A stretch of 64,000 bases of DNA from Candidatus Eiseniibacteriota bacterium (GTDB taxonomy: Bacteria > Eisenbacteria > RBG-16-71-46 > CAZAMP01). The DNA lies in NCBI GenBank assembly GCA_965224245.1, contig OZ245046.1, positions 1,408,001 to 1,472,000 on the forward strand. The letters run 5' to 3'. Made by a program: the position numbers and the translations under genes. Positions 1-64,000 of the stretch are shown here, one piece after another (position 1 is the first letter of the stretch; each line of letters starts with the position of its first letter). The notes below the pieces were generated by a model. It saw only the letters and a program-made list of their open reading frames with translations. It made no database searches and was not told the origin of the DNA.

Positions 1-377
1 GTTGCCGTGCACGCCTCGACCAGCGTGGGTGCGCGCGTTCCTTCTCGCGCGCCTCCTCAGGTGTTTCGTGCGCTAAGCATTACCTTGGGCTCGATCCACC
101 GTACACGGGCGGGCCCTCCCTTTTCGTGGCTTCCAGCCGGCTGGGCCATCGGTTGGCCATGTGGCCTCCTCTCCGTAGTCTGCCGCGCTGATATGCGTCG
201 ACATCTCCCACGGAAGAACCTATAGCCACGACCGGGAGTCCCGCTAGGTCGAAGGTCGCCAGACTTCACCAGATCGCGAACGGCTTCGCTCGCTGCATTC
301 GAGCCTTTCCGCCACGTCCGATGTCGTGACAACCGCTCTCTGGTCGGTCCAATCAACGGATCGAGCGCACATCGGCG

Positions 378-1643
378 TCAGACGCTCGCTGGCTGTGCGA
401 CCGGAGCGCCGACCTTGCGCGCGCGGATGAACTCCTCGAGATCGCTCGGATCGACGCGGAACCGCCGGCCGATCCGCAGCGCGCGGAGTTCCCCGTTCGC
501 GGCCAATCGATAGACGTCGTGGGGATGAACCTGAAGTGCGCCGGCCACCTCGGCAGCCGTTAGGAGCCGCCGATCTACGCTTGCCGTCTCCAGTCGTCTG
601 CACGCGATACCTCCTGCCTCGTGCGATCGGGACGTCACATGGCGGCTGGGGTGCCGCCATCCGTCGTCACCTATCGACAGGACCGTACGACCGAGTGGTC
701 GGCTGTCGTCACTAGGCAAGAAGGCTTCCGTAATGTAAGGGAGGTTCACGTACTTCGATGCACGGTAACAGATTGGCTGGACGTTCTTCTTTCCGAGGTA
801 CTTCGCGCGGACATCCAAGAACGGCCGTTCGCACTCGCGGCACCGGTACACGTATCGCGCGTACATCGGCGCCATGAGAACCGCGAGTAGGTACAGAACC
901 CGCGTGTTCAGGCTTTTCGTGACAAAGCGGACATCGAGAAGCGGATCGTCGGACAAACGCGGAGGAGTGCGATCAGTGGCGTGAGGAGAGAGAATGGCGG
1001 GAACGATGGGCTGCCCCGCAAAGAAGTGGTCCAGCAGTTCCCCATGCAGGACGTGCCATTGGGAACGTACGCGCCGATCTAGATCCGGTGCCACGAGATG
1101 GCTGGGTCCGATCGGGACTTGGCCGAACAGCCAGCCCTGTCGAGGTGTACCCCAATCTTCGACATCCGCGAGGAAACCGACTACCCGCCGCACGCGAAAG
1201 CGCAACCATCTCAACCGTCCCAGCGTTGGCAAGTCCTCAGCTGGCGCGGCTGAACTAAGGCGTAGCCCAAGATCGTATGCCTCCTGAGCTACAGTCTCCG
1301 CCGCACGTTGTTCGAGCGGATGCCGCTTGCTCCTCGCCGGAAACCCGCGACTCTTACCGCGCTCCCGTGGGGGAAGAAACTCGTCGAGAATTCGGACCTT
1401 CAAGGCCGCTGGAAACTCGAAGTAGGCTTGCGCCAACTCCCGCATCGCCCACTCTGGAGGTGATCTGAGGGGTGTGAGCGGATCACTCGCGAATTGGACG
1501 ATCTGCGCAAGGGCAGCAAGGACCCCTAGCTGCGCGAACCGCTTTCGGTCGGCCTGCGTCAGGGCCGACCGCTTCTCGGTCCCGTGTTTGCTCCGGCCGC
1601 CACTCGGCGTCCTGCGATCTTCCTCGTGTGAGCTATCAACCAT
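378..1643 (-). CDS. Hypothetical protein with CxxC Zn-ribbon and C-terminal HTH_17 (excisionase-like) domain; Xis part may be a separate small gene
   Basis: YRCRECERPFLD...C motif; C-terminal LLTAAEVAGALQVHPHDVYRLAANGELRALRIGRRFRVDPSDLEEFI is a typical HTH_17 pattern; ATG 1643 chosen because the upstream gene ends at 1661. Confidence 0.6.
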   Translation of the reverse strand: MVDSSHEEDRRTPSGGRSKHGTEKRSALTQADRKRFAQLGVLAALAQIVQFASDPLTPLRSPPEWAMRELAQAYFEFPAALKVRILDEFLPPRERGKSRGFPARSKRHPLEQRAAETVAQEAYDLGLRLSSAAPAEDLPTLGRLRWLRFRVRRVVGFLADVEDWGTPRQGWLFGQVPIGPSHLVAPDLDRRVRSQWHVLHGELLDHFFAGQPIVPAILSPHATDRTPPRLSDDPLLDVRFVTKSLNTRVLYLLAVLMAPMYARYVYRCRECERPFLDVRAKYLGKKNVQPICYRASKYVNLPYITEAFLPSDDSRPLGRTVLSIGDDGWRHPSRHVTSRSHEAGGIACRRLETASVDRRLLTAAEVAGALQVHPHDVYRLAANGELRALRIGRRFRVDPSDLEEFIRARKVGAPVAQPASV

Positions 1644-1660
1644 CACGCAACCATGCCAAC

Positions 1661-2588
1661 TCAGTATGGAGACGGGATGAGAACCCACTCGGTGACGCCG
1701 TCTAGGTAGTAGTAGATGTCTCCGGTGTCTGTCGTGTAGAAACGATACGACCACGCGTTGATGTTCTCGGTCGGCGTTGGCGGATCGAGTTGACCTGCTA
1801 GCTGACGACTCACGCTGCCGTTGTCCAGACTCCACACCTTGCCGTTTTCTGCCAGCGCTATGCGTCTATCCCCCCCCCGCGATGCTCGTGTCAAAAGAGC
1901 CGAAGAAGACCGGCACCACGGGGAGTGCGCGCTCCAGGTCAGTCGGGAGAGTGTGTGCCCGGCCAGATCGCCAGTACAGCTCCCGGCTCTCCGTAACAGC
2001 ATAGGTGCCAGACCAAAGCTCCACATCCGTGCCCGGCACCGGAGGCGAATACGGGTCGAACACCCAGTGATACTCGCCGCGCCCCTCTTGCGGGTGAGAG
2101 TCGTCATCCTGTACCCAGGACCACACCACGCCGCTCTGCATGAGAAGACGCAGCGCCGGTTCAGTGCCGTAGAACGACTCGGGGTTGTTCTCGTCGACAA
2201 CCTCCGCCGCTACCACGTTTGCAATCCCCGAGACCGTGGGGACCAACCCGGCGTCGTACCAAAGCTCGTCGACGAGCTGCCAGACTGTGCCATCTGTTTC
2301 CAGAATGATGGTCTCACTCCACGTCCGGATATCCTCGACCGGGATGGGAGGAGACAGGTCAGCGACCGGCGAGCCTAGGCTGGTACCACCCGTGAAACTA
2401 TAGACATCCCCGTTGGTGAACAGGATGAGATAGGCGCTACCACTCCCTGCGCTCCGCCAGATCGTGTGCACGGTCACCGTCGGATCGCCTCGGCTCACGC
2501 CGGACGCGGAACTCGGTGGCTCGGTTGGCTTGTCGGAGCATCCCGCCAGGATGAGAAACGGAATGCACGATGCCGCTGCTAGCCGCAT
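1661..2588 (-). pseudogene. Lipoprotein with three Trp-containing repeats, frameshifted at a G9 tract (1870-1878)
   Basis: GGAGGG RBS, ATG 2588, lipobox ILAGC; frame stops at 1866 just after the G9 run; third repeat (IALAENGKVWS...PPTPTENINAWSYRFYTTDTGDIYY) continues in another frame to 1661; G8 gives one 308-aa ORF. Confidence 0.65.
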
Positions 2589-2865
2589 GACGACCCTCCA
2601 GGGCTTGTGAGGTAGGTCCACACGAAGGTACTGGCGTCATCGTACAGCTACTGATAAGGGTACGATAATGCTGATTTGCATACCCTTGGGGATGCTGTCT
2701 GCATGTCATCGAAATCTGGGCGGAGCGTCGAGGTTCAATGCGAGACCTACTATGCGAGGATGATGCAACGCGCGACTCGGCAAGGGGCCGAGCACCGCGT
2801 CCTCCCGAATGCAAGGGTGTGCCGCTGACGGTGCGGACAACTCTCACGCTTCGCCCCTCTCTGAC

Positions 2866-3102
2866 CTATCGTTTCGGTGGTCGCCCAGCCCGCAATGCGC
2901 GACCGTGATCGGGGAACTCCTCTCCGTCGTTGTGGCGTCTCTCCAGGCGCGCGATCTCCCTCTCAAGGGCGGCCGCAGCGAGCCCGGAGAGGGTCAGGAA
3001 CTCCGGGGGTCCGGCGAGCGCAATCACCGTGCGTCGCGCACGGGCAATCAACTCCGGATCTAGCTGAGCGGTAAACCGCTCGCGCTTTCGTTGTTCGCTC
3101 AT
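2866..3102 (-). CDS. Small ribbon-helix-helix DNA-binding protein (ParB_C-like)
   Basis: 78 aa, MSEQRKRERFTAQL...LSGLAAAALEREIARLERRHNDGEEFP...LRAGRP; ATGA overlap with recombinase stop. Confidence 0.6.
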   Translation of the reverse strand: MSEQRKRERFTAQLDPELIARARRTVIALAGPPEFLTLSGLAAAALEREIARLERRHNDGEEFPDHGRALRAGRPPKR

Positions 3103-4037
3103 GATGCCCCTTCGGCCACGAGCGCGGCGATGGCCCCGCCGACGTCGGTCCGGTTGTCGTCGTAAACGCTCACGGTCCGAACGTCGCGATGGCGCGAGAA
3201 GGCCGCGACGGTCCGAACATTCCCGTTGGTCAGATCGAGAGCATGCGTAATCGCGGCGTGCCGGAGCCCGTGCGGACGAACCGTGCCGAGCCCGGCCGCG
3301 TCGGCGACGCGAGCCACGAGGCGCGCTACGGACGTTCCCGAAAGCCGCTTGCCCCCGCTTGCGCGATCGAGGGCGACGAACGCGGCCCCGTCCGCCTCGT
3401 GAACGTCGAACCACGCCGAGAGCGCGGCCACGGTCGGAGCCGGAAGCGTGAGCGTCACGCGTTCGGTGCGGCCTTTCCCGAGCACGGCCACGGTTCCGGC
3501 GTCGAGGTCGATGTCGGCACGATCGAGGCGCGTCACTTCGGCGCGGCGAAGCCCGAGGTCGAACAGCAGGCGCAGGATGGCCCGGTCACGACGCACGAGC
3601 GAGGTATCAGGCATCGCGGCGAGCGCCGCGAGCATGGCCCGGAAACCGGCGAGGCCCGGCCCGCGCGTGTCGCGGTACTTCTGAGACTTGACGCTCTCCA
3701 CGTCGAGCGCCCACGAGACCACGCCCACAGTTCGGGCGAGCTTGACCACGGAACGGAGCGCAGCGAGACGTCTGTTGATCGTCGCCGGCGATAGGTCGCG
3801 CTCGATCAGGTGAGCGCGGTACGCATGCGCCAGGGCGTTGGCCAGTCCATGCCCACGCGAGAGAAGCGCGCCCACAGCCGCGTCCGGGTCGGGAGCGCCC
3901 ACGAACGCGGCGAAGTCGATCAAGTCGGCGTGATAAGCGCGGCGGGTCGCCTCGGTGCGTCCGGCCAGGAACGCGCCCACGAGCTCGGTGCGGCTCGGAA
4001 GGGCGAGGGCGGTATCGGTGACGGTGGAGAGCGACAT
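3099..4037 (-). CDS. Tyrosine recombinase (XerC/D-like)
   Basis: Catalytic pattern LGLRRAE, GKG, HGLRH, SRH, VYDD; N-terminal core-binding domain (SPATINRRLAALRS). Confidence 0.92.
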   Translation of the reverse strand: MSLSTVTDTALALPSRTELVGAFLAGRTEATRRAYHADLIDFAAFVGAPDPDAAVGALLSRGHGLANALAHAYRAHLIERDLSPATINRRLAALRSVVKLARTVGVVSWALDVESVKSQKYRDTRGPGLAGFRAMLAALAAMPDTSLVRRDRAILRLLFDLGLRRAEVTRLDRADIDLDAGTVAVLGKGRTERVTLTLPAPTVAALSAWFDVHEADGAAFVALDRASGGKRLSGTSVARLVARVADAAGLGTVRPHGLRHAAITHALDLTNGNVRTVAAFSRHRDVRTVSVYDDNRTDVGGAIAALVAEGAS

Positions 4038-4088
4038 CGGGAACCCCTTTGCTGGCGACCTAGTGGGATATTAGCACAAATACTCCCA

Positions 4089-4337
4089 TTAGTTCAATCG
4101 GTTCCCGTTTGTTTCTCTCTCGATGTCGGCGAGCCGTTCCCCGTTGAATATCCGAGCCACCTTGAGAAACACGTCGAGCATGCCCCGAGGGATACGCCAG
4201 TCCGCCCCCGGCCACGGCTGAAAGCCGTGAATGTGGCCCTGGCGGAGTAGCTTCCGCACGTAGCGCGGCGTCACGCCGAGCGCCGAGGCCGCCTCGCGAG
4301 TGCCCATTGTCTCGGTTCTGAGGTTCTTCCGTTCCAT
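4089..4337 (-). CDS. HTH_17 / excisionase-like DNA-binding protein
   Basis: MGTREAASALGVTPRYVRKLLRQGHIHGFQPWPGADWRIP; purine-rich RBS before ATG 4337. Confidence 0.75.
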   Translation of the reverse strand: MERKNLRTETMGTREAASALGVTPRYVRKLLRQGHIHGFQPWPGADWRIPRGMLDVFLKVARIFNGERLADIERETNGNRLN

Positions 4338-4471
4338 CGGTCCCCCCCCTCCCCGGTCAACGTGGCGAACGTAGCAAACCGGAACAATGGGAACAATCGG
4401 TACCGATTTCAGCCTACAAATGCCCCTGAGTTTACCAGGTGCCCGGCCGGGTCGGTCCGATGGTTTCGGCC

Positions 4472-4690
4472 TCACTCCGCTGGGTCCTTCGGTGCGCGTT
4501 TCGCGCGGTTCGCAAGTGTCTCGAGAAAGGGGCCAAGCTCGCGGTCGTGCCGATCAGCCTGATTGAGTCGCGCGAGGATGGCGAGCCAACAGGCCGCACC
4601 GATCGCGGTCGGCCCCAACGTGGCGGTTGAGACCGTAAAGAGCGCCACGATGGCGGACAGCACGGAAACGATGCTGAGTACCGTTGTCAT
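4472..4690 (-). CDS. Small membrane protein
   Basis: 72 aa with two hydrophobic segments (MTTVLSIVSVLSAIVALF; AIGAACWLAILA). Confidence 0.4.
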   Translation of the reverse strand: MTTVLSIVSVLSAIVALFTVSTATLGPTAIGAACWLAILARLNQADRHDRELGPFLETLANRAKRAPKDPAE

Positions 4691-4955
4691 GGCTCGGAGT
4701 CTAAGCGGATCGCGGGAGGATCGCCCCCCCCTGGCCAGAGGGGGAGGCCCCCCGGCCGCGCCGACCAGTGACGGTACTACCGTCTCAAGCCTCGCCACCG
4801 GGAACGGTGCCCTCTAGGCCGTGTCCGCGACGCCACGAGAGCCGCATCCCCGTTGCGGGCGGACGGGGCGGCGGCCAGGACGCGAGAGCGGGATGACCGG
4901 ATGGGTTAGAGGAACTATCGACTCCGTGGGGACTGCTGGGCAGACCCCAACAGCA

Positions 4956-5002
4956 AAGCAAGAAAGAAAGAAAGCCCCCGACCTTGGCCGTGGCCGGGGG
5001 CT
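4956..5002 (-). terminator. Rho-independent terminator
   Basis: Minus strand AGCCCCCGGCC-loop-GGTCGGGGGCT followed by TTCTTTCTTTCTT. Confidence 0.75.
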
Positions 5003-5007
5003 CACCG

Positions 5008-5100
5008 TTAGGCTCCTGGGTGCCGCAGAGCGTGCAACAAAGCCAGGACTCGGCTGGGGAGTGCGATGAGCATCCGAAGCCGAAGGTCGAAGCAGAGCAT
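5008..5100 (-). CDS. 30-aa hydrophobic/basic peptide (not in ORF track)
   Basis: GAGGAG 6 nt before ATG; MLCFDLRLRMLIALPSRVLALLHALRHPGA*; terminator 5 nt after stop. Confidence 0.5.
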   Translation of the reverse strand: MLCFDLRLRMLIALPSRVLALLHALRHPGA

Positions 5101-5151
5101 GGCAGACTCCTCAAGTGACGAGAGAGTATTCCCGGTTTGCTCGCTTCGCTA

Positions 5152-5175
5152 CGCTACCGATAGTTATCGGTAGCG
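5152..5175. promoter_or_regulatory. Perfect 11-bp inverted repeat (operator or recombination site)
   Basis: CGCTACCGATA-GT-TATCGGTAGCG. Confidence 0.5.
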
Positions 5176-5240
5176 CTGTTCGGCTTCTGACCTTTTTGTC
5201 TCCCCAGTCACGCAAATCCACCCGGATATCGCAGGCATTC

Positions 5241-5816
5241 TTATGCGGCTGATCTTCTCGGAAGAGTACCCAGCCCCCTGGCGGCAACGAGCACGTCGAC
5301 GGTCACCCGCATCGCTTGAGGGGATTTCTTCGTTTTGCGCGTACCGGCCAGCTCAAGAGCTTCGTTGATTGCTTTTTGAATGTGACCGTTGTTGATGCCC
5401 CTCTGATCAACGAAGCTCTGAAGCAGAACGGCACGAAGCGCAATGTCGACCGGCCATGCGTGAGATGATTGCTTCTCAAGGCGATGCATCACTTGACGCG
5501 TAACGCCTAGACGAGTCGCAACTTCTTCCATCGAGAGTCGCACGTTCTTCCGAAGAAAACGGATCTCTTTTGGCGATAGCAGGGCCCTCTTTGTGAAGAG
5601 GGACAATGAGATGGAGTCATGCAGTAGTTGAGGCTTCGGGATTGAAACGAACTCCTCGCTGCAATGTCGGCAGTACACCCTTGGGACGTTTTCCAAGTAG
5701 ACATTATCGAGTCCACACTCGACAAACTGATAGGGTCCAGTGGTCTTTCTTGCGACCCGCCGGCACAGGGGGCACCGGCTGAGCACCCTTTTCCCTTTGG
5801 ATCTTCTGTTTGTCAC
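5241..5816 (-). CDS. MqsA/YgiT-type antitoxin (Zn ribbon + XRE HTH)
   Basis: CPLC...VYLENVPRVYCRHCSEE; LSPKEIRFLRKNVRLSMEEVATRLGVTRQVMHRLEK. Confidence 0.85.
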   Translation of the reverse strand: MTNRRSKGKRVLSRCPLCRRVARKTTGPYQFVECGLDNVYLENVPRVYCRHCSEEFVSIPKPQLLHDSISLSLFTKRALLSPKEIRFLRKNVRLSMEEVATRLGVTRQVMHRLEKQSSHAWPVDIALRAVLLQSFVDQRGINNGHIQKAINEALELAGTRKTKKSPQAMRVTVDVLVAARGLGTLPRRSAA

Positions 5817-5820
5817 CAGT

Positions 5821-6114
5821 TCACCCCGCTGCGATGACCGTTATCAATACGTACTGTTCAAGCTCCTGACTGACCGCGACGACGAGTTCCATCCGACCGC
5901 TCTCACAGGTACCAGCTACCCTGATACTTACCTCATCACAGTCTATTCTGGTTCCCTGAACTTCGACGACACTCCCGGACCGCATAACCTGAAGTACGTC
6001 ATGGGAGTCGAAGCCACGTTCCCTCAATCGCTTGCCCGCGTGGCGCGAAAGGACCATCGACCACTCATCCCTCACGGCTTTTCGAACAAGCCGTTGCGCA
6101 TCTCGCCTATTCAT
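5821..6114 (-). CDS. DUF4258-family (RelE-like) toxin
   Basis: LSRHAGKRLRERGFDSHDVLQVMRSG ... VLITVI; immediately upstream of the antitoxin. Confidence 0.8.
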   Translation of the reverse strand: MNRRDAQRLVRKAVRDEWSMVLSRHAGKRLRERGFDSHDVLQVMRSGSVVEVQGTRIDCDEVSIRVAGTCESGRMELVVAVSQELEQYVLITVIAAG

Positions 6115-6149
6115 CGGCGGACCAACCGAGGGACTTGAAGATGTGTGAT

Positions 6150-6178
6150 ATTGTTACATTTCCAGCTCCCATTGTCAA
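6150..6178 (-). promoter_or_regulatory. sigma70-type promoter of TA operon
   Basis: TTGACA-N17-AACAAT on minus strand, 35 nt upstream of toxin ATG. Confidence 0.6.
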
Positions 6179-6352
6179 CGGTCTCACGCCACCGGACTGC
6201 TCATAACAGCTTGTAAACATACAGGTTACCTGCATCGGGGATAGGTACAAAGCTAGACCGACACGAACAGTACACTTGGATACACGTTTGGGGCAAGGCA
6301 AGACTGTGCGCCCCAAGCGACGCCAAGCGGCCAATCAACGGAAACGACGGGA

Positions 6353-6625
6353 TCAACGGGTTTCGAGACGGCCCGAACGTGTCGCGTGCCCCAGACTCCG
6401 CGCGACGGCGCGACAGTCAAGCGGCCAATCGGCGATTTCGGCAGTCCCTGCCGGGTTCGGCCCGGAGCGACAGTAGAACGCTGCCAACCCAGGGGCGATG
6501 ACATGCGACTCCGCGACAAGCCCCGAAGGGCTGTGCAGATTGACTCGGCCGGCGCTCGACGTGGCCGGCATCACCAGGGCGATCACGCCCACGGCAAACG
6601 CTAGAGACTTGGCGGACCAACGCAT
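6353..6625 (-). CDS. Short/truncated secreted paralogue of the adjacent FlgD protein
   Basis: Signal peptide MRWSAKSLAFAVGVIALVMPATSSAGRV closely similar to that of 6717-7373; shared upstream DNA. Confidence 0.5.
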   Translation of the reverse strand: MRWSAKSLAFAVGVIALVMPATSSAGRVNLHSPSGLVAESHVIAPGLAAFYCRSGPNPAGTAEIADWPLDCRAVARSLGHATRSGRLETR

Positions 6626-7447
6626 CGGTTCCCCCTTGGTGTGTGGAATGGTCCGGTGAGTCTACCGCGATCCCGGCAGGCGCGGGGTGTCGCACGTCCC
6701 GAGCTACCGCCCTTTCCTACGGTGCCAACGTGATCTTGGCGGTTGCCTCGAAACCGTCGGCGGCTCTGAGTGTTGCCAGGTACACGCCCGGAGCGACGTG
6801 CCCGCCGTCAGCGTCGCGGCCGTCCCACGTCACGGCGAAACGTTCGACGGCGACGGTGCCGATCCGGATCTCGCGAACAAGCCGGCCATCGGCGGAATAG
6901 ATCGAAACGATCGCGTCTCCGAGCGGTTGACCGGTCTCGAAGTTGATGGTTGTGGCTTGCACGAAAGGATTGGGAGCGGCTAGCCCCCGCTCGTGGGTCG
7001 CGGGTGTCGATGGTGGCACGCCAACGGGAAAGCCCGGAAGTTGGCCGGAGGTAGCCCAGAAACCAGTGCGGGCGAGCCAACCGATGCCGTCCTTGGTCAC
7101 GATTGTGTTGAGCAACCACCATTCCATGTCGGAGACCGGGACCGGCCAAGTGCCGTCGCCCGGTATCGGATAGAGACACCACGTGATCTCGCCGGTCGGA
7201 CAGTTGTCATCAACCACCCAGAGGTTTCCGGCCCGATCGAGTAGATAAAAAGCCTCGGACGCCACAATTCCAGAGTCCGACTGGAGGTAGTGAACACGTC
7301 CGGCGTTCGCCGGAGTCGCCAGGGCGAGGGCGAGCACGCCCACGGTGACCGCAAGAGACTTGGACCAACGCATCGTTGCCCCCTTGGTGTGTGGTCCGGT
7401 GAGTCTACCGCGATCTACGGCCACGGTGTCATGGTGTCGCACGTCCC
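6540..7447. repeat. Imperfect direct repeat of promoter-RBS-signal-peptide cassette (about 6540-6700 and 7290-7447)
   Basis: Shared blocks GGACCAACGCATCG, CCCCCTTGGTGTGTGG, TGGTCCGGTGAGTCTACCGCGATC, GGTGTCGCACGTCCC. Confidence 0.85.
6717..7373 (-). CDS. Secreted protein with Trp-containing repeat domain and C-terminal FlgD-Ig domain
   Basis: Signal peptide; APNPF...IYSADGRLVR...WDGRDADG...APGVY tail. Confidence 0.8.
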   Translation of the reverse strand: MRWSKSLAVTVGVLALALATPANAGRVHYLQSDSGIVASEAFYLLDRAGNLWVVDDNCPTGEITWCLYPIPGDGTWPVPVSDMEWWLLNTIVTKDGIGWLARTGFWATSGQLPGFPVGVPPSTPATHERGLAAPNPFVQATTINFETGQPLGDAIVSIYSADGRLVREIRIGTVAVERFAVTWDGRDADGGHVAPGVYLATLRAADGFEATAKITLAP

Positions 7448-7617
7448 CGACTCGGCGCGACAGTGCGACGAGAAATCGGCAGGATCGGAAGTTTTGGAAG
7501 GTCGCGCGCCCGAGTCGGGCCGTCGCAAACGTCGCAAACGCCGAATTCGGCGCGACAGTGCGACACCCCTCAGGGGCAACAAATCGGATAAATCGGCTAG
7601 ATCGAACATCAAGCGGC

Positions 7618-8001
7618 CTAGCGTGAAACCCTTCACGCTAGCGCCTCACGGCGAACGATCGGCCCCGCTTGAACGATCGGCCATCGCTAGCTTCTGTGAG
7701 CACGTTTCGCGCGTCGGTCCGACCATGGACTCGCGTCCGGACCTTCGATCGCTCTGAGTCGCCTAACGACGCCCCAGGGACGGCCGCGCCGGAAAGATCC
7801 TCGCCCAACGTCGCCCGCCAAGCGTGCGGGGAGCGTGAAGGAACCCACCCGCCCCCGTAGGGGGTGGGTTCTTTCACGCTTCACGCTAGACCGTGCACGC
7901 TTCACGGTAGCCAGAGCCCCGTATACCACTTAACACAATGTCCTACAGTTGCTTGCGATACCGTGAAACATTTCACGCTTGGAGTTTCACGCTTCACGCT
8001 T
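7618..8001. repeat. Iteron-like TTCACGCT/AGCGTGAA cluster with inverted repeats (putative replication origin)
   Basis: About ten exact or near copies in direct and inverted orientation; IRs at 7618-7641, 7832-7880, 7962-7977; AT-richer stretch 7921-7960. Confidence 0.7.
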
Positions 8002-9769
8002 TCCGGTCCGGTTTCCATTCGTCGGCGACGTCAAACAGCGTCGGAGCCGGGCCGCCTTTGTGCTCACGCACGACGCGCAACACTCCTTCGCCCGCGAGAT
8101 CAATCAGGTCTGACTTGACGGTCCGCTCGGTCGGTTGATGCACCCCCTCGTCAGCAAGCCACTGGTGCGCGTCCACCGATGAGAACCCCTCGACGCTCGG
8201 GAGCGGATAGATCGCGCCGCGTTTCACGTAGACTCTCCTGCGCTCGGCCATCCCCGACGCGCGCCGGCCGGCCGTCTTGATCGCCGGCGGAGCGGTCTTG
8301 AGGGCGTAGAGCGCGCCCGCGTGCGCGGAGTCCCGGGGGAATTGCCCGAGGTACGTCGGTTCCGTCGAGTCTCCCGCGTTGGTTTTCTCGACCTTGAACA
8401 TGATTGGATGCCCTTCGCGCGATCGGTCGATAACCGCATGCATGGTTGCGGGCGTGTTGCTCACGAACGTGCCGCCACCACTGATGTAGTCGTCGTGGAT
8501 CAGCGGGGCGTTTGACTTCCTCGCGTCCGCGCTGCCCTTCCGATAGTGATGAATGGCGAGCACGGCCGCATCCGTTCGGCGCGCGATTTCCTCAAGAGCA
8601 TTAGCGAGCGTATTCATGCCTTCTGAGGTCTCGGGGCATGCGGCAACACGTCGCACCGTGTCGAGGATGATAACGTCGGGCCGAAACTCACTCGCGAGCT
8701 CCTCGACACGCCGAAGTGCGCGCGGGTTCCGCTCGCCTCGTGACGTGACGAGCGGGGGAAGATCGAAATTCGGGCCGCCACCCATGACGCGGACGTTCCG
8801 CATCGCTAGGCGCTTGTCCGCGTCACTCGAGAGCGCCGCGTCAAGCGTGACGCCCCACCGGTATTCGATCGATAACGAGCCGGTGTGTTGCCCTGCGAAA
8901 GTCCGCAGCTCCGGACTGAGCACGAGCACACGCACCGGCTCGTGCACCGCGTGACCGAGAAATGGCTTTCCGGCCCCGAGACACGCGGCCAGTTGCAACG
9001 CGATAAACGTCTTTCCGACACCCGCCGGCCCGGCGAGTATTGTGTAACTCCCGCTCACAAGAAGCCCCAAACCGAGAAAGCAAGCGCCAGGTTGCAACGC
9101 GGTATCTTCGCGCCCGTCGGCGAGAAGCGTTTGCATATCGGGATAGCGCCGCAGCTCGGCAAGTAGCCCGCTCACGACGGGCGTACCCTCGGACGCCTTC
9201 GAGGCGCGCTCGCCTAGAGTGCCGAGGGCGGCGTAGGGGTCAACGTGCGAGTGCGCCGCCTCACTGAGACGGAGCGAGATCGCTTGGCATTCGCGCCGCG
9301 CCCGCGCCTCACCGAGCCTCTTCCATGCATCGTCGACGTCGTAACTCGACAGGAACATGCCGAGCGTTTGCTTGACGAACCATCGGAAGTCCGCATCCGG
9401 TCCGCCGCGAACGTCGGCCGTGGGGATACGATCAGCGTCTACGCAGCGGACGATCGCGGCCGCGTCGGTGGTAACGGCGTTGCCGTTGGCGTCGTCATGC
9501 ATGCGCCGCGTCGCCTCGACGATCGCCCAGCAATTAGGGTTGGCGAACAAGTCACTCGTGAGCGTCGACGCGCGTTCGTTGTCGAGGTTGCCGGTTGCAT
9601 ACGCGCCGGCGATGGCGGCCTCGGCGTCATAGTCCCGTGTCGGGTCGTCGGTGAGCGTGAGGTCTCGCGCGGTCTGTTCAGCGTAGGGGATGGCCTTCGT
9701 TGCCGTCCCCCTCACGCTGCGACGCACGCGGCCACTCGGGACGCCATTCACGCGCGTGGATGCCCTCAT
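7994..9769 (-). CDS. Replicative helicase-like AAA ATPase (DnaB_N-like + AAA_25/RepA + C-terminal wHTH)
   Basis: Walker A GPAGVGKT, Walker B VIILDT, VLAIHHYRK motif; N-terminal DAEAAIAGA...DLF; GAGGAG RBS before ATG 9769. Confidence 0.8.
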   Translation of the reverse strand: MRASTRVNGVPSGRVRRSVRGTATKAIPYAEQTARDLTLTDDPTRDYDAEAAIAGAYATGNLDNERASTLTSDLFANPNCWAIVEATRRMHDDANGNAVTTDAAAIVRCVDADRIPTADVRGGPDADFRWFVKQTLGMFLSSYDVDDAWKRLGEARARRECQAISLRLSEAAHSHVDPYAALGTLGERASKASEGTPVVSGLLAELRRYPDMQTLLADGREDTALQPGACFLGLGLLVSGSYTILAGPAGVGKTFIALQLAACLGAGKPFLGHAVHEPVRVLVLSPELRTFAGQHTGSLSIEYRWGVTLDAALSSDADKRLAMRNVRVMGGGPNFDLPPLVTSRGERNPRALRRVEELASEFRPDVIILDTVRRVAACPETSEGMNTLANALEEIARRTDAAVLAIHHYRKGSADARKSNAPLIHDDYISGGGTFVSNTPATMHAVIDRSREGHPIMFKVEKTNAGDSTEPTYLGQFPRDSAHAGALYALKTAPPAIKTAGRRASGMAERRRVYVKRGAIYPLPSVEGFSSVDAHQWLADEGVHQPTERTVKSDLIDLAGEGVLRVVREHKGGPAPTLFDVADEWKPDRKA

Positions 9770-9979
9770 CGCCGCAGCTCCTCTCACGAGCGGCTGGCAG
9801 GGTCTCCGGCGGCTGGCATTTGGCTGGTCAAACGGCGTCAGCCAACGCCAAGTACCGGTAACCCATCGGTTGACGAAGGCGACGAGATCAGGCGTGTAAC
9901 CCGTTGCGCGGGAAGGTAAGTAAGTGGGAGATGCCGACCTACGCGCGCGTTGAGTTGTTTCGGTCAGGATGGGGTTTAC

Positions 9980-10056
9980 TGGTACGCCCTACAGGATTCG
10001 AACCTGTGACCTTCTGCTCCGGAGGCAGACGCTCTATCCAGCTGAGCTAAGGGCGC
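9980..10056 (-). tRNA. tRNA-Arg (CCG)
   Basis: GCGCCCTTAGCTCAGCTGGATAGAGCGTCTGCCTCCGGAGCAGAAGGTCACAGGTTCGAATCCTGTAGGGCGTACCA; cloverleaf, anticodon CCG, encoded CCA. Confidence 0.98.
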
Positions 10057-10164
10057 ACGTCGTACCGGCCGAGGATGCTACCGCACCCGGGGACCGACAT
10101 GCACCCCTTTTGACCGGCGCCGTGCGGCGGCTGGAGCCACTCCGGGACCGTCCGTTCCGATCGT

Positions 10165-12096
10165 TCACTCGCCGGGCGCACGCGCACGCGACAGCGGAAT
10201 CTCCCCCCGGAAGAGCGCGAGGCTCGCCTCCGCCCGGCGGCCGAGTCCGTCGAGCTCGAGGGCCTCGCTCGCGGCGATCACCTCCTCGGTGAGCCGACAC
10301 GCGGTGTCGAAGTCCCCGAGCTCCGCGCAGGCCGCGGCCAGCGCGTGGACCGTCGTGGGGCTGCGATCGGGGTCGAGCGCGAGCGCCCGCTCGGCGAGCA
10401 CCTTCGCGCGGGGTGCGTCGCGAAGCCGCGCGTCGGGGCTCGTGGCCAGGAGCCAGGCCAGCTTCCCGGCCGCGGCGGCGTGATCCGGGTCCCGTGCCAC
10501 GGCGGCCTCGTACCGGGCCAAGGCCTCCTCCGGCCGACCCCGGCTCCATTCCCACTCGCCGAGCACGTACGGGGCGAGCGCGTCGTCCGGCGCGAGCACG
10601 TCCAGCTCGCGGGCCCCACGTGCCGCGTCGTCGAGACGACCGGCGTCGTACAGCGTGTGGACGAGGTCGGAGAGGATCGCCCGTCGAGCCCGGAGATCGT
10701 CCCGGAGCGGGAAGCTTCGGGCGCGATCGAAGTGCTCCGCCGCCGCGGCGAAGCGACCGGCGCGGCGATCGGTGAGTCCGAGGCTCATCTGGATTCGCCA
10801 CGTGTCGTAGCCGGCGTCCCGCGCGCTCTGCCAGAGCGTGGCCTCGTCGCGCCAGTCTCCGATGCGCACCACCGACCGGCGTGCCCCGGCGAGCACCACG
10901 ACGCCGAGAAGCGCGACCGTCAGCACCGAGCCGACGCGTCCCCAGCCTGCGCGGCCGCGGAGTCGGTCCCACCCGATCGCGAGCAGGAGGCACACCCCGA
11001 CCGACGGCAGGTAGAGGTAGCGATCCGCCAGATACACGTGCGTGAGCGGCAGCGCGTTGGACGCGGGCAGGGCCATCACGGGGACCCAGGCCATCGCGAA
11101 CCCCGCCGTCGGATGTCGGAGGGCGATCCAGATCGCACCCCCGAGCCAGACGGCGAAGATACCGATCCCCGCGAGGCTGGCCGGATGGATCGGCATCCGG
11201 CTCGGGTCCACCGGGTAGTCCACCGAGAGCGATGCGGGGAAGACGAGCAGGCGGAGTCGCTCGGGCACGTTGGACAGCACGTTGGCCAGCACGTTGGGGT
11301 AGCCGTCCATGCGTAGCTCGTTGACGGCCCGCACCCGCTCGACGCCGAACGGCGAGCCGCCGTCCCGGAGCGCCCACACGGTGGCGAGCCCGACGAGCGC
11401 GATCAGCGGCCATGCCCGGGCGGTGCGAGCCCACGCCGGCCGTCGGCGGTCGGTGCCGGCACCGTCGGGCTCGGGTGTCTCGAGGAGATCCACCAGCAAG
11501 AGCATCACCGGAAGCCCGGCGATCGCGACCTCCTTCGCGGCGAGCCCGAGCACGAACGCGAGCACGGACAGAGCGTACGAGATCGGCCGTGACCGGGAGC
11601 CTCGCCACAGGATCAGCGCGGAGAGCGCGAACACGCCGGAGAGGAGGTCCTTGACGTTCGAGAACTGCACGACGGCCTCGACGTGGACCGGATGCACGGC
11701 GAAGAGCAGCCCCGCCGCGAGGCCCACACCGGCACCCCGCGTCATCGACGCGGACAGCCACGCGACCAGCCCCGAGGCGATCGCATGCAGGAGCACGCTG
11801 ACCAGCCGGTAGCCGGGGACCCAGCCGTCGAACAGCGTGGCCTCCAGGCGAAGCGAGAGAAAGGTCAGGATGCGGTGTGGGACGAGGGGGATCGTCCCAC
11901 CGTCGCCCGTGAGACGGGCGTGCCAGCTCACGTCGTCGTAAGCGAGGGGCAGGCCGATCGTGCGGGCGAAGGTCACGCAGGCCGCGATGCCGGCGACGAT
12001 CGCGACGATCCGACGGTGGCGTGCGAACCTCGCGGTCGTTCGGACGGGCAGAGTGCCCGCCCCGTCGGCCGGTTGCCGGAGTGGCGGGTCGCTCAC
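10165..12096 (-). CDS. TMTC-like GT-C membrane glycosyltransferase with C-terminal TPRs
   Basis: AYDD luminal motif, LLFAVHPVHVEAV, AKE, LSVDYP, ADRYLYLP, W..E..LW then TPRs; start uncertain. Confidence 0.8.
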   Translation of the reverse strand: MSDPPLRQPADGAGTLPVRTTARFARHRRIVAIVAGIAACVTFARTIGLPLAYDDVSWHARLTGDGGTIPLVPHRILTFLSLRLEATLFDGWVPGYRLVSVLLHAIASGLVAWLSASMTRGAGVGLAAGLLFAVHPVHVEAVVQFSNVKDLLSGVFALSALILWRGSRSRPISYALSVLAFVLGLAAKEVAIAGLPVMLLLVDLLETPEPDGAGTDRRRPAWARTARAWPLIALVGLATVWALRDGGSPFGVERVRAVNELRMDGYPNVLANVLSNVPERLRLLVFPASLSVDYPVDPSRMPIHPASLAGIGIFAVWLGGAIWIALRHPTAGFAMAWVPVMALPASNALPLTHVYLADRYLYLPSVGVCLLLAIGWDRLRGRAGWGRVGSVLTVALLGVVVLAGARRSVVRIGDWRDEATLWQSARDAGYDTWRIQMSLGLTDRRAGRFAAAAEHFDRARSFPLRDDLRARRAILSDLVHTLYDAGRLDDAARGARELDVLAPDDALAPYVLGEWEWSRGRPEEALARYEAAVARDPDHAAAAGKLAWLLATSPDARLRDAPRAKVLAERALALDPDRSPTTVHALAAACAELGDFDTACRLTEEVIAASEALELDGLGRRAEASLALFRGEIPLSRARAPGE

Positions 12097-12544
12097 ATCA
12101 CGCCATCCGGCCGCGCACGGATCATCGATGCAGGTTTCGCGCGCACGATCAGCTCGTCTCCACGACCCACCCTCGCCTCGGACGTCGTCACTCCCGATAC
12201 AGCTGCCGCACCCGGGACCGGCTCGTATCGCGCTCGGGGACGATGTACTCGATGTAGAGTAGAACGACGTCTCGTGCGGCACGCCGAACACGACGTCGCG
12301 GGTGAGGATGTCGGGAATCCGAAGAACTCACTCTCGCGACCGGGATCGGCACGCCGCGTACGGCACAGCCCGGATCACGACAGTGTACATGACCTGTCCG
12401 AGGATCGAGCAGCGTGTCGTGGGTCCTCGGTGAGGCTGTCGGGTGGGGTGCCCGGACGGCGACGGGGCCCCGAGGGCCGAGCCGTGAAAGCGATCCCGGA
12501 CGCTCCGCCCGGAGGCGATCCTCCGGTGCGGCGCACGAGCGGCA

Positions 12545-12576
12545 TCGCCGAGTCCGTCCCGGGGCGGACTCGGCGA
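12545..12576. terminator. GC-rich hairpin downstream of 12588-13529
   Basis: TCGCCGAGTCCG / CGGACTCGGCGA 12-bp stem; no U-tract. Confidence 0.4.
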
Positions 12577-12587
12577 CGTGGATCGGG

Positions 12588-13529
12588 CTACCGGTACTCG
12601 GACTTGATGCGGCTCCAGCTCGCCGGCTCGACCGGAACGCGGGTCAGGCAGTCGCATCCCTCGGGGGGATTGATCGTGACGCCGACGTCGCTCCGGATCT
12701 TGACTCCAAGCACGCGCCCGCAGATCTGCGTCCCGTTGCCGAGCGCGATGATGCCGTTCGCGACGCACACGTCACCGGTGAAGACGCCGTTCTTGCCGAA
12801 GTGGAACGTCGTGTCGTCCGACGCCTGGCCGTCTCCGCAGACCCAGAACTTCACGTCCGTGAGCGGCTCCTCGCCGGCGCCGGTCACGCAGTAGCCGTCG
12901 TTCAGCGCGACGCGCTCGGCCACCCGGATCTCCGTGTTCGACTCCAGGACGAGCGTCACGCGCTTGCCGAAGAGGAGTGTGCGGAAGTCGTACTGGCCCG
13001 CGTGCAGGATGAGGGTGCTGTCGTCCTTCGGGTTGACGTCGCCGTATGCGCCGGGCGCCAGGTCGAGCGTCTCTCCGGGCTCCACGACCACGTCCTCGGT
13101 GCCGGGCGCGCAGGGGGGAGCATCGGGGACGACGGGGAGAATGCTCGCGTCGAAGGCCGTCGGTCCGGCATGCCGGACCTCGGGATCCCCGGTGCCGTAG
13201 ATGTCGTTGACGTACCAGTCCCAGACGCTCGTGTTGGCGTTGATGCGCATCGAGTGTGCGACGACCTGACTCCCGTCGGCCACCGTCACCGGATGGTTGA
13301 CACCGATCGACAGCACGGGGTCGTTCGTGTCGATGGCCTTGACGCCGACGTGGCCGCCGTTGATCTCCGAGAGTCCGACCGGGCCCATGCCGCCCTTGAA
13401 GTCGATCTCGTCCATCGCGTAGAGCACGTAGTCGTCGAGCTGGGTGGACTGCGAGTGAGCGACACCGGTTGCCAGGAACAGGAGCGAGGTCACGACGGTG
13501 AGGGCCCACGTGGATCGATGCCTGACCAT
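12588..13529 (-). CDS. Secreted beta-solenoid-like protein with C-terminal PVEPASWSRIKSEYR tail
   Basis: Signal peptide (GVAHS-Q); LAPGAYGDV...LHAGQY and FTGDVCVANGIIALGNGTQICGRV repeats typical of beta-helices. Confidence 0.7.
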   Translation of the reverse strand: MVRHRSTWALTVVTSLLFLATGVAHSQSTQLDDYVLYAMDEIDFKGGMGPVGLSEINGGHVGVKAIDTNDPVLSIGVNHPVTVADGSQVVAHSMRINANTSVWDWYVNDIYGTGDPEVRHAGPTAFDASILPVVPDAPPCAPGTEDVVVEPGETLDLAPGAYGDVNPKDDSTLILHAGQYDFRTLLFGKRVTLVLESNTEIRVAERVALNDGYCVTGAGEEPLTDVKFWVCGDGQASDDTTFHFGKNGVFTGDVCVANGIIALGNGTQICGRVLGVKIRSDVGVTINPPEGCDCLTRVPVEPASWSRIKSEYR

Positions 13530-13974
13530 TCGTCTCATCCTCTCGGGATAGTGGGTGATTGCTGGGGTGCTGGGGCGCTCACCATGCCGTTTGGGCCACA
13601 CGGACGGCGGGACGCCACCGGACACCCGGGTCCGAACTCCCGGACACCGGGCGCCTGGCCGGAGTCACATGATGGGTGGCGAACCGGTGGCGCGCGTCAC
13701 CGCACGTAGAAGTCGATCGTGGAGACCACCCTGGCCTCGGGGATCATCTCGGGCTTCACGTCGTTGAGGCGTGTGGAGAGCACGATGCCGCGTCGGCCAC
13801 GCCAGCGGCCACCAAGGACGGCCGTGATGGCGAGGTGTCGGCTGGTGATCATGGGGCTTCCTTCGAGGCGCCGGGTCCGCGTGAAACGACTCGCATCCCG
13901 GATCGAGAACGCCGCGGCGGGTGTGCGGGCGACCCCACCGCGGCGGCACGATCAGTCGAGCGAGTTTCTCCGGA

Positions 13975-14544
13975 TCAGCCCTCGGCGGCCTTCTCCGGGT
14001 ACGGATGCGCGATCTTCGCCTTCATCTCCTCGAAGTCGAATCCATCGAACGTGGGGCTCTTGTCGTTGTGACACTGCGTGCACGTGTCGGCGGTCGGAAT
14101 CACCATCCCGGCGGCCATCGCGGCGTCACGATCCTGCATGATGCTCTTCTTCTTGTAGACCTCGCCCGGTCCGTGGCAGCTCTCGCAGCCGACGCCCTGC
14201 TCGACGGCGTACTTCTTCCCCAGCCGCTCGGCCGCGACGCCGTGCGCCGTGACGTGACACTGGAGGCACTCGTCCATCTCCTGGGGGTTGCCCTCCAGGC
14301 CGAGCGTCTTCACCACCTCGGCCGCCTCCGGCGTCCCGAGCGTCTTCCACGCGCCCGCGTGAGGCGACTCGAGCCACTTGCCGTACTGGTTCCCGTCCGC
14401 CTCCTTCTTGTGGCAGATCTTGCACCCGTCGGCACCGACGAAGCCGGGAGGGGCCTCATCCTGACCGCTGACGGGGCCGCTGAGTACGAGCGCGGCCGCG
14501 GCAGCGGTGAGCAGCGGCACGCCTCCCACTTTCATCCAGTTCAT
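13975..14544 (-). CDS. Periplasmic tetraheme cytochrome c (c554-like)
   Basis: Signal peptide; CKICH, CLQCH, GVGCESCHGPG, CTQCH; AGGAG RBS. Confidence 0.9.
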   Translation of the reverse strand: MNWMKVGGVPLLTAAAAALVLSGPVSGQDEAPPGFVGADGCKICHKKEADGNQYGKWLESPHAGAWKTLGTPEAAEVVKTLGLEGNPQEMDECLQCHVTAHGVAAERLGKKYAVEQGVGCESCHGPGEVYKKKSIMQDRDAAMAAGMVIPTADTCTQCHNDKSPTFDGFDFEEMKAKIAHPYPEKAAEG

Positions 14545-14746
14545 GGCGTCACTCCTAACGCGAGGACCGATCCTGCCGTGAGGTGTCGAAGCGCCTGTCG
14601 AGCGCGGCACCGACGGAACATTGCACGCTCATCCTCGGAGATGTCCAGCCCTAACACCATACGGGATACTCCGTATAGTCGCGCCGATCTCACGAATAGG
14701 ATAAACCCCGGGAGATGCGACACGCTCCGCCGGTGAGGAGGATTGC

Positions 14747-16267
14747 GTGGCGAAAGCTCCGAACGCCGGTCGCGGCCAGGCCTTGCCCTCGGTCTTCTAC
14801 AACGTCATCACGGTGGTGGGCACCATCGTGGCGGCGACGAGCCTGGCACTGATCCTGTTCCTGATGGCGCTGGAGACGCTGGCGAGCGAGCACAAGCCCT
14901 ACATGGGCGTGATCGCGTTCGTGATTCTGCCCATCTTCCTGGTCCTGGGCGTGATCGTGGCCGCACTGGGGGTGCTGCGCGAGCACTCGCGCCGCCGCCG
15001 CGGCCTGCCGGCCACCCGCCAGCTCCCGATCGTCAACCTCAACGACCCCCGGCAGCGCCGGGCGGCCGGCCTGATCTTCGCAGGGGCCCTGGTGTACGCG
15101 GGCCTGACGGCGTTCGGCAGCTACAAGGCCTACGAGTACACCGATTCCGACGCGTTCTGCGGCACGACGTGCCATCGAGTGATGGCGCCCGAGCACATCG
15201 CCTACACGAGCTCACCCCACGCGCGGGTCGGGTGCGTCAAGTGTCACATCGGGCCCGGCGCGGAGTGGTTCGTACGCGCCAAGCTCTCGGGCCTCTATCA
15301 GGTCTACGCCACGGTGCTGGACAAGTACCCGAGGCCCATCGAGACGCCGATCCGGAACCTTCGCCCGTCGCGCGTGATCTGCGAGCAGTGCCACTGGCCC
15401 GAGCACTTCTACTCGGACAACTTCGTCGAGAACACGTACTTCGCCTCGGACGAGGCCAACTCCCGCTGGAAGCTCGACATGCTGCTGAAGATCGGCGGGG
15501 GGGCCGACGAGAGCCGCGGGACGCGTGCCGGCGTGCACTATCACATGTACGTGGCCAACCGGGTCGAGTACGTGGCCCTGGACGAGCGCCGCCAGGAGAT
15601 CCCGTGGATCCGCACCCAGGAAGCCGACGGTGCGGTGAAGGTGTACCGCAGCTCGCAGGGTGACTTCGACGCCGCCGCGCTCGATACGCTCGAGGTGCGG
15701 ACCATGGACTGCATCGACTGTCACAACCGCCCCGCACACCGCTACGAGCCACCGCCCCGTCTGGTCAACCAGGCGATGGCACGCGGGGGCATCTCGCCGG
15801 ACCTGCCCTCGATCAAGGAGGTCGCGGTCTCGGCCATGGAGCGAGACTACGCGACCACCGAGGAGGCCGAGATCGGGATCGAGGAGGCGATCCGCGGCTT
15901 CTACGAGAGGACGTATCCCGAGCTCGTTTCGAACGGTAGCGCGACCGCGATCGAGCAGGCCGTCGCGACCACGCAACGGCTGTACCGCGGCAACTTCTTC
16001 CCGGCGATGCGGGTGAGCTGGGAGTCGTTCCCCGACAACATCGGTCACCTGTACAGCGACGGGTGCTTCCGCTGCCACGACGGGCTCCACCAGACCGACG
16101 GCGGAGAGTTCCTGACCCGCGACTGCAACATCTGCCACTCGATCCTGGCCCAGACGACCGAGCAAGAGGGCGAGCGCATCGATCTCGGGGGCGTGGAGTA
16201 CCACCACCCCGAGGACATCGACGAGGTCTGGAAAGAGGAGAAGTGCACCGAATGCCACGCACCGTGA
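14747..16267 (+). CDS. ImcH-like inner-membrane NapC/NirT multiheme cytochrome c
   Basis: Three N-terminal TM helices; CGTTCH plus six CxxCH (CVKCH, CEQCH, CIDCH, CFRCH, CNICH, CTECH). Confidence 0.85.
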   Translation: MAKAPNAGRGQALPSVFYNVITVVGTIVAATSLALILFLMALETLASEHKPYMGVIAFVILPIFLVLGVIVAALGVLREHSRRRRGLPATRQLPIVNLNDPRQRRAAGLIFAGALVYAGLTAFGSYKAYEYTDSDAFCGTTCHRVMAPEHIAYTSSPHARVGCVKCHIGPGAEWFVRAKLSGLYQVYATVLDKYPRPIETPIRNLRPSRVICEQCHWPEHFYSDNFVENTYFASDEANSRWKLDMLLKIGGGADESRGTRAGVHYHMYVANRVEYVALDERRQEIPWIRTQEADGAVKVYRSSQGDFDAAALDTLEVRTMDCIDCHNRPAHRYEPPPRLVNQAMARGGISPDLPSIKEVAVSAMERDYATTEEAEIGIEEAIRGFYERTYPELVSNGSATAIEQAVATTQRLYRGNFFPAMRVSWESFPDNIGHLYSDGCFRCHDGLHQTDGGEFLTRDCNICHSILAQTTEQEGERIDLGGVEYHHPEDIDEVWKEEKCTECHAP

Positions 16268-16323
16268 GCGTCTCGCGGACCGTGGCGTAGTTCCGCGCGC
16301 AACCGCGCCGAGAGGAGGGCGAC

Positions 16324-18072
16324 GTGTCCGACCGCCTGTCACGCTTGGAGGGCGAGCTCGCCGAGATTCGCCACGCCCTCGGCAACGTCGAGCGTCGCCT
16401 GCAGCACCTCGAGGACGCCCACGAGATCGCGCTCGCCACCGAGGAGGAGGAAGGCGTCCCGGCCGGGGCGCACGTTCGCCACGCGGTCCGCGAGGACGAG
16501 GCCGCGCCGGCGTCTCGTGTCGACTCGACGCGTCTGGTCACGCTCACCGGACGGACGCTGGTCATCCTGGGCGCCGGACATCTGCTGCGCGCGATCACCG
16601 ATTCCGGCCTGGTGGTGCCGGCTGTCGGCGTGAGCCTGGGACTCATCTACGCGCTGAGCTGGCTCGTCGTGACGCGACGCGCGAAGGCGCGCGGGAGGGT
16701 CCGGAGCGCGGTGGCCTACGGCCTCTCGTCGGCGGCGATCGCGTTCCCGCTCCTGTGGGAGGCCGTCACGCGTTTCGGCGCCATCTCTCCGACGCTCGGC
16801 GCGGTGGCGGTCGGGGTGGCCGGGCTCCTGTTCCTGTCGACGGCTGCCCGGTGGGGCCTTCGCGGCTTCGCCATCGTGGCGGCCCTGGGGACGGTCGTCA
16901 CGTGCTTCGCGCTCGGCATCCAGACGCGCGCGCTCCTCCCGTGTGCGCTGGCGCTGCAGGTCGTCTCCGGCGTCGCGCTGTGGATCGGCTGGGTCAACCG
17001 ATGGACGATCCTGGCCTGGTTGACCGCGCCCGCCGCGAACATCGCCGTCCTCGGCGTCGTGGCCACGCTCGGGGTCGAGAAGACCTACGTGACCCCGACC
17101 GCCGGCTGGGCGCTCGGGCTCTCGCTGTTCACGCTCTATCTCGTCAGCTCGATCGTTCGGCTGCGCCGATCCATCTGGCGTGAGGGCTCGCTGTCGAGCT
17201 TCGAGCTGGCGCAGAACGTCGCCGCGTTCGTCTTTGGCTACGGCGGGGCCGTCGTCGTCTCCAGATGGACGGGAGAGGGCGTGTGGGCCATCGTGGCGGT
17301 GAGCCTCGTGCTCGTGGCCGCCAGCTACGGGTCGAGCTTCGCATCGCTGGCCGGGCCGAAGCTGGATCGGCTGGCGTTCTCTCACTACAACACGGTCGCG
17401 CTGGCCCTCGTCCTGGCCGCGAGCTGGCTCGCGCTGCCCACGCCGTGGGCGGTCGTGCTCTGGAGCCTCCTGGCGGTGGCGGGTGCGCTGATGAGCAGCC
17501 GTCTCCGCCGGCAGACGTTCGGTCTCCACGGCGCGGCCTCGGTCTCGGCGGCGGGCCTCGGGTCGGGCGTCGTGACGACGGCGCTCCTGGCGTTCACGAC
17601 GTCGCCCGAGCGGACCCAGCACCTCCGGATCCCGGCCGAGGGCTGGCTGGCGCTCGCCGCCGCCGTCCTCGGGCTCTTCGCCTTCGGAGTGGTGCCCCCG
17701 GAGATCGGGCGGCGTCGCGCCGCGTTCTCACGCGTCGTCTTCTGGTGCGTGGTGCTGCTCGGGCTCGGTGCGGTCGCGGTGCCGGCGCTCGCGCCCATGG
17801 CCGGGGAGGGGGAGACGGCGGCCTCGAACCTGGCCTCGCTCCGCACCGTGGTGCTCGCGATCGCGGTGACCGGTCTCGGGCTCGTCTCCCGTACCGCGCG
17901 CTTCCGGGACGCGCGGTGGATCGTCTACCCGCTGCTCGTGATCACGGCGCTGAAGCTAGTCGGGCAGGATCTCCCGCACGGCCGGCCGACGACGCTCTTC
18001 ATCTCGCTCGGGTGCTTCGGCCTGGCCCTGATCCTGGCGGCGAGACTGGTGGGGCGGACGCGAAAGGCGTAG
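16324..18072 (+). CDS. Polytopic membrane protein (DUF2339-like)
   Basis: N-terminal coiled coil, then many TM segments; C-terminal LKLVGQDL...LFISL. Confidence 0.65.
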   Translation: MSDRLSRLEGELAEIRHALGNVERRLQHLEDAHEIALATEEEEGVPAGAHVRHAVREDEAAPASRVDSTRLVTLTGRTLVILGAGHLLRAITDSGLVVPAVGVSLGLIYALSWLVVTRRAKARGRVRSAVAYGLSSAAIAFPLLWEAVTRFGAISPTLGAVAVGVAGLLFLSTAARWGLRGFAIVAALGTVVTCFALGIQTRALLPCALALQVVSGVALWIGWVNRWTILAWLTAPAANIAVLGVVATLGVEKTYVTPTAGWALGLSLFTLYLVSSIVRLRRSIWREGSLSSFELAQNVAAFVFGYGGAVVVSRWTGEGVWAIVAVSLVLVAASYGSSFASLAGPKLDRLAFSHYNTVALALVLAASWLALPTPWAVVLWSLLAVAGALMSSRLRRQTFGLHGAASVSAAGLGSGVVTTALLAFTTSPERTQHLRIPAEGWLALAAAVLGLFAFGVVPPEIGRRRAAFSRVVFWCVVLLGLGAVAVPALAPMAGEGETAASNLASLRTVVLAIAVTGLGLVSRTARFRDARWIVYPLLVITALKLVGQDLPHGRPTTLFISLGCFGLALILAARLVGRTRKA

Positions 18073-18133
18073 TCGCGACCGCGCGTCGACATCTCGGGTC
18101 GTGGGCGTGTCGCACCAAGAAGCCCCACGAAGA

Positions 18134-18161
18134 CGCCCCCCGGGCGGAGCACCGGGGGGCG
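18134..18161. terminator. Hairpin between convergent genes
   Basis: CGCCCCCCGG-N8-CCGGGGGGCG; no U-tract. Confidence 0.4.
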
Positions 18162-18241
18162 ACGCGTCGGGCGATGGGCGGACAACTCGGCGCTTCACGA
18201 GCTCGTTGCGAACAGCGCGCCGGTTCTCCGGATCGCCCGGG

Positions 18242-19810
18242 CTACCGGATCCCGAAGTCGTACGCGAGGTTGATCCTGACCACGTCGGCCGTGTAGTACC
18301 GGTCGACCAGGATGTAGTCGTCGTAGTTGTAGAGGTTGTACTGGACCTCGAGACGCCAATCGTCGAGGACCGTGTACTGACCTTCGAACGACCAGATCGA
18401 CTTCTCGATGTCGAGATCCTCGCTCGCATCCACGTACGTGACGCCGGTCGAGAGCCGGAGGTTCGCGATGCGCTCGATGTCGACGCGCCCCGAGACGAGG
18501 TCGGTCGCGGCCTCGAACCCCGCGACGAGATCGGTGTACTCGTCGCTCGTGTGCGTGTAGGCACCCGAGATCGCGCCCCAGCGGTCGAGCGAGTAGCGCG
18601 CCCCGGTGCGGATGGCCTCCCCCTCGGCCTCGACGCCGATGTCCGGGTAGTCCCGCTCGCGCACGTTGATGCCGCCCGACAGCGACAGGTTGTCGACCGG
18701 ACGAACCTCGAGATCGGCGCGGACCCGGGAGCTCTCGACGTCGCGGAGCAGCGTCAGCTCCTCGGTGTCGGTCTTCACCCGTCCGGAGTAGGCGCCCTTC
18801 GCCGTGACCATGCCGAAGCGCAGGGTCGCGGCGCCGATCCAGCCCTGGTAGCTCGTGAGCGACGCGTCGTCGTCGGTCGTCTCGTAGGAGTAGCCGCCGG
18901 TGACGCTGCCGTGGGCGTGGTAGAACGTCGCATCCACGCGGTTGAGGATGCGATCGGTCTGAAGGGTCGTGGACTCGTTGTCGACCTGCTGGGCGTCGAA
19001 CGTGTACGTCAGCCGGAGCGGGCTCCACGGACGCACGATGCCGGTGTAGCGAACCGTGTAGAACGTATAGTCGAGCTCGCCGTCGTCTCCCTCGACGTTG
19101 GACAGCTCGCTGATGCCGTAGGAGCCCCGGACCATGTGCGTGACCTTGTCCGTGAACATGCAGGGGCCGTAGACGCGCGCCGAGACCACGCGGCCGGTCC
19201 GGTCGGTGGTGGCGTCGAGCTCGTTCTCGAAGTCCGAGAGCCGGTAGTCGACGGCGATGCCGCGCCGCCCGCGCCGGGCCTCGGCCGCCACGCGGGTCGT
19301 CCGGTGGGCATAATCATAGCCGGTGCCGAGCACGCTCTCGGTGCCGCTGGGGAACGACAGGCGATCACCGTCACGGCTCAGATCGTCGTACGACGCCGAG
19401 AGCGTGAGCCATCGCAGGGGGGTCCAGCGTGCGTCGACGTTCCAGTCCTCGCGTTCGGAGGTGACCACTCGATCGGGATCGAAGACCTGCCGGCTCTGAT
19501 CGAAAGAGCCCTTCAGCGTGAACGCGCCGGGACGCCGCAGGAGTACGTCGCCTCGGCGGCCGTCCTGGTTGATCTGATGCAGGTTGATCGTGACGAAGTT
19601 CTGCTGATCGGGCGAGCCGTGCAGCCGGATCTGTGAGAGCGAGAAGCCGTCGTAGATGTTGAACGTCTCCTGCACGGCGGAGAGGTCGCCCTCTTCGTCC
19701 AGGATGATGCCCCCCATCTTCACCGTGCCGTTCCAGTTGCCTGCCGCGAGGGGGGAGGAGAGGCCGACGACGAGCGCGGCGACCGGCAGGACTGTCCTCT
19801 TCGTGCGCAT
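18242..19810 (-). CDS. MtrB/PioB-like outer-membrane beta-barrel
   Basis: Signal peptide, amphipathic beta-strands, C-terminal INLAYDF; directly downstream of decaheme cytochrome. Confidence 0.8.
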   Translation of the reverse strand: MRTKRTVLPVAALVVGLSSPLAAGNWNGTVKMGGIILDEEGDLSAVQETFNIYDGFSLSQIRLHGSPDQQNFVTINLHQINQDGRRGDVLLRRPGAFTLKGSFDQSRQVFDPDRVVTSEREDWNVDARWTPLRWLTLSASYDDLSRDGDRLSFPSGTESVLGTGYDYAHRTTRVAAEARRGRRGIAVDYRLSDFENELDATTDRTGRVVSARVYGPCMFTDKVTHMVRGSYGISELSNVEGDDGELDYTFYTVRYTGIVRPWSPLRLTYTFDAQQVDNESTTLQTDRILNRVDATFYHAHGSVTGGYSYETTDDDASLTSYQGWIGAATLRFGMVTAKGAYSGRVKTDTEELTLLRDVESSRVRADLEVRPVDNLSLSGGINVRERDYPDIGVEAEGEAIRTGARYSLDRWGAISGAYTHTSDEYTDLVAGFEAATDLVSGRVDIERIANLRLSTGVTYVDASEDLDIEKSIWSFEGQYTVLDDWRLEVQYNLYNYDDYILVDRYYTADVVRINLAYDFGIR

Positions 19811-19822
19811 CAGGTCACCGTC

Positions 19823-20782
19823 CTAGAAAGCATGGCAGCCACTCGCGAAGCACCCCTGACCCTGAAGCGACTCGGTCAGGAAGTGTCGCGAGACGTACGA
19901 CCCGTGAATGTCGGTGTGGCACTCGTTGCAGGCCATCCCGGCCCACCGCGTGCCGTGCCTCGTGTTCTGGTTGTGACCAGGCACCGAGTGGCACTGCGAG
20001 CAGAGCTGATAGTGAGGCGACTCGTAGGGCTGCTGGAGCATCCTCGGCAGGTTCGAGCCGTGCGGGCTGTGGCACGACAGGCAGCCCCCCTCCTCGGTCG
20101 AGTAGTCGACCGTGGCCTGATGCTCGAACGGGAACGGCCCCTGGAACTCGACGTGACAGTCCATGCAGGGCTCGTTCGTGCCGTGACGCGCCAGCTCCAC
20201 CGACGTGACGTCGAGCGTCATGTGACAGTCGGCGCACGCGACCACGTCGTCGTTGACCGGGTGTCGATAGGCCTGCGCGAACTGGGCGGCCACGTCGGTG
20301 TGGCAGTCGAGGCAGAGCGTGGTCTGGCCGCTGTGCAGGAGCCCCGCCGAATGGTTTCCGTGGACCTGGTGGCAACCCGTGCAGCTCACGTCGTTCGCGG
20401 CGTGAACGTTGCCCTCCATCATGTTCTGCTGGTGGGAGTTCATGTGGCACTGCGAGCACACGAGTGCGGTGGCCATGGGTGCCAGATGCGACGGGTCCTC
20501 CCGAGGATACTCCTCGGGATCGTCCTCGTAGTGCCGTGCGTCGCCGGCGTGACAGTCGGAGCACGCAACCCGAGCCGCGGCGTCGCCGGGCGACAGGCGG
20601 TGGGGCGACGCGTCGAGGCCCGCCGCATAGCCCTCGTGACAGTCGAGGCACACGTCGCTGACATGCTCGCCGTCGTCGGCGGATACCGAGTCGAACAGGA
20701 GCGAGAGCGACGCGGTACAGGCGAGGACGGTCACGAGCATCCCCGTACCGTACCGACTCCGTCGTTCGTGTTCTATGTTCAC
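19823..20782 (-). CDS. MtrA/DmsE-family decaheme cytochrome c
   Basis: Ten CxxCH, GPFPFEH, CHSPHGS, CHTDIHGS motifs, plus terminal CFASGCH; GGAGGT RBS before GTG 20782. Confidence 0.92.
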   Translation of the reverse strand: MNIEHERRSRYGTGMLVTVLACTASLSLLFDSVSADDGEHVSDVCLDCHEGYAAGLDASPHRLSPGDAAARVACSDCHAGDARHYEDDPEEYPREDPSHLAPMATALVCSQCHMNSHQQNMMEGNVHAANDVSCTGCHQVHGNHSAGLLHSGQTTLCLDCHTDVAAQFAQAYRHPVNDDVVACADCHMTLDVTSVELARHGTNEPCMDCHVEFQGPFPFEHQATVDYSTEEGGCLSCHSPHGSNLPRMLQQPYESPHYQLCSQCHSVPGHNQNTRHGTRWAGMACNECHTDIHGSYVSRHFLTESLQGQGCFASGCHAF

Positions 20783-20972
20783 CGGTGTGACACCTCCACA
20801 TAGGAGAACGTCGGTATGTATAGTGGCCTTCGATACGGCGTGAAACCCTTTTTTTCCGTCGCCGCTCAAATCACCTAGCGACATACGTAGTTCTACTGAT
20901 AGGTTTCCCGAACGCTGGGACATATCGTTCACGACCGTGTTCGCCGGTGCGATTCGCGTGAGGGAGGTGTCG

Positions 20973-21440
20973 ATGACAGACGACCGGGGCCAGTGGCGGC
21001 GACGGCGTTTCCTCAACTGGCTCCTGGGCGGTGCCGGAGGCGCGTTCTTCGTCTCGGTCTTCTACCCCGTCTTTCGTTTTCTAAGCCCTCCTCGCATCCC
21101 CGAAGCCACGACCAACCGCGTCGCCGCCGGCACCACCAACGACCCGGACTACCTCGACAAGCGTTACAAGATCGTTCGCTTCGGAGCCGATCCGGTGATC
21201 GTGGTGAAGCTCTCCGAGACCGACTTCCGCGCGTTCTCCGCCACGTGCACCCACCTCGATTGCATCGTGGAGTATCGGCGTGACAGGAACGTGATCTGGT
21301 GCAACTGCCACAACGGCCAGTACGACCTGAGCGGCAAGAACGTCGCGGGACCGCCGCCACGCCCGCTCGACGCGTTCACGGTCAACCTCGTCACCGAGGG
21401 GCCGGACGGACCCACCAGCGTCTTCGTCTCGAGGGTCTGA
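20973..21440 (+). CDS. Rieske 2Fe-2S subunit of cytochrome bc complex
   Basis: Tat motif [35 protein letters not shown]. Confidence 0.95.
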
Positions 21441-21441
21441 C

Positions 21442-22626
21442 GTGGAGAGCGCGCGCGAGACACACCCGACACGAGCCCCCGGCCTGGGCGGCTGGCTGGA
21501 CGAGCGCCTCAAGCTGGGAAGTCTCGTGGCCTTCGCCTCGCACAAGCTCGTCCCGTCGCACCGGTTCTCGGTCTTCTACTTCCTCGGCGGGATGACGCTC
21601 TTCTTCTTCGTCGTCCAGGTCGCCACCGGCGTCCTCTTGATGCTGTACTACCGGCCGTCGGCGGAGGAGGCGTTCGAGTCGGTGGAGTTCCTGATGACGA
21701 CGGTGAACTTCGGCTGGCTCATCCGGTCGATTCACTCGTGGTCGGCCAACCTCATGGTGTTCTTCGCGTTCGTCCATCTGGCCACGGTGTTCTTCGTGAA
21801 GGCGTACCGGCCGCCGCGCGAGCTGACGTGGATCACCGGGTGTCTCCTCCTGTTCCTGTCGATGGCGTTCGGGTTCTCCGGGTACCTCTTGCCCTGGAAC
21901 CAGCTGGCGTTCTTCGCCACGAAGGTGGGGACCGACATCGCCGGAGCGGTGCCCGTCATCGGCGACTGGCTCCTCCGCTTCCTGCGCGGCGGAGATCACG
22001 TGGCGGGCGGTACGCTCTCGCGGTTCTACGGCTGGCACGTCGCGATCCTGCCCGCCATCACGGCCGTGGTGGTCTTCCTGCACATCCTGCTCGTTCAGCT
22101 CCTCGGCATGAGCGTGCCGCCCAGCGAGGAGAGCCGCGCCCGGCGACGCAAGCCGATGAAGTTCTTCCCGGACTTTGCGCTGCGCGATCTGTTCGGGTGG
22201 GTGCTCGCGCTCGGCGTCCTGGCCGCCCTGGCCGCGCTCTTCCCGTGGGAGCTCGGCGAGAAGGCCGATCCGTTCGCGCCTGCCTACGCGGACATCAAGC
22301 CCGAGTGGTACTTCATGTTCATGTTCCAGACGCTGAAGCTCGTGCCCGGTGGCGAGATCGCCGGGATCGAGTACGAGGCCCTCGCCATCCTCGCGTTCGG
22401 CGCGATGGCCCTCGTCACGGTCTTGATCCCGTTCCTGGACCGGAGCGTTCGCCGTCGAGGACTGAGCCGCTTCTTCACGGTCATCGGGTCGCTGACGCTG
22501 GTGTTCATCGTCGCGATGACGACGTGGGGCTATCACTCGCTCGTTCCGATCTGGATCGTCATCGGGACGGCCGTGGTCCTGCTGGTGCTGGGCTACGCCA
22601 CCCGAGTCACGAAGACGCAGCCATGA
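21442..22626 (+). CDS. Cytochrome b subunit (unsplit) of bc complex
   Basis: Four heme-b His (IHSW, VHLA, WHVA, LHIL), GYLLPW, KPEWY. Confidence 0.95.
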
Positions 22627-24350
22627 CGAGATTCACGCGCACATCGACGTCGCTTCTCCTCGCCCTCGGCATGGGCGCGAGCGCGGCGACCGGCGCCGTC
22701 GACACGTCCTGCGTGCGGTGCCACGGAGATCCCGACCTCTTCGAGGGTGACGACCTGGCGGTCGTCCACGACGTCGAGACCAGCGTGCACGGGGCGGCCG
22801 GGCTCTCGTGTCACGACTGTCACGGGGGCAACCCCGACGTCGCGGTGGCCGAGGACGCCGACGCGGCCATGGATCCCGGCTTCGCGCCGAATCCCTACGT
22901 CGGGCCACCCGCCCGGGCGGACGTCCCGTCGTTCTGCGGTCGGTGTCACTCGGATCCGGCGTACATGAAGCGCTTTCGTCCCGACTTCCGGGTGGACCAG
23001 GAGGCCGAGTACCGGACCAGCCATCACGGTGTGGCGCTCGCGGCGGGGGACACGCGCGTGGCGACGTGCGTGAGCTGCCACGGCACGCACGACATCCTCC
23101 CGGTGAAGGACTCCGCGTCACCGGTATACCCCACGCGCGTGGCCGAGACGTGCCGCGGCTGCCACGGCGACGCGGAGACGATGGCCGGGTACCGGCGCGA
23201 TGACGGGACGCCGCTGCCCGTGGACCAGTACGAGCGCTGGACGAGCAGCGTCCACGGTGCGGCCATGCTGGTGCGCGGGGATGTGTCGGCGCCCACGTGC
23301 AACGACTGTCACGGCAATCACGGCGCGGCGCCCCCGGGGCTCGAGTCGGTGGCGCTGGTATGTGGGCAGTGTCACGGTCGTGAGGCCGATCTGTTCCGGG
23401 AGAGCCCCAAGCGCGCGGGCTTCGAGGCTCACAACGAGTACCTCGCCGACGCCGAGGACGGCTGTCGCGACTGTCACGAGGCCCCGGAGCCGGCGGTCAC
23501 GATGTCCCTCCGACACTTCAGCGAGTGCGCCACCTGTCACGACAACCACGCGGTGCTCCGTCCCACGGTGGCGATGCTCGGCGCGCTTCCGGCCACGCCC
23601 TGCGCGTTCTGCCACGAGGGTGACGACCCGCCGGCCGGCGCGGCCTCCGAGCCCGAGCGGATCCGCGCCCACTACCGCGACGAGCTGGGGCGGCTCATGG
23701 CCGAGGCGGAGGCCAGCGGGGAGGGCCTCGAGGGCGAGCTGCTCTTCGACTGGCTGGTGGATCGTGCGCTGGAGCTTCCCGCGCACACCACGGCCAGCGC
23801 GGACCGGGACACGGGCTCGCATCTCCGGCCCGAGTTCGCCAAGCTCTTCTCCAAGTTCCGGATCGGCAAGACGCACCACGTGATCGGCGACGCGGAGTCG
23901 GGGCGAACCTCCCTCGTCCGGGTCGTGCAGTGCACCGACTGTCACGCCGCCCCGGACGTCGCGTCCGTCGATCCGGTCGGACACGAGACCGCCGCGAGCT
24001 TCCTGGCCCGCATGCACGATCTGACCTCGCAGATCGCGCGCACCGAGCGAACCCTGCTCGCGGCGCGACGCGGCGGAGTCGAGGTCGGCGAGGGGTCGCT
24101 GGAGCTCGACCGGGCGGTCGGCGTTCAGGTGGAGCTGGAGGCCCTCGTGCACACGTTCGACGCCGACACGTCGGCGGCGTTCGTGCACAAGCAGGCCGAA
24201 GGGCTCGAGCACACCGAATCCGCGCTCGTGATCGCCCAGGCCGGCCTCCGGGAGCTCTCCAACCGGCGTCGCGGCCTCACGATCGCGCTCGGCGTGATCG
24301 TGCTGCTCCTGATCGGCCTGGGGCTCAAGATCCGGTGGGCCGAGACGTAG
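22623..24350 (+). CDS. 11-heme cytochrome c with C-terminal membrane anchor
   Basis: ATGA overlap with cytochrome b; signal peptide; 11 CxxCH; C-terminal [21 protein letters not shown]. Confidence 0.9.
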
Positions 24351-24370
24351 CCGGTTCGCAGGCCTGGCCC

Positions 24371-25987
24371 GTGCCCGGCCTCGCGCTCGCCGGGCGGCCA
24401 CTCGCCGCGATGGCGGCGACCGCGGCGTCGCTCGCGTGGAGCCCGATCGACGGCGCGCACGCCCAGTGCCTGCTCGCGAACCCGAGCTTCGAGGTTCCCG
24501 GTAGCGGGGGCGAGCTCTTCGCCGGCTGGCGCCACTTCGGCCGGGTCGCCGCGCACGACGAGGCCCCGCACGGGGCCGCCGCGGCCCGGATGTCGGGACC
24601 GGACACCGGCGCGTGGGCGGTCTCGGCCTGCTGGCAGCGTCTGGACGCGACCCCCGGCGAGGTGTGGACGGCGAGCGCCTGTGCCTGGCACGGAGCCGGT
24701 GCGCCGCTGGGCGGTGAGTCGCGCGCGATCCTGAACGTCGAGTGGCGGGACGCATCCGGAGCGCTGATCGACTACGAATCCCACGCCGTGCTCGACGCCG
24801 CCACCCCGGTGGAGCGGCTCGTGACCGTCGTCGTCCAGAGCTCGCCGGCGCCGCCGGGGACCGAGTCCGTCCACGTGCTACTCGGGATTCTCCAGGGACC
24901 GGACGACCCGGCGGCCGACGTCTTCTTCGACCTCGCGCGCTTCGACAGCCAGGGGCCGCCCGGGTTCGACGAGCTCCAGTGGCTCGACTTTCCGGGCGGA
25001 CGGACGCTGGATTTCAGCGGGCGATCCTGGCGCGTCAAGGGGCCGGGCGTCTACCACCCCGGTCCCGACGTGTACTGCGACGCGGCGAGCTGCGTCTGGG
25101 TCGATGCCGGCGGCCGCCTGCACCTGACGATCGACGATGTCGACGGGGAGTGGGCCAGCACGGAGATCGCCGCGACCGAGCCGCTCGGCTACGGCGACTA
25201 CGTCTTCACGACCGTTGGGCGCCTCGACGCTCTCGAACCCAGCGTCGTCCTGGGGATGTTCCTCTGGCAGTACGGGCCATGCTACGACCCGGCCGACGGC
25301 TGGTGGAATCCGTACGACGAGATCGACGTCGAGTTCGCACGGTGGGGAGATCCGGCTGCCGAGATCGGCCAGTTCGTCGTGCAGCCGTACGACGCCCCCG
25401 GCAACCTGAGCCGCTTCGATGCCGCGTTCTCCGAGGGCGAGCGGACGAGTCACGCGTTCCGGTGGCGGCCCGATCGCGTCGAGTTCCGGAGCTGGCGTGG
25501 AGGTCCTGCCGACGAGGCGCCGGAGACGACGATCCACACCTGGACGTACTCCGGCATCCATCTTCCGAGGCCCGAGGAGCCGCGCGTGCACGTGAACCTG
25601 TGGCAGCTCGGGGGACCGCCGGCACGCGCGCACGAGATCGTGCTCGAGTCGTTCGCGTTCGTGGCGTGGGAGGATGACGAGGAGCTCGGCGCGGGGGTCG
25701 TGTCGGAGCCCGGCCGCGATCCCGTGATCGCCGCGCCGACGCCGTTTCGACGCGGGACGACGATCCGCTTCCGGCCCCGTCGTGGCGGCGATGCGCAGGT
25801 CGACGTCCACGACGCGGGGGGACGCCGGGTTCGCTCGATCCATCTTCGGGTGCGCCGCGGCGAGACCGTCTCCGCGCTCTGGGATGGACGGGACGACGCC
25901 GGACGCCGCTCGGCTCCCGGGGTCTATCTCGTCCGGATCCGCATCGGCGAGACCCTCTCGACGGGCAGGACGGTCCTCCTGGAGTAG
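24371..25987 (+). CDS. Secreted CBM-like + GH16-like glycoside hydrolase + FlgD-Ig
   Basis: LLANPSFE jelly-roll domain; EIDVE catalytic motif; WDGRDDAG...PGVY tail; start uncertain. Confidence 0.75.
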   Translation: MPGLALAGRPLAAMAATAASLAWSPIDGAHAQCLLANPSFEVPGSGGELFAGWRHFGRVAAHDEAPHGAAAARMSGPDTGAWAVSACWQRLDATPGEVWTASACAWHGAGAPLGGESRAILNVEWRDASGALIDYESHAVLDAATPVERLVTVVVQSSPAPPGTESVHVLLGILQGPDDPAADVFFDLARFDSQGPPGFDELQWLDFPGGRTLDFSGRSWRVKGPGVYHPGPDVYCDAASCVWVDAGGRLHLTIDDVDGEWASTEIAATEPLGYGDYVFTTVGRLDALEPSVVLGMFLWQYGPCYDPADGWWNPYDEIDVEFARWGDPAAEIGQFVVQPYDAPGNLSRFDAAFSEGERTSHAFRWRPDRVEFRSWRGGPADEAPETTIHTWTYSGIHLPRPEEPRVHVNLWQLGGPPARAHEIVLESFAFVAWEDDEELGAGVVSEPGRDPVIAAPTPFRRGTTIRFRPRRGGDAQVDVHDAGGRRVRSIHLRVRRGETVSALWDGRDDAGRRSAPGVYLVRIRIGETLSTGRTVLLE

Positions 25988-26012
25988 TTTCGAAGATACA
26001 CCCAGACAACGG

Positions 26013-26041
26013 TTTACAGCGTGAGCGGTCTGCGCGACAAT
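26013..26041 (+). promoter_or_regulatory. sigma70-type promoter upstream of GH149 gene
   Basis: TTTACA-N17-GACAAT. Confidence 0.5.
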
Positions 26042-26203
26042 CCAGGTCGGTCGCGTCCCGGTCGTACCGCTCCGGTCGTTTCGGCGGCGCCTGGCTCGAC
26101 ACCTTCATCGACCGGCGGACATCCACGCCATGAGCGCTTCCATCCGACATCGACTGTGCGTCGGTCGTCCGACGGCCTCCAACCCGCGCGTGGGGATCCG
26201 GAC

Positions 26204-29200
26204 GTGACGAGCGGACCGACCACACCGACCGGCGACCTCGTGTCGATCGACGGCGAGACGTACTACCGGATCTCGTCGAGCCAGAACCTGGCGCCGTTCT
26301 TCATGACCATCCCGAGCAACACCGACCTGTGGATGTTCATCACGTCGCGGGGCGGTCTCACCGCGGGCCGTGTCGATGCGGATCGAAGTCTGTTTCCCTA
26401 CCAGACCGTCGACCTGCTGCACGACGCGCACCGTCATACCGGGCCGATCACGCTCATCCGCGTGTCCATTCCCGGCGAGCGCGACACGGTGTGGGAGCCG
26501 TTCGCCGACGTGGCGCCACGGAGTGCGCCGGTTCATCGGTGTCTCTACAAGAACGTCGTCGGCAACCGGGTCCTCTTCGAGGAGACGCGCCCGGACCTCG
26601 GCCTGACGTTCAGATACCGATGGTCGGCGTGTGACGCGTTCGGGTTCGTCCGGACGGCGAGCCTCCGTGCCCACGGTCCGGATGCCGCCAGCGGCACGCT
26701 CGTCGACGGCGTTCGCAACGTGCTCCCGTACGGGGTTCCGCTTGCGCTCCAGCAGCGAGCCAGCTGTCTCGTCGACGCGTACAAGCGAACCGACCGCATT
26801 GAGGATCTGCCGCTGGCGGTGTTCTCGCTCACGGCGGAGATTCTCGACCGCGCGGAGGCGGCCGAGCAGCTCCGGGCGAACGTCGCCTGGTGCCACGGGC
26901 TGGGCACGCCGGCGGTGAGCCTGTCCGCCCGATCGCTCGAGTCGTTTCGAGCCGGCGCGGCGGCGGCACGCGAGCGGGTGCTGACCGGGCAGCGAGGGGG
27001 CTTCTTCGTCGAGACGCCGTTCGCGCTGGCCTCCGGCGAGCACCTCGAATGGGACCTCGTGCTGGACGTCGGTCTCGGCCACGTCCGGCTGGTGGAGCTC
27101 ATCGGCTTGATCCGGGAATCGACGGATCTCGACCGACGAGTTCGCAGCGCGCTCGATCACGCGCGGGACGACCTCGTGCGCATCGTGGCCAGTGCGGACG
27201 CCCTTCAGTGCACCGGTCACCCCGTGACGGACGCGCACCACGTGGCCAACGTCCTCTACAACACGATGCGTGGCGGTGTGTTCGCATCCGATCACGACGT
27301 GCCGGTCGACGACTTCGGTGACTTCCTGTCCACGCGCAACCGGCGCGTGAGGGCGCGCTCGGCGGAGTTCCTGCGGACACTCCCGCGGACGCTGTCGATC
27401 GAGGAGCTGCGCCGCGTCGCGACCCGGGCACACGATCCGGATCTGGAACGGCTCGCGTTCGAGTACCTGCCGATCGGGTTCGGCCGCCGCCACGGGGACC
27501 CGAGTCGACCCTGGAACCGCTTCGCGATTCAGGTCAAGAACTCCGACGGGAGCCCCGTCCTGTACTACGAGGGAAACTGGCGCGACATCTTCCAGAACTG
27601 GGAGGCGCTCGCGCTCAGCTTCCCCGACTTCCTGCCGAACCTGATCGCCACGTTCGTGAACGCATCGACGCTCGACGGCTTCAACCCCTACCGCCTCACG
27701 CGCGACGGCATCGAGTGGGAGATCCCCGACCCGGATGATCCCTGGAGCTACATCGGATACTGGGGCGACCACCAGATCGTCTATCTCCTCCGGCTCCTGG
27801 AGGCGCTCGGGCGGACCTCGCCGGCGACGCTCCGGCGGCTGCTCGATCGCCGGATCTTCGCCTACGCGGACGTGCCGTACCGTCTCCGGCCCTACGCGGA
27901 CATCCTGCGCGATCCCCACGCAACGATCGACTACGACCACGACCGTGCGGCTCGCGTCGACACGCGGGTGGCCGCCGTCGGCTCCGACGGGAAGCTCGTG
28001 ACGGGGACCGACGGATCGGTGTCGCTCGTGACGTTGCTGGAGAAGCTCCTCGTCCCCGCGCTCTCGAAGCTCTCCAATCTCGTGCCGGACGGTGGCATCT
28101 GGATGAACACGCAGCGACCGGAGTGGAACGACGCGAACAACGCGCTGGTCGGCAACGGGCTGTCGATGGTCACGCTGTTTCATCTCCGGCGATACCTGGT
28201 TTTCCTCGATGACCTGCTGGCGGACGACACGCGACCCGACCCGACGCCGTGGAGGATCTCCGCGGAGGTGGCGGAATGGATGGCGGACGTGGGTGCCGCG
28301 ATCTCGGAGTGCCGCCGGGCGCTCGACCGCGACGACGTCCACGACGCCCCGGAAACCGCCGACGTCCGCGACGCCGATCGGCTCCGGACGCTCGACGCGC
28401 TCGGGGAGGCATTCTCGCGGTATCGAGAGCGTGTCTACGTCGACGGGCTCTCGGCTCCCGTGGATGTCACGGATGCCACGATCAGGACCGTCGTCCGGGA
28501 CGCGATCGCCGTCATCGATCACGCGATCGCCGCCAGTAGAAGACCCGACGGACTCCATCACACGTACAACCTGCTGTCGATCTCGACCGATGACGAGACC
28601 GCGAGCGTCCGTCATCTGTACGAGATGCTGGAAGGGCAGGTCGCGGCGCTGAGCTCCGGGGCGCTCGGCGTCCGCGAGTGCGTGGAGCTCGCCAAACGAA
28701 TGGTCACGAGTCGCCTCTACCGGCCCGATCAGAGGAGCTTTCTTCTGTACCCCGAGCGTGAGCTTCCCGGCTTCCTGGACCGCAACGCGGTCTCGGCGGC
28801 TCGCGTGGAGGCGATCGGGCTTCTCAGCGCGCTCGAGGCCGCGGGCGACGTCTCGCTGATCGAGCGGGACGGACTCGGCACCCATCGGTTCCACCCCGAC
28901 CTGTCGAACGCTCGTGACGTGTCGTCCGTGCTCGATCGACTCGCCCGTTCCGATCTCTGGCGTGACGGTGTGACGCGGGATCGTGCCCGCGTGTTGGCGC
29001 TCTTCGAGGACGTCTTCGCGCACCGCGAGTTCACCGGGCGCTCGGGAACCATGTACGGCTACGAGGGTCTGGGCTGCATCTACTGGCACATGGTCGCGAA
29101 GCTCCTGCTCGCCATCCAGGAGGTCGTGCATCGCGCCATCGCGGACGGGGAGCCGGACGACGTCGTGAACGACGCGATCGCGACGTATCACCGCGTCCGC

Positions 29201-29692
29201 GGGGGGCTGGGCTTCGAGAAGACCGTCGTCGAGTACGGCGCGTTTCCGACCGACCCGTACTCACACACGCCGGCCCATGCCGGAGCGCAGCAGCCGGGGA
29301 TGACCGGACAGGTGAAGGAGGAGATCCTGACCCGGTTCGGCGAGCTGGGGGTCGCGGTCGAGGGGGGGTGCGTCCGGTTCGCACCGCGCCTGCTTCGCGC
29401 CACCGAGTTCCGGCCCGAGGCCGGCACGTTCGCGTACGTGACGCGGAACGGGGCGCGGCGCGAGATCGACATGGCGGCCGAGTCGCTGGCCTTCACGTAC
29501 TGCCAGGTGCCGGTCGTCTACACGTGCTCGGCGGGCGCGGCCGCCATCCGGACCTCGAGCCCCGGGGCGGCATCGGTCGTCACGCCGGGCGACTTGCTCG
29601 ACGAGGCCACGAGCGCGTCGCTCCTCGGGCGGCGCGGGGAGATCGAGCAGATCGACGTGACCGTGCCTCGCCGCTCACTCGCCCGTTCGTGA
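26204..29692 (+). CDS. GH149 beta-1,3-glucan phosphorylase
   Basis: About 1160 aa, no signal peptide; PFFM...WMF...GGLTAGR...LFPY, RRHGDPSRPWN, YEGNWRDIFQNWE, QRPEWNDANNAL, GAFPTDPYSHTP match GH149 as recalled. Confidence 0.85.
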   Translation: MTSGPTTPTGDLVSIDGETYYRISSSQNLAPFFMTIPSNTDLWMFITSRGGLTAGRVDADRSLFPYQTVDLLHDAHRHTGPITLIRVSIPGERDTVWEPFADVAPRSAPVHRCLYKNVVGNRVLFEETRPDLGLTFRYRWSACDAFGFVRTASLRAHGPDAASGTLVDGVRNVLPYGVPLALQQRASCLVDAYKRTDRIEDLPLAVFSLTAEILDRAEAAEQLRANVAWCHGLGTPAVSLSARSLESFRAGAAAARERVLTGQRGGFFVETPFALASGEHLEWDLVLDVGLGHVRLVELIGLIRESTDLDRRVRSALDHARDDLVRIVASADALQCTGHPVTDAHHVANVLYNTMRGGVFASDHDVPVDDFGDFLSTRNRRVRARSAEFLRTLPRTLSIEELRRVATRAHDPDLERLAFEYLPIGFGRRHGDPSRPWNRFAIQVKNSDGSPVLYYEGNWRDIFQNWEALALSFPDFLPNLIATFVNASTLDGFNPYRLTRDGIEWEIPDPDDPWSYIGYWGDHQIVYLLRLLEALGRTSPATLRRLLDRRIFAYADVPYRLRPYADILRDPHATIDYDHDRAARVDTRVAAVGSDGKLVTGTDGSVSLVTLLEKLLVPALSKLSNLVPDGGIWMNTQRPEWNDANNALVGNGLSMVTLFHLRRYLVFLDDLLADDTRPDPTPWRISAEVAEWMADVGAAISECRRALDRDDVHDAPETADVRDADRLRTLDALGEAFSRYRERVYVDGLSAPVDVTDATIRTVVRDAIAVIDHAIAASRRPDGLHHTYNLLSISTDDETASVRHLYEMLEGQVAALSSGALGVRECVELAKRMVTSRLYRPDQRSFLLYPERELPGFLDRNAVSAARVEAIGLLSALEAAGDVSLIERDGLGTHRFHPDLSNARDVSSVLDRLARSDLWRDGVTRDRARVLALFEDVFAHREFTGRSGTMYGYEGLGCIYWHMVAKLLLAIQEVVHRAIADGEPDDVVNDAIATYHRVRGGLGFEKTVVEYGAFPTDPYSHTPAHAGAQQPGMTGQVKEEILTRFGELGVAVEGGCVRFAPRLLRATEFRPEAGTFAYVTRNGARREIDMAAESLAFTYCQVPVVYTCSAGAAAIRTSSPGAASVVTPGDLLDEATSASLLGRRGEIEQIDVTVPRRSLARS

Positions 29693-29764
29693 GCGTCATG
29701 GGGCGGGCCAGGCTCGCTCCCGCGGCGGCGGGTCGGCTCCGATCGCGGCGGCGATCCTTCGAGC

Positions 29765-31555
29765 TCAGGGGCGGCGGACGAGCCGCATGGTGCGGCGATC
29801 ACCGCCGGCGTCGAGCCGGAGGAAATAGACACCCGGCCCGACCGGGTGGCCGGCCCCGTTCCGTCCATCCCACTCGACCGCGTGCGCACCTCGCGCGTGG
29901 GCCCCGATCGCGAGCGTGCGCACGAGCCGCCCGCGTGCGTCGTACACGACGAGTGACGCATCGCCGCCGGACGGGAGCTCGTAGCGGATTGCCGTCCGGG
30001 GCGAGAAGGGATTGGGGGCAGCGGGTCCCAGGACGTGCAGCGCCGTGACCGCGGGCGGTGAGTCGGACGCGAGGAGATCCTGGTTCTCGAACGACCAGCG
30101 ATCGGTTCGAAACGTCTGGACCCCGCCGGTCGGGCTCACGACCACGATCACGACTCCGATCAGCCGTCCGTTGCCGCCGGCGCTCACGGGAGTCGGGTCG
30201 AAGACGCCGTTCCCACCCCAGTGGTAGGAGTTGTCGTCGTAGAACTCGTCGATCGGGATCGAGACGCGCTGCCAGCCGCCTCCCGACACGGCACCGGGGC
30301 CGGTCGGACTCACCACGAAGTCGAACTGGAACTCGTCGTCTCCGCCGTCACCGACCGGGGGAATGCGGTCGTCACCATCGTCGTCGTCCTGAAGGTTCAG
30401 CTCCAGCGTGTAGCTCTGGTCCGCGTCGGGATTGATCCAGAACGAGAAGTGCGTCACGTCGGTCAGATCCACGGGAAGGGTGCGCCCGAAGACGCCGACG
30501 AAGCCCGCCGGGCCGCCCCATCCCGACTCCAGGGAAAAGCGACAGCCGTCGCCGGGCGGGAGATCCACGGCGCTGGCGCCGATGCCGCCACCGCCGCCGC
30601 CACCCTCACTCCACCAGCCGTTTCCGTAGGGGTCGCCGTGGTCCATGCCGTCGAACAGCACGCCGCGATCGGGGTGCTCGGGCTTCTGGTACACGCGCAC
30701 GTAGTCGATGACGTACTCCTGCGGGAACTCCGTCGTGTCGTCCGGTGGCCCGGGCAGATTTCCCCCGACGGCCATGTTCAGGAGCAGATGGAAGTCGTGG
30801 TCGAACGGAGCGGGGTAGGGGCCCCCCGAGGACGTCCAGAAGCTGTTGCACGCGTACTGGACGCCATCGACGTACCAGCGCATCTCGTGGGGCTCCCACT
30901 CCAGGGCGAACACGTGAAAGCCGTCGTCGAACGTGCCCTCGGGCAAGGTGTGGTCGGTGGTGGCGTAGCGGTGACCCGGGTCCCCGTAGTGCAGCGTGCC
31001 GAACGTGCGATCGGGGTCCTGTCCGAGATACTCCATGATGTCGATCTCGCCCGAGACCGGCCATCCGCCGTAGGGGCTGTCCGTGGGGAGCATCCAGAAC
31101 GCGGGCCAGATGCCCTGTCCGACCGGCAGCTTCGCTCGCATCTCGAAGCGTCCGGTCGTCCAGTCGCCGAGGCCCCGGGTGCGCAGCCGTGACGACGTGT
31201 AGTCGCGTCCGCCGAACGATTCTTCCTTCGCGGTGATCGTCAGGACGCCGTCGGCGACGGTCGAGTTCTCCGCGCGGTAGTACTGGAGCTCGTCGTTGCC
31301 CCATCCACAGAGGTCGGGGCACCCGGTTCCGATCTGGAACTCCCACTTCGTGGGATCGACCTCGGTGCCGTCCAACTCGTCGCTCCAGACGAGCGTGTAC
31401 TCGGCCGCCGAGTTGGACGCGCACAGGCCGAGCAGCGTGGCCGCGATCGCCATCGACCGAGCACGGGACCGGACGGCCACGCGCGACGCGGTGTGGACGG
31501 GCGTGGGACCGTCGCCGGCGGCCGAGGCCGCCGGCGGGGACGTCGGGACGATCAC
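29765..31555 (-). CDS. Secreted GH16 endo-beta-1,3-glucanase + CBM-like domain + FlgD-Ig
   Basis: WSDE, WGNDELQYY, GIWPAFWML, GEIDIME, DYVRVYQ; alternative start ATG 31453. Confidence 0.92.
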   Translation of the reverse strand: MIVPTSPPAASAAGDGPTPVHTASRVAVRSRARSMAIAATLLGLCASNSAAEYTLVWSDELDGTEVDPTKWEFQIGTGCPDLCGWGNDELQYYRAENSTVADGVLTITAKEESFGGRDYTSSRLRTRGLGDWTTGRFEMRAKLPVGQGIWPAFWMLPTDSPYGGWPVSGEIDIMEYLGQDPDRTFGTLHYGDPGHRYATTDHTLPEGTFDDGFHVFALEWEPHEMRWYVDGVQYACNSFWTSSGGPYPAPFDHDFHLLLNMAVGGNLPGPPDDTTEFPQEYVIDYVRVYQKPEHPDRGVLFDGMDHGDPYGNGWWSEGGGGGGGIGASAVDLPPGDGCRFSLESGWGGPAGFVGVFGRTLPVDLTDVTHFSFWINPDADQSYTLELNLQDDDDGDDRIPPVGDGGDDEFQFDFVVSPTGPGAVSGGGWQRVSIPIDEFYDDNSYHWGGNGVFDPTPVSAGGNGRLIGVVIVVVSPTGGVQTFRTDRWSFENQDLLASDSPPAVTALHVLGPAAPNPFSPRTAIRYELPSGGDASLVVYDARGRLVRTLAIGAHARGAHAVEWDGRNGAGHPVGPGVYFLRLDAGGDRRTMRLVRRP

Positions 31556-32952
31556 GGGGTCAGCACCATCCGGCGGGACTCGCGCCCGGAGGACGTCGTG
31601 AGCACGTACCGGTAAACGCCGGCCGCCGCCGGCAGGCCCCGGCTCGTGATGCCGTCCCAGCTCACCGCGTGGCGCCCCGCGACGCGGGTGCCCGAGACGA
31701 GCGTGGCCACGCGCCGCCCGAACACGTCGTACACGCCGAGATCGACGACGTCCGCGCGCTCGAGCACGAACGTGATGCGCGTGGTCGGGTTGAACGGGTT
31801 CGGCGTGTTCTGATGGAGTGTGATCGCACCGGGACCGGTACTCGCGTCCACGCCGAGCGGCGTCGACAGACCGAAGAACACGTCGTCGAACCAGATCGCG
31901 CCGCTCTCCTCGAGCGGCGAGATGAAGAGCAGATACGCCTGCACCTGGACGGTGCCCACCGGCGCCGCCGCGCTCACGCTGCTCTCGGTCCAGGTTCCGG
32001 GCGGTGAGGACGCGTCGGCCAGCGTGACCTCCTCGCCTCCGATCTCGATCTCGACGGCGTCGAGAAAGACGATGCGGGCGATGGCGTAGTTGGCGCCGCC
32101 GTTGATGGGGTCGGCGCACGAGGCGAGCCCGTGCGCGCGCATCTCGAACTCCATGCCGGCCGAGGCGCCGAACGTCTGGAACATCCCCGACGGGCTCTCG
32201 GGCGTGAAGGTCGAGAACATCTTCGCCGAGCCGGGGGCCGTCCGCACGAAGCTGCCGTTGCCCTCCGCAAAGGCGTTGCCGAACGTGCTCCAGCCCGACA
32301 GTCCCGAGTCGAAGCTCGCGTTGGCCAGGAGGTTTCCGGTCGGGGGCTCGGGCGCCGACAACTCGACCAGCGACACGTCGTCCACGAACACCGCTCCGGC
32401 GTCGCATGCCGGCTGGAGGAACAGGAACAGGGCCTCGACACGGAGCGCGCCGCTCGGGGTCGGCGCCGAGACCGAGAACGCGTTCCACTGGTCGGGGACC
32501 GTCTGCCAGTCTCCGATGACGATCTCGTTGGACGAGATCTCCGCGCCACCGGACACCGCGTCGAAGAACGCGATCTTGGCGATCAGCCGGTTCGACGCGC
32601 ACGTGTCCGAGCCGGGAATCGGGTCTCCACTCTGGACGTAGGCGTATCCGCCGAACTCGTAGACCATGTCCGGCGCGGGCGTGAACGCCTGAAAGAAGCC
32701 ACCGACGTCGAACTGCGGGAAGTCGGGGCAGTTCGTGAACTCACCGAAGATCTTGGCCGACTGAGCGCCGGTCCGGGCCTCGTCGCCGCTGATGTTCGGC
32801 CCCGATCCGAACACGGTCCACCCGGTGAAGAGCGGCCGGTCCTCGAACCCTGGATTGTCCAGGAGATTGACGCCGGCGACGGCCTGTGACCCGATCGCGG
32901 ACGCGACGAGGAGCGTCAGCGCCACACGGGCGGGCGTAACGGAACGCTTCAT
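31552..32952 (-). CDS. Secreted protein with two CBM-like domains + FlgD-Ig
   Basis: Signal peptide; NLLDNPGFE and NLLANASFD domains ending VFVDDV/IWFDDV; QNTPNPFNP tail. Confidence 0.8.
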   Translation of the reverse strand: MKRSVTPARVALTLLVASAIGSQAVAGVNLLDNPGFEDRPLFTGWTVFGSGPNISGDEARTGAQSAKIFGEFTNCPDFPQFDVGGFFQAFTPAPDMVYEFGGYAYVQSGDPIPGSDTCASNRLIAKIAFFDAVSGGAEISSNEIVIGDWQTVPDQWNAFSVSAPTPSGALRVEALFLFLQPACDAGAVFVDDVSLVELSAPEPPTGNLLANASFDSGLSGWSTFGNAFAEGNGSFVRTAPGSAKMFSTFTPESPSGMFQTFGASAGMEFEMRAHGLASCADPINGGANYAIARIVFLDAVEIEIGGEEVTLADASSPPGTWTESSVSAAAPVGTVQVQAYLLFISPLEESGAIWFDDVFFGLSTPLGVDASTGPGAITLHQNTPNPFNPTTRITFVLERADVVDLGVYDVFGRRVATLVSGTRVAGRHAVSWDGITSRGLPAAAGVYRYVLTTSSGRESRRMVLTP

Positions 32953-33106
32953 CCTTCACCTTCCCACGTTCGTTGAAAACGGTTTCGAGCGCGGCCGTCC
33001 GCGTGGCGACGGGGAGTCATGCATGGTGTGCGGCACCCGCAGGGTCCGATCACGATCGGTGAGGCGGCGCCGACTCGGGCGCGCGCCACCCCACCGGTCG
33101 GGGCTC

Positions 33107-33739
33107 CTACCTTCCGTACTGCGCCTTCAGCCGGCTCCAGGTCGCGGGCTGGACCGGCACGGCGCTCAGGTCGACCAGCTCCACGTCGTCGATCTGGACC
33201 GCGCCCGGGTCGAACCCGAGCTGCACGAACAGGATGAACGCCTCGACCTGCACGGTCCCCGCCGGGGCGACCCCGACGATCGGTGCGGCCGCATGCCACA
33301 TGTCCGTCGCGAAGCTCGGATCGAGGATCGTGGACTCGACGGCACCGATCTCCACGTCCGCCGCGTCCTTGAACACGATCTTCTGCACGACGAAATTGTC
33401 ACCGATCACGGCGTCGCCGCTCCAGTGCCGCGCGTTCGACGACATCTGCCACTCGGCACCCTCGGCGGTCGGGAACTCCTGGAACATGCCGCTGACCACC
33501 GAGCCGTCGAACGGACCGAAGAGCACTGCCAGCTGGTTGCCGCTGAGGGGCTCGAACTGGGGTGGGTTCGCGGCCTCGGTGAAGACGTTCGCGAACGTGA
33601 TCCAGTCCTGCACGCCGGGTCCGGGCGGTCCGTCTTCCATGCCCGGGTTGGCCAGCTCGTTCGCCGACGCGAGCGAGACCGTCGCGAACACGACGAGACT
33701 CGTGGTCGCGACCCGCTTCATGAAGGTTGGGAGATGCAT
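33107..33739 (-). CDS. Secreted single CBM-like protein with PVQPATWSRLKAQY tail
   Basis: Signal peptide; NELANPGME...VQIDDV domain paralogous to 31552-32952. Confidence 0.8.
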   Translation of the reverse strand: MHLPTFMKRVATTSLVVFATVSLASANELANPGMEDGPPGPGVQDWITFANVFTEAANPPQFEPLSGNQLAVLFGPFDGSVVSGMFQEFPTAEGAEWQMSSNARHWSGDAVIGDNFVVQKIVFKDAADVEIGAVESTILDPSFATDMWHAAAPIVGVAPAGTVQVEAFILFVQLGFDPGAVQIDDVELVDLSAVPVQPATWSRLKAQYGR

Positions 33740-33854
33740 CTTCCTCGGCGCCTTTCCTTGGATCGGTCAGCCGCCGGCGAGCCGGAGCTGACGAGACTCG
33801 CGTCCGCGCCACGACGACACGGGCGCTGGATTTCCGCTCTCGGCGAGCGGCGTG

Positions 33855-33926
33855 TTGACACGAACACCGTCATCCTACACTATGTTCGGTAGTCGAACAA
33901 AGTAATGTTCGCCAATCGAACGAAGT
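33855..33926 (+). promoter_or_regulatory. Promoter with two tandem 23-bp palindromic operators (probably ROK-repressor sites)
   Basis: TTGACA 33855-33860; TATGTTCG-N5-CGAACAAAGT (33881-33903), AATGTTCG-N5-CGAACGAAGT (33904-33926). Confidence 0.75.
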
Positions 33927-33947
33927 CCCAAATCAGAGCGAGGCATC

Positions 33948-34961
33948 GTGCAAGCCGGTTCCCGCCCCGCCGAGCCCGTGGTCGACGTCCGAGGCCTCCG
34001 AAAGGCGTTCTCGTCTGCGGGATCGCTGACCCGATCGCGGCGCGTCGTGGCCGCCGAGGACGTGTCGTTCCGGATCCACCGGGGGGAGGCGGTCGCCCTG
34101 GTCGGGGAGTCCGGGAGCGGTAAGAGCACCATTGCCAAGCTCTTACTGCGTCTGGAGCGACCCGACGGCGGGGAGATCCGGATCGACGGGGCCGACGTGC
34201 TGAGCCGCGAACGACGGCGAGCGTCTGTCGGGTACCGGAGACGGGTCCAGATGGTGTTCCAGGACCCGTTCGGCTCGCTGAACCCGGTCCACGACGTCGC
34301 CCACCACCTGATCCGGCCCCTCCTCCGCCACCGCCGCGCCGCGCCGCCGGATGCACGCCGGCGGGCGGCCGATCTCTTGCGCACGGTCGGGCTGGAGCCC
34401 GCCGAGGACTATCTGGGCCGCCATCCGTACGAGCTCTCGGGCGGCCAGCGGCAGCGGGTCGCGATCGCACGCGCGCTCGCGGTGGAGCCGGACGTGCTCG
34501 TGGCCGACGAGCCCACGTCGATGCTGGACGTCTCGATCCGCATGGACATCTTGAACCTGCTCGCACGCCTCAAGCGAGATCGGGGACTCGCGATCCTGCT
34601 CATCACGCACGATCTGGCCTCGGCGCGCTTTCTCGCCGAGCGCGTCCTGGTGCTGTTTCAGGGACGGGTCGTCGAGAGCGGGTCGAGCGCCGACGTGGTC
34701 TCCACACCTCTTCACCCGTACACGCGGGCGCTCGTCGACGCGATCGCCGACGACCGGCCCCGGGACGCGCGGAGCCCACACGCCACCTTCGCCCTCGAGG
34801 CGCCCACGGGGTCCGGCTGCCCGTTCGCATCCCGATGCCCCGAGGTCTTCGACCCCTGCCTCACGAGCGATCCCGGCCCGACCGAGGTCGACGGACGTGA
34901 GGTGCGCTGTCACCTCCACCGGGACGCGCACCGTCCCGGCTCGACGGGAGTCCAGACGTGA
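33948..34961 (+). CDS. ABC transporter ATP-binding subunit (OppF/DppF-like)
   Basis: GESGSGKST, LSGGQRQR, VADEPT, HPYT, GCPFASRC. Confidence 0.95.
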   Translation: MQAGSRPAEPVVDVRGLRKAFSSAGSLTRSRRVVAAEDVSFRIHRGEAVALVGESGSGKSTIAKLLLRLERPDGGEIRIDGADVLSRERRRASVGYRRRVQMVFQDPFGSLNPVHDVAHHLIRPLLRHRRAAPPDARRRAADLLRTVGLEPAEDYLGRHPYELSGGQRQRVAIARALAVEPDVLVADEPTSMLDVSIRMDILNLLARLKRDRGLAILLITHDLASARFLAERVLVLFQGRVVESGSSADVVSTPLHPYTRALVDAIADDRPRDARSPHATFALEAPTGSGCPFASRCPEVFDPCLTSDPGPTEVDGREVRCHLHRDAHRPGSTGVQT

Positions 34962-36349
34962 CGACCCGGCGGTTTCCCGAGGGCTTCGTCTGGGGCACGG
35001 CCACGTCGTCCCATCAGATCGAGGGCGCAATCCACGCGGCGGGACGCGGGGAGTCGATCTGGGATCGCTTCGCGTCGGTGCCGGGCAACATCGCGGACGG
35101 AAGCGACGCCAGCGTTGCCTGCGACCACTACCATCGCTGGCGCGAGGACGTCCGCCTCCTCGCCGAGCTCGGCGTCGACGCCTATCGGTTCTCGATCGCG
35201 TGGCCCCGCATCCTGCCGACCGGGTGGGGGCCGCTCAACGTGCGCGGGCTGGACTTCTACGACGCGCTGGTGGATGCGCTCGTCGAGGCGAACATCCGAC
35301 CGTTCGTGACCCTGTACCACTGGGATCTCCCGCAGTCCCTGGAGGATCGCGGCGGGTGGACCTCGCGCGACACGGCGGAGGCGTTCGTCGAGTATGCCGC
35401 GGTCGTGACGGCACGACTCGGGGATCGCGTGCGAGACTGGGCCACGCACAACGAGCCCTGGTGCATCGCCGCGCTCGGGTACGGGAGCGGTCAGCACGCG
35501 CCCGGGCATCGAGACCCGTTCGAGGCCCTGATCGCCGCGCACCACGTGCTTCTGTCGCATGGATGGGCGGTGCCCGAGATCCGCCTGGCGTCGCCGGAGG
35601 CGGCGGTCGGCATCGTGCTCAGCCTGTCGCCCGCGAGCGCCCGCACCGATTCCGACGCCGATCGGGATGCGGCCCGACATTTCGACGGAGCATTCAACCG
35701 CTGGTACCTGGATCCGGTCTTCCGCGGACGGTATCCACGGGACGTGATCGCCGATCACGTCCGCGCCGGTCATCTCGATGCGCCGGCGCTCCCGTTCGTG
35801 CGCGACGGCGATCTCGGGGCGATCGCGACCCCGATCGACTTCCTCGGCGTCAACTACTACACGCGGACCGTTCTCGAGGCCGGCCGGAACGGAGCGCCCG
35901 CCGCGGTACGCATGGCTCCCCAGGACGAGCTGACGGACATGGGCTGGGAGGTGCATCCGGATGGGCTCCGTGAGATCCTCGTCCGCATCACCCACGACTA
36001 CGGGCCGGCCGAGATCCACGTGACCGAGAACGGCGCCGCCTACGCCGACGGTCCGGACGATTCCGGTCGGATCGCCGACGCGCGCCGGATCTCGTTCATG
36101 CAGTCTCACCTGGCCGCGGCGCATCGCGCGATCGGCGAGGGCGTTCCGCTCCGGGGCTACTTCGCGTGGTCGCTGCTCGACAACTTCGAGTGGGGGCACG
36201 GCTACGCCAAGCGCTTCGGTCTCCACTGGGTCGACTACGCGACGCAGCGGCGACTTCCCAAGGATAGCGCGTTGTGGTATCGCGACGTCATCGCCGCCAA
36301 CGCGGTGGACGACGCCGTGACGGAGACCATTCGAGGAGGCTCGACGTGA
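34958..36349 (+). CDS. GH1 beta-glucosidase
   Basis: WGTATSSHQIEG, THNEP, VTENG, WSLLDNFEW. Confidence 0.97.
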   Translation: MTTRRFPEGFVWGTATSSHQIEGAIHAAGRGESIWDRFASVPGNIADGSDASVACDHYHRWREDVRLLAELGVDAYRFSIAWPRILPTGWGPLNVRGLDFYDALVDALVEANIRPFVTLYHWDLPQSLEDRGGWTSRDTAEAFVEYAAVVTARLGDRVRDWATHNEPWCIAALGYGSGQHAPGHRDPFEALIAAHHVLLSHGWAVPEIRLASPEAAVGIVLSLSPASARTDSDADRDAARHFDGAFNRWYLDPVFRGRYPRDVIADHVRAGHLDAPALPFVRDGDLGAIATPIDFLGVNYYTRTVLEAGRNGAPAAVRMAPQDELTDMGWEVHPDGLREILVRITHDYGPAEIHVTENGAAYADGPDDSGRIADARRISFMQSHLAAAHRAIGEGVPLRGYFAWSLLDNFEWGHGYAKRFGLHWVDYATQRRLPKDSALWYRDVIAANAVDDAVTETIRGGST

Positions 36350-39300
36350 GCGCGTTCGGACAGGACCTCTCGTGGCCGGTGCTGGCGCGTCGCGCCGGCG
36401 TCGCGCTCGTGATCGTCGCGGCCACGACGGCGGGAACGTTCGCCGCGGAGCGTGCGCCGATGCCCGAGATTTCCATCTCGTCCGGTGACGCGGGCGAGAT
36501 GCTGATCGTGGACGGGCGGCCGTTCATGGTCTTCGGAATGAACTGGGACTACGTCCCCATCGGGCAGAACTACGCCTACAGCCTGTGGAACGAGCCCGAC
36601 GACGTGATCGAGGCCGCGCTCGCGAGAGAGATGCCGCTCCTGGTCGACATGGGCGTCAACGCGATCCGGCAGTACGCGGGGGTCCCGCCCCGATGGGTGC
36701 AGTACATCTACGAGCGCTACGGCATCTTCACGGTGCTCAACCACACCGTGGCCCGCTACGGCTTCACGCTGGACGGGGTGTGGGTGCCGGCCGTCGACTA
36801 CTCGGATCCGCGTCTTCGTGACGCGGTGACCACGGAGGTCGTGGATCTCGTCGAGGCGTTCCGCGACACGCCGGGCGTCTTGATGTGGCTCCTCGGGAAC
36901 GAGAACAACTACGGCCTCTCCTGGACCTCGTTCGAGATCGAGGCCTTGCCCGAGGGTGAGCGCGATGCCGCCCGCGCTCGCCATCTCTACAGCTTGTTCG
37001 AGGAGATCACGCGCGCCATCAAGGCGCGGGACACGGCGCGACCGGTCGCGATCGCGAACGGTGACGTCCAGTACATCGAACTCATCGCCGAGGAGTGCCC
37101 GTCGCTGGACGTCTTCGGCACCAACGTGTATCGGGGGATCTCCAGCCGGGATCTGTTTCAGGTCGTGCACGACCGGCTCGGGCTGCCGGTGCTGTACACC
37201 GAGTTCGGAGCGGACGCGTTCGACGCCAAGCGGATGCGCGAGGATCAGATCATGCAGGCTCGCTATCTGATCGGTCAGTGGAAGGAGATCTACGAGCAGT
37301 CGCGCGGGAAGGGGCGCGTCGGCAACGCGATCGGAGGGCTCGTCTTCCAGTGGAGCGACGGATGGTGGAAGTTCCGGCAGGAGGAGCGGCTGGACGTCCA
37401 CGACACGAACGCGTCCTGGCCCAACGGGGGCTACGTGGAGGACTACGTCGAGGGCGACAACAACATGAACGAGGAGTGGTGGGGGATCACCGCCAAGGGA
37501 AGGCCGGACGCGAGCGGTCTGTACCCGGTCTACCCGCGTGCGGCCTACTACGCCCTTCAGCGGTGCTTCCGTCTCGAGCCCTACGCCCCGTCGACCACGC
37601 TCCAGCGGATCTCCGACCACTTTGACGCCATCACGCCGGCATCGGCCGAGCTGGAGGCCCGGGGGAGTCGCGCGACGCTCCTGGCCACGACCACGAGCCG
37701 GCTTCGCGTCAGCGAGCTCCGGCTCGAGCTCGAGACGTTCAGCACCGGGGGGACGCGCGTCAGCACGCCGGAGAGCGAGGAGGAACCGGCCACGTTTCCC
37801 GCGTTTCAGGGCTTCGATCAGCTCCAGTCGTTCTACGCCGGACTCGAGGCGCAGCCCGCCCCCAACGTTCTGGGCCGGCTCACGATCAACGTGCTGGGCG
37901 ACGTTCCCACCAACCCGATCGACGAGATCTTCTACGAGAACCGCGGGCGCAGGCGCACGCTGGAGTCGGACGACACGACGTTCGACCTGGAGGGAATCGA
38001 GCGGGTGAAGGTCTACGACGCAGCGGTGTCGTGGGACGAGCGGATGTTCCAGCTGGAGGGCTTCTACCGGTCGGGACATTACCACTGGGGATACGAAGGT
38101 GACCTCTTCGGCCTGTACCGCGAGGCGTACTACGGCGAGAACATCGACATCTACAACGGCGAGGCGCCGGTCGGCGTGGTGATCGCCGGCAAGCGCTCGA
38201 TGTCGGGGCTGACGCTCGCGTTCGGTCAGGAGCTCTGGTGGGGGGCGAACCCCGCGATCCTGGTGAAGGCGCGGCGTCAGCTCGGCGACGTGGACGTGAC
38301 CGCGATGTTCCACGAGGACCTGGCGGAGCAGTCCGGGGCCAGGACCTCCAGCGCGGTGCCGCTGCCCGAGACGCGCAAGGCGACCCTCCAGCTCGCCACG
38401 TCGTACCGCGGGCTCGGGATCGAGGTCGGTGGGATCTGGTCGGGTGACACGAAGGTCGGTGACACGTTTCAGATCGCCGACGAGCTTCCGGACGGGGGTT
38501 ACCGGATCCTGCAGGACGAGATCTACGACGAGGACACGATCGGGGGAAAGGCGAGACTCACCTACCAGCGCGGCCGCTGGAACTGGTATGCGCAGGCCGC
38601 CTACATGGGACTCGTGGCCGACGGCGGTCCGACCCAGACCGTGACGTATACGGGGTGGTCGCTGAAGGACACGGGGTCGGGCAACCAGAAGAACGTCGTC
38701 ACCGGGCTCGCCGTCAACCTGGGTCGGTTTCAGGTGTCTCCCAACTTCCTCTACCAGACGCCGATCGTGGGGCCGATCCCCGGCGACGTTCCGTCCCCGG
38801 GACTGCCGCGCAACGTGCTCGACGATCCGTTCGCGGTGCGCGCGAACCGGGAGACGGTCGGCTCGGAGCTCATGATCACCTACGATCCCACGCCGGCGAC
38901 CTGGATGTGGCAGTGGGACGCCGTCGCGCGCGAAGACGCGCGTCTGGCGGCCAGCCTGGGCTTCGTTCATCGCCACCTGCCGACCACGCAGGATGCGGCC
39001 ATCGGCGTTCTGGAGGATGGGTCGACGACGTTCGCGTTCTCGGGGGCGCCGCCGGCCCGGGACCTCTGGGAGATCCGAGCGCGCATCATCTCGCGGCTGG
39101 GGGCGGGCACGCGCCTCGTGGCGAACCTCTTCGGCGGGCGCGGCGAGCCCAACGGCGACGACGATCGTGTCGTGGAACGGGTCGGCGGTGATGCGCGTCT
39201 CGCGGTGGGATCGGTGGCCGTGGAGGTGGCGGCGGCGTTCGACGACTGGGGGCCGTACGACTACCACCGTGACTTCAACCTGACGTTTCCGGTCCAGCTC

Positions 39301-39522
39301 CGCGGAGATGTCTCGTACAGCCTGGGACGCCAGCGCTGGCTCGGAGATCCCCAGACCCGGTTCGGGGTGCGGGGCACGTGGCGGTCCCTCGATCGATACT
39401 CGCCGCGGTACTGCCCGGTCGAGATCCTGAATGCCGACGGCACCGTGGACTGCGATCCGCTCGGACCGGGCGAGCACGGCAACGAGTGGGAGATCCGGAC
39501 CTACGTCCACTTCGCGATGTAG
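36346..39522 (+). CDS. Clan GH-A (GH2/GH158-like) TIM-barrel hydrolase fused to a large beta-rich C-terminal domain
   Basis: GAGGAGG RBS, GTGA overlap; signal peptide; LLGNENNY and YTEFGAD catalytic Glu motifs; amphipathic strands ending WEIRTYVHFAM. Confidence 0.75.
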   Translation: MSAFGQDLSWPVLARRAGVALVIVAATTAGTFAAERAPMPEISISSGDAGEMLIVDGRPFMVFGMNWDYVPIGQNYAYSLWNEPDDVIEAALAREMPLLVDMGVNAIRQYAGVPPRWVQYIYERYGIFTVLNHTVARYGFTLDGVWVPAVDYSDPRLRDAVTTEVVDLVEAFRDTPGVLMWLLGNENNYGLSWTSFEIEALPEGERDAARARHLYSLFEEITRAIKARDTARPVAIANGDVQYIELIAEECPSLDVFGTNVYRGISSRDLFQVVHDRLGLPVLYTEFGADAFDAKRMREDQIMQARYLIGQWKEIYEQSRGKGRVGNAIGGLVFQWSDGWWKFRQEERLDVHDTNASWPNGGYVEDYVEGDNNMNEEWWGITAKGRPDASGLYPVYPRAAYYALQRCFRLEPYAPSTTLQRISDHFDAITPASAELEARGSRATLLATTTSRLRVSELRLELETFSTGGTRVSTPESEEEPATFPAFQGFDQLQSFYAGLEAQPAPNVLGRLTINVLGDVPTNPIDEIFYENRGRRRTLESDDTTFDLEGIERVKVYDAAVSWDERMFQLEGFYRSGHYHWGYEGDLFGLYREAYYGENIDIYNGEAPVGVVIAGKRSMSGLTLAFGQELWWGANPAILVKARRQLGDVDVTAMFHEDLAEQSGARTSSAVPLPETRKATLQLATSYRGLGIEVGGIWSGDTKVGDTFQIADELPDGGYRILQDEIYDEDTIGGKARLTYQRGRWNWYAQAAYMGLVADGGPTQTVTYTGWSLKDTGSGNQKNVVTGLAVNLGRFQVSPNFLYQTPIVGPIPGDVPSPGLPRNVLDDPFAVRANRETVGSELMITYDPTPATWMWQWDAVAREDARLAASLGFVHRHLPTTQDAAIGVLEDGSTTFAFSGAPPARDLWEIRARIISRLGAGTRLVANLFGGRGEPNGDDDRVVERVGGDARLAVGSVAVEVAAAFDDWGPYDYHRDFNLTFPVQLRGDVSYSLGRQRWLGDPQTRFGVRGTWRSLDRYSPRYCPVEILNADGTVDCDPLGPGEHGNEWEIRTYVHFAM

Positions 39523-39530
39523 CTCGGCGC

Positions 39531-40485
<955 letters not shown>

Positions 40486-40508
<23 letters not shown>

Positions 40509-41442
40509 GGGCGGTCCCGGTCACCACGGGCGTCGATCGGGTGGGTCGAGTGTCGGTGGCCTCGAGATGCCGGCGCCACGCCCGCTCCAGCTGGAGCCGC
40601 GGGTTCGTGATCTCGTCGAAGCCGGAGTTCAGCATCGTCAGCGCGAAGCCCACCAGTGCCACGCACAGGCCGGTCGGCGCGAACGTCCACCAGGCGCCGG
40701 TCAGGAGCGCCGAGTCGTTCTGTGCCCAGTACAGATTGGTTCCCCACGTGAAGGCCGAGACGTCACCGAGCCCGAGGTACTCCAGCCCGACCTGTGCCCC
40801 GATCGCATACACCGTGCTTCCGATGACCTGGGAGACCAGGAGCGACGTCATCGTGGGCAGGATCTCCCGGGTGACGATGCGCAGGCTGGACTCTCCCGCC
40901 ACGACGGCGGCACGCACGTAGTCGCGCTCTCTCTGGGAGAGCGTCTGCGCGCGGAGGACCCGTGCGTTCCACGCCCACCCCGTCACGACGAGAACGAGCC
41001 CCAGCGTGAGCGGACCCGACGGCAGGTAGGCGGCGATGACGATCGCCAGCGGGAGCCCCGGAATCACCAGGAACACGTTGAAGAGGAGCGAGAGCGCGCC
41101 GTCGATCCGGCCGCCGACGTACCCGGCGGTGACCCCGACCAGCGAGCCGACGAGCACGACGACGAGGCCCACGGAGAACCCCAGGACGAGGGAGACGCGC
41201 GTCCCGACGACGAGCTGGGCGAGGACGTCCTGGCCCTGGCCCGTGGTGCCGAGCCAGTGCTCGGTCGACGGTGGCTGTAGCGGGACGCCGACCAGCGCGT
41301 CGGGATCGCCGACCAGGAACGGTCCGAACACCGCGACGAGCACGAAGACGGCCAGGATCACGGCTCCCGCGGCGGCCTTGCGATCCGTGCGGATCGCTCG
41401 TGCCCAGGACAGGAGACCGGTGGGGTTCCGGGAGGCGCTCAT
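40486..41442 (-). CDS. ABC transporter permease (OppC/DppC-like)
   Basis: HWLGTTGQGQDV, EAA-like loop DYVRAAVVAGE, LEYLGLG. Confidence 0.92.
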
Positions 41443-42422
41443 GAGCCGCCGCCTCTCGTGCGGGGATCGAGCCAGAGATACACGAGATCCACGAGCCAGT
41501 TCGCGCCGAGCACCGCGAACGTGATCAGCAGGAAGATGCCCTGCATCAGTGGGTAGTCCTGACTCCGGACCGCCTGGACCAGGAGGTAGCCCTGTCCCGG
41601 ATACGAGAACACGATCTCGGTCAGGAGCGACCCGCCGAGCACGAACCCGAGCGCCATGCCGAAGCCCGTGACGCTGGGCAGGAGCGCGTTCCGCGCGGCG
41701 TACCGGACGACGACGCGCGTCGGCGACAGGCCCTTGGCCCACGCGAGGCTCACGTAGTCCGAGCCGAGCACCGAGATCATGTTGTTGCGCATCGACAGGA
41801 GCCAGCCACCCAGCGTGGCCAGGACCACGGTGCCGACCGGGAGGGCCGCGTGGCGGGCGACGTCCATCGCGAAGGCGAGCGAGACACGGGGGGTTTCGTC
41901 GCTCCCGTAGGCGTGCCCGAGGGGAAACCAGCCGAGCACGAAGCCCAGCAGGTACAAGGCGACCATGGCCAGCCAGAAATACGGGAACGCGCCGATGAAC
42001 ACCAGGGTGGATGGCAGCCACGTGTCCACCCATCCCCGCCGCCACCATGCGGCGACGATGCCGAGGGCGGTCCCCACGGCGAAGCTGATCACGACCGACG
42101 TGCCGGCCAGGAAGATCGTCCATGCGAGCCCGGTCCCGATGACGTCGGAGACGGGTGATGGGAAGTACGCGACCGAGATTCCGAGATCGCCGGCCAGGAC
42201 GTGGCGAACGTACGTCACGTACTGGCTCCACAGCGGCGCCTCGGTGAGACCGAACGTCTCTCGAAGTGCGTCCAGCGCTTCGGGTCCCAGTCGACCCTTG
42301 AAGCGGGCGAAGAGAGCGGTCGCCGGATCGCCCGGCATCAGCCGCGGCAAGAAGAAGTTGATCGTCAGCGCGACCCAGCCCGCGATCAGGTAGAAGCCCA
42401 GCCGCCCCGCGATGTAACGCAC
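41439..42422 (-). CDS. ABC transporter permease (OppB/DppB-like)
   Basis: PRLMPGDP, GDLGIS, DYVSLAWAKGL, EIVFSYPG, DYPLMQG. Confidence 0.95.
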   Translation of the reverse strand: MRYIAGRLGFYLIAGWVALTINFFLPRLMPGDPATALFARFKGRLGPEALDALRETFGLTEAPLWSQYVTYVRHVLAGDLGISVAYFPSPVSDVIGTGLAWTIFLAGTSVVISFAVGTALGIVAAWWRRGWVDTWLPSTLVFIGAFPYFWLAMVALYLLGFVLGWFPLGHAYGSDETPRVSLAFAMDVARHAALPVGTVVLATLGGWLLSMRNNMISVLGSDYVSLAWAKGLSPTRVVVRYAARNALLPSVTGFGMALGFVLGGSLLTEIVFSYPGQGYLLVQAVRSQDYPLMQGIFLLITFAVLGANWLVDLVYLWLDPRTRGGGS

Positions 42423-42431
42423 CCTCGACTC

Positions 42432-44129
42432 CTAACGTGGACGGACGGCGGTCAGGACCAGCAGCACCTCACCCCGGTCGATCTTGTTCGGTGACGGGTC
42501 CGCGTAGGGATCGTCCGCGGTCGGGAATCCCCGGAACCGTCCGACGTTGTACTCCGCCCAGGACGGGTTCGGATAGAGCGGAATGGCCGGTGCCTCGGTC
42601 GCGAACGTGCGCTGGAGCTCGACGCCCAGCCGCCGCTGCTCCAGCGGGTCCGTCGCGGTCTCGAACTCGGCCAGGACCGCGTCCGCGGCCGGGCTTCCGA
42701 ACCGATGCCAGTTCGCGCCCGAGACCTCGCCGAGCGGCTTCACGGTCTCCGAACCCATCAGGCAGCGGTAGAAGGGATAGGGTGTGGCGCCCTCGACGGA
42801 CCAGCCCACCGAGAGGTCGAAGTCCCCCTCCTGCACGCGCTGGAACCACGCCGCAAAGTCGTACGAGCGGACGGACGCCGCGATCCCGATCTCGCCCAGC
42901 CCCCTTGCGATCACCTGGCAGGCGCGCACCCAGTCGGACCATCCGGCGACGGTGAGAATGTCGTAGCGCATCGGAGCGCCGCCGGGAAGCGTGCGTATCC
43001 CGTCGGCACCGCGGGCGAGGCCGGCCGCGTCCAGGAGCGCGTTGGCCCGATCGACGTCGAACAGCACCCAGTCGTTCTCGGCCACGACGTCGCCGCTTCG
43101 CCAGGAGGCGTAGGCGTCGCTCAGTCCCGTGACGTCTGCGGGCCGCGAGTAGCGGTGGCAGGCCACGTCCACGAGCAGCTCCCGGTCGATCGACAGACTG
43201 AGCGCCCTGCGAACGCCGGCGTCCGCAAACGGATCACGCATCGTGTTCGCGTAGAGAAAGACCGTGCTGCCGGTCAGCGGAAACCAGTACCGGTGGTGCT
43301 CAGGATCTCGTCCCACGTACACGCGATCGACCGCGGGGATGAAGTTGCCCGCCCAGTCGACCTCGTCGAACACGAGCGCGAGGTTGGCCCGGTCGTTCCC
43401 CGGATAGGCCGGGAAGCGAAGCGCGTCGATGTGCGGCCGATCCGGCTGCCAGTAGTGCGGGTTCCGGCCCAGCTCGAACACCTGTGACCGGAAGAACCGG
43501 ACCTCGGTGAACGGCCCGGTCGCCACCGGGTGCTCGTTCAGGAACGACACCGGCTCGTCGACGTCGCGCCACACGTGCTCGGGCACGATGGGCTGCGCCG
43601 CGATCTCGTCGAACCCGGGGACGAAGACGCGCCGGAACCGGAAGTCGATCGTTCGCGGGCCGACCTGCTCGACGTCGTCCAGGAACTGCCACACCCGCCG
43701 CCGATCCAGCGCGGGGTGGGCTCGCATCAGCTCGAACGTGTACACGACGTCTCGGGCCGTGAACGGGCGCCCGTCCGACCAGAGCACCGAATCGCGGAGC
43801 GCGACCCGGAGCGTCGCGTTGCCGTCGCGCCACTCGCGCGACAGCGCCAGCCAGGGGACGTGGCGGGCCTGGATGCTGTTGAACACGAACAGGGGCTCGT
43901 AGATGCCCGCCGTCGTCGGCCACCGCGCGGTGCTCGCCGTGGTCAGGGGGTTGAAGTTGCGGATCCACGACGCCGTCTGCTCCTGCGAGACGACGAGGAC
44001 GCCGTCGGGCAGCACGGGACGCTCCCGGACGCACGCGGTGGCCAGGAGCACGGTGCCGAGCGCGAGCGTCGCCCCGACGGCCCGCGAGGGGAACCGGGGA
44101 CCGGTGCACGGCATCCGTCCGACCGTCAT
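42432..44129 (-). CDS. ABC substrate-binding lipoprotein, family 5 (oligosaccharide-binding)
   Basis: Lipobox LATAC; RNFNP, IYEPL, WSDGRPFTARDVVYTF, GWSDW. Confidence 0.9.
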   Translation of the reverse strand: MTVGRMPCTGPRFPSRAVGATLALGTVLLATACVRERPVLPDGVLVVSQEQTASWIRNFNPLTTASTARWPTTAGIYEPLFVFNSIQARHVPWLALSREWRDGNATLRVALRDSVLWSDGRPFTARDVVYTFELMRAHPALDRRRVWQFLDDVEQVGPRTIDFRFRRVFVPGFDEIAAQPIVPEHVWRDVDEPVSFLNEHPVATGPFTEVRFFRSQVFELGRNPHYWQPDRPHIDALRFPAYPGNDRANLALVFDEVDWAGNFIPAVDRVYVGRDPEHHRYWFPLTGSTVFLYANTMRDPFADAGVRRALSLSIDRELLVDVACHRYSRPADVTGLSDAYASWRSGDVVAENDWVLFDVDRANALLDAAGLARGADGIRTLPGGAPMRYDILTVAGWSDWVRACQVIARGLGEIGIAASVRSYDFAAWFQRVQEGDFDLSVGWSVEGATPYPFYRCLMGSETVKPLGEVSGANWHRFGSPAADAVLAEFETATDPLEQRRLGVELQRTFATEAPAIPLYPNPSWAEYNVGRFRGFPTADDPYADPSPNKIDRGEVLLVLTAVRPR

Positions 44130-44953
44130 CGACTTCCTCGGTAGACGCGCACCCAGTCCACCAGCATCGTCTGCGGGAACGCCGTCGTCTCGTCCGGCGG
44201 CCCGACGAAGTGACCGCCGACCGCCACGTTCAGGATGATGAAGAACGGGTGATCGAACACCCAGCGTCCCCGATCCGCGATCGAGCGCGGGGTCAGCGTC
44301 TGGTAGCGCACGCCGTCCACCGTCCACGTGATCCGGTCCGCAGTCCACTCCACTCCGAAGACGTGAAACCCGGCGCCGAAGTCCCCGGCCGGCAGCGTGT
44401 ACCGCGCGGTCACGGCGCTGCCGCCGGAGTAGCCCGGCCCGTGAACGCTCCCCAGCACCAGGTTCGGCTCTTGCCCCCGGTACTCCATGATGTCGATCTC
44501 GCCGCAGTCCGGCCAGCCGGTGGTGGGGAAGTCGGCTCCGAGGAGCCAGAACGCCGGCCAGATGCCCCGTCCCACCGGGAGGCGGATCCGTGCCTCGAAG
44601 CGACCCTCCTCCTGCTCGAACAGGCCGAACGTCGTCAGCCGCGCAGACGTGTAGTCGCGTCCGCCGTAGCGCTCCTCCCTGGCCACGATCGCCAGATGGC
44701 CGGCCCCGTCGAGGGACGCGTTCTCGGGTCGGTCGGTGTCGTACTCCAGCTGCTGGTTGCCCCAGTCGGTGCCGACGTCGAACGTCCATCGCGACGTGTC
44801 GGGGAGCTCGCCGGCGGGTCCATCGAACTCGTCCTGCCACGACAGCTCCCAGGTGAACGCGTCCTCCCCGCAGGACGCGCCGACGAGCACGCTCCACGCG
44901 AGCGCGGCCAGCAGGATGCGTGCGACCGGAGGTGACGAGGTCGGGCCGCTCAC
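44126..44953 (-). CDS. GH16 endo-beta-1,3-glucanase, lipoprotein
   Basis: Lipobox-like VGASC; WQDEF, GIWPAFWLL, GEIDIME, DWVRVY. Confidence 0.92.
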   Translation of the reverse strand: MSGPTSSPPVARILLAALAWSVLVGASCGEDAFTWELSWQDEFDGPAGELPDTSRWTFDVGTDWGNQQLEYDTDRPENASLDGAGHLAIVAREERYGGRDYTSARLTTFGLFEQEEGRFEARIRLPVGRGIWPAFWLLGADFPTTGWPDCGEIDIMEYRGQEPNLVLGSVHGPGYSGGSAVTARYTLPAGDFGAGFHVFGVEWTADRITWTVDGVRYQTLTPRSIADRGRWVFDHPFFIILNVAVGGHFVGPPDETTAFPQTMLVDWVRVYRGSR

Positions 44954-46227
44954 TGGGGCCTCGGACGCGCCGCATCGGCGGGAAACAGACGGGAGTCGCC
45001 GAGGGCGGCCTTCAGCACCAGCGTCGACGCGCCGATCGCGATCGTGCGCGGGCCGAGCTCGCTGGTGCAGATGTCGGTCGCGTCGATGGAGCTCAGGAGC
45101 GTGCGATGCCGAAGCGTCTCGCGCAGCGGGGCGAGCAGTCGTTCTCCGAGCCGCGAGAAGCCGCCGCCGATGATGACCCTGGCGGGGTTCATGAGGTTCA
45201 ACATACCGGCCAGCGCGACGCCGAGGTGTTCGGCCGCCTCGTTGACGACCTGCGTGGCCAGCTCGTCTCCCTGCAGTGCGGCGTTCTCGATCTGGGCCAC
45301 GGTCTGTGTTCCCGCCGCGACGGTGCTGTCGGGGTACTCGCCGGCGAGCGCACGGGCTCGGGCGACCAGGGCGTCGGCGCCCACGAACGTGGCCAGGCAG
45401 CCCCGGAGGCCGCACAGGCACGGGCCCCCGTTGGGATCGATCGCCATGTGACCGATCTCACCCGCGACCCCGGTCGCGCCGCGGTAGATCTCGCCCGCGA
45501 CGACGTGTCCGGAACCGACGCCGGTGGCCACTTTGACGTACGCGAAGTCCCGCAGCCCCTTGCCGGCCCCCCACCATTGCTCGGCCAGCGCGCCGAGGTT
45601 TGCGTCGTTGTCGATCAGGATCGGAACCTCGAAACGGCCGAGCACCTCTCGCACGCCGCTTCGCCCGTGCCACGCCGGCAGTACCGTCTCCGAGAGGTGG
45701 TCCGGATCGGCGGGATCGTGGGGGCTGGGAACGGCGACTCCGATGCCGAGGAGCGGTGGTGCATCAGCGGGTCGTGCCGCAAGACACTCGTTGCACAGCG
45801 CGACCATGACCGCGCGCGTGCCGTCGGGGTCCTCACGGACCTCGTGAGCGCGCTGTCGCCACGCGAGGACGCGTCCCCGCAGGTCGGTGAGGGCGACGGC
45901 CACGTGAGCGGCGCCCATCTCCACGCCGAGGATGCAGCAGGCGTCGTCGCGGAACTCGAGCACGATCGGACGCCGTCCGCCGCGGGAGCGACCCAGCCCG
46001 ACCTCGTACACGAGCCCGGTCGGGATCAGCGTGCTGACGATCTCCGAGATCGTCGATCTGGCCAGCCGGGTCTCGCGAGCCAGATCGGCGCGCGAGATGC
46101 GCCTCGCCTCCCAGATCAGGCCGAGCACGGTGTCGGTCAGCGGACGTGCGCGGGCGGGACTGGTGGCGCCGGAGTCACCGGACGGTGGGGCGTCGACCGG
46201 CGTCGAGCTCTCCTTGTCCACGTGCAT
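44950..46227 (-). CDS. ROK-family transcriptional repressor
   Basis: N-terminal HTH ISRADLARETRLARSTISEIV, GGRRP; NDANLGALAE; GEIGH; CLCGLRGC. Confidence 0.95.
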   Translation of the reverse strand: MHVDKESSTPVDAPPSGDSGATSPARARPLTDTVLGLIWEARRISRADLARETRLARSTISEIVSTLIPTGLVYEVGLGRSRGGRRPIVLEFRDDACCILGVEMGAAHVAVALTDLRGRVLAWRQRAHEVREDPDGTRAVMVALCNECLAARPADAPPLLGIGVAVPSPHDPADPDHLSETVLPAWHGRSGVREVLGRFEVPILIDNDANLGALAEQWWGAGKGLRDFAYVKVATGVGSGHVVAGEIYRGATGVAGEIGHMAIDPNGGPCLCGLRGCLATFVGADALVARARALAGEYPDSTVAAGTQTVAQIENAALQGDELATQVVNEAAEHLGVALAGMLNLMNPARVIIGGGFSRLGERLLAPLRETLRHRTLLSSIDATDICTSELGPRTIAIGASTLVLKAALGDSRLFPADAARPRPQ

Positions 46228-46251
46228 CTCCCGGGGTGGGTCGCCGGCCCT

Positions 46252-47658
46252 TCAGCGGTCCGAACGGAAGTAGAGGTTGTCGACGAACGCGACCGGCGTC
46301 GTCGTGCTGCCCTTGAGGATCATCTGCGCCAGGTGCTCGGTGCTCGCGAGGGACGCGAACGCGCTCAGCGGCACGTCCAGGCCGACCCATTCGCCGGTGG
46401 TGAGCGGCGGGTCGGAACTCGCGGTGAAGATGAGCTCTGCTTCGGTGTCGTCGCCGCTCTCGTCGAACACGCCGTTGGCACCGAAGTCGACCAGCTTGAT
46501 CAGAAGCCCGGTTCCCACCGGAAGGAACACGTCGACGTGGAGGTGCGTCATGTCCGACGCGTCGATCGTCGGCGCGTCGAACACGATGGCGGCGAAGCCG
46601 GGCGCCGCGATGTTCGAGTACGCCTTCACGTCGTCACCCGCGATGCGCACGTCCTCGACGGTGGCCGTCTCGGTCGCCCAGTCGGTCGAGAACGTGGTGA
46701 CCGGCACCGACGGGTACGCGTTGCTGAACAGCGAGATGACCGAGCCGCTGGGGGCGGTGGGCGCCGGAGCCGGGGCCGTCGGACCCTGGAGGTTGACGAG
46801 CGTCAGCGCACCCGTCGCGGGAATGTCACCCAGGCGCGCGGTGATGACCGCATCCCCCGGTCCGACGAGTCGGACGCGATCCCCGGAGATCGTGGCCACG
46901 CGCTCGTTGGACGAGGTGAACGTGAAGTAGCCGGGCTCGTGCCCGATGATCCGGTCGACGCCGTCGATCGAGAACGTCGTCGTGGTCCCCTCGACGGTCA
47001 GCGTACTCCCGACGAAGGTGGTGCGTGACTCCTCGGGCATCGCGGGGCGCGGGTCGGTGATCGTGCTCGACGTCACGAACCGGATCTCGTCGAACCAGAT
47101 CCGGTGCCCGCTCCCGTCGGGAGCCTCGAAGCCCTCGCCAAACCAGAAGAGCCCGCGCTCGTCGACGAGCTTCGCCGGCAGCGGAATGGGAATGACCACC
47201 TTCTGCCAGCTCGTGGTCAGCGGGATGTTCAGGCGGGCAACGCCGAAGCGAGAGGTTCCGGTGTTGTCGTTGCCCAGGCCGGCGGCGTTCAGCGTGCTCG
47301 GAACGCTCGACCTCGCGTAGAACGTGAGCGCGTTGTATCCGGTCAGGTTGCGGGCGTAGGTGGTGGTCATCGCCCCGCCGGCGAACAGGTTCTCGGTGGT
47401 GCCCGGCGGCTGCTCGGGGGGCACCACGACCTCCAGAGACGAGGTCCCGGCGAAGCGATCGCTCGAGACGACGTCGACCGCGTCGTACTTCGAGCCCAGG
47501 AAGGCCTCGAAGGTGACGGCCTCCCCGAACTCGTCGTCGAACACGATCGGATCGACGTTCGGCGGGGCTGGCTTCAACGTGTCCAGGTCTCGTCCGCTGC
47601 AGCCGAGGGCGAGAGCCGCCAGGGCCGGGACGAGGGCGAGAGCCGTCGAGCGTCTCAT
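46252..47658 (-). CDS. Lipoprotein with carbohydrate-binding-like and Ig-like domains
   Basis: Lipobox ALGC; FTSSNERVATI (Big_2-like); APAP linker, VISLFSNAY, MTHLHVDV, FVDNLYF. Confidence 0.75.
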   Translation of the reverse strand: MRRSTALALVPALAALALGCSGRDLDTLKPAPPNVDPIVFDDEFGEAVTFEAFLGSKYDAVDVVSSDRFAGTSSLEVVVPPEQPPGTTENLFAGGAMTTTYARNLTGYNALTFYARSSVPSTLNAAGLGNDNTGTSRFGVARLNIPLTTSWQKVVIPIPLPAKLVDERGLFWFGEGFEAPDGSGHRIWFDEIRFVTSSTITDPRPAMPEESRTTFVGSTLTVEGTTTTFSIDGVDRIIGHEPGYFTFTSSNERVATISGDRVRLVGPGDAVITARLGDIPATGALTLVNLQGPTAPAPAPTAPSGSVISLFSNAYPSVPVTTFSTDWATETATVEDVRIAGDDVKAYSNIAAPGFAAIVFDAPTIDASDMTHLHVDVFLPVGTGLLIKLVDFGANGVFDESGDDTEAELIFTASSDPPLTTGEWVGLDVPLSAFASLASTEHLAQMILKGSTTTPVAFVDNLYFRSDR

Positions 47659-47720
47659 GGGTCGGACTCCCCTCCACGTGGCCAGGGGGCGGATCGGACA
47701 TCGGGGGCGAGCGCCCCGGG

Positions 47721-47772
47721 ACTTTGTTCGGTTCACGATCAAACTATGCGAGGTGGACGTGGCGGCTGTCAA
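47721..47772 (-). promoter_or_regulatory. Promoter with third copy of 23-bp operator
   Basis: Minus strand TTGACA-N18-CATAGT overlapping TTTGATCG-N5-CGAACAAAGT (47721-47743). Confidence 0.75.
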
Positions 47773-47877
47773 GACGTGACTCCGGAGTCGAGGACCCGTC
47801 CGTGCTCCGGGGGCTGGGGTGCGCCTCGAAGCAGGGGCTTCCGCGGTGGCATCGGGTCGAGTAACGTCGTCGTCATC

Positions 47878-48111
47878 ATGAGCCTACGCAACGAACGCCG
47901 CGTCTCGAGCGCGATCCTGGCGATGGTCCACGCGCTCCTGGCCGCCGCGCTGGTGGCGATGATGGCGAGCTACTGGCGGTACGTGTCCCCCGAGACGCGC
48001 GAGGCGCTCCCCCCATGGCTCGAGATCGGCTTCCCCGTTGCAATCTGCATCGGTGCTCTGCACTTCCTCCGCCGCTCGCTCCAGGCCTGGCGCCGGTTTC
48101 GGAACCCGTAA
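47878..48111 (+). CDS. Small two-TM membrane protein
   Basis: 77 aa with two hydrophobic helices. Confidence 0.55.
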   Translation: MSLRNERRVSSAILAMVHALLAAALVAMMASYWRYVSPETREALPPWLEIGFPVAICIGALHFLRRSLQAWRRFRNP

Positions 48112-48223
48112 GTCGTTGTCCCTAATGTCGCGGGGATCCAGCCCACCGTGATGGCACGGTGCGTGCTCAACCATGCGGGACGCATTCCAACCGGACGACG
48201 GCGCTGCATCACGGGAGAAGGAC

Positions 48224-49171
48224 ATGTCCGACCAGTCGCGCACGGTGTTGCTGAGCCACGTGGCCCGCAGGCTCCTGGTTTCGGCGACGCGGCGGGCGCG
48301 CGCACCGATCTACTTGGATCTGGCCCGGGAACTGGTCGGAACAGGCGACGCGATCGCCCTCTGGAGACGCCGCGACGGCGCACACCGGGTCTCCATCGCC
48401 GGCGACCGCGTGAAGCGCGAGACGTTTGCTCCGCGAACCGATGCCTACGACGCCATTCAGCTGATCGAACAGCTCGCCGAGGGGGAGCAGTCGTTCGCGC
48501 GGCACGACCTGACGTGGTTGCCGGCGGATCGCGATCGGCCGGTCCGGCTCGTGCTGCCGGAGGGGCGGGCGCTGGGGGCGCTCCGACTGCTCGTCCCCTG
48601 CGGAGAGAGGGCCGGGTTCAGCGAGCTGTACGCCATCCTGCGGGCCCTCCGGCCACACTGGATCAAGTCGCGCCGGCTCCGGCGAGAGGCGGCGATCGAC
48701 CATCTGACCGGGGTCTTCAACTACGGTCACCTCCGACGCTACCTGAAACGGCTCTGCACGACGTCGACGACCCCGTTCTCGGTCATCATGCTGGATCTGG
48801 ACCACCTCCGGGACTACAACGCACGCTTCGGTCACCTGATGGGAAGCCAGGTGCTCGCGCAGCTCGGCGGCATCCTGAAGAAGACGCTCCGGAACGGGGA
48901 CTTCGTGGCCAAGTACGGCGGCGACGAGTTCGTCGTGATCCTCCGGGGCGCGTCGCGCTCGGACGCCGCGGACGTGGCGCTCCGGGTCAAGAACGCCGTG
49001 TGCCGGGCGAGCTTCTTCGGCGTGAGCCAGGGCTTCATCACGTGCTCGTTCGGAGTGGCCAGCTTCGACGAGGACGGTGACACGTTCGAGACGATCCTGC
49101 GCTCGGCCAACGAGGCGATCTTCGAGGCCAAGAACCGGGGTCGCAACACGATCGTCGTGGCCGGTCGGTAG
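48224..49171 (+). CDS. Diguanylate cyclase (GGDEF)
   Basis: DHLTGVFN, DLDH, RNGD I-site five residues before GGDEF, AKNRGRN; alternative start 48173. Confidence 0.92.
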   Translation: MSDQSRTVLLSHVARRLLVSATRRARAPIYLDLARELVGTGDAIALWRRRDGAHRVSIAGDRVKRETFAPRTDAYDAIQLIEQLAEGEQSFARHDLTWLPADRDRPVRLVLPEGRALGALRLLVPCGERAGFSELYAILRALRPHWIKSRRLRREAAIDHLTGVFNYGHLRRYLKRLCTTSTTPFSVIMLDLDHLRDYNARFGHLMGSQVLAQLGGILKKTLRNGDFVAKYGGDEFVVILRGASRSDAADVALRVKNAVCRASFFGVSQGFITCSFGVASFDEDGDTFETILRSANEAIFEAKNRGRNTIVVAGR

Positions 49172-49275
49172 GCGCGGCTTCTCGGGTCCGACGCCGTCGG
49201 GTACGATGCGCGAGAACGCCGATCGTCCCGGCCACGGCGGCCGGGCAGCCTCGCACCCGGCCACGAACGGGGGTT

Positions 49276-49944
49276 GTGTTGACGGGCGACGTGAAGGCCC
49301 TCGTTGTCTCTTACGTGTACGTGTTCGCGATCATTGCGGTGGCCGAGCTCGTGCGACACCGATTGCGGCTGCCGGTGGACTTCACGCGCAAGGTCGTGCA
49401 CGTGGGCGTCGGGATCTGGGTCGTACCCACGCTTCTCCTGTTCACGGACTGGCGCTGGGCGATCGTGCCGCCGGCCACGTTCGTGGTCCTGAACCTCCTC
49501 TCGTACCGGTTCCGGCTGGTCGGGTCGATGGAGGAGGAGGGCACGGGCAATCTGGGAACCATCCTGTTTCCCATCGCGTTCATGGTTTTGATCGTCGTGT
49601 TTTGGCCACGCGGACGGCCGGACGTGGTCGCCGGCGGAATCCTGGTCCTCGCTCTCGGCGACGCCGCCGCGGCCATCGTCGGACGCCGGCTCGGACGGCA
49701 CCGGTACCGCGTGGGGTCCGCAGAACGCTCGATCGAGGGATCGGCGGCGATGGCGGTTTTCAGCTGGCTGGGGCTCCTGGCGGCCACCACGGTCTTCCCG
49801 GTCTCGGTCGCGCCGGGCGCGCTGGTGGCGGTGGCGCTGATCGCCACGGCCCTGGAGGCCGTCTCGGTGTATGGTTTCGACAACATTCTCGTGCCGGCCG
49901 GGACGGCGTTTGCGCTGTACGGGCTGGCGGGCCCGCCGATCTAA
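49276..49944 (+). CDS. Phytol/dolichol/diacylglycerol kinase-like membrane protein (CTP-dependent)
   Basis: TRKVVH, LGDAAAAIVGRRLG, SIEGS, DN motifs. Confidence 0.85.
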   Translation: MLTGDVKALVVSYVYVFAIIAVAELVRHRLRLPVDFTRKVVHVGVGIWVVPTLLLFTDWRWAIVPPATFVVLNLLSYRFRLVGSMEEEGTGNLGTILFPIAFMVLIVVFWPRGRPDVVAGGILVLALGDAAAAIVGRRLGRHRYRVGSAERSIEGSAAMAVFSWLGLLAATTVFPVSVAPGALVAVALIATALEAVSVYGFDNILVPAGTAFALYGLAGPPI

Positions 49945-50042
49945 GATAGAGTGCGAGCCCCGGCCGGTCGGTCCGGTGGCCCACCGTCGGATCCGCCGAG
50001 CCCTTTGCCGGTCACTCGACCCACACGACGGGAGTAGTCGCA

Positions 50043-53000
50043 ATGCGGAGGACCTCAAGGGTGATCGCCCGGGCGATCACCTCGACCGTGGCCGCGCTGG
50101 CCGTGCTCGCGGTCGTCCCGACGGGCGCCGGTGCGCAGTACTTCGGGAAGAACAAGGTCCAGTACCGCGAGTTCGAGTGGAAGGTGCTCGAGAGCGACCA
50201 CTTCGACCTCTACTTCTACGAGGGCGAGCGCCGCATCGCGGTCGACGCCGCGCGCATCGCCGAACGGGCCTACGACCGGCTGAGCGCCATTCTCGACCAT
50301 GAGTTCGAAGAGAAGATCCCGCTGATCATCTACGCGTCGCACACCGATTTCCAGTCCACGAACGTCTCGCCCGGACACATCAGCGAGGGAACGCAGGGCG
50401 TGACCGAGCTGATGAAGCGCCGCGTGTTCCTGCCGTTCACCGGCTCGTACTCGGAGTTCGTGCACGTGCTGGAGCACGAGCTCGTGCACGCGTTCCAGCT
50501 CGACATCCTCCTGCGTCGGTCCGACTCGGTGCTGGCCACGTCCACGAGCTACATCCCGCCCCTGTGGTGGATGGAGGGCATGGCCGAGTACCTGTCGTTG
50601 ATGGAGATCGACGAGCACACCGAGATGTGGCTGCGTGACGCGGCGCTCTCGGGCTACCTGGTCAGCGTGACCGACATGGCGTACGTCGGCGACATCCGGG
50701 TCTACCGGTTCGGGCAGGCCATCCTCGCCTACATCGGGGAGCGGTTCGGCAACACCAAGATCGGGGAGATCCACAAGGCGTCGCTGCGCACGCGTTCGCT
50801 GGAGCGGGCGATCGAGGACGTGCTCGGCATCTCGATCGAGCGCTTCTCCGAGGACTGGACGCAGCACGTGCGGCGCACGTACCTGCCCACGATCGCCGAC
50901 CACCTCAAGCCGACCGAGTTCGCCCGCCGCCTCACCAACGGTCGGGAGGACCTGGCGAACTTCAACCTCGCCCCGAGCGTGGATCCGGAAGGGCGTCGCT
51001 TCGTCTTCATCTCCGATCGCTCGCTCTACAACGACATCTACCTGGCCAGCGCGATCGATGGACAGGTGGATCGGCGCCTTATCAAGGGCGAGCGGACCGG
51101 CTCGTTCGAGTCGCTCCGCTTTCTCTACGCGAACATCGGCTGGTCTCCCGACGGGCGCGAGCTGGCGCTGGTGGCGAAGGACGGCGGAGAAGACGTCATC
51201 GTGATCTTCGACGTCGAGAGGCGCAAGGAGGTCGAGCGCATTCGACCCGATCTGGACGGCGTCCTCTCGCCCAGCTTCTCGCCCGACGGCGCTCGCATCG
51301 CGTTCAACGGACTCTCCCAGGGGTACTCGGACGTCTACGTGGTGTCGCGCGACGGCGGGGCGCCCGAGCGGCTGACCGCCTCGCGAAACGCCGCGCGGGA
51401 TCCCGTTTGGTCACCCGACGGCAAGTGGATCGCGTTCACGACCGACATCGGCCCGGGCACCGACTTCGACCAGCTCCGGTTCGGCGACTTCGTGATCGGG
51501 CTCTACGAGGTGGCCTCCGGCCGGGTCGTCGTACCGGACGGACAGAGCGGAAAGTGCATCAACCCGCAGTGGTCGCCGGAGGGCGACAAGATCCTCTTCG
51601 TGTCGGATCGCTCCGGGATCTCAAACGTGTACGCGATGTCGCTCGACGGGTCGGACGTGCGCCAGCTCACGAACATCCTCTCGGGCGTGACCGGCATCAC
51701 GTCGCTCTCACCGTGCTTCAGCCTCTCGCGCGACGGCAGCCGTCTGGTCTTCTCCGCGTTCTCGGGCGGCGGCTTCGACGTGTTCGCGATGGACTATCCG
51801 CTGGGAGTGCCCGAGGGCGACGAGGACGCGCCGAGGCCGGCCGCGTGGATCGTGGATGCCCGAGGGCTTCCCGGCGAGGACTTCGGCGAGGTCAGCGGAG
51901 TCGAGGGGACGACGGGGCGCGGAGCGACATCGGATCACGGGAGCGATGCGTCGGCCGCTGCCGTCTCCGAGCCGGGCGACGCCGACCTGATCGCCGACTC
52001 GGCGCCGGGCCGCGTCGAGGAGACCGGCGAGGACGTCGAGCCGTTGGCCGCCGACGTCGGCGACAGCGCTCCCTCCGATCCCACGGGTGCCGACGCCGAC
52101 GCGGACGCCGCAGGGGTGAGCACGTCGACCGGGACGGACGCCGCCGGCGAATCCGGGTCGAGCACGAGCGACATCGTGCCGACCGCGGACGACGTCTTCG
52201 CCACCGCGCGCGCCGACCTCGACGACGTCGTGGAGCCCGACCGGGACATCTACCGTCCCTTCGGCGAGGGCAGCCTCCCCGATTCCTCGAGCTTCAACTA
52301 CCACGACTATCGGCTGCGCTTCAGCCCCGACTTCGTCGCCGCCAACGGGCTCTTCGCATCCAACATCGGCGTGGCCGCCAACACGGCCATCGGCTTCAGC
52401 GACGTGCTCGGAAACCATCAGTTCGTGCTGGGGGCATCGGTGTACGGGTCGCTCCTGGACGCCGACATCTTCCTCAGCTACGCCAACCTGTCGCGGCGCA
52501 CGAACTGGGGCGTCTCCCTGTTCCAGTACCGGAGCGACTTCATCGTCGAGACCGCCGATGCCGACGGCGACAACGACTACATCAGCCAGATCCACCGGGG
52601 CCTCGAGTTCGCCATCAGCCGGCCGTTCAGTCGCTTTCGCCGGCTCGAGCTCGGCGTGGAGTTCCTGGGGATCGAGGAGCGCGTGTTCGGCTCCACGTAC
52701 GTCAGCACCTACGGACCCACCACGTTCATCGACCTGCCCGGAGACGGGGGAAGCCGCTTCTTCACCCGGCCCAGCGCGGCCCTCGTGTCCGACAACGTGA
52801 TCTACGGGAACACCGGCCCCATCTCGGGCTCGCGGTCCCGTCTCGAGGCCAGCCGCGCGGTGGGAGGCGTGGACTTCACGACCTTCTTCGGGGACTATCG
52901 AACGTACCTCAACACGCGGCAGCGCTACGTGGTCGCACTGCGCACGATCGCGGCCACGTCGTTCGGCGTCAATCCGCAGACCTTCCGCATCGGCGGGCCT

Positions 53001-53375
53001 TACACGCTGCGCGGGTACGATTTCGGTGAAGTACGGGGCCACAACGTGGTATTGACCAACCTCGAGTTCCGGTTCCCGCTCATCGACTACGTGAAGCTCG
53101 GTTGGCCGCTGCCGATCGGCTTCCAGGGTATCCGCGGCCTCATGTTCTTCGACGTGGGGGCGGCCTGGGACGACGCCGAGGGCTTCAAGCCGATCGGCGG
53201 CCAGGAGGGCCGCTCGGGGTTCTATCTCAACGACATCCAGGCGTCCTACGGGTTCGGCATGCGGATGAACGTCTTCGGGTTCCTCATCGCGCGATGGGAC
53301 ATCGCCCGCAAGACCGACATCAAGAGCGTGCGCGGCCCGTGGCTCGGGCGCTTTGCCCTGGGTGCGGAGTTCTGA
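50043..53375 (+). CDS. Omp85-family outer-membrane protein with N-terminal zincin-like domain and PD40 propeller
   Basis: QYFGKNKVQY, HELVH + EGMAEY, WSPDG repeats, LRGY, C-terminal GAEF. Confidence 0.85.
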   Translation: MRRTSRVIARAITSTVAALAVLAVVPTGAGAQYFGKNKVQYREFEWKVLESDHFDLYFYEGERRIAVDAARIAERAYDRLSAILDHEFEEKIPLIIYASHTDFQSTNVSPGHISEGTQGVTELMKRRVFLPFTGSYSEFVHVLEHELVHAFQLDILLRRSDSVLATSTSYIPPLWWMEGMAEYLSLMEIDEHTEMWLRDAALSGYLVSVTDMAYVGDIRVYRFGQAILAYIGERFGNTKIGEIHKASLRTRSLERAIEDVLGISIERFSEDWTQHVRRTYLPTIADHLKPTEFARRLTNGREDLANFNLAPSVDPEGRRFVFISDRSLYNDIYLASAIDGQVDRRLIKGERTGSFESLRFLYANIGWSPDGRELALVAKDGGEDVIVIFDVERRKEVERIRPDLDGVLSPSFSPDGARIAFNGLSQGYSDVYVVSRDGGAPERLTASRNAARDPVWSPDGKWIAFTTDIGPGTDFDQLRFGDFVIGLYEVASGRVVVPDGQSGKCINPQWSPEGDKILFVSDRSGISNVYAMSLDGSDVRQLTNILSGVTGITSLSPCFSLSRDGSRLVFSAFSGGGFDVFAMDYPLGVPEGDEDAPRPAAWIVDARGLPGEDFGEVSGVEGTTGRGATSDHGSDASAAAVSEPGDADLIADSAPGRVEETGEDVEPLAADVGDSAPSDPTGADADADAAGVSTSTGTDAAGESGSSTSDIVPTADDVFATARADLDDVVEPDRDIYRPFGEGSLPDSSSFNYHDYRLRFSPDFVAANGLFASNIGVAANTAIGFSDVLGNHQFVLGASVYGSLLDADIFLSYANLSRRTNWGVSLFQYRSDFIVETADADGDNDYISQIHRGLEFAISRPFSRFRRLELGVEFLGIEERVFGSTYVSTYGPTTFIDLPGDGGSRFFTRPSAALVSDNVIYGNTGPISGSRSRLEASRAVGGVDFTTFFGDYRTYLNTRQRYVVALRTIAATSFGVNPQTFRIGGPYTLRGYDFGEVRGHNVVLTNLEFRFPLIDYVKLGWPLPIGFQGIRGLMFFDVGAAWDDAEGFKPIGGQEGRSGFYLNDIQASYGFGMRMNVFGFLIARWDIARKTDIKSVRGPWLGRFALGAEF

Positions 53376-53381
53376 TCACAC

Positions 53382-55235
53382 ATGACGCGATGGATCCTAG
53401 TCGCGCCCGTCGTGCTCGCGCTTCTCGGCGCGGGCACGAGCACGGCGCAGATCATGGAAGATCCGACGCTACCGGCCGCGCGCTCGGGCGTCGACGACAC
53501 CCGCTGGTCGAACCTGCTCAGCGAGAACGAGGGCGTCAACGCGATCCTGAACTGCGAGTTCGATCGCGCGAACGCGTACTTCGAGGAGATGCGCCGAGCC
53601 GATCCGCAGTCGCCGGCGGCCGAGCTGGGCCTCGGACTCTCGGACTGGTGGCACATGGTGGCCGGCGGGTCGGACGTGAGCGCCGAGGACATCGAGGCGC
53701 ACCTCGAGCAGGTCATCAAGCTGGCCAAGAAGCACACCCGCAACGGCGGTGAGCGCGCCGAGGCGCTGTACTACTCCGGCCGCGCGAACTCGCTCCTGTC
53801 GAGCCTGTACCTGATGTACAACGACAAGCTGAAGGCCGCTCGCGCGGCCCAGCGCACGCGCTCGTACCTGGAGAAGTGCCTGGACGAGGACCCGGAGTTC
53901 CACGACGCGAATCTCGGCCTGGGGCTCTACCACTACTACGCCGACGCGCTGCCCAAGTTCTTCAAGCTCCTCGGATGGGTCTTCGGCGTGCGGGGCGATC
54001 GCGAGCAGGGGCTCGCCGAGCTGCGCGATGCGCTGGCCAACGGCGGCACCACGGGGGCCGAGGCGGCCTACTTCCTGACGAACGTGCTCACCAACTTCGA
54101 GCGTGAGCCCGACGATGCGCTGTCGCTGATCCGCTGGCTCATCCAGACGTATCCGAACAACCACATCTTCTTCCTCGAGTACCAGAACGTGCTCGAGTCA
54201 CTCGGATACTACCGCGAGGCCGAGGCCAACCTGCGACGCGAGATGGCCCCGGGGGCGCGGTTCCACGATCGGCGGACCCTGCACATGATGCTCGGGCGCA
54301 ATCTCTATCGCCAGGCGCGCTACGCCGAGGGCGCCGAGGTGCTGGAGGCTCAGCTTCCCAAGGTGCCCAGCGAGAACCGACCCGCCGAGCCCTGGTTCTA
54401 TTACTTCGCCGGACGCTGCCGCGATCTCATGGGGGACCGTGCGGCGGCCGAGCGCCACTACGCGGCCGCCGAGTCGTACAAGACCGGCGGCAACGTGGGG
54501 ATCCTGGCCGAGGATCGCCGGAAGAACCCGGAGGCCACGATCGATCGTCGCCTTCGAGTGGCCCGGGGGCTCACCCGGCAGCTGGGGCGTGGAGGCGAGG
54601 CCGCCCGGGCGTGGGCGACGCTGGTGTCCGACGTCGATGCCGAGCGCGTCAGCACGGACGTCTCCCGGGACGTGCTCGTGTTCCGGGAGGCGCTCTCGTG
54701 GGAGGAGGACGGGGCGTATGCCACCGCCGAGGCCCGATATCGTGCCGTCGGCGCCCACCACGAGCTGGGGGGGCGCGCCGGGCTCGGCATCGCGCGGAGC
54801 CGCTGGCGCACCGGAGACGTTGACGGGGCGATCGCGCTCCTCGACTCGCTGGCGGCCGATCCCGACTTCGGCGCCCGGGGTACCGCACGGCGGCTGACGA
54901 ACGCGCTGGGTGACGGCTGCCGTCCCGATTCGATCGCCGCCGCGGGCGGCCTCGACGTCCGCTACGTCGACCCCGAGGCGTGGGTGGTCGACGTCGTGTG
55001 CCGGGACGAGGACGGCGGTGAGATCTGTGCGCCGCTCCGATTCGAGCAGGGCGCCTGGGTCGGCTCGTTGCCCGTTGCGGGCGAACAGGTGCGCTACTAC
55101 TATCGCGTCGACGGGTTCCGGCGGGAGCCCGATCCCCTGGCGCGGTGGGAACGCGGATCGGACAACGCGATCTGGTCGGTCGCCGCATGGTCGCCGCCAA
55201 TCGACAGTGAATGGCCCAGACTCTCCGCACGCTGA
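53382..55235 (+). CDS. Secreted TPR protein with small C-terminal CBM48/AMPK-CBM-like domain
   Basis: Signal peptide; TPR helices; YYYRVDG...DP. Confidence 0.65.
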   Translation: MTRWILVAPVVLALLGAGTSTAQIMEDPTLPAARSGVDDTRWSNLLSENEGVNAILNCEFDRANAYFEEMRRADPQSPAAELGLGLSDWWHMVAGGSDVSAEDIEAHLEQVIKLAKKHTRNGGERAEALYYSGRANSLLSSLYLMYNDKLKAARAAQRTRSYLEKCLDEDPEFHDANLGLGLYHYYADALPKFFKLLGWVFGVRGDREQGLAELRDALANGGTTGAEAAYFLTNVLTNFEREPDDALSLIRWLIQTYPNNHIFFLEYQNVLESLGYYREAEANLRREMAPGARFHDRRTLHMMLGRNLYRQARYAEGAEVLEAQLPKVPSENRPAEPWFYYFAGRCRDLMGDRAAAERHYAAAESYKTGGNVGILAEDRRKNPEATIDRRLRVARGLTRQLGRGGEAARAWATLVSDVDAERVSTDVSRDVLVFREALSWEEDGAYATAEARYRAVGAHHELGGRAGLGIARSRWRTGDVDGAIALLDSLAADPDFGARGTARRLTNALGDGCRPDSIAAAGGLDVRYVDPEAWVVDVVCRDEDGGEICAPLRFEQGAWVGSLPVAGEQVRYYYRVDGFRREPDPLARWERGSDNAIWSVAAWSPPIDSEWPRLSAR

Positions 55236-57316
55236 CACTCGTCTTCCTGGTCGCGGCCGTCGCGTTCGTCACGCGATGGCCGCTCTCATCGGCGGTCACC
55301 TCCGAGGCCGCTCTCGCACCCGAAACGGTCGCCACGGCGGTGGCGCGACTCGCGCCGCCCACGCGCGGCGCCGCCGACGCCGTCCCGACCCGCATTCCGA
55401 TCCTCGCGCCCGAGGCGCTCCGGCTCTTCTACGCGGCGACCGCACGGTCGACGGGGTCGACACCCCCGAGGAACGCCGCGCTGGCCCTGGCCGCCGGCTT
55501 CCACGCGGGCGAGCCCGAGGCGGTGATCGCGGCGCGCCGGCTCTGGCTGGCTCTCGACGCGGTCGTGCTGGCGCTCCTCGTGATCGCCGGACACGCGACC
55601 GGGCGGATCCTCGCGGAGCGCGGCGTGCTCGCCCACCGCGGCGTCTCCGCGAGCGCGTCGGTCTCCACGGGCGCCGTCGCCGTCGTGGACGCGCCCGTGC
55701 CGAGCGACCGGCTCGCGCGCCGCATCGTCTCCTGGCTGCCCGCTCTGCTGTATGCCCTGTCGCCGGCGGCGGCGGCTCAGGTCGTGGGAGTGTCGCCGAC
55801 AGTGCCGGCTCTGGTCCTGGCGCTGGGATCGGCGGCGCTGCTTCTCACGCGTCGCCCGCCGGGCGTGGGGCGGGTTCTGATGGGAGGCGGGTTCGCCGGG
55901 ATGGCGGTGGCCGCACACCCCGCGGGCGTCGTGCTTCTGCCGCTCGCGCTCACGCTTGCCGCGAGAGGCGAGCGGCACCGCGCGGTCACGTCGGTCGCCG
56001 TCGTCGTCATCGCGCTCGTGATCGGAACGCTCCTCGGTGACCCGCGGATCGCGAACGACGCCCGGATTCTGACGGACCGCGCCGTGACGGCGCTGACGCG
56101 CGTGGGGCCGTTCGGTGTGGATCCGGCCGTCGTGGCGCTGGGACGGGCGGTGGGGGTCCTGGGGGCCGTGATCGCCTGCGTCGGCGTGTGGCGGCTGGCG
56201 GCGTGCCGGGCGGGACGTCCGGTGCTGCTCGCGGTGGGGCTCCCGGTGGCGATCGCGGCGACGGTGCGCGTCGGGGGGGCGGTGCCGCTCGTCTTGCCGC
56301 TGGCGTTTCTGCTGGTCGCGGCGGGGGCGGCGGTTGCGGTCTCGGTCACGACGTCGCACCGACCGGCGCTGGTCGCGGCCGTCGTGGGGGCGACCCTCGT
56401 GGGGCCGGCGCTGGGCGCGTCGGACACGCTGGCCCGGGCGCGGCGGGGGGATGCCCGCGACGCGGCCCGCGCCTGGCTCGCCGCGTCGCTACCGGACTCG
56501 GCGCGGGTCGTGGTCACCCCGTACGGGCCGTCTCTCGACGATCGGCGCACGCGTTTCAGCTTGCCGTTCGACTCGGTCAATCCGGAGCGGTTCGCCGGCG
56601 CCTACGATCTCCGCTGGTACGACGGCTTCGACACGTTCGTGGTGTCGGATGCGCTCTTCGATCGCTATGCGCGCGATCCCGAGCGGCACACGGCGCCGCT
56701 CCGGTTCCTGCACGAGCTGCGTGCATCGTGCCGGAAGCTGGCCACATTCGACGACACCGAGTATCTCGGGAGCACGGTGGAGGTGTTCGCGCGGACGCAC
56801 CGCGCGCCCCTGACCGGTCTGGAGACGCTGCTGGCCCGCCCGGCTCCCGACCCGGTCAGCGCGGAGTTTCACCTGTCGCTGGGAAGCGCCTACTTCCGGA
56901 TCGGGCACCGATCGCATGCGATCGCGCTCTTCGAGATCGCCGCGCAGATCGCGCCCACCGATCCGCGCGTGGCGGTGAACCTGGGTGGGGCGTACATCGA
57001 GGAGGGCCGCCTGATGGAGGCCGATCAGCTCCTTCGGGACGCGGTGCGCGCGCATCCCGAGGCGGCGCTCGTACGGTATCAGTACGGACGGGTGAAGGCG
57101 AAGCGCCGGCTGTGGGGCGAGGCGATCGCCGAGTACAAGTTCGCGGTGCGCCGCGACCCCACGTTCCTGGAGGCACATTTCAACCTCGCGTCGGCCTACC
57201 TCGAGGTGGGCAACCTCGAGGGAGCGACCGGGGGATTCCGCCGCGTGATCGAGCTGGGCGGTGACAGCCCGCTGGCCGAGCGGGCGCGCGCCGTGCTGGC
57301 ACAGCTGGAGCCGTGA
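55211..57316 (+). CDS. Polytopic membrane protein (GT-C-like) with C-terminal TPRs
   Basis: Multiple TM segments, ARAWLAASLP periplasmic domain, four TPRs. Confidence 0.6.
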   Translation: MAQTLRTLTLVFLVAAVAFVTRWPLSSAVTSEAALAPETVATAVARLAPPTRGAADAVPTRIPILAPEALRLFYAATARSTGSTPPRNAALALAAGFHAGEPEAVIAARRLWLALDAVVLALLVIAGHATGRILAERGVLAHRGVSASASVSTGAVAVVDAPVPSDRLARRIVSWLPALLYALSPAAAAQVVGVSPTVPALVLALGSAALLLTRRPPGVGRVLMGGGFAGMAVAAHPAGVVLLPLALTLAARGERHRAVTSVAVVVIALVIGTLLGDPRIANDARILTDRAVTALTRVGPFGVDPAVVALGRAVGVLGAVIACVGVWRLAACRAGRPVLLAVGLPVAIAATVRVGGAVPLVLPLAFLLVAAGAAVAVSVTTSHRPALVAAVVGATLVGPALGASDTLARARRGDARDAARAWLAASLPDSARVVVTPYGPSLDDRRTRFSLPFDSVNPERFAGAYDLRWYDGFDTFVVSDALFDRYARDPERHTAPLRFLHELRASCRKLATFDDTEYLGSTVEVFARTHRAPLTGLETLLARPAPDPVSAEFHLSLGSAYFRIGHRSHAIALFEIAAQIAPTDPRVAVNLGGAYIEEGRLMEADQLLRDAVRAHPEAALVRYQYGRVKAKRRLWGEAIAEYKFAVRRDPTFLEAHFNLASAYLEVGNLEGATGGFRRVIELGGDSPLAERARAVLAQLEP

Positions 57317-58329
57317 TGCGATTCGCCGTCCGCCCGCCCAACTGGCTCGGCGACGCGGTGATGTCGTTGCCCGCGCTGGCGGACCTCGAGTCGACGTTTC
57401 CCGACGCGGGCATCGACTACTTCGTGACGCCGGCGGCCGCGGAGGTGTGCGAGCGTGCCCGGCTCCGCGGTCGTGCGGTTCGGCTGGACACTCGCGGGCG
57501 CGCGCGACTGCTCGCCGGCGCGCTGGGCGCGCTCCGGCGCACCTCCTACGACGCCGGCCTCGTGCTGCCTCCGTCGTTCTCGTCCGCGCTCCTGTTCCGG
57601 GCGGGCGGAGTTCCCGAGTGCGTCGGCTTCTCCTCGGACGCGCGCGACTGGCTCCTGGCCCATGCCGAGCGGCGCGTCCCTCGCGGCCAGCGCCACCTGC
57701 GCGACGAGTATCGCGATCTGGTGCGCGCGCTGGCGCGGCGGCGGGGCGCCGAGTCCGCGAACGCCGACGAGCCGATGCTCGTGCCTCGCCCCGAGGACCG
57801 AGACCGGATCGCCGTACGACTGGGAGCGGTCCCTCGCCCATGGATCGTCCTGGCGCCGGGGGCAGTCTACGGACCGACGAAGCGCTGGCCGGCGTCCCGG
57901 TTCGCCGCTCTCGCCGACGTGCTCCACACACGACACGGCGGGACGACGCTCGTGGTCGGCGCGGGCGGGGACGCCGTGGTGGCCGCGGAGGTGGAGCGGG
58001 CCGCGGAGACGACGCTCGTGAACCTTGCCGGCGCATCCACGCTGGGAGAGCTGATCGCGCTCCTGGCCGACGCCGACGTCGTCGTCTCGAACGACTCGGG
58101 GGCGATGCACGTGGCCGGGGCCGTGAACGCGCCCCTGGTGGCGATCTTCGGCTCGACGAACCCCGAGTGGACGTCACCGGCCGGCCGTCGGGTGACGATC
58201 GTGCGTCGCGACGAGCCCTGCGCGCCGTGCTATCGACCTGACTGCGCGATCGGGATCGTCTGCCTCACGCGGATCGACGTGGGCGAGATCGCCGACGCCG
58301 CCTCGCGCGCCCTGGGAGCCGCGTCGTGA
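57316..58329 (+). CDS. waaF: ADP-heptose:LPS heptosyltransferase II (GT9)
   Basis: PNWLGDAVM, APGAVYGPTKRWP, SNDSGAMHVA, AIFGST. Confidence 0.9.
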   Translation: MRFAVRPPNWLGDAVMSLPALADLESTFPDAGIDYFVTPAAAEVCERARLRGRAVRLDTRGRARLLAGALGALRRTSYDAGLVLPPSFSSALLFRAGGVPECVGFSSDARDWLLAHAERRVPRGQRHLRDEYRDLVRALARRRGAESANADEPMLVPRPEDRDRIAVRLGAVPRPWIVLAPGAVYGPTKRWPASRFAALADVLHTRHGGTTLVVGAGGDAVVAAEVERAAETTLVNLAGASTLGELIALLADADVVVSNDSGAMHVAGAVNAPLVAIFGSTNPEWTSPAGRRVTIVRRDEPCAPCYRPDCAIGIVCLTRIDVGEIADAASRALGAAS

Positions 58330-58910
58330 CGCCGCGCCCGGTCGTCTTCGTCGATCGCGACGGGACGCTGAACGAGAACGTCGGGCACCTCGCCGATCCC
58401 CGGCGGCTCCGGCTGCTGCCAGGGGCCGCCGACGCCGTGCGGCGGCTCAACCGGGCGGAGATCGCGGTCGTCGTGGTCACGAATCAGTCGGTCATCGCCA
58501 GAGGCCTCGGCCGCCCCGCCGACGTGGCGCGCGTCAACGACGCGCTGGTGACGGCGCTCGCGTCCGGCGGCGCTCGCCTCGACGGCATCTACCTGTGTCC
58601 CCACCATCCCGACTTCGATCGGGTGTGCGCGTGTCGCAAGCCGGGCACCGAGCTTCTGGCCCGAGCGGTGCGCGATCTGGGCCTGGACTGGCGCCGAGCT
58701 GCGATCGTGGGGGATGGGCCGGGAGACATCGAGGCCGGTCGCCGCGTCGGCATCACGAGCGTGCTCGTGTCGACCGGTCACGGCCGCGAGGTGGCCGCCG
58801 AGGCGCCCTGGGAGCCCGGTCCGGGACCGGATGCGATCGTCGCCGGCATCGGCGACGCGGTCAGCTGGCTGCTCGGCTCGGGCGCGTTCGATCTCATCGA
58901 AGACGACTGA
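58326..58910 (+). CDS. gmhB: D-glycero-D-manno-heptose-1,7-bisphosphate phosphatase
   Basis: DRDGT, TNQS, CPHHP, CRKP, GD..DI. Confidence 0.9.
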   Translation: MTPRPVVFVDRDGTLNENVGHLADPRRLRLLPGAADAVRRLNRAEIAVVVVTNQSVIARGLGRPADVARVNDALVTALASGGARLDGIYLCPHHPDFDRVCACRKPGTELLARAVRDLGLDWRRAAIVGDGPGDIEAGRRVGITSVLVSTGHGREVAAEAPWEPGPGPDAIVAGIGDAVSWLLGSGAFDLIEDD

Positions 58911-58952
58911 CGTCCGGGATCGGCGCTGCCACGAGACGGGAGAGGGGCAGGC

Positions 58953-59795
58953 CTACGGAACCTGTCCCCACAGGCGCAGCCCGATGTAGATCGACGCGCC
59001 CACGACCACCACCGCACCCGCCATCACCGCCACGCGCAGCCCCGCGGGCGGTGTCTCGGCGCCCTGTGCGATGCGCTCGATGTGGCTGGGGGCCTTGACG
59101 ACCTCGGCGACGCCGGCGTCCACGAGACCCTGGAGCATCGGCACCATGTCGTTTCGCGGCAGGCGCGTCGCGTCCAGGATACGGCCCACCGTGTTGCGTC
59201 CGTCCACCAGACGCAGGAGCGCCCCGTGTACGTGGTTCTCGGGCACCGGACGCTGGCCGGGCTTGATGCGCGGCGTGCACAGGAGCGGGAGGCTCTCGGA
59301 GAGCGTGAGGTTCGTCTCGTCCGAACGTCGTCCCGCCTCCATCATGATGAACTCGGTCTTCTCCGCCAGTGGGATGGCGAAGAGCCGCTCGGTCTGGTGT
59401 GACTCGAACGACAGGAACCCGTCGCGCGCCTCCATCAGCTGATCGACGACACCCTGCGTGTGGAGCAACAGCAGCTCCTCGAGCGTCTCGCGCGTCGCGA
59501 TGCCGACCTCCATCAGGTGCTCGAGTGGATCCCGGTTCGGGTTCTCGACCTGCCAGCCGGCCAGGATCTTCCAGTGCTCGGGCGGAATGATCCGGAGCTC
59601 TTTCAGCAGCGCGACGAACGAGTCGTCGGGGTCGGCTCCCGGGCGCCGAGCCTGGAGGAGGTTTCCGCGATTGAAGTACAGCACGAACGTCCCGTCGTCG
59701 GTGGAGACGTCCAGGTGTCCCGACTTCTCCTGCCGGGCGATGAAGCCCAGGGCCTCGCTCGCCGGAAGGTCTCGCAGCTGCCCGTTCAGCGCCAT
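58953..59795 (-). CDS. DUF4388 (PATAN-like) domain protein with C-terminal TM
   Basis: MALNGQLRDLPASEALGFIARQEKSGHL; MEAGRRSDE; VDGRNTV. Confidence 0.75.
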   Translation of the reverse strand: MALNGQLRDLPASEALGFIARQEKSGHLDVSTDDGTFVLYFNRGNLLQARRPGADPDDSFVALLKELRIIPPEHWKILAGWQVENPNRDPLEHLMEVGIATRETLEELLLLHTQGVVDQLMEARDGFLSFESHQTERLFAIPLAEKTEFIMMEAGRRSDETNLTLSESLPLLCTPRIKPGQRPVPENHVHGALLRLVDGRNTVGRILDATRLPRNDMVPMLQGLVDAGVAEVVKAPSHIERIAQGAETPPAGLRVAVMAGAVVVVGASIYIGLRLWGQVP

Positions 59796-61673
59796 CTATG
59801 CCGCCGCGTTGGACGCGTAGTCCTCATCGAGAAGTTCTCGGTCGGCGCCGGCACGCTGCCAGCGCCACGTGAGCAACCGTGACATCGCGTACATGACGAC
59901 CGCCGCCACGATCAACAGCCCCTGCGGCAAGGCGGGGGCGGTTCCGTGCGGGTTCCCGGACACCGGCAGCTCGGGCAGGCTGATGGCCAGGAGCGCGGCG
60001 CTCGCGAACGTGAGCACGACGATCGAGCGTCCGATGGGCCAGTTCGCGACCTCGGCCCACCCGGGCAGGAGCCAGCGTACGACGGTGGTCAGAATCGAAC
60101 GTGGCGTGTAGCGCCGCCGGAAGTAACGCTCGAGGAGCGCCTTCGAGTACTCGGCGGAGCAGTCGGCGGACAGCGTGTTTCCGCAGTCCGCGCAGTACGC
60201 GGCACCGTCGAGCCGCACCAGGCAGCGCCGGCACACGATCGCCCCGCAGGACTCGCACGCGTACGTCGTGACCGTGCGCTGCAGCCACTGGCCGGCCAGC
60301 GTGCCGAGGAGCCACATCGCGAGGAGGCCGAGCGGCATGAACGCGATCTTCCCGCCGGGGCTGACGATGCCGAGACCGGGGGGAAGCGAGAGGTGCCCCG
60401 ATACGCCCTGACCGCGCAGCGTCGCCAGCCAGAACGGCCAGTTGGATGGAAGGACGTCGATCGCGGGCCGGACGAGCGTCACCGCCGGACCGTCGCCGAA
60501 GTCGGTGATGCGCTCGTAGTCCAGACGCATCGCCTCCTGCATGGCCTGATCGGCGCGGATCAGATCCAGCTGCTCGGTCAGGACCTGGGAGAGGTTGTAG
60601 TGCGCCTCCGCCGATCCAGGGCTCCTGGCGATGACGCGCTCGTATGCCTCACGCGCCGCGTTCAGATCCCCGCGCGCGAACTGCACGTTGGCGAGATCGA
60701 TCGCGGCTCCGCTCTCGCGCGGGAGCGTGTTCGCCGCCTGCCGCAGCGACTCCTCGGCGGCGGCGAGGTCGCCGGCTCGCTTGGCGGCCATGCCACGGGC
60801 CCAGTCGACGTAGCCGGCCGGCTCCTCGAAGTCCATCGGGTCCTCGTACCCGGAGCCGGCGGCGGCCTCCAGCGCGGCGGCCACGCGGAACGGCTCGTGG
60901 TCCGGACCGGGCTCGGCGAGGGGGCCCGGACCCCAGAAGTGGGCCACCCACAGCACGGCCCCCACGGCCACCAGCCCGTGGGCCAGGGCGCGCTCCTGGC
61001 GCCGCATGATGTGTCCGAACCAGAGGATGAAGAACACGAGGGTCGGGAGCAATCCCACGCCCCAGAGCAGCGGCACGAACAGCAGGAAGCCCGCGACCAG
61101 CGGCGCCGCCGAGCCCCCCACGCGGCGCTTGAGCGACTCCTGGAGGCTGTGGTGCACGTGCCGGACGTAACGGAACACGATCGCCCCGGCCGTCCCGACG
61201 ACGCCGAGCGAGATCGCCCAGAGCGTCAAGAGGAGGATGTTCAGGGCCAGCACGAGCTGGTTCGGAAAGCCCTGGATGGCCGCGCGTCCCACGGCCCGAT
61301 AGGCCTCCAGTGCCGCACCGGGGTCGAGGCCGACGCGGCTCGCTCGCAGCAGATGTGCGTGCACGCTGGCCGGATCGTGGGCGAGCGCGATCTGGATCTG
61401 GACGTCCGCCTCGGCCGTGCGGCCCTCGTCGAGAAGGTGCCGGGCCGCGTCGACGGCGGCCCGGGCCATCACCACGTCGCGCGGAACCTGCGTTCTGGCA
61501 CGGGCTTCGGCGATCTCGACCGGGTCGTCGTCGGGGGCGGCGACGCTCGGGGAGGACAGCGAGCACGCGATCGAGATCGCGCCCACGAGGATCCACAGGA
61601 GTCGCGACGGACGCGCCCATCGCGGGGCGAGGGCGCGGTGCGTGCGGGGCGAGAGCTGATTGGCGACGATCAT
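59796..61673 (-). CDS. Membrane TPR protein with Cys-rich Zn-binding module
   Basis: TPRs, several TM helices, CESCGAIVCRRC...CADC; start uncertain. Confidence 0.7.
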   Translation of the reverse strand: MIVANQLSPRTHRALAPRWARPSRLLWILVGAISIACSLSSPSVAAPDDDPVEIAEARARTQVPRDVVMARAAVDAARHLLDEGRTAEADVQIQIALAHDPASVHAHLLRASRVGLDPGAALEAYRAVGRAAIQGFPNQLVLALNILLLTLWAISLGVVGTAGAIVFRYVRHVHHSLQESLKRRVGGSAAPLVAGFLLFVPLLWGVGLLPTLVFFILWFGHIMRRQERALAHGLVAVGAVLWVAHFWGPGPLAEPGPDHEPFRVAAALEAAAGSGYEDPMDFEEPAGYVDWARGMAAKRAGDLAAAEESLRQAANTLPRESGAAIDLANVQFARGDLNAAREAYERVIARSPGSAEAHYNLSQVLTEQLDLIRADQAMQEAMRLDYERITDFGDGPAVTLVRPAIDVLPSNWPFWLATLRGQGVSGHLSLPPGLGIVSPGGKIAFMPLGLLAMWLLGTLAGQWLQRTVTTYACESCGAIVCRRCLVRLDGAAYCADCGNTLSADCSAEYSKALLERYFRRRYTPRSILTTVVRWLLPGWAEVANWPIGRSIVVLTFASAALLAISLPELPVSGNPHGTAPALPQGLLIVAAVVMYAMSRLLTWRWQRAGADRELLDEDYASNAAA

Positions 61674-61951
61674 GTCCGTTCCGGGGAAAGGGATGGGGTA
61701 TGCCGTGCGTGGGGGCCCGCCACTTCGACACGGCGCTGGACCGTCCTGATATGAGGTTTCGGGCGGCCGGGGGCACACGTTCAGCCACGGCGGCGGCCGC
61801 CGGTCGAACTCGGCCGGAGCGCTGGCACGAAGCGGAGTCCATGCCGGGAGCCGGGTTGACGCGGCCGGTCGCGTGGCGTTAGATTGAGGCCGTGCTCGTT
61901 CCCTCCGACCCATGGCGAATCCACTCCCACGGTCGCCTAATCGTTTGCTAG

Positions 61952-61981
61952 TTGACGGACTAGCGGACAGTTTCCTAGACT
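61952..61981 (+). promoter_or_regulatory. Putative promoter of exbBDD-tonB
   Basis: TTGACG-N18-TAGACT. Confidence 0.45.
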
Positions 61982-62146
61982 CCATCGGTCTCTTTACCGG
62001 TGGTGAGTTTCGATTTGTCGTGCGAGCTTCCGAGGCAGTCCAGAGGTCGTCCCTCCGCTCGGGGGGCGTTGCGTTGCGCCGCGGCCGCGGCGTAGGGTGG
62101 CTGGGTGGTTCGGGTCGACTCCAGTAGCGAGAAGGAGCACAACACG

Positions 62147-62890
62147 ATGTCCAGAGCGCAAACCGTGCGTTGGGCGATCTTCGGCGGGTGGGTCGTGGTC
62201 GCGGCCCTGTTTCCAGATTTCGTGGCGGCGCAGGACGAGATCCCGACGCCCGAGCAGATCGAGCACAAGTCCGGGCTCGTGACGCTGTTCGAGCAGGGAG
62301 GGCCGTTCATGTGGCCGCTGCTCCTGTGCTCCCTGATCGCGCTCGCGGTGACCCTGGAGCGGCTCTTCTCGTTCCAGCGCGCTCGCACCGACACGCGCAA
62401 GCTGATGGACGCCATTCTCAGCGACATTCACCAGAGCAACGTACCCGGTGCGCTCGAGGCGTGCAGCCGCACGCGTGGCCCGATCGCGGCGATCCTGGCC
62501 GCCGGCCTGATGAAGCACGAGCGCGGCAAGGAGGCGGTCAAGGAAGCGATCGAGTCGTCGGGCGCGATCGAGCTGTCGTTCCTGCAGCGGGGTCTGATCG
62601 TGCTCGCGTCCATCACGAACATCGCGCCGCTCGTCGGCTTCCTGGGCACGGTCTCGGGTATGATCAACGCGTTCGCGGCCATCGCGCAGGCCGAGCAGGT
62701 CAGCGCCAAGCTGGTGGCCAGTGGTATCCAGGAGGCGCTCATCACGACCGCCACCGGTCTGGCCATCGCCATCCCGGTGCAGATCGCCCACTCGTTCTTC
62801 GTCTCGCGCGTGGATCGCTACGTGATCGAGATGGAGGAGGCGGCGGTGGATCTGGTCGATGCGCTGACGGAGAAGGGGTTGACCCGGTAA
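62147..62890 (+). CDS. exbB: MotA/TolQ/ExbB proton channel
   Basis: GGPFMWPL, APLVGFLGTVSGMI, GIQEALITTATGL; AAGGAG RBS. Confidence 0.9.
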   Translation: MSRAQTVRWAIFGGWVVVAALFPDFVAAQDEIPTPEQIEHKSGLVTLFEQGGPFMWPLLLCSLIALAVTLERLFSFQRARTDTRKLMDAILSDIHQSNVPGALEACSRTRGPIAAILAAGLMKHERGKEAVKEAIESSGAIELSFLQRGLIVLASITNIAPLVGFLGTVSGMINAFAAIAQAEQVSAKLVASGIQEALITTATGLAIAIPVQIAHSFFVSRVDRYVIEMEEAAVDLVDALTEKGLTR

Positions 62891-62945
62891 TCATCGCGGC
62901 CGCGCGCCCTGCGCGCCGCCGGACGCCCCTTCGAGGAGTGCCGAC

Positions 62946-63344
62946 GTGAAGCTCAAGAAACACAAGATCGATGAGATCCCGCAGTCGTCGATGTCCGACA
63001 TCGCGTTCCTGCTTCTCGTCTTCTTCATCGCCACGACGATCTTCAACACCGAGCAGGGTCTGCCGATGACGCTGCCGGGCAAGACCTCGGTCGCCTCCAC
63101 CGTCAACCCCAAGAACGTGCTCAAGATCAGCTCCGACGCGTCGGGCAACGTGTTCATCGGCGACGATCCGATCGCCATTCACGAGCTGGCCCCGCAGATC
63201 GAGGAGCGGCTCGCCGAGAACGACAAGCTCATCGTGTCGATCGAGTCGCATCCGGAGTCCCGGTACGAGGTGATGGTCGAGGTTCTCGATCAGGTGAAGT
63301 TGGCCAAGGCGACCCGCGTCAGCCTGAAGATGCGGCTGATCTAG
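62946..63344 (+). CDS. exbD: ExbD/TolR protein
   Basis: SMSDIAFLLLVFF with conserved Asp. Confidence 0.9.
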   Translation: MKLKKHKIDEIPQSSMSDIAFLLLVFFIATTIFNTEQGLPMTLPGKTSVASTVNPKNVLKISSDASGNVFIGDDPIAIHELAPQIEERLAENDKLIVSIESHPESRYEVMVEVLDQVKLAKATRVSLKMRLI

Positions 63345-63357
63345 GCGGAGGCGACAC

Positions 63358-63777
63358 GTGTCGAAGTTCGAAACAGACGTCGCGGTCGAGAACAAGGTCC
63401 CGACCGGCTCCATGGCCGACATCGCGTTTCTGCTCCTGATCTTCTTCATGGCGACGACGATCTTCCGGATCGAGGAAGGGCTCGACGTCACCCTGCCGAG
63501 GGCCACGCAGGGCCAGAAGCTCCCGCGCCAGAACCTCGCGCACATCTGGATGGACGCCGTCGGTCGCATCACGATCGACGACGCGCTCGTGCAGATCCCG
63601 CAGATCGAAGTCATCATGCTCCAGAAGGCCGAGGAGAACGACCAGCTCATCGTGGCGTTCAATACCGACCGCAACGTCCCCTACGAGCAGATGCACCTGG
63701 TCATGGAGCAGCTGAAGGCGGCCAACGCGACGAACGTGGCCTTCAACCACGACAAGAAGGGCGGGGGAGGGTCGTAG
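63358..63777 (+). CDS. exbD: Second ExbD/TolR protein
   Basis: SMADIAFLLLIFF, LPRA. Confidence 0.9.
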   Translation: MSKFETDVAVENKVPTGSMADIAFLLLIFFMATTIFRIEEGLDVTLPRATQGQKLPRQNLAHIWMDAVGRITIDDALVQIPQIEVIMLQKAEENDQLIVAFNTDRNVPYEQMHLVMEQLKAANATNVAFNHDKKGGGGS

Positions 63778-63779
63778 CG

Positions 63780-64000
63780 ATGTTCCGCGGCGAAGCCAAC
63801 AATCTCTTCAGCGCCAGGTATGGTCGTTACATGACCACGGCGCTGGTCGCGGCGGCGCTCGTGCACACGGGAGGCGCCCTATACGCGCCGCCCTACGCGC
63901 CGGCGCCGTACCAGCTGCGCGAGCGCAAGGAGACCGTCGTCGACATCGCGCAGGAGTTCGAGATCCCCAAGCCACCCGACGAGATCCAGCGCCCGCAGAT
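63780..64000 (+). CDS. tonB: TonB energy transducer (partial, runs off window)
   Basis: ATG 63780; TM helix with AxxxH (VAAALVH), then Pro-rich segment; follows exbBDD. Confidence 0.7.
   Translation, partial: MFRGEANNLFSARYGRYMTTALVAAALVHTGGALYAPPYAPAPYQLRERKETVVDIAQEFEIPKPPDEIQRPQ

Follow-up and report, generated by a model that had tools for sequence, protein, structure and literature searches.

The closest described relatives of the locus analysed here are the outer-membrane conduits MtrCAB of Shewanella (PDB ID 6R2Q) and MtoAB/PioAB, together with two gene clusters containing a Rieske/cytochrome b complex. As described in the main text of Castelle et al. (2013, PMC3903129), the cluster of RBG-1 (Zixibacteria) contains genes for homologs of MtrA and MtrB, for a cytochrome b/Rieske complex and for several multiheme cytochromes of the periplasm or inner membrane. 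This gene set from an uncultured member of the same superphylum resembles the one studied here, and ImcH is not mentioned in that main-text description. In Geobacter sulfurreducens, extHIJKLMNOPQS is described as one conserved cluster with a porin-like gene, several multiheme cytochrome genes and genes for the Rieske protein ExtO and the cytochrome b ExtP. The association of MtrAB with a Rieske/cytochrome b complex has thus been known from Zixibacteria since 2013, and Geobacter has a comparable cluster. Because such a layout is already known from related candidate phyla, the present cluster is not unprecedented.

The group formed by Eisenbacteria, Krumholzibacteriia and Latescibacterota is common in soils and sediments, and to our knowledge it has no cultured electroactive member. 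Published surveys, as far as their accounts of these lineages go, already record iron-cycling genes for Eisenbacteria, Latescibacterota and Zixibacteria, and the Zixibacteria MtrAB and PetAB cluster is in print. The statement in the first-pass annotation that the lineage is not established as electroactive holds for cultures, although such genes had been reported before.

Organization of the locus

The window, i.e., the whole stretch of 64,000 nucleotides that was analysed, contains eight contiguous genes at positions 13975-24350, arranged as two divergent pairs of units according to third-position GC frame analysis, with which the family scans agree (Table 1). Heme-c motifs number 33 in the encoded proteins (4+7+11+11), and two deviate from the canonical form. 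These counts exactly reproduce those of the first-pass annotation, and its assignments of ImcH-like, MtrAB-like and Rieske/cytochrome b modules are each backed by homology or architecture. The heme motifs are not chance occurrences, because those of the MtrA-like cytochrome and of the anchored cytochrome c11 are invariant across 33 homologs each. The divergent junctions lie at 14545-14746 and 20783-20972, each with one sigma-70-like site on the plus strand (2 found versus 0.4 expected from shuffled sequences). The stretch is represented in four DNA sequencing runs, all from one sample.

Genes for an outer-membrane cytochrome-in-barrel conduit thus stand beside two modules predicted to oxidise quinol at the inner membrane, a sequence-based and well-supported prediction of extracellular electron transfer (EET). 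On balance, we read the region as a modular EET island in an uncultured, soil-type bacterium resembling Candidatus Eisenbacteria, which would carry electrons from quinol to a surface acceptor.

Table 1. Features of the cluster and their positions in the window.
Feature	Position	Strand	Description
Periplasmic tetraheme cytochrome c, c554-like, 189 aa from ATG	13975-14544	-	4 CXXCH
Sigma-70-like promoter match	14651..14679	+	Between tetraheme and ImcH-like genes; consensus match only
ImcH-like inner-membrane cytochrome, 506 aa	14747-16267	+	6 CXXCH and CGTTCH (CX3CH); three N-terminal TM helices
582-aa multi-TM protein	16324-18072	+	About 13 TM helices, N-terminal coiled coil, no cofactor motif
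GC-rich inverted repeat	18136..18159	.	Between convergent stops of the 582-aa membrane-protein gene and the barrel gene
MtrB-like outer-membrane beta-barrel, 522 aa	18242-19810	-	26 strands, no heme motif
MtrA-like periplasmic cytochrome	19823-20782	-	10 CXXCH and C-terminal CFASGCH (CX4CH), 11 heme motifs
Sigma-70-like promoter match	20795..20824	+	Divergent region, upstream of Rieske gene; consensus match only
Rieske [2Fe-2S] subunit	20973-21440	+	Twin-arginine signal, TM anchor; no heme motif
Cytochrome b, 394 aa	21442-22626	+	b6 part and subunit-IV part fused; no heme-c motif
Anchored cytochrome c11, 575 aa	22623-24350	+	11 CXXCH, N-terminal signal, C-terminal TM anchor

The MtrA-like cytochrome and its barrel

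Translation of the MtrA-like gene from GTG 20782 yields a signal peptide with an RRSR n-region; ATG 20740 is the alternative start. The protein has 305-319 aa and a hydrophobic leader, and the heme cysteines and histidines of its 10 CXXCH motifs and the extra CX4CH are all invariant among 33 homologs. A profile of these homologs matched chain A of 6r2q, which we take to be MtrA despite an odd molecule label in the structure file, with an E value of 5.8e-48, positions 30-297 aligning with chain residues 54-325. The TIGR03508 model (MtrA/DmsE-family decaheme) was matched over positions 2-257 of 258 (E 3.6e-49), with a score of 167.6 bits that is under the curated cut-off of 192.2 bits. Judged from these alignments, homology of the 11-heme protein to MtrA is genuine and extends over the entire heme chain. 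It differs from MtrA of MtrCAB in having 11 heme motifs instead of 10, with an invariant C-terminal CX4CH. In all 56 testable loci the MtrA-like gene lies directly upstream of the barrel gene, and the order of cytochrome then barrel is shared with MtrCAB.

The AF2 model of the barrel (pLDDT 86.9) is compact, with 26 strands and short loops. A Foldseek search with this model revealed chain B of 6r2q as the top match (E 3.9e-18, TM 0.74; second match E 2.6e-10, TM 0.50), and structural superposition (VIA) on the same chain gave a Z score of 25.4 and an rmsd of 3.6 Å over 490 residues, the next chain having a Z score of 17.0. A barrel that does not model as a cytochrome-sheathing porin would, according to the first-pass annotation, have refuted its reading; the model instead has 26 strands and aligns with MtrB over 490 residues. 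At the sequence level, the PF11854 (MtrB/PioB) model gave no match at E ≤ 1 to the window barrel and none across the whole genome, and likewise none above the cut-off in 14 control genomes; it matched 15 of 42 barrel homologs, the best at 1.3e-7. A search of the barrel profile against PDB sequences also gave no match at E ≤ 1. With 522 aa versus 649 in the solved chain, the barrel is smaller than MtrB, and the barrel of a Zixibacteria locus (L063) is only 23% identical to the window barrel. The MtrA-like cytochrome would sit inside the barrel as a heme chain, an arrangement on which the invariant adjacency of the two genes (56 of 56 loci) bears. This compact conduit is only partly recognised by standard models, since the barrel misses PF11854 and the cytochrome stays under the DmsE-family cut-off.

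A hexaheme lipoprotein accompanies the pair in relatives

In relatives, the conserved core is the trio of MtrA-like cytochrome, barrel and hexaheme lipoprotein, and the gene for the lipoprotein lies next to the barrel gene, on its downstream side, in 56 of 59 loci. As in MtrCAB, the pair is therefore accompanied by a lipoprotein cytochrome, here with a match to MtrC/MtrF domain II/IV. The partner differs from decaheme MtrC in being a hexaheme protein of about 300 aa, and its gene follows the barrel instead of preceding MtrA. In 56 of 56 hexaheme proteins the hydrophobic leader is followed by a cysteine with A, G or S before it (45 flagged by a regular expression, the remaining 11 assigned by eye). 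A search against PDB sequences gave no match at E ≤ 0.01. No hexaheme gene is present beside the pair in the window; the ortholog in the same genome is unlinked, 311 kb away. It is 65% identical, has the lipobox LASC and matches PF22113 (MtrC/MtrF domain II/IV) with 39 bits, over the 30-bit cut-off. The description of the window as a full quinone-to-surface wire hence has to be corrected, as the surface partner is missing there and its gene is displaced. If this reading holds, EET potential should not be judged from single clusters when a surface cytochrome gene can lie 311 kb from its partners. A literature search, with most subscription journals outside its scope, gave no description of the trio with a hexaheme lipoprotein. 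If the reading is correct, the Eisenbacteria, Krumholzibacteriia and Latescibacterota group has its own compact Mtr-type conduit, in which an 11-heme wire and a 26-strand barrel of 522 aa are combined with a hexaheme lipoprotein.

The ImcH-like cytochrome and the tetraheme protein

According to a 2018 survey (PMC6295460), as far as its account goes, ImcH family proteins have about 495-519 aa, an atypical CX3CH motif by a TM domain and six CX2CH motifs. GSU3259, the ImcH of Geobacter, is given there with 507 aa and TM helices at 13-35, 45-67 and 100-122. The ImcH-like protein shares this architecture, with 506 aa, three N-terminal TM helices (hydropathy peaks at about 23-41, 55-73 and 106-124), a CX3CH by TM3 and six CX2CH. 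Its heme motifs are located at 138 (CGTTCH) and at 163, 212, 322, 440, 460 and 500 (CXXCH), a spacing near-identical to that of GSU3259 when compared through the positions tabulated in the survey (PMC6295460). PF03264 (NapC/NirT) matched residues 104-194, and both proteins are NapC/NirT-like over TM3 and the first hemes. The family is large, with 709 representatives at E ≤ 1e-30.

The account of the 2018 survey contains no mtrAB or mtoAB beside imcH (PMC6295460), and our literature search, again with most subscription journals outside its scope, gave no account of such a neighbourhood. Here, unlike in the surveyed imcH neighbourhoods, only a few kb separate the ImcH-like gene from the pair, and this is also the case in L007, L028, L033, L034 and L054.

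The tetraheme protein has a Sec signal and no lipobox, and it matched PF13435 (Cytochrome_C554) with 64.4 bits and PF22113 with 33.6 bits. In L007 and L014, the gene for its homolog immediately precedes the MtrA-like gene. The tetraheme protein is a candidate periplasmic electron shuttle.

The Rieske/cytochrome b operon

The Rieske protein matched PF00355 with 44.6 bits and, weakly, the PetC-anchor model PF25471 (31 bits, under the 37.1 cut-off); the boxes CTHLDC and CNCH and an RRRRFL motif are present. Cytochrome b matched PF00033 (180.5 bits) and PF00032, and it contains the heme ligands in H-x13-H and H-x14-H as well as the Qo-site motif PEWY. The cytochrome b6 model (228 bits) and the ExtP model (212.7 bits versus a cut-off of 290) were both matched under their cut-offs. 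The Geobacter ext cluster, as described, also differs from the present locus in that ExtI is a small porin (45 kDa) unlike MtrB, that its cytochromes belong to other families, and that it is linked to selenite and tellurite reduction.

The operon encodes no cytochrome c1, f or cc subunit with one or two hemes. The third gene, whose ATG overlaps the cytochrome b stop codon, encodes c11 instead. Multiheme c subunits of Rieske/cytochrome b complexes are known in other lineages. All 11 CXXCH motifs of c11 are invariant in 33 homologs, TIGR03508 matched residues 24-282 (E 1.3e-11), and the C-terminal domain is helical with a TM helix at about 552-570 of 575 aa. Among the testable metagenome loci, a Rieske gene was found upstream of c11 in 53 of 53 and a cytochrome b gene adjacent to it in 51 of 53. 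We assign c11 to the Rieske/cytochrome b complex as its c-type subunit. A Foldseek search of the PDB with the c11 model (pLDDT 77.7) gave no match at E ≤ 0.001, and the c11 profile had no match among PDB sequences.

Relatives of c11 are numerous (4102 among 8000 candidates at E ≤ 1e-20), and the seven matches bearing organism labels belong to Thermoanaerobaculia or Acidobacteriota. A recent horizontal arrival of the operon was considered but is not part of our reading: its third-position GC of 0.90 is like that of its neighbours. However, just 3 of 151 genomes of the phylum yielded full-length c11, so that such an arrival is still conceivable.

Combination of the modules in related genomes

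The first-pass annotation had staked its reading on co-conservation of the genes, and the synteny survey did not bear out the eight as a conserved block: the modules combine variably. Of the 33 barrel loci whose flanks extend at least 5 kb either way, the bc trio lies nearby in 7, an ImcH-like gene in 5, both in 1 and the 582-aa protein in none. In a sample of 151 genomes of the phylum, the barrel occurs in 20, an ImcH-like gene in 36 and both in 9. This separability, together with the barrel lacking a PF11854 match, the MtrA-like score under the DmsE cut-off and the surface gene lying outside the cluster, counts against reading the region as an EET island.

It is conceivable that the genes form no single pathway. 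The trio would then be a self-contained conduit, the Rieske/cytochrome b/11-heme complex a complex III variant of general use that works with other reductases or oxidases of the periplasm, and the ImcH-like protein a partner of other cytochromes, grouped here as cytochrome genes gather in islands. The Rieske/cytochrome b/c11 operon is indeed very widespread without the window-type barrel, which was found in none of the 80 loci retrieved with c11, and in most barrel loci the trio has neither a bc nor an ImcH-like gene in its vicinity. On the barrel tree the adjacency labels are scattered, clustering no more than shuffled labels. Furthermore, the genome has other multiheme clusters, including a second ImcH-like paralog.

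Several loci, however, link the modules in tightly spaced co-directional arrays. In L007, the ImcH-like, tetraheme, MtrA-like, barrel and hexaheme genes follow one another in one direction with small gaps, an array that fits the proposed wire. Genes for Rieske protein, cytochrome b, cytochrome c, MtrA-like protein, barrel and hexaheme protein are co-directional in L052, L053, L056 and L058, and in L030 and L022 the MtrA-like/barrel pair is followed by the bc trio; the array of L030 is likewise tightly spaced and co-directional. In 15 of 80 loci the bc operon has an ImcH-like gene no more than 7 kb away. The combination also recurs in an unrelated lineage of 53-55% GC (L108, L111 and L115) with a different, longer barrel of 733-771 aa, next to MtrA-like, Rieske, cytochrome b, multiheme c and ImcH-like genes. 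The MtrA-like proteins of L115 and L111 have 10 CXXCH in the gene calls, that of L108 is a tblastn match only, and L115 additionally carries a CbcL-like protein. As described in its main text, the published Zixibacteria cluster shows the combination once more (PMC3903129). With these recurrences, separate pathways appear distinctly improbable, and the EET-island reading is retained.

Proposed electron path and its direction

Within the EET island, we prefer outward electron flow; identical hardware could run inward. For quinol oxidation the inner membrane would offer two alternative routes, the ImcH route without a Q cycle, or the Rieske/cytochrome b route, which would run a Q cycle, would therefore conserve energy and would be usable only with fairly high-potential acceptors. 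Electrons would then pass to the anchored 11-heme subunit and/or the tetraheme shuttle, and on to the MtrA-like heme chain in the barrel. From the conduit they would reach the surface hexaheme lipoprotein and finally an insoluble or extracellular acceptor, e.g., Fe(III)/Mn(IV) oxides or humic substances.

Inward flow would proceed as in MtoAB/PioAB. An extracellular Fe(II), Mn(II) or cathode-like donor would deliver electrons through the conduit to periplasmic cytochromes, from which part would go to a terminal oxidase and part uphill to quinone via a reversed Rieske/cytochrome b complex. In acidophilic iron oxidisers bc1 runs in reverse, and a bc complex beside an iron-oxidation conduit recalls them. 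A second Rieske/cytochrome b complex elsewhere in the genome, with a ccoP-like c subunit, would suit the oxidase branch. Mtr homologs operate both ways according to the 2018 survey (PMC6295460), and the main text of Castelle et al. (2013, PMC3903129) took a Rieske/cytochrome b complex beside an Mtr-type conduit as favouring Fe(II) oxidation, proposing mixotrophic Fe(II) oxidation for the Zixibacteria MtrAB and PetAB cluster. That argument, however, was built on a cluster reported without extracellular cytochrome homologs, whereas in the present case the pair is conserved together with a surface lipoprotein cytochrome. In the survey's account, ImcH homologs were known up to then from Fe(III) reducers alone, and Fe(II) oxidisers had yielded none (PMC6295460). 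We also count for outward flow that no RuBisCO was found in the 97.4%-complete genome, although mixotrophy and other carbon-fixation pathways remain compatible with inward flow. The 37 stop-to-stop ORFs of this genome that contain four or more CXXCH, a number that includes overlapping frames, likewise favour the outward direction. Overall, we regard inward flow as rather unlikely and keep the outward direction.

Provided that the reading is correct, the locus raises the question of which inner-membrane enzyme feeds an outer-membrane conduit, and whether a Q-cycle complex can do so while conserving energy. We tentatively suggest, as a proposal still more doubtful than likely, that the Rieske/cytochrome b6 complex, whose 11-heme subunit is anchored and MtrA-like, may be a complex III dedicated to extracellular acceptors, i.e., a proton-motive, Q-cycle-coupled entry to the conduit. 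Such a complex would yield more energy per electron on high-potential minerals than quinol oxidases of the ImcH or CymA type. The repeated pairing of this complex with Mtr-type conduits in at least three lineages (Eisenbacteria/Latescibacterota/Krumholzibacteriia, the 53-55% GC lineage with the longer barrel, and the published Zixibacteria cluster) would then point to a form of energy-conserving mineral respiration that is widespread and unrecognised.

The 582-aa membrane protein and the convergent stops

The 582-aa protein has no Pfam or NCBIfam match. In a language-model atlas, 29 of its 30 matches fall in the DUF2339 set (best score 0.97), and the resemblance to DUF2339, by language-model features only, serves as a lead. 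A role as a conserved part of the conduit was rejected, because the protein is missing from all 65 barrel loci. In 11 of 80 metagenome loci, with flanks of at most 7 kb considered, it was found near the Rieske/cytochrome b/c11 operon, mostly directly adjoining. The inverted repeat beyond its stop codon is followed by no T-run and received no call in a terminator scan. The surrounding 55 nt fold at -38.4 kcal/mol, and the repeat possibly forms a bidirectional terminator hairpin.

Gene layout of the cluster

The GC content of the window is 62-74% and open frames are therefore plentiful; gene frames were chosen by third-position GC, with one frame per stretch. Eight genes were found in this way within positions 13975-24350, as listed in the table.

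Genes of the cluster (window positions)
Gene	Position	Strand	Length (aa)
Tetraheme cytochrome	13975-14544	-	189
ImcH-like cytochrome	14747-16267	+	506
Multi-TM protein	16324-18072	+	582
Barrel	18242-19810	-	522
MtrA-like cytochrome	19823-20782	-	305-319
Rieske protein	20973-21440	+	155
Cytochrome b	21442-22626	+	394
Anchored 11-heme cytochrome c (c11)	22623-24350	+	575

The four cytochromes carry 4, 6+1 (CGTTCH), 10+1 (CFASGCH) and 11 heme motifs, exactly the 33 counted in the first-pass annotation. Twelve bases separate the stop codon of the MtrA-like gene from the start of the barrel gene, the ATG of c11 overlaps the stop codon of cytochrome b, and one promoter-like site was found in each of two divergent gaps. 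The relatives are labelled Candidatus Eisenbacteria, Krumholzibacteriia and Latescibacterota. The eight-gene observation was confirmed, and its interpretation as modules of a full quinone-to-surface wire was partly supported.

The start of the window contains a gene of the tyrosine-recombinase (phage integrase) family (3099-4037, minus strand) and a tRNA-Arg(ccg) (9980-10056, minus strand). The GC content of the first 10 kb is 0.60-0.66, compared with 0.67-0.74 in the 50 kb that follow (10001-60000). Positions 1-10056 may represent an element that integrated beside the tRNA, with about 4 kb between it and the cluster.

The MtrA-like cytochrome and the barrel

A profile of 33 homologs of the MtrA-like cytochrome matched chain A of the solved Mtr complex (MtrCAB of Shewanella, 6R2Q) over the whole heme chain (E 5.8e-48), and the ten CXXCH motifs and the C-terminal CX4CH are all invariant among these homologs. 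The score of the protein against the DmsE-family model was 167.6 bits, under the cut-off of 192.2. A sequence search gave no Pfam match for the barrel itself; PF11854 (MtrB_PioB) was touched by 15 of 42 barrel homologs. The AF2 model of the barrel has 26 strands (pLDDT 86.9). A Foldseek search using this model returned MtrB first (E 3.9e-18, TM 0.74), with a runner-up at 2.6e-10 (TM 0.50), and VIA-align superposed it on MtrB with a Z of 25.4 (rmsd 3.6 Å, 490 residues) versus 17.0 for 22-strand transporters. The barrel thus models as an MtrB-like, putatively cytochrome-sheathing porin, and the refuting outcome named in the first-pass annotation, a barrel that does not model in this way, did not occur.

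At L054:6975-9600 the MtrA-like and barrel genes are apparently broken up into shorter frames, pointing to a frameshift or an assembly error, and the very long branch of the L028 barrel in the barrel tree (9.41) suggests a mis-called frame. Giant cytochrome ORFs occur upstream of the MtrA-like gene and on the same strand in Eisenbacteria loci, with 42 CXXCH motifs at L001:3493-6750, L013:2-3445 and L038:3108-6365 and 35 at L003:4099-6726; those of L001, L038 and L003 are directly upstream. The window's own genome encodes ORFs with 26 and 16 CXXCH motifs at C1:448068-451414.

A displaced hexaheme lipoprotein

Among 65 related barrel loci, 56 extend at least 900 bp upstream of the barrel, and in all of these the MtrA-like gene is directly upstream of it. 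In the downstream direction 59 loci extend at least 1 kb, and 56 of them (all but L030, L036 and L064) have, directly downstream of the barrel, a gene encoding a 5-6-heme protein of about 330 aa. All 56 hexaheme proteins have a cysteine after a hydrophobic leader (flagged by a regex in 45 and read by eye in the remaining 11), followed by a conserved C-[DEST]-R-x-[IV]-T stretch, which by its sequence is a lipoprotein signal. In the window, this position is occupied by a convergent membrane-protein gene. The hexaheme ortholog of the genome (65% identical, lipobox LASC) stands alone at C1:1739133-1740119, 311 kb away from the cluster, and scored 39 bits against the MtrC/MtrF domain II/IV model, over the cut-off of 30. 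Because the hexaheme gene adjoins the barrel in nearly all of these loci, the conserved unit is, as judged by gene order, a trio of MtrA-like cytochrome, barrel and hexaheme lipoprotein, two thirds of which lie in the window. The genes of the ImcH-, MtrAB- and Rieske/b-type modules in the proposed wire are present, but its surface partner is absent from the window.

The 604-aa neighbour of the displaced gene (L066:8320-10134) ends in a C-terminal tail resembling FlgD-Ig and type IX secretion sorting domains, and two secreted proteins in the window (24350-25987 and 31552-32952) have tails of the same kind.

The Rieske/cytochrome b/c11 module

In the Rieske protein, a twin-arginine leader is present together with both cluster boxes, and cytochrome b contains the motifs H-x13-H, H-x14-H and PEWY. 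c11 has a signal peptide and a single TM anchor, its 11 CXXCH motifs are invariant, its C-terminal part is helical, and residues 1-280 are similar to the DmsE family (E 1.3e-11). Among 80 metagenome loci fetched with c11, the Rieske gene was present in all 53 with enough upstream sequence, and the cytochrome b gene was adjacent in 51 of the 53 testable loci. The c11 family is very common (4102 relatives at E <= 1e-20 among 8000 candidates); seven of the best 120 relatives carry organism labels, five Thermoanaerobaculia and two Acidobacteriota. Because the genome has a second Rieske/b complex, with a ccoP-like c subunit (C1:6154037-6157576), the complex in the window is probably not the housekeeping one.

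The cytochrome b of this second complex scored 232 bits on the ExtP model and has an ExtQ-like C-terminal part; the c subunit of the complex carries 7 motifs, with ccoP-like domains of the class I cytochrome c type at its end. Of the 80 c11 loci, with fetched flanks of up to 7 kb, 11 encode a relative (29-41% identity) of the DUF2339-like 582-aa membrane protein (L069, L071, L088, L091, L092, L093, L097, L099, L103, L106 and L117), mostly directly beside the bc/c11 operon, either divergent upstream of Rieske or just downstream of c11. The 582-aa protein may be an accessory of the Rieske/b/c11 complex rather than a stray gene.

The ImcH-like protein

ImcH homologs are defined by three N-terminal TM helices, an atypical CX3CH beside the helices and six CX2CH motifs, and are 495-519 aa long in Geobacter (Zhong and Shi 2018, PMC6295460). 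According to supplementary table 3 of that study, GSU3259, the ImcH of Geobacter sulfurreducens, has 507 aa, helices at 13-35, 45-67 and 100-122, and motifs at 132, 156, 205, 311, 428, 448 and 486. The window protein is similar in length and, by comparison of tabulated positions, in layout, with helices at about 23-41, 55-73 and 106-124 and motifs at 138, 163, 212, 322, 440, 460 and 500. Its residues 104-194 match NapC/NirT, and its family has 709 representatives at E <= 1e-30. PMC6295460 reports that imcH had neither mtrAB nor mtoAB beside it, whereas in the window and in L007, L028, L033, L034 and L054 the MtrA-like/barrel pair has an ImcH-like gene only a few kb away.

A second ImcH-like paralog (524 aa, 39% identical by tblastn) lies at C1:743924-748122 in a separate multiheme cluster of the same genome, adjoining a 14-heme cytochrome, with a cytochrome b561-like gene nearby.

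Linkage of the modules

Co-conservation of the eight genes as a block was not seen. Among the 33 barrel loci flanked by 5 kb or more on each side, the bc trio (Rieske, cytochrome b and c11-type genes) occurred in 7, the ImcH-like gene in 5, both in 1, the tetraheme gene in 7 and the 582-aa protein gene in none. Of 151 sampled phylum genomes, 20 have the barrel, 36 the ImcH-like gene, 9 both, and only 3 a full-length c11. On a barrel tree of 59 rows, omitting truncated or split barrels (L005, L020, L023, L038, L043, L054 and L059), 8 changes are needed for bc adjacency and 9 for ImcH adjacency, not below the numbers for shuffled labels, with short contigs inflating the "neither" class. We counted these three results as arguing against a fixed block.

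Other arrangements were counted in favour of a putative functional link. The genes are co-directional in L007 (ImcH-like, tetraheme, MtrA-like, barrel, hexaheme) and in L052, L053, L056 and L058 (Rieske, b, c, MtrA-like, barrel, hexaheme), and in L030 and L022 the bc trio comes after the pair. In a lineage with 53-55% GC (L108, L111 and L115), an MtrA-like gene occurs together with a barrel of 733-771 aa and with Rieske, b, multiheme c and ImcH-like genes; the MtrA-like gene calls of L115 and L111 have 10 CXXCH, that of L108 being a tblastn match only. The L115 barrel scored 24.1 bits against PF11854, and this locus additionally encodes a CbcL-like protein. In 15 of the 80 c11 loci the bc operon has an ImcH-like gene no more than 7 kb away.

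L115:1793-15241, on a metagenome contig of 55% GC, is a larger version of the window arrangement: an MtrA-like gene for a 10-heme protein and an MtrB/PioB-like barrel of 771 aa are followed by Rieske, cytochrome b and a c11 relative (41% identical by tblastn). Its CbcL-like protein has nine hemes fused to a b561-type membrane domain, and the ImcH-like gene is on the same contig.

Published systems and direction of electron flow

In RBG-1 (Zixibacteria), Castelle et al. (2013, PMC3903129) described homologs of MtrA and MtrB clustered with a PetAB complex and several multiheme cytochromes. In the extHIJKLMNOPQS cluster of Geobacter, genes for multiheme cytochromes, a Rieske protein and a cytochrome b accompany a porin-like gene (PMC5877670), and surveys list iron-cycling genes for Eisenbacteria, Latescibacterota and Zixibacteria (PMC8478452, PMC9769843, PMC10809760). 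Therefore, this kind of cluster is already known. In the literature searched, four features look undescribed: a trio built on an 11-heme wire, a compact barrel of 26 strands, a hexaheme lipoprotein and the nearness of ImcH.

Inward electron flow through the same cluster is a serious rival; Castelle et al. interpreted the RBG-1 cluster in terms of probable Fe(II) oxidation, since they found no extracellular cytochrome (PMC3903129). Here, the surface lipoprotein cytochrome is conserved, ImcH has been implicated only in reduction (PMC6295460), no RuBisCO was found in the genome (6.94 Mb, 27 contigs, 97.4% complete), and the genome is rich in multiheme cytochromes. For these reasons outward flow is favoured, each electron-transfer step being a predicted one.

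Follow-up and report, generated by a model that had tools for sequence, protein, structure and literature searches.

A GH158-like hydrolase fused to a predicted outer-membrane beta-barrel in a beta-1,3-glucan locus of an Eisenbacteria genome

The ChiP pathway of Vibrio consists of a chitoporin, a chitodextrinase, a chitobiose ABC transporter and a chitobiose phosphorylase, and LamB and ScrY are further sugar-specific porins. In BcsC, PgaA, PelB and LptD an N-terminal soluble periplasmic domain is followed by a C-terminal barrel. [quoted passage not shown] FbGH17b of Formosa is an MFS transporter fused to a GH17 domain in a laminarin pathway, and its authors propose that the fusion couples cleavage to uptake (PMC6246565). 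A review presents GluM of Corallococcus as an outer-membrane beta-barrel beta-1,6-glucanase (PMC10800785). No description of the kind of glucanase-barrel fusion protein reported here was found in the literature searched.

The fusion is encoded in a 64,000-nucleotide stretch of a Candidatus Eiseniibacteriota genome (contig OZ245046.1), hereafter the window, whose numbering is used throughout. Its product is predicted to be a glycoside hydrolase fused N-terminally to a large outer-membrane-type barrel. It probably serves a widespread laminarin-feeding gene cluster, whose sugar import depends on an ABC transporter, as its missing outer-membrane gate.

The fused gene and its locus

The gene at 36346-39522 on the plus strand is a single intact open reading frame with a stop-free translation of 1058 amino acids. 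Its start agrees with that of homologues covering 93-100% of the query, and as the start codon at 36346 overlaps the stop of the GH1 gene at 36349, both genes lie in one operon. At least 585 species genomes carry the fused form, among them members of Gemmatimonadota, Eisenbacteria, Krumholzibacteria, Ignavibacteria, Myxococcota and other groups.

Upstream, the plus strand encodes a GH149 beta-1,3-oligosaccharide phosphorylase (26021..29692; phmmer against PDB 6hq6, E = 0, 1077 bits, residues 35-1217), in which no signal peptide was seen. On the minus strand lie a secreted GH16 enzyme with a C-terminal FlgD_ig-type domain (29765..31500; PF00722 and PF13860; its N-terminus places the true start near 31500, and the longer frame to 32602 is an out-of-frame extension) and a secreted protein with two CBM-like repeats and a FlgD_ig-type C-terminus (31552..32952; PF13860 at residues 396-456). 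For the latter, a candidate surface glucan-binding protein, the signal peptide and recurring NLLxNxxF motifs were read from the sequence, and the CBM assignment was made by eye. Opp/Dpp-type ABC ATPases (both PF00005 and PF08352) are found at 33948..34961 on the plus strand and, convergent with the fused gene, at 39531..40508 on the minus strand. The GH1 beta-glucosidase precedes the fused gene on the plus strand (34958..36349; PF00232, E 5.7e-160). The minus strand continues with two ABC permeases (40486..42422; OppC-like from 40486 to about 41440, OppB-like at 41439-42422; PF00528, PF12911, PF19300), an SBP_bac_5 solute-binding protein with a lipobox-like LLATAC (42432..44100, the real start lying near 44100 as judged from the N-terminus; PF00496, E 1.9e-64), a small GH16 with a lipobox-like VGASC at its N-terminus (44126..44940; PF00722, E 3.2e-21) and a ROK-family regulator with an N-terminal HTH (44950..46227; PF00480, E 5.5e-50, and HTH matches).

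A beta-1,3-glucan locus with GH16, GH1, GH149, an ABC importer and a ROK repressor is the usual setting of the fused gene. In a set of 80 related genome loci, many of which are incomplete, matches to GH16 were found in 54, to GH149 in 22 and to ABC parts in 11-16; GH1 flanks the gene in 28 and lies directly upstream of it wherever the order was inspected. The earlier note on this DNA had stated that the locus has no other outer-membrane channel, and this holds for the open reading frames scanned between 23.9 and 46.2 kb of the window. No TonB-dependent or SusC-like transporter was found in the locus, all 12 Plug (TonB-receptor) matches of the genome lie outside the window, and an Omp85-like match at 52491-53270 belongs to an unrelated gene.

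The GH158-like hydrolase domain

The protein starts with a putative Sec type I signal peptide (about residues 1-34; 36346..36447, plus strand), recognised by eye from its n-region with RR at 15-16, the hydrophobic core spanning residues 17-28 and a TFA/AE-like cleavage site near residue 34; the N-terminal leaders of homologues are of similar length. It is followed by a GH158-like (beta/alpha)8 domain of clan GH-A (about residues 40-430; 36463..37635, plus strand), assigned with Pfam, Foldseek and profile alignment. Pfam gave a weak match to the GH2 TIM barrel (PF02836, residues 91-293, E 2.8e-6). Among solved structures, GH158 and GH157 endo-beta-1,3-glucanases come nearest, with the GH158 structures 9p26 and 6pal as best Foldseek matches (E about 1e-12), followed by GH157. 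In the profile alignment to BuGH158 (6pal), N185-E186 falls on the GNE motif and E286 on the TEW motif, so that the acid/base E186 (nt 36901-36903, plus strand) and the nucleophile E286 (nt 37201-37203, plus strand) correspond to E137 and E220. N185, E186 and E286 are unchanged in all 40 aligned homologues. Hence, the signal peptide and the GH-A barrel with both catalytic glutamates that had been claimed earlier are borne out. Identity to GH158 is only 15% (profile E 2.9e-4), a weak similarity, and beta-1,3 specificity is suggested mainly by the gene context.

A Trp-rich insertion in this domain (about residues 339-397; 37360..37536, plus strand), delimited by the model and the homologue alignment, is poorly modelled (pLDDT <50 for residues 339-377) and strongly conserved, with W340, W341, K342, D353, W358, N373-G380 and other residues invariant. 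A helix at residues 431-449 (37636..37701, plus strand; DSSP of the models) links the hydrolase to the first barrel strand, which begins at residue 453 (nt 37702), in agreement with the earlier placement of the hydrolase end at about 37690. Stand-alone homologues of the hydrolase stop, and stand-alone barrels begin, just past this helix.

The barrel domain and its orientation

The C-terminal part (residues 453-1058, about 605 aa; 37702..39519, plus strand) is an outer-membrane-type beta-barrel of about 24-26 strands according to its model and structural neighbours. The model of this domain, with long antiparallel strands, is confident (pLDDT 91.2, pTM 0.87). That of the full-length protein is only moderate (pLDDT 74, pTM 0.51), and hence does not predict how the hydrolase sits relative to the barrel. 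All 50 VIA-align matches of the barrel are membrane beta-barrels, led by AlgE (Z 14.3) and including FimD (Z 12.6, 356 residues aligned over 12..618), MtrB (Z 11.1, 405 aligned), ChiP, maltoporin and OccD/K porins (Z 10-13), BT1762 (Z 10.7), and PgaA, PelB and BcsC (Z 9-10). In Foldseek, 48 of 49 matches are named as outer-membrane proteins, with PfeA, FepA and BtuB leading. An alternation of hydrophobic and polar faces is clear in about 22 of the 26 strands when averaged over 53 homologues. The barrel had no Pfam match at E<=5 (CBM, Ig and porin families included), no PDB sequence match at E<=10 and no NCBIfam match, and appears to belong to an undescribed family.

Homologues are named only 'glycosidase', 'GH2 TIM barrel-domain containing protein', 'beta-galactosidase' or 'hypothetical protein' in NCBI/JGI, names that would also suit a soluble multi-domain glycosidase ending in beta-sandwiches or carbohydrate-binding modules. 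This reading is hardly credible, as it disagrees with the confidently modelled strands, their membrane-barrel-like alternation and the lack of CBM or Ig matches in Pfam; moreover, neither the 50 VIA-align nor the 49 Foldseek matches contain a soluble sandwich. The earlier note had proposed a barrel for these ca. 600 residues, to be checked by structure prediction, and had named soluble beta-sandwiches as the result that would speak against it; the confident model and its membrane-barrel neighbours instead agree with the proposal.

With AlgE as the top match and PgaA, PelB and BcsC among the others, the barrel might be an export porin accompanied by a trimming hydrolase in a beta-glucan exopolysaccharide secretion system, comparable to the pairs AlgE/AlgL, BcsC/BcsZ and PgaA/PgaB. 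We regard this as quite improbable: the structural matches to the exopolysaccharide porins span only 200-267 barrel residues, the conserved neighbours are catabolic (SBP-dependent importer, GH149, GH1, GH16, ROK or LacI repressor), and the locus frames that were scanned show no glycosyltransferase or synthase.

The barrel is 60-69% identical across phyla, which is unusually high for an outer-membrane protein. Conservation is highest in its long loops, where aromatic and acidic residues abound, and E863 and D883 (full-length numbering) do not vary. Together with the presence of the family in Myxococcota, these features could indicate that the barrel itself binds or cleaves glucan, as in GluM of Corallococcus, instead of serving as a passive channel. 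A sugar-binding constriction explains the conserved loops equally well, however, and ordinary GH16 enzymes accompany the stand-alone barrels, which makes a glucan-active barrel very improbable.

The tail WEIRTYVHFAM forms the last strand with alternating hydrophobic residues and is beta-signal-like, as noted earlier, but this clade appears to end in L, M or I instead of the canonical terminal aromatic residue. The last residue in the query and 120 close homologues (n = 121) is L in 64, M in 29, I in 20, W in 3, S in 2, and F, V and R in one each. Among the 55 representatives with 560 aa or more, a few of which may lack their C-terminus, it is F in 16, L in 11, I in 8, Y in 6, W in 2 and another residue in 12.

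The barrel also occurs alone, in marine gammaproteobacterial loci, where GH16 and an ABC importer of the same Opp type adjoin it. Complete stand-alone open reading frames of 575-624 aa were found in 18 of 80 metagenome loci, and those that were read begin with a signal peptide and end in Phe. The barrel is thus an independent secreted module. In 16 of the 18 complete loci an SBP5-type ABC importer gene and/or GH16 adjoins it, the setting in which the pathway's outer-membrane gate would be expected; Pfam confirms this neighbourhood for one of the stand-alone loci (L112).

Eight of eight two-residue turns are on the side that bears the N- and C-termini of the barrel, with the long conserved loops opposite. 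In BAM-assembled barrels the side of the tight turns is the periplasm, and BamA/Omp85 is present in the genome. From this parity and the even strand number, the N-terminus of the barrel and hence the hydrolase are most likely periplasmic. The order of signal peptide, enzyme and C-terminal barrel is, on the other hand, also that of type Va and Vd autotransporters, and the 19-residue helix at 431-449 could in principle cross a lumen. The barrel may thus anchor, and perhaps secrete, the hydrolase at the cell surface, where it would cut polymeric glucan with or without conduction of the products. Such a location gains some weight because the authors of BuGH158 regard it as a cell-surface enzyme (PMC7157763) and several stand-alone hydrolase homologues carry lipobox- or lipoprotein-like signals. 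We nevertheless consider surface display rather unlikely. The strands of the barrel number about 24-26 instead of 12 or 16, and Pfam gives it no autotransporter or Omp85 match; the 18 complete stand-alone frames carry no passenger; its most conserved parts are the long loops and not a passenger-handling element; and the step outside the cell is already served by the secreted GH16 and the CBM-like protein with their FlgD_ig-type tails.

Proposed uptake route and comparison with known systems

On balance, we lean towards a two-module outer-membrane protein, in which a putative TonB-independent gluco-oligosaccharide channel carries a tethered, probably periplasmic GH158-like endo-beta-1,3-glucanase. 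The earlier note had likewise proposed that one polypeptide supplies a glucan pore and a tethered hydrolase in place of SusC; the parts of this proposal that could be checked computationally agree with it, pore activity and the replacement of SusC being candidate roles. After Sec export, the 24-26-stranded C-terminal barrel would be inserted into the outer membrane by BAM. Secreted GH16 enzymes would free beta-1,3-gluco-oligosaccharides outside the cell, which the barrel would admit independently of TonB. The retaining glucanase, held by the short helix at the periplasmic rim of the barrel, would trim the entering chains to short oligosaccharides; the SBP5/Opp-type ABC importer would then carry these to the cytoplasm, where the GH149 phosphorylase and the GH1 beta-glucosidase would complete the breakdown.

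The proposed pathway resembles those of the ChiP type in its TonB-independent channel, periplasmic endo-enzyme, SBP5-type ABC importer and cytoplasmic phosphorylase. ChiP, LamB and ScrY, however, have 16-18 strands and are separate from their enzymes, whereas here about 24-26 strands are predicted and the hydrolase is covalently attached; although ChiP, maltoporin and OccD/K are structural neighbours, the barrel matches no Pfam porin family. SusC-like and other TonB-dependent transporters, likewise large barrels and structural neighbours, also move oligosaccharides across the outer membrane, the role proposed here, but the fusion protein has no Plug or TonB-box family match and no SusD partner, and an N-terminal enzyme takes the place of the plug. 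BcsC, PgaA, PelB and LptD share its domain order, and the first three, with AlgE, are among its structural neighbours; they export polymers or lipid and have TPR or jellyroll scaffolds at their N-termini, whereas the fusion protein has a hydrolase and a catabolic context.

BuGH158 shares the clan GH-A TIM barrel and the aligned NE acid/base and TE(W/F)G nucleophile motifs, and its locus also contains GH16 and a beta-glucosidase. The identity is only about 15% (profile E 2.9e-4), and the cleft-shaping C-terminal Ig-like domain reported for BuGH158 has no counterpart here, as DSSP shows no sandwich at residues 334-452. BuGH158 is a lipoprotein working with SusC/SusD, whereas the present enzyme shares a polypeptide with a barrel of its own and is served by an ABC system as importer. 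GluM, as described in a review (PMC10800785), is similar in being an outer-membrane barrel tied to beta-glucan breakdown and in coming from a phylum in which the present family also occurs. FbGH17b likewise unites a laminarin-pathway transporter and a beta-1,3-glucanase in a single polypeptide, the transport role being putative in our case; it combines an inner-membrane, alpha-helical MFS transporter with a C-terminal GH17 domain, whereas the protein described here would combine an outer-membrane barrel with an N-terminal GH158-like domain.

Gene and glycosidase domain

The gene at 36346-39522 (+), which the earlier note had read as a glycoside hydrolase fused to a probable outer-membrane barrel, a candidate cut-and-import porin, translates as one open frame of 1058 codons. 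Its GTG start codon overlaps the stop codon of the upstream GH1 gene (34958-36349). Homologues begin at a similar position and span 93-100% of the query. Residues ~1-34 read by eye as a Sec signal peptide, running from RR through a hydrophobic core to TFA/AE. The gene is present as a single copy in its own 6.9 Mb genome. An NCBIfam scan gave nothing above the cut-offs, and the only Pfam match of the whole protein was a weak one to the GH2-type TIM barrel (PF02836, residues 91-293, E 2.8e-6, 27.2 bits vs a cut-off of 21). The C-terminal 618 residues had no Pfam match even at E ≤ 5.

In the full-length AlphaFold model (40-sequence alignment, pLDDT 74, pTM 0.51), DSSP assigns the alternating strands and helices of a (beta/alpha)8 pattern to residues ~62-333. 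The best Foldseek matches of this domain are all clan GH-A enzymes, from GH158, GH157 and GH35. The first ranks are taken by the GH158 structures 9p26, 6pal (BuGH158 of Bacteroides uniformis) and 9oro, with E values of ~1e-12 to 1e-11, a TM-score of 0.54-0.55 on the target and an identity of ~15%, followed by GH35 (7kmn) and then GH157 (9fz9, a laminari-oligosaccharide-binding enzyme). A family profile matched 6pal with an E value of 2.9e-4 (21.8 bits) and 9oro with 0.017. In the profile alignment, LLGNENNY of the family falls on GIGNE of BuGH158, and FTEFGAD on ITEWG. The BuGH158 counterparts are N114/E115 and E198 by chain count which, with the 22-residue construct offset, correspond to N136/E137 and E220. 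According to PMC7157763, these are the catalytic Asn and Glu residues, and their mutation abolishes activity. N185, E186 and E286 are invariant in all 40 aligned homologues, and N185-E186 and E286 also align with the corresponding motifs of the beta-galactosidase 1yq2. As these residues are invariant and aligned with the catalytic residues of BuGH158, the domain is, judged from its sequence, a catalytically complete retaining hydrolase of clan GH-A, with E186 and E286 as proposed acid/base and nucleophile. The earlier assignment of a GH-A barrel with both catalytic Glu residues is thereby confirmed in its fold, its NE motif and E286, by Foldseek and by the alignment to 6pal and 1yq2.

The nearest characterised relatives of the domain are endo-beta-1,3-glucanases. 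BuGH158 carries a C-terminal Ig-like domain that packs on the TIM barrel and completes the cleft (PMC7157763). No Ig-like domain of this type is present in the target, where residues 334-452 form coil and helices in the full-length model, and homologues consisting of the hydrolase only (415-450 aa) stop after the linker helix. With ~15% identity and the Ig-like domain missing, the domain is not a clean member of GH158. It contains a Trp-rich, nearly invariant insertion at residues ~339-397 (window 37360-37536, +; DGWWK..., NMNEEWWG), of which residues 339-377 have a pLDDT below 50 in the full-length model. The insertion could offer the substrate a platform or make contact with the barrel.

The C-terminal barrel

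Residues 441-1058 were modelled alone from a diverse 53-sequence alignment (24-65% identity), giving a pLDDT of 91.2 and a pTM of 0.87. DSSP finds 26 long antiparallel strands and three short loop hairpins in this model. In a Foldseek search against the PDB, 48 of the 49 rows listed were named outer-membrane proteins, among them TonB-dependent receptors, the porins OmpF, OccK, ChiP, MOMP and maltoporin, AlgE and the FimD usher; the remaining row, 9j9n, could not be classified from its title. VIA-align, run independently of Foldseek against 48,161 representative chains, listed 50 rows, all of them membrane beta-barrels. The highest Z scores, all from partial alignments, were those of AlgE (14.3), OmpM1 (13.5) and MOMP (13.2), while the widest coverage was obtained with FimD and PapC (356-373 residues over positions 12 to 618) and MtrB (405 residues). 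FimD and PapC have 24 strands, MtrB has 26. A soluble beta-sandwich, the fold named in the earlier note as speaking against a barrel, is absent from the 49 Foldseek and the 50 VIA-align rows, and the assignment as a C-terminal barrel stands.

When hydrophobicity is averaged across the 53 homologues, a hydrophobic face is clearly set off from a polar one in ~22 of the 26 strands. Positions 267-285 of the domain form a hairpin that is polar on both faces and therefore probably lies outside the membrane, and alternation in hydrophobicity is nearly absent from the first strand and the fourth. The predicted strand number is accordingly 24-26. Closure of the barrel we infer from its structural neighbours. 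Conservation is highest in long loops with many aromatic and acidic residues (135-168, 190-196 with WWGANP, 315-340, 366-396, 407-427 and 529-539 in domain numbering), a pattern that would suit a sugar-binding constriction.

Hydrophobicity alternates along the last strand. In the query and 120 close homologues, the terminal residue is L in 64, M in 29, I in 20, W in 3, S in 2, and F, V and R in one each. Among 55 representatives of at least 560 aa, some of which are C-terminally truncated, it is F in 16, L in 11, I in 8, Y in 6, W in 2 and another residue in 12, so that F, Y or W ends 24 of the 55, compared with L, M or I in the clade of the target. Features of a signal peptide (by eye) and of a C-terminal beta-signal with a hydrophobic or aromatic end are thus present in the target, and BamA/Omp85 is encoded in the same genome (PF01103, best E 1.1e-47). 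Two Cys residues in the last long loop (RYCP...DCDP; residues 1021-1037, window 39406-39456, +) are conserved in the close-clade consensus; the pair suggests a disulfide, which would fit an extracytoplasmic loop.

Several known families were considered for the barrel. Neither the plug (PF07715) nor the receptor barrel (PF00593) of TonB-dependent transporters gave a Pfam match, with the whole target at E ≤ 1 or with the C-terminal domain at E ≤ 5, and the identity as a TonB-dependent, SusC-like transporter was rejected on these grounds. The 12 TonB-receptor Plug matches of the genome all lie outside the window, in agreement with the earlier statement that the locus has no other outer-membrane channel. 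Classical type Va autotransporters end in a barrel of 12 strands (PF03797) whose lumen is filled by a helix; this class was rejected, as there is no Pfam match and the model has ~24-26 strands, not 12. LamB/ScrY, OprD/ChiP and alginate_exp gave no Pfam match of the C-terminal domain at E ≤ 5, and a PDB sequence search with a 16-sequence barrel profile gave no match at E ≤ 10. Sugar porins overlap structurally with the barrel only in part (Z 10-14, 240-300 residues aligned), and with sequence matches absent, membership in their families was rejected as well. In the Protein Atlas, a language-model comparison, the barrel resembles unnamed clusters and, at rank 7 with a score of 0.93, a DUF6029 (PF19494) look-alike cluster. 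Membership in DUF6029 was rejected for want of an hmmscan match at E ≤ 5, and the resemblance is treated as a lead only. The barrel defines an unannotated family of outer-membrane barrels, and the GH158-like glycosidase branch joined to it may be distinct too. Public records name members of the family only as 'glycosidase', 'beta-galactosidase', 'GH2 TIM barrel-domain containing protein' or 'hypothetical protein'.

Distribution, modularity and gene neighbourhood

A word-indexed search with the target, in which 8000 candidates were scored, returned at least 5115 proteins at E ≤ 1e-3. The best 120 of these have 986-1104 aa, 61-69% identity and 93-100% query coverage, with Eisenbacteria, Krumholzibacteria and Gemmatimonadota as the named sources. 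In contigs representing one genome per species, at least 594 stretches match two invariant peptides and at least 585 encode a relative, of which 80 loci were kept for the comparison of neighbours. They come from Gemmatimonadota (including Longimicrobiales and Palauibacter), Eisenbacteria, Krumholzibacteria, MAGs labelled Fibrobacteraceae, Ignavibacteria, Rhodothermales, Delongbacteria, Latescibacterota, one Bacteroidia MAG and Myxococcota (Anaeromyxobacter, Archangium and Myxococcaceae).

Compared with 1.84 billion representatives at 50% identity, the C-terminal domain had 471 matches at E ≤ 1e-3, 321 at ≤ 1e-10 and 141 at ≤ 1e-30. The majority of the full-length matches are fused forms of ~1000-1100 aa. 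Stand-alone barrels of 564-597 aa were also found; they carry clear signal peptides, end in ...Y-x-F and include two clusters of 21 and 27 members on contigs of up to 1.7 Mb, the named members of both being Pseudomonadales or Oceanospirillaceae. A metagenome scan with the stand-alone barrels gave 340 stretches and 230 relatives, 80 of which were kept. A hydrolase domain lies directly upstream of the barrel in 54 of these 80 loci, 44 times within a complete fused frame of 777-1198 aa. The other 26 have no hydrolase match, and 18 of them hold complete, stop-bounded stand-alone frames of 575-624 aa. These 18 barrels adjoin an SBP5 or ABC-importer gene in 10 cases, GH16 in 11 and at least one of the two in 16; neither was found next to the barrel in two loci (L098 and L107). 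One metagenome locus (L112, 942-11246) is a complete stand-alone-barrel version of the system, with SBP5, two permeases, two ATPases, LacI, a 575-aa barrel and GH16 in this order, which Pfam matches confirm; this first GH16 carries an Exop_C-like domain, and a second GH16 lies on the other strand. In a 12-genome group reached through another locus (L082), examined for a pairing of stand-alone hydrolases with SusC/D in Bacteroidota-like genomes, the hydrolase frame has 916-1219 aa (fused or cut) in seven of eight matches and 602 aa in the eighth. The hydrolase likewise occurs alone, as proteins of 415-450 aa with 53-66% identity to the query, on contigs of up to 6.9 Mb, with Sec-type or lipobox-like signals and a C-terminal end just after the linker helix. 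Since barrel and hydrolase each occur alone, the target is a fusion of two autonomous secreted modules, and the genomic company of the barrel is the same with or without the enzyme.

Around the target (36346-39522, +), the locus encodes a protein with an FlgD_ig-type tail (23930-25987, +), a GH149 beta-1,3-oligosaccharide phosphorylase (26021-29692, +; 6hq6, E = 0), a secreted GH16 with an FlgD_ig-type tail (29765 to ~31500, -), a secreted protein with two CBM-like repeats and the same type of tail (31552-32952, -), an ABC ATPase (33948-34961, +) and the GH1 (34958-36349, +). Beyond the target follow a second ABC ATPase (39531-40508, -), two permeases (40486-42422, -), SBP5 (42432 to ~44100, -), a lipoprotein-like GH16 (44126 to ~44940, -) and a ROK regulator (44950-46227, -). 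Among the 80 related genome loci, many of them incomplete, matches were counted for GH16 in 54, GH1 in 28, GH149 in 22, each ABC ATPase in 16, the FlgD_ig protein in 15, SBP5 in 13 and the permeases in 11. The locus serves beta-1,3-glucan catabolism and belongs to the ABC-importer type; its GH16, GH149 beta-1,3-oligosaccharide phosphorylase and GH1 are the context from which a beta-1,3 specificity of the hydrolase domain is predicted. The GH149 authors remarked that an outer-membrane transporter is missing from their GH149 clusters of Type I (PMC5827456).

The CBM-like protein (31552-32952, -) has 466 aa and two internal repeats, each opening with NLLxNxxF, before its FlgD_ig-type C-terminus; with the CBM assignment made by eye, it is a candidate surface glucan-binding protein. 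The FlgD_ig-type C-terminal domain (PF13860) recurs in three proteins of the locus (23930-25987, +; 29765-31500, -; 31552-32952, -) and may serve as a secretion or sorting tail. A putative gene for 366 aa upstream of the ATPase-GH1-target operon (32792-33892, +) has no Pfam match and one weak match only (L027) among the 80 related loci. An open frame of 702 aa at 44920-47028 (+) has matches in 38 of the 80 loci; it was rejected as a conserved partner and is an antisense artefact, because its translation is rich in Arg, Asp and Gly and the ROK gene (44950-46227) lies on the minus strand. The long frames 42432-44975 (-) and 29765-32602 (-) were also rejected as drawn, their N-terminal extensions running out of frame over the small GH16 (44126 to ~44940) and the CBM-like gene (31552-32952); the true start lies near 44100 in the first and near 31500 in the second. 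Downstream of the locus, a GGDEF diguanylate cyclase and two TPR proteins are encoded at 48173-49171 (+) and 53382-57316 (+). A protein of 1110 aa (50043-53375, +) has PD40 beta-propeller and collagenase-like matches and an Omp85-family match near its C-terminus (window 52491-53270, E 9.7e-9); it may be another fusion of a soluble domain and a barrel, unrelated to the glucan locus.

Proposed route and comparison with known systems

To the architecture, catalytic residues, barrel fold class, modularity and synteny established in this analysis, a route of glucan uptake can be added as a proposal. BAM would insert the barrel into the outer membrane, and the tailed GH16 would release oligosaccharides outside the cell, which could pass through the barrel. 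The tethered endo-glucanase would shorten the incoming oligosaccharides for the SBP5 importer, and GH149 and GH1 would complete their breakdown in the cytoplasm.

In the model, all eight two-residue turns lie on the same side as the N- and C-termini of the barrel, with the long loops on the opposite side. In barrels assembled by BAM, the side of the tight turns and termini faces the periplasm. On this topology, a periplasmic position of the hydrolase is most likely. The main alternative, that the enzyme is displayed on the cell surface through or beside the barrel, draws on the linker helix of 19 residues and on BuGH158, to which a surface role is ascribed. As AlgE, PgaA, PelB and BcsC are among the structural neighbours, export of an exopolysaccharide by the barrel also comes to mind, but is made less likely by the catabolic genes around it.

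With the hydrolase in the periplasm and import as the preferred direction, the family might provide a third route for glycans over the outer membrane, beside SusCD/TonB and passive small porins, namely a hydrolysis-driven 'cut-and-import' ratchet that uses no TonB energy; we hold this reading to be tentative and somewhat improbable. Here the wide barrel of 24-26 strands would let in long chains of beta-1,3-glucan, which may be branched or helical, and the endo-glucanase fixed at its periplasmic exit would cut the emerging chain, so that hydrolysis makes entry irreversible. In marine Gammaproteobacteria, the stand-alone barrels would then work without an attached enzyme, and could fill the outer-membrane gap in the ABC-type ('Type I') GH149 laminarin clusters.

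Laminarin-type beta-1,3-glucans are among the most abundant glycans of the sea and of soils. To our knowledge, their passage over the outer membrane in ABC-importer loci is mostly unexplained outside Bacteroidota. The family would supply this missing step in at least 585 species genomes, from Gemmatimonadota, Eisenbacteria, Krumholzibacteria, Ignavibacteria, Rhodothermales, Myxococcota, Latescibacterota and others, and in marine Gammaproteobacteria the stand-alone barrel would take this part. With a hydrolase and an import channel linked covalently, the fusion would offer a directly testable model for the coupling of cleavage to uptake without TonB.

In a literature search of incomplete coverage, neither the barrel family of the target nor a fusion of a hydrolase with an outer-membrane import barrel was found described. 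The closest precedent for a fusion of transporter and CAZyme in laminarin use is the MFS-GH17 protein of Formosa, which is located in the inner membrane; in 2018 its authors (PMC6246565) stated that no such fusion had been reported from other bacteria. In function, the chitoporin route of Vibrio comes closest. There, the substrate passes from the chitoporin to a periplasmic chitodextrinase, an ABC importer and finally a phosphorylase. The target would unite a substrate channel and a periplasmic glycanase in a single polypeptide, its barrel belonging to a family that lacks annotation.
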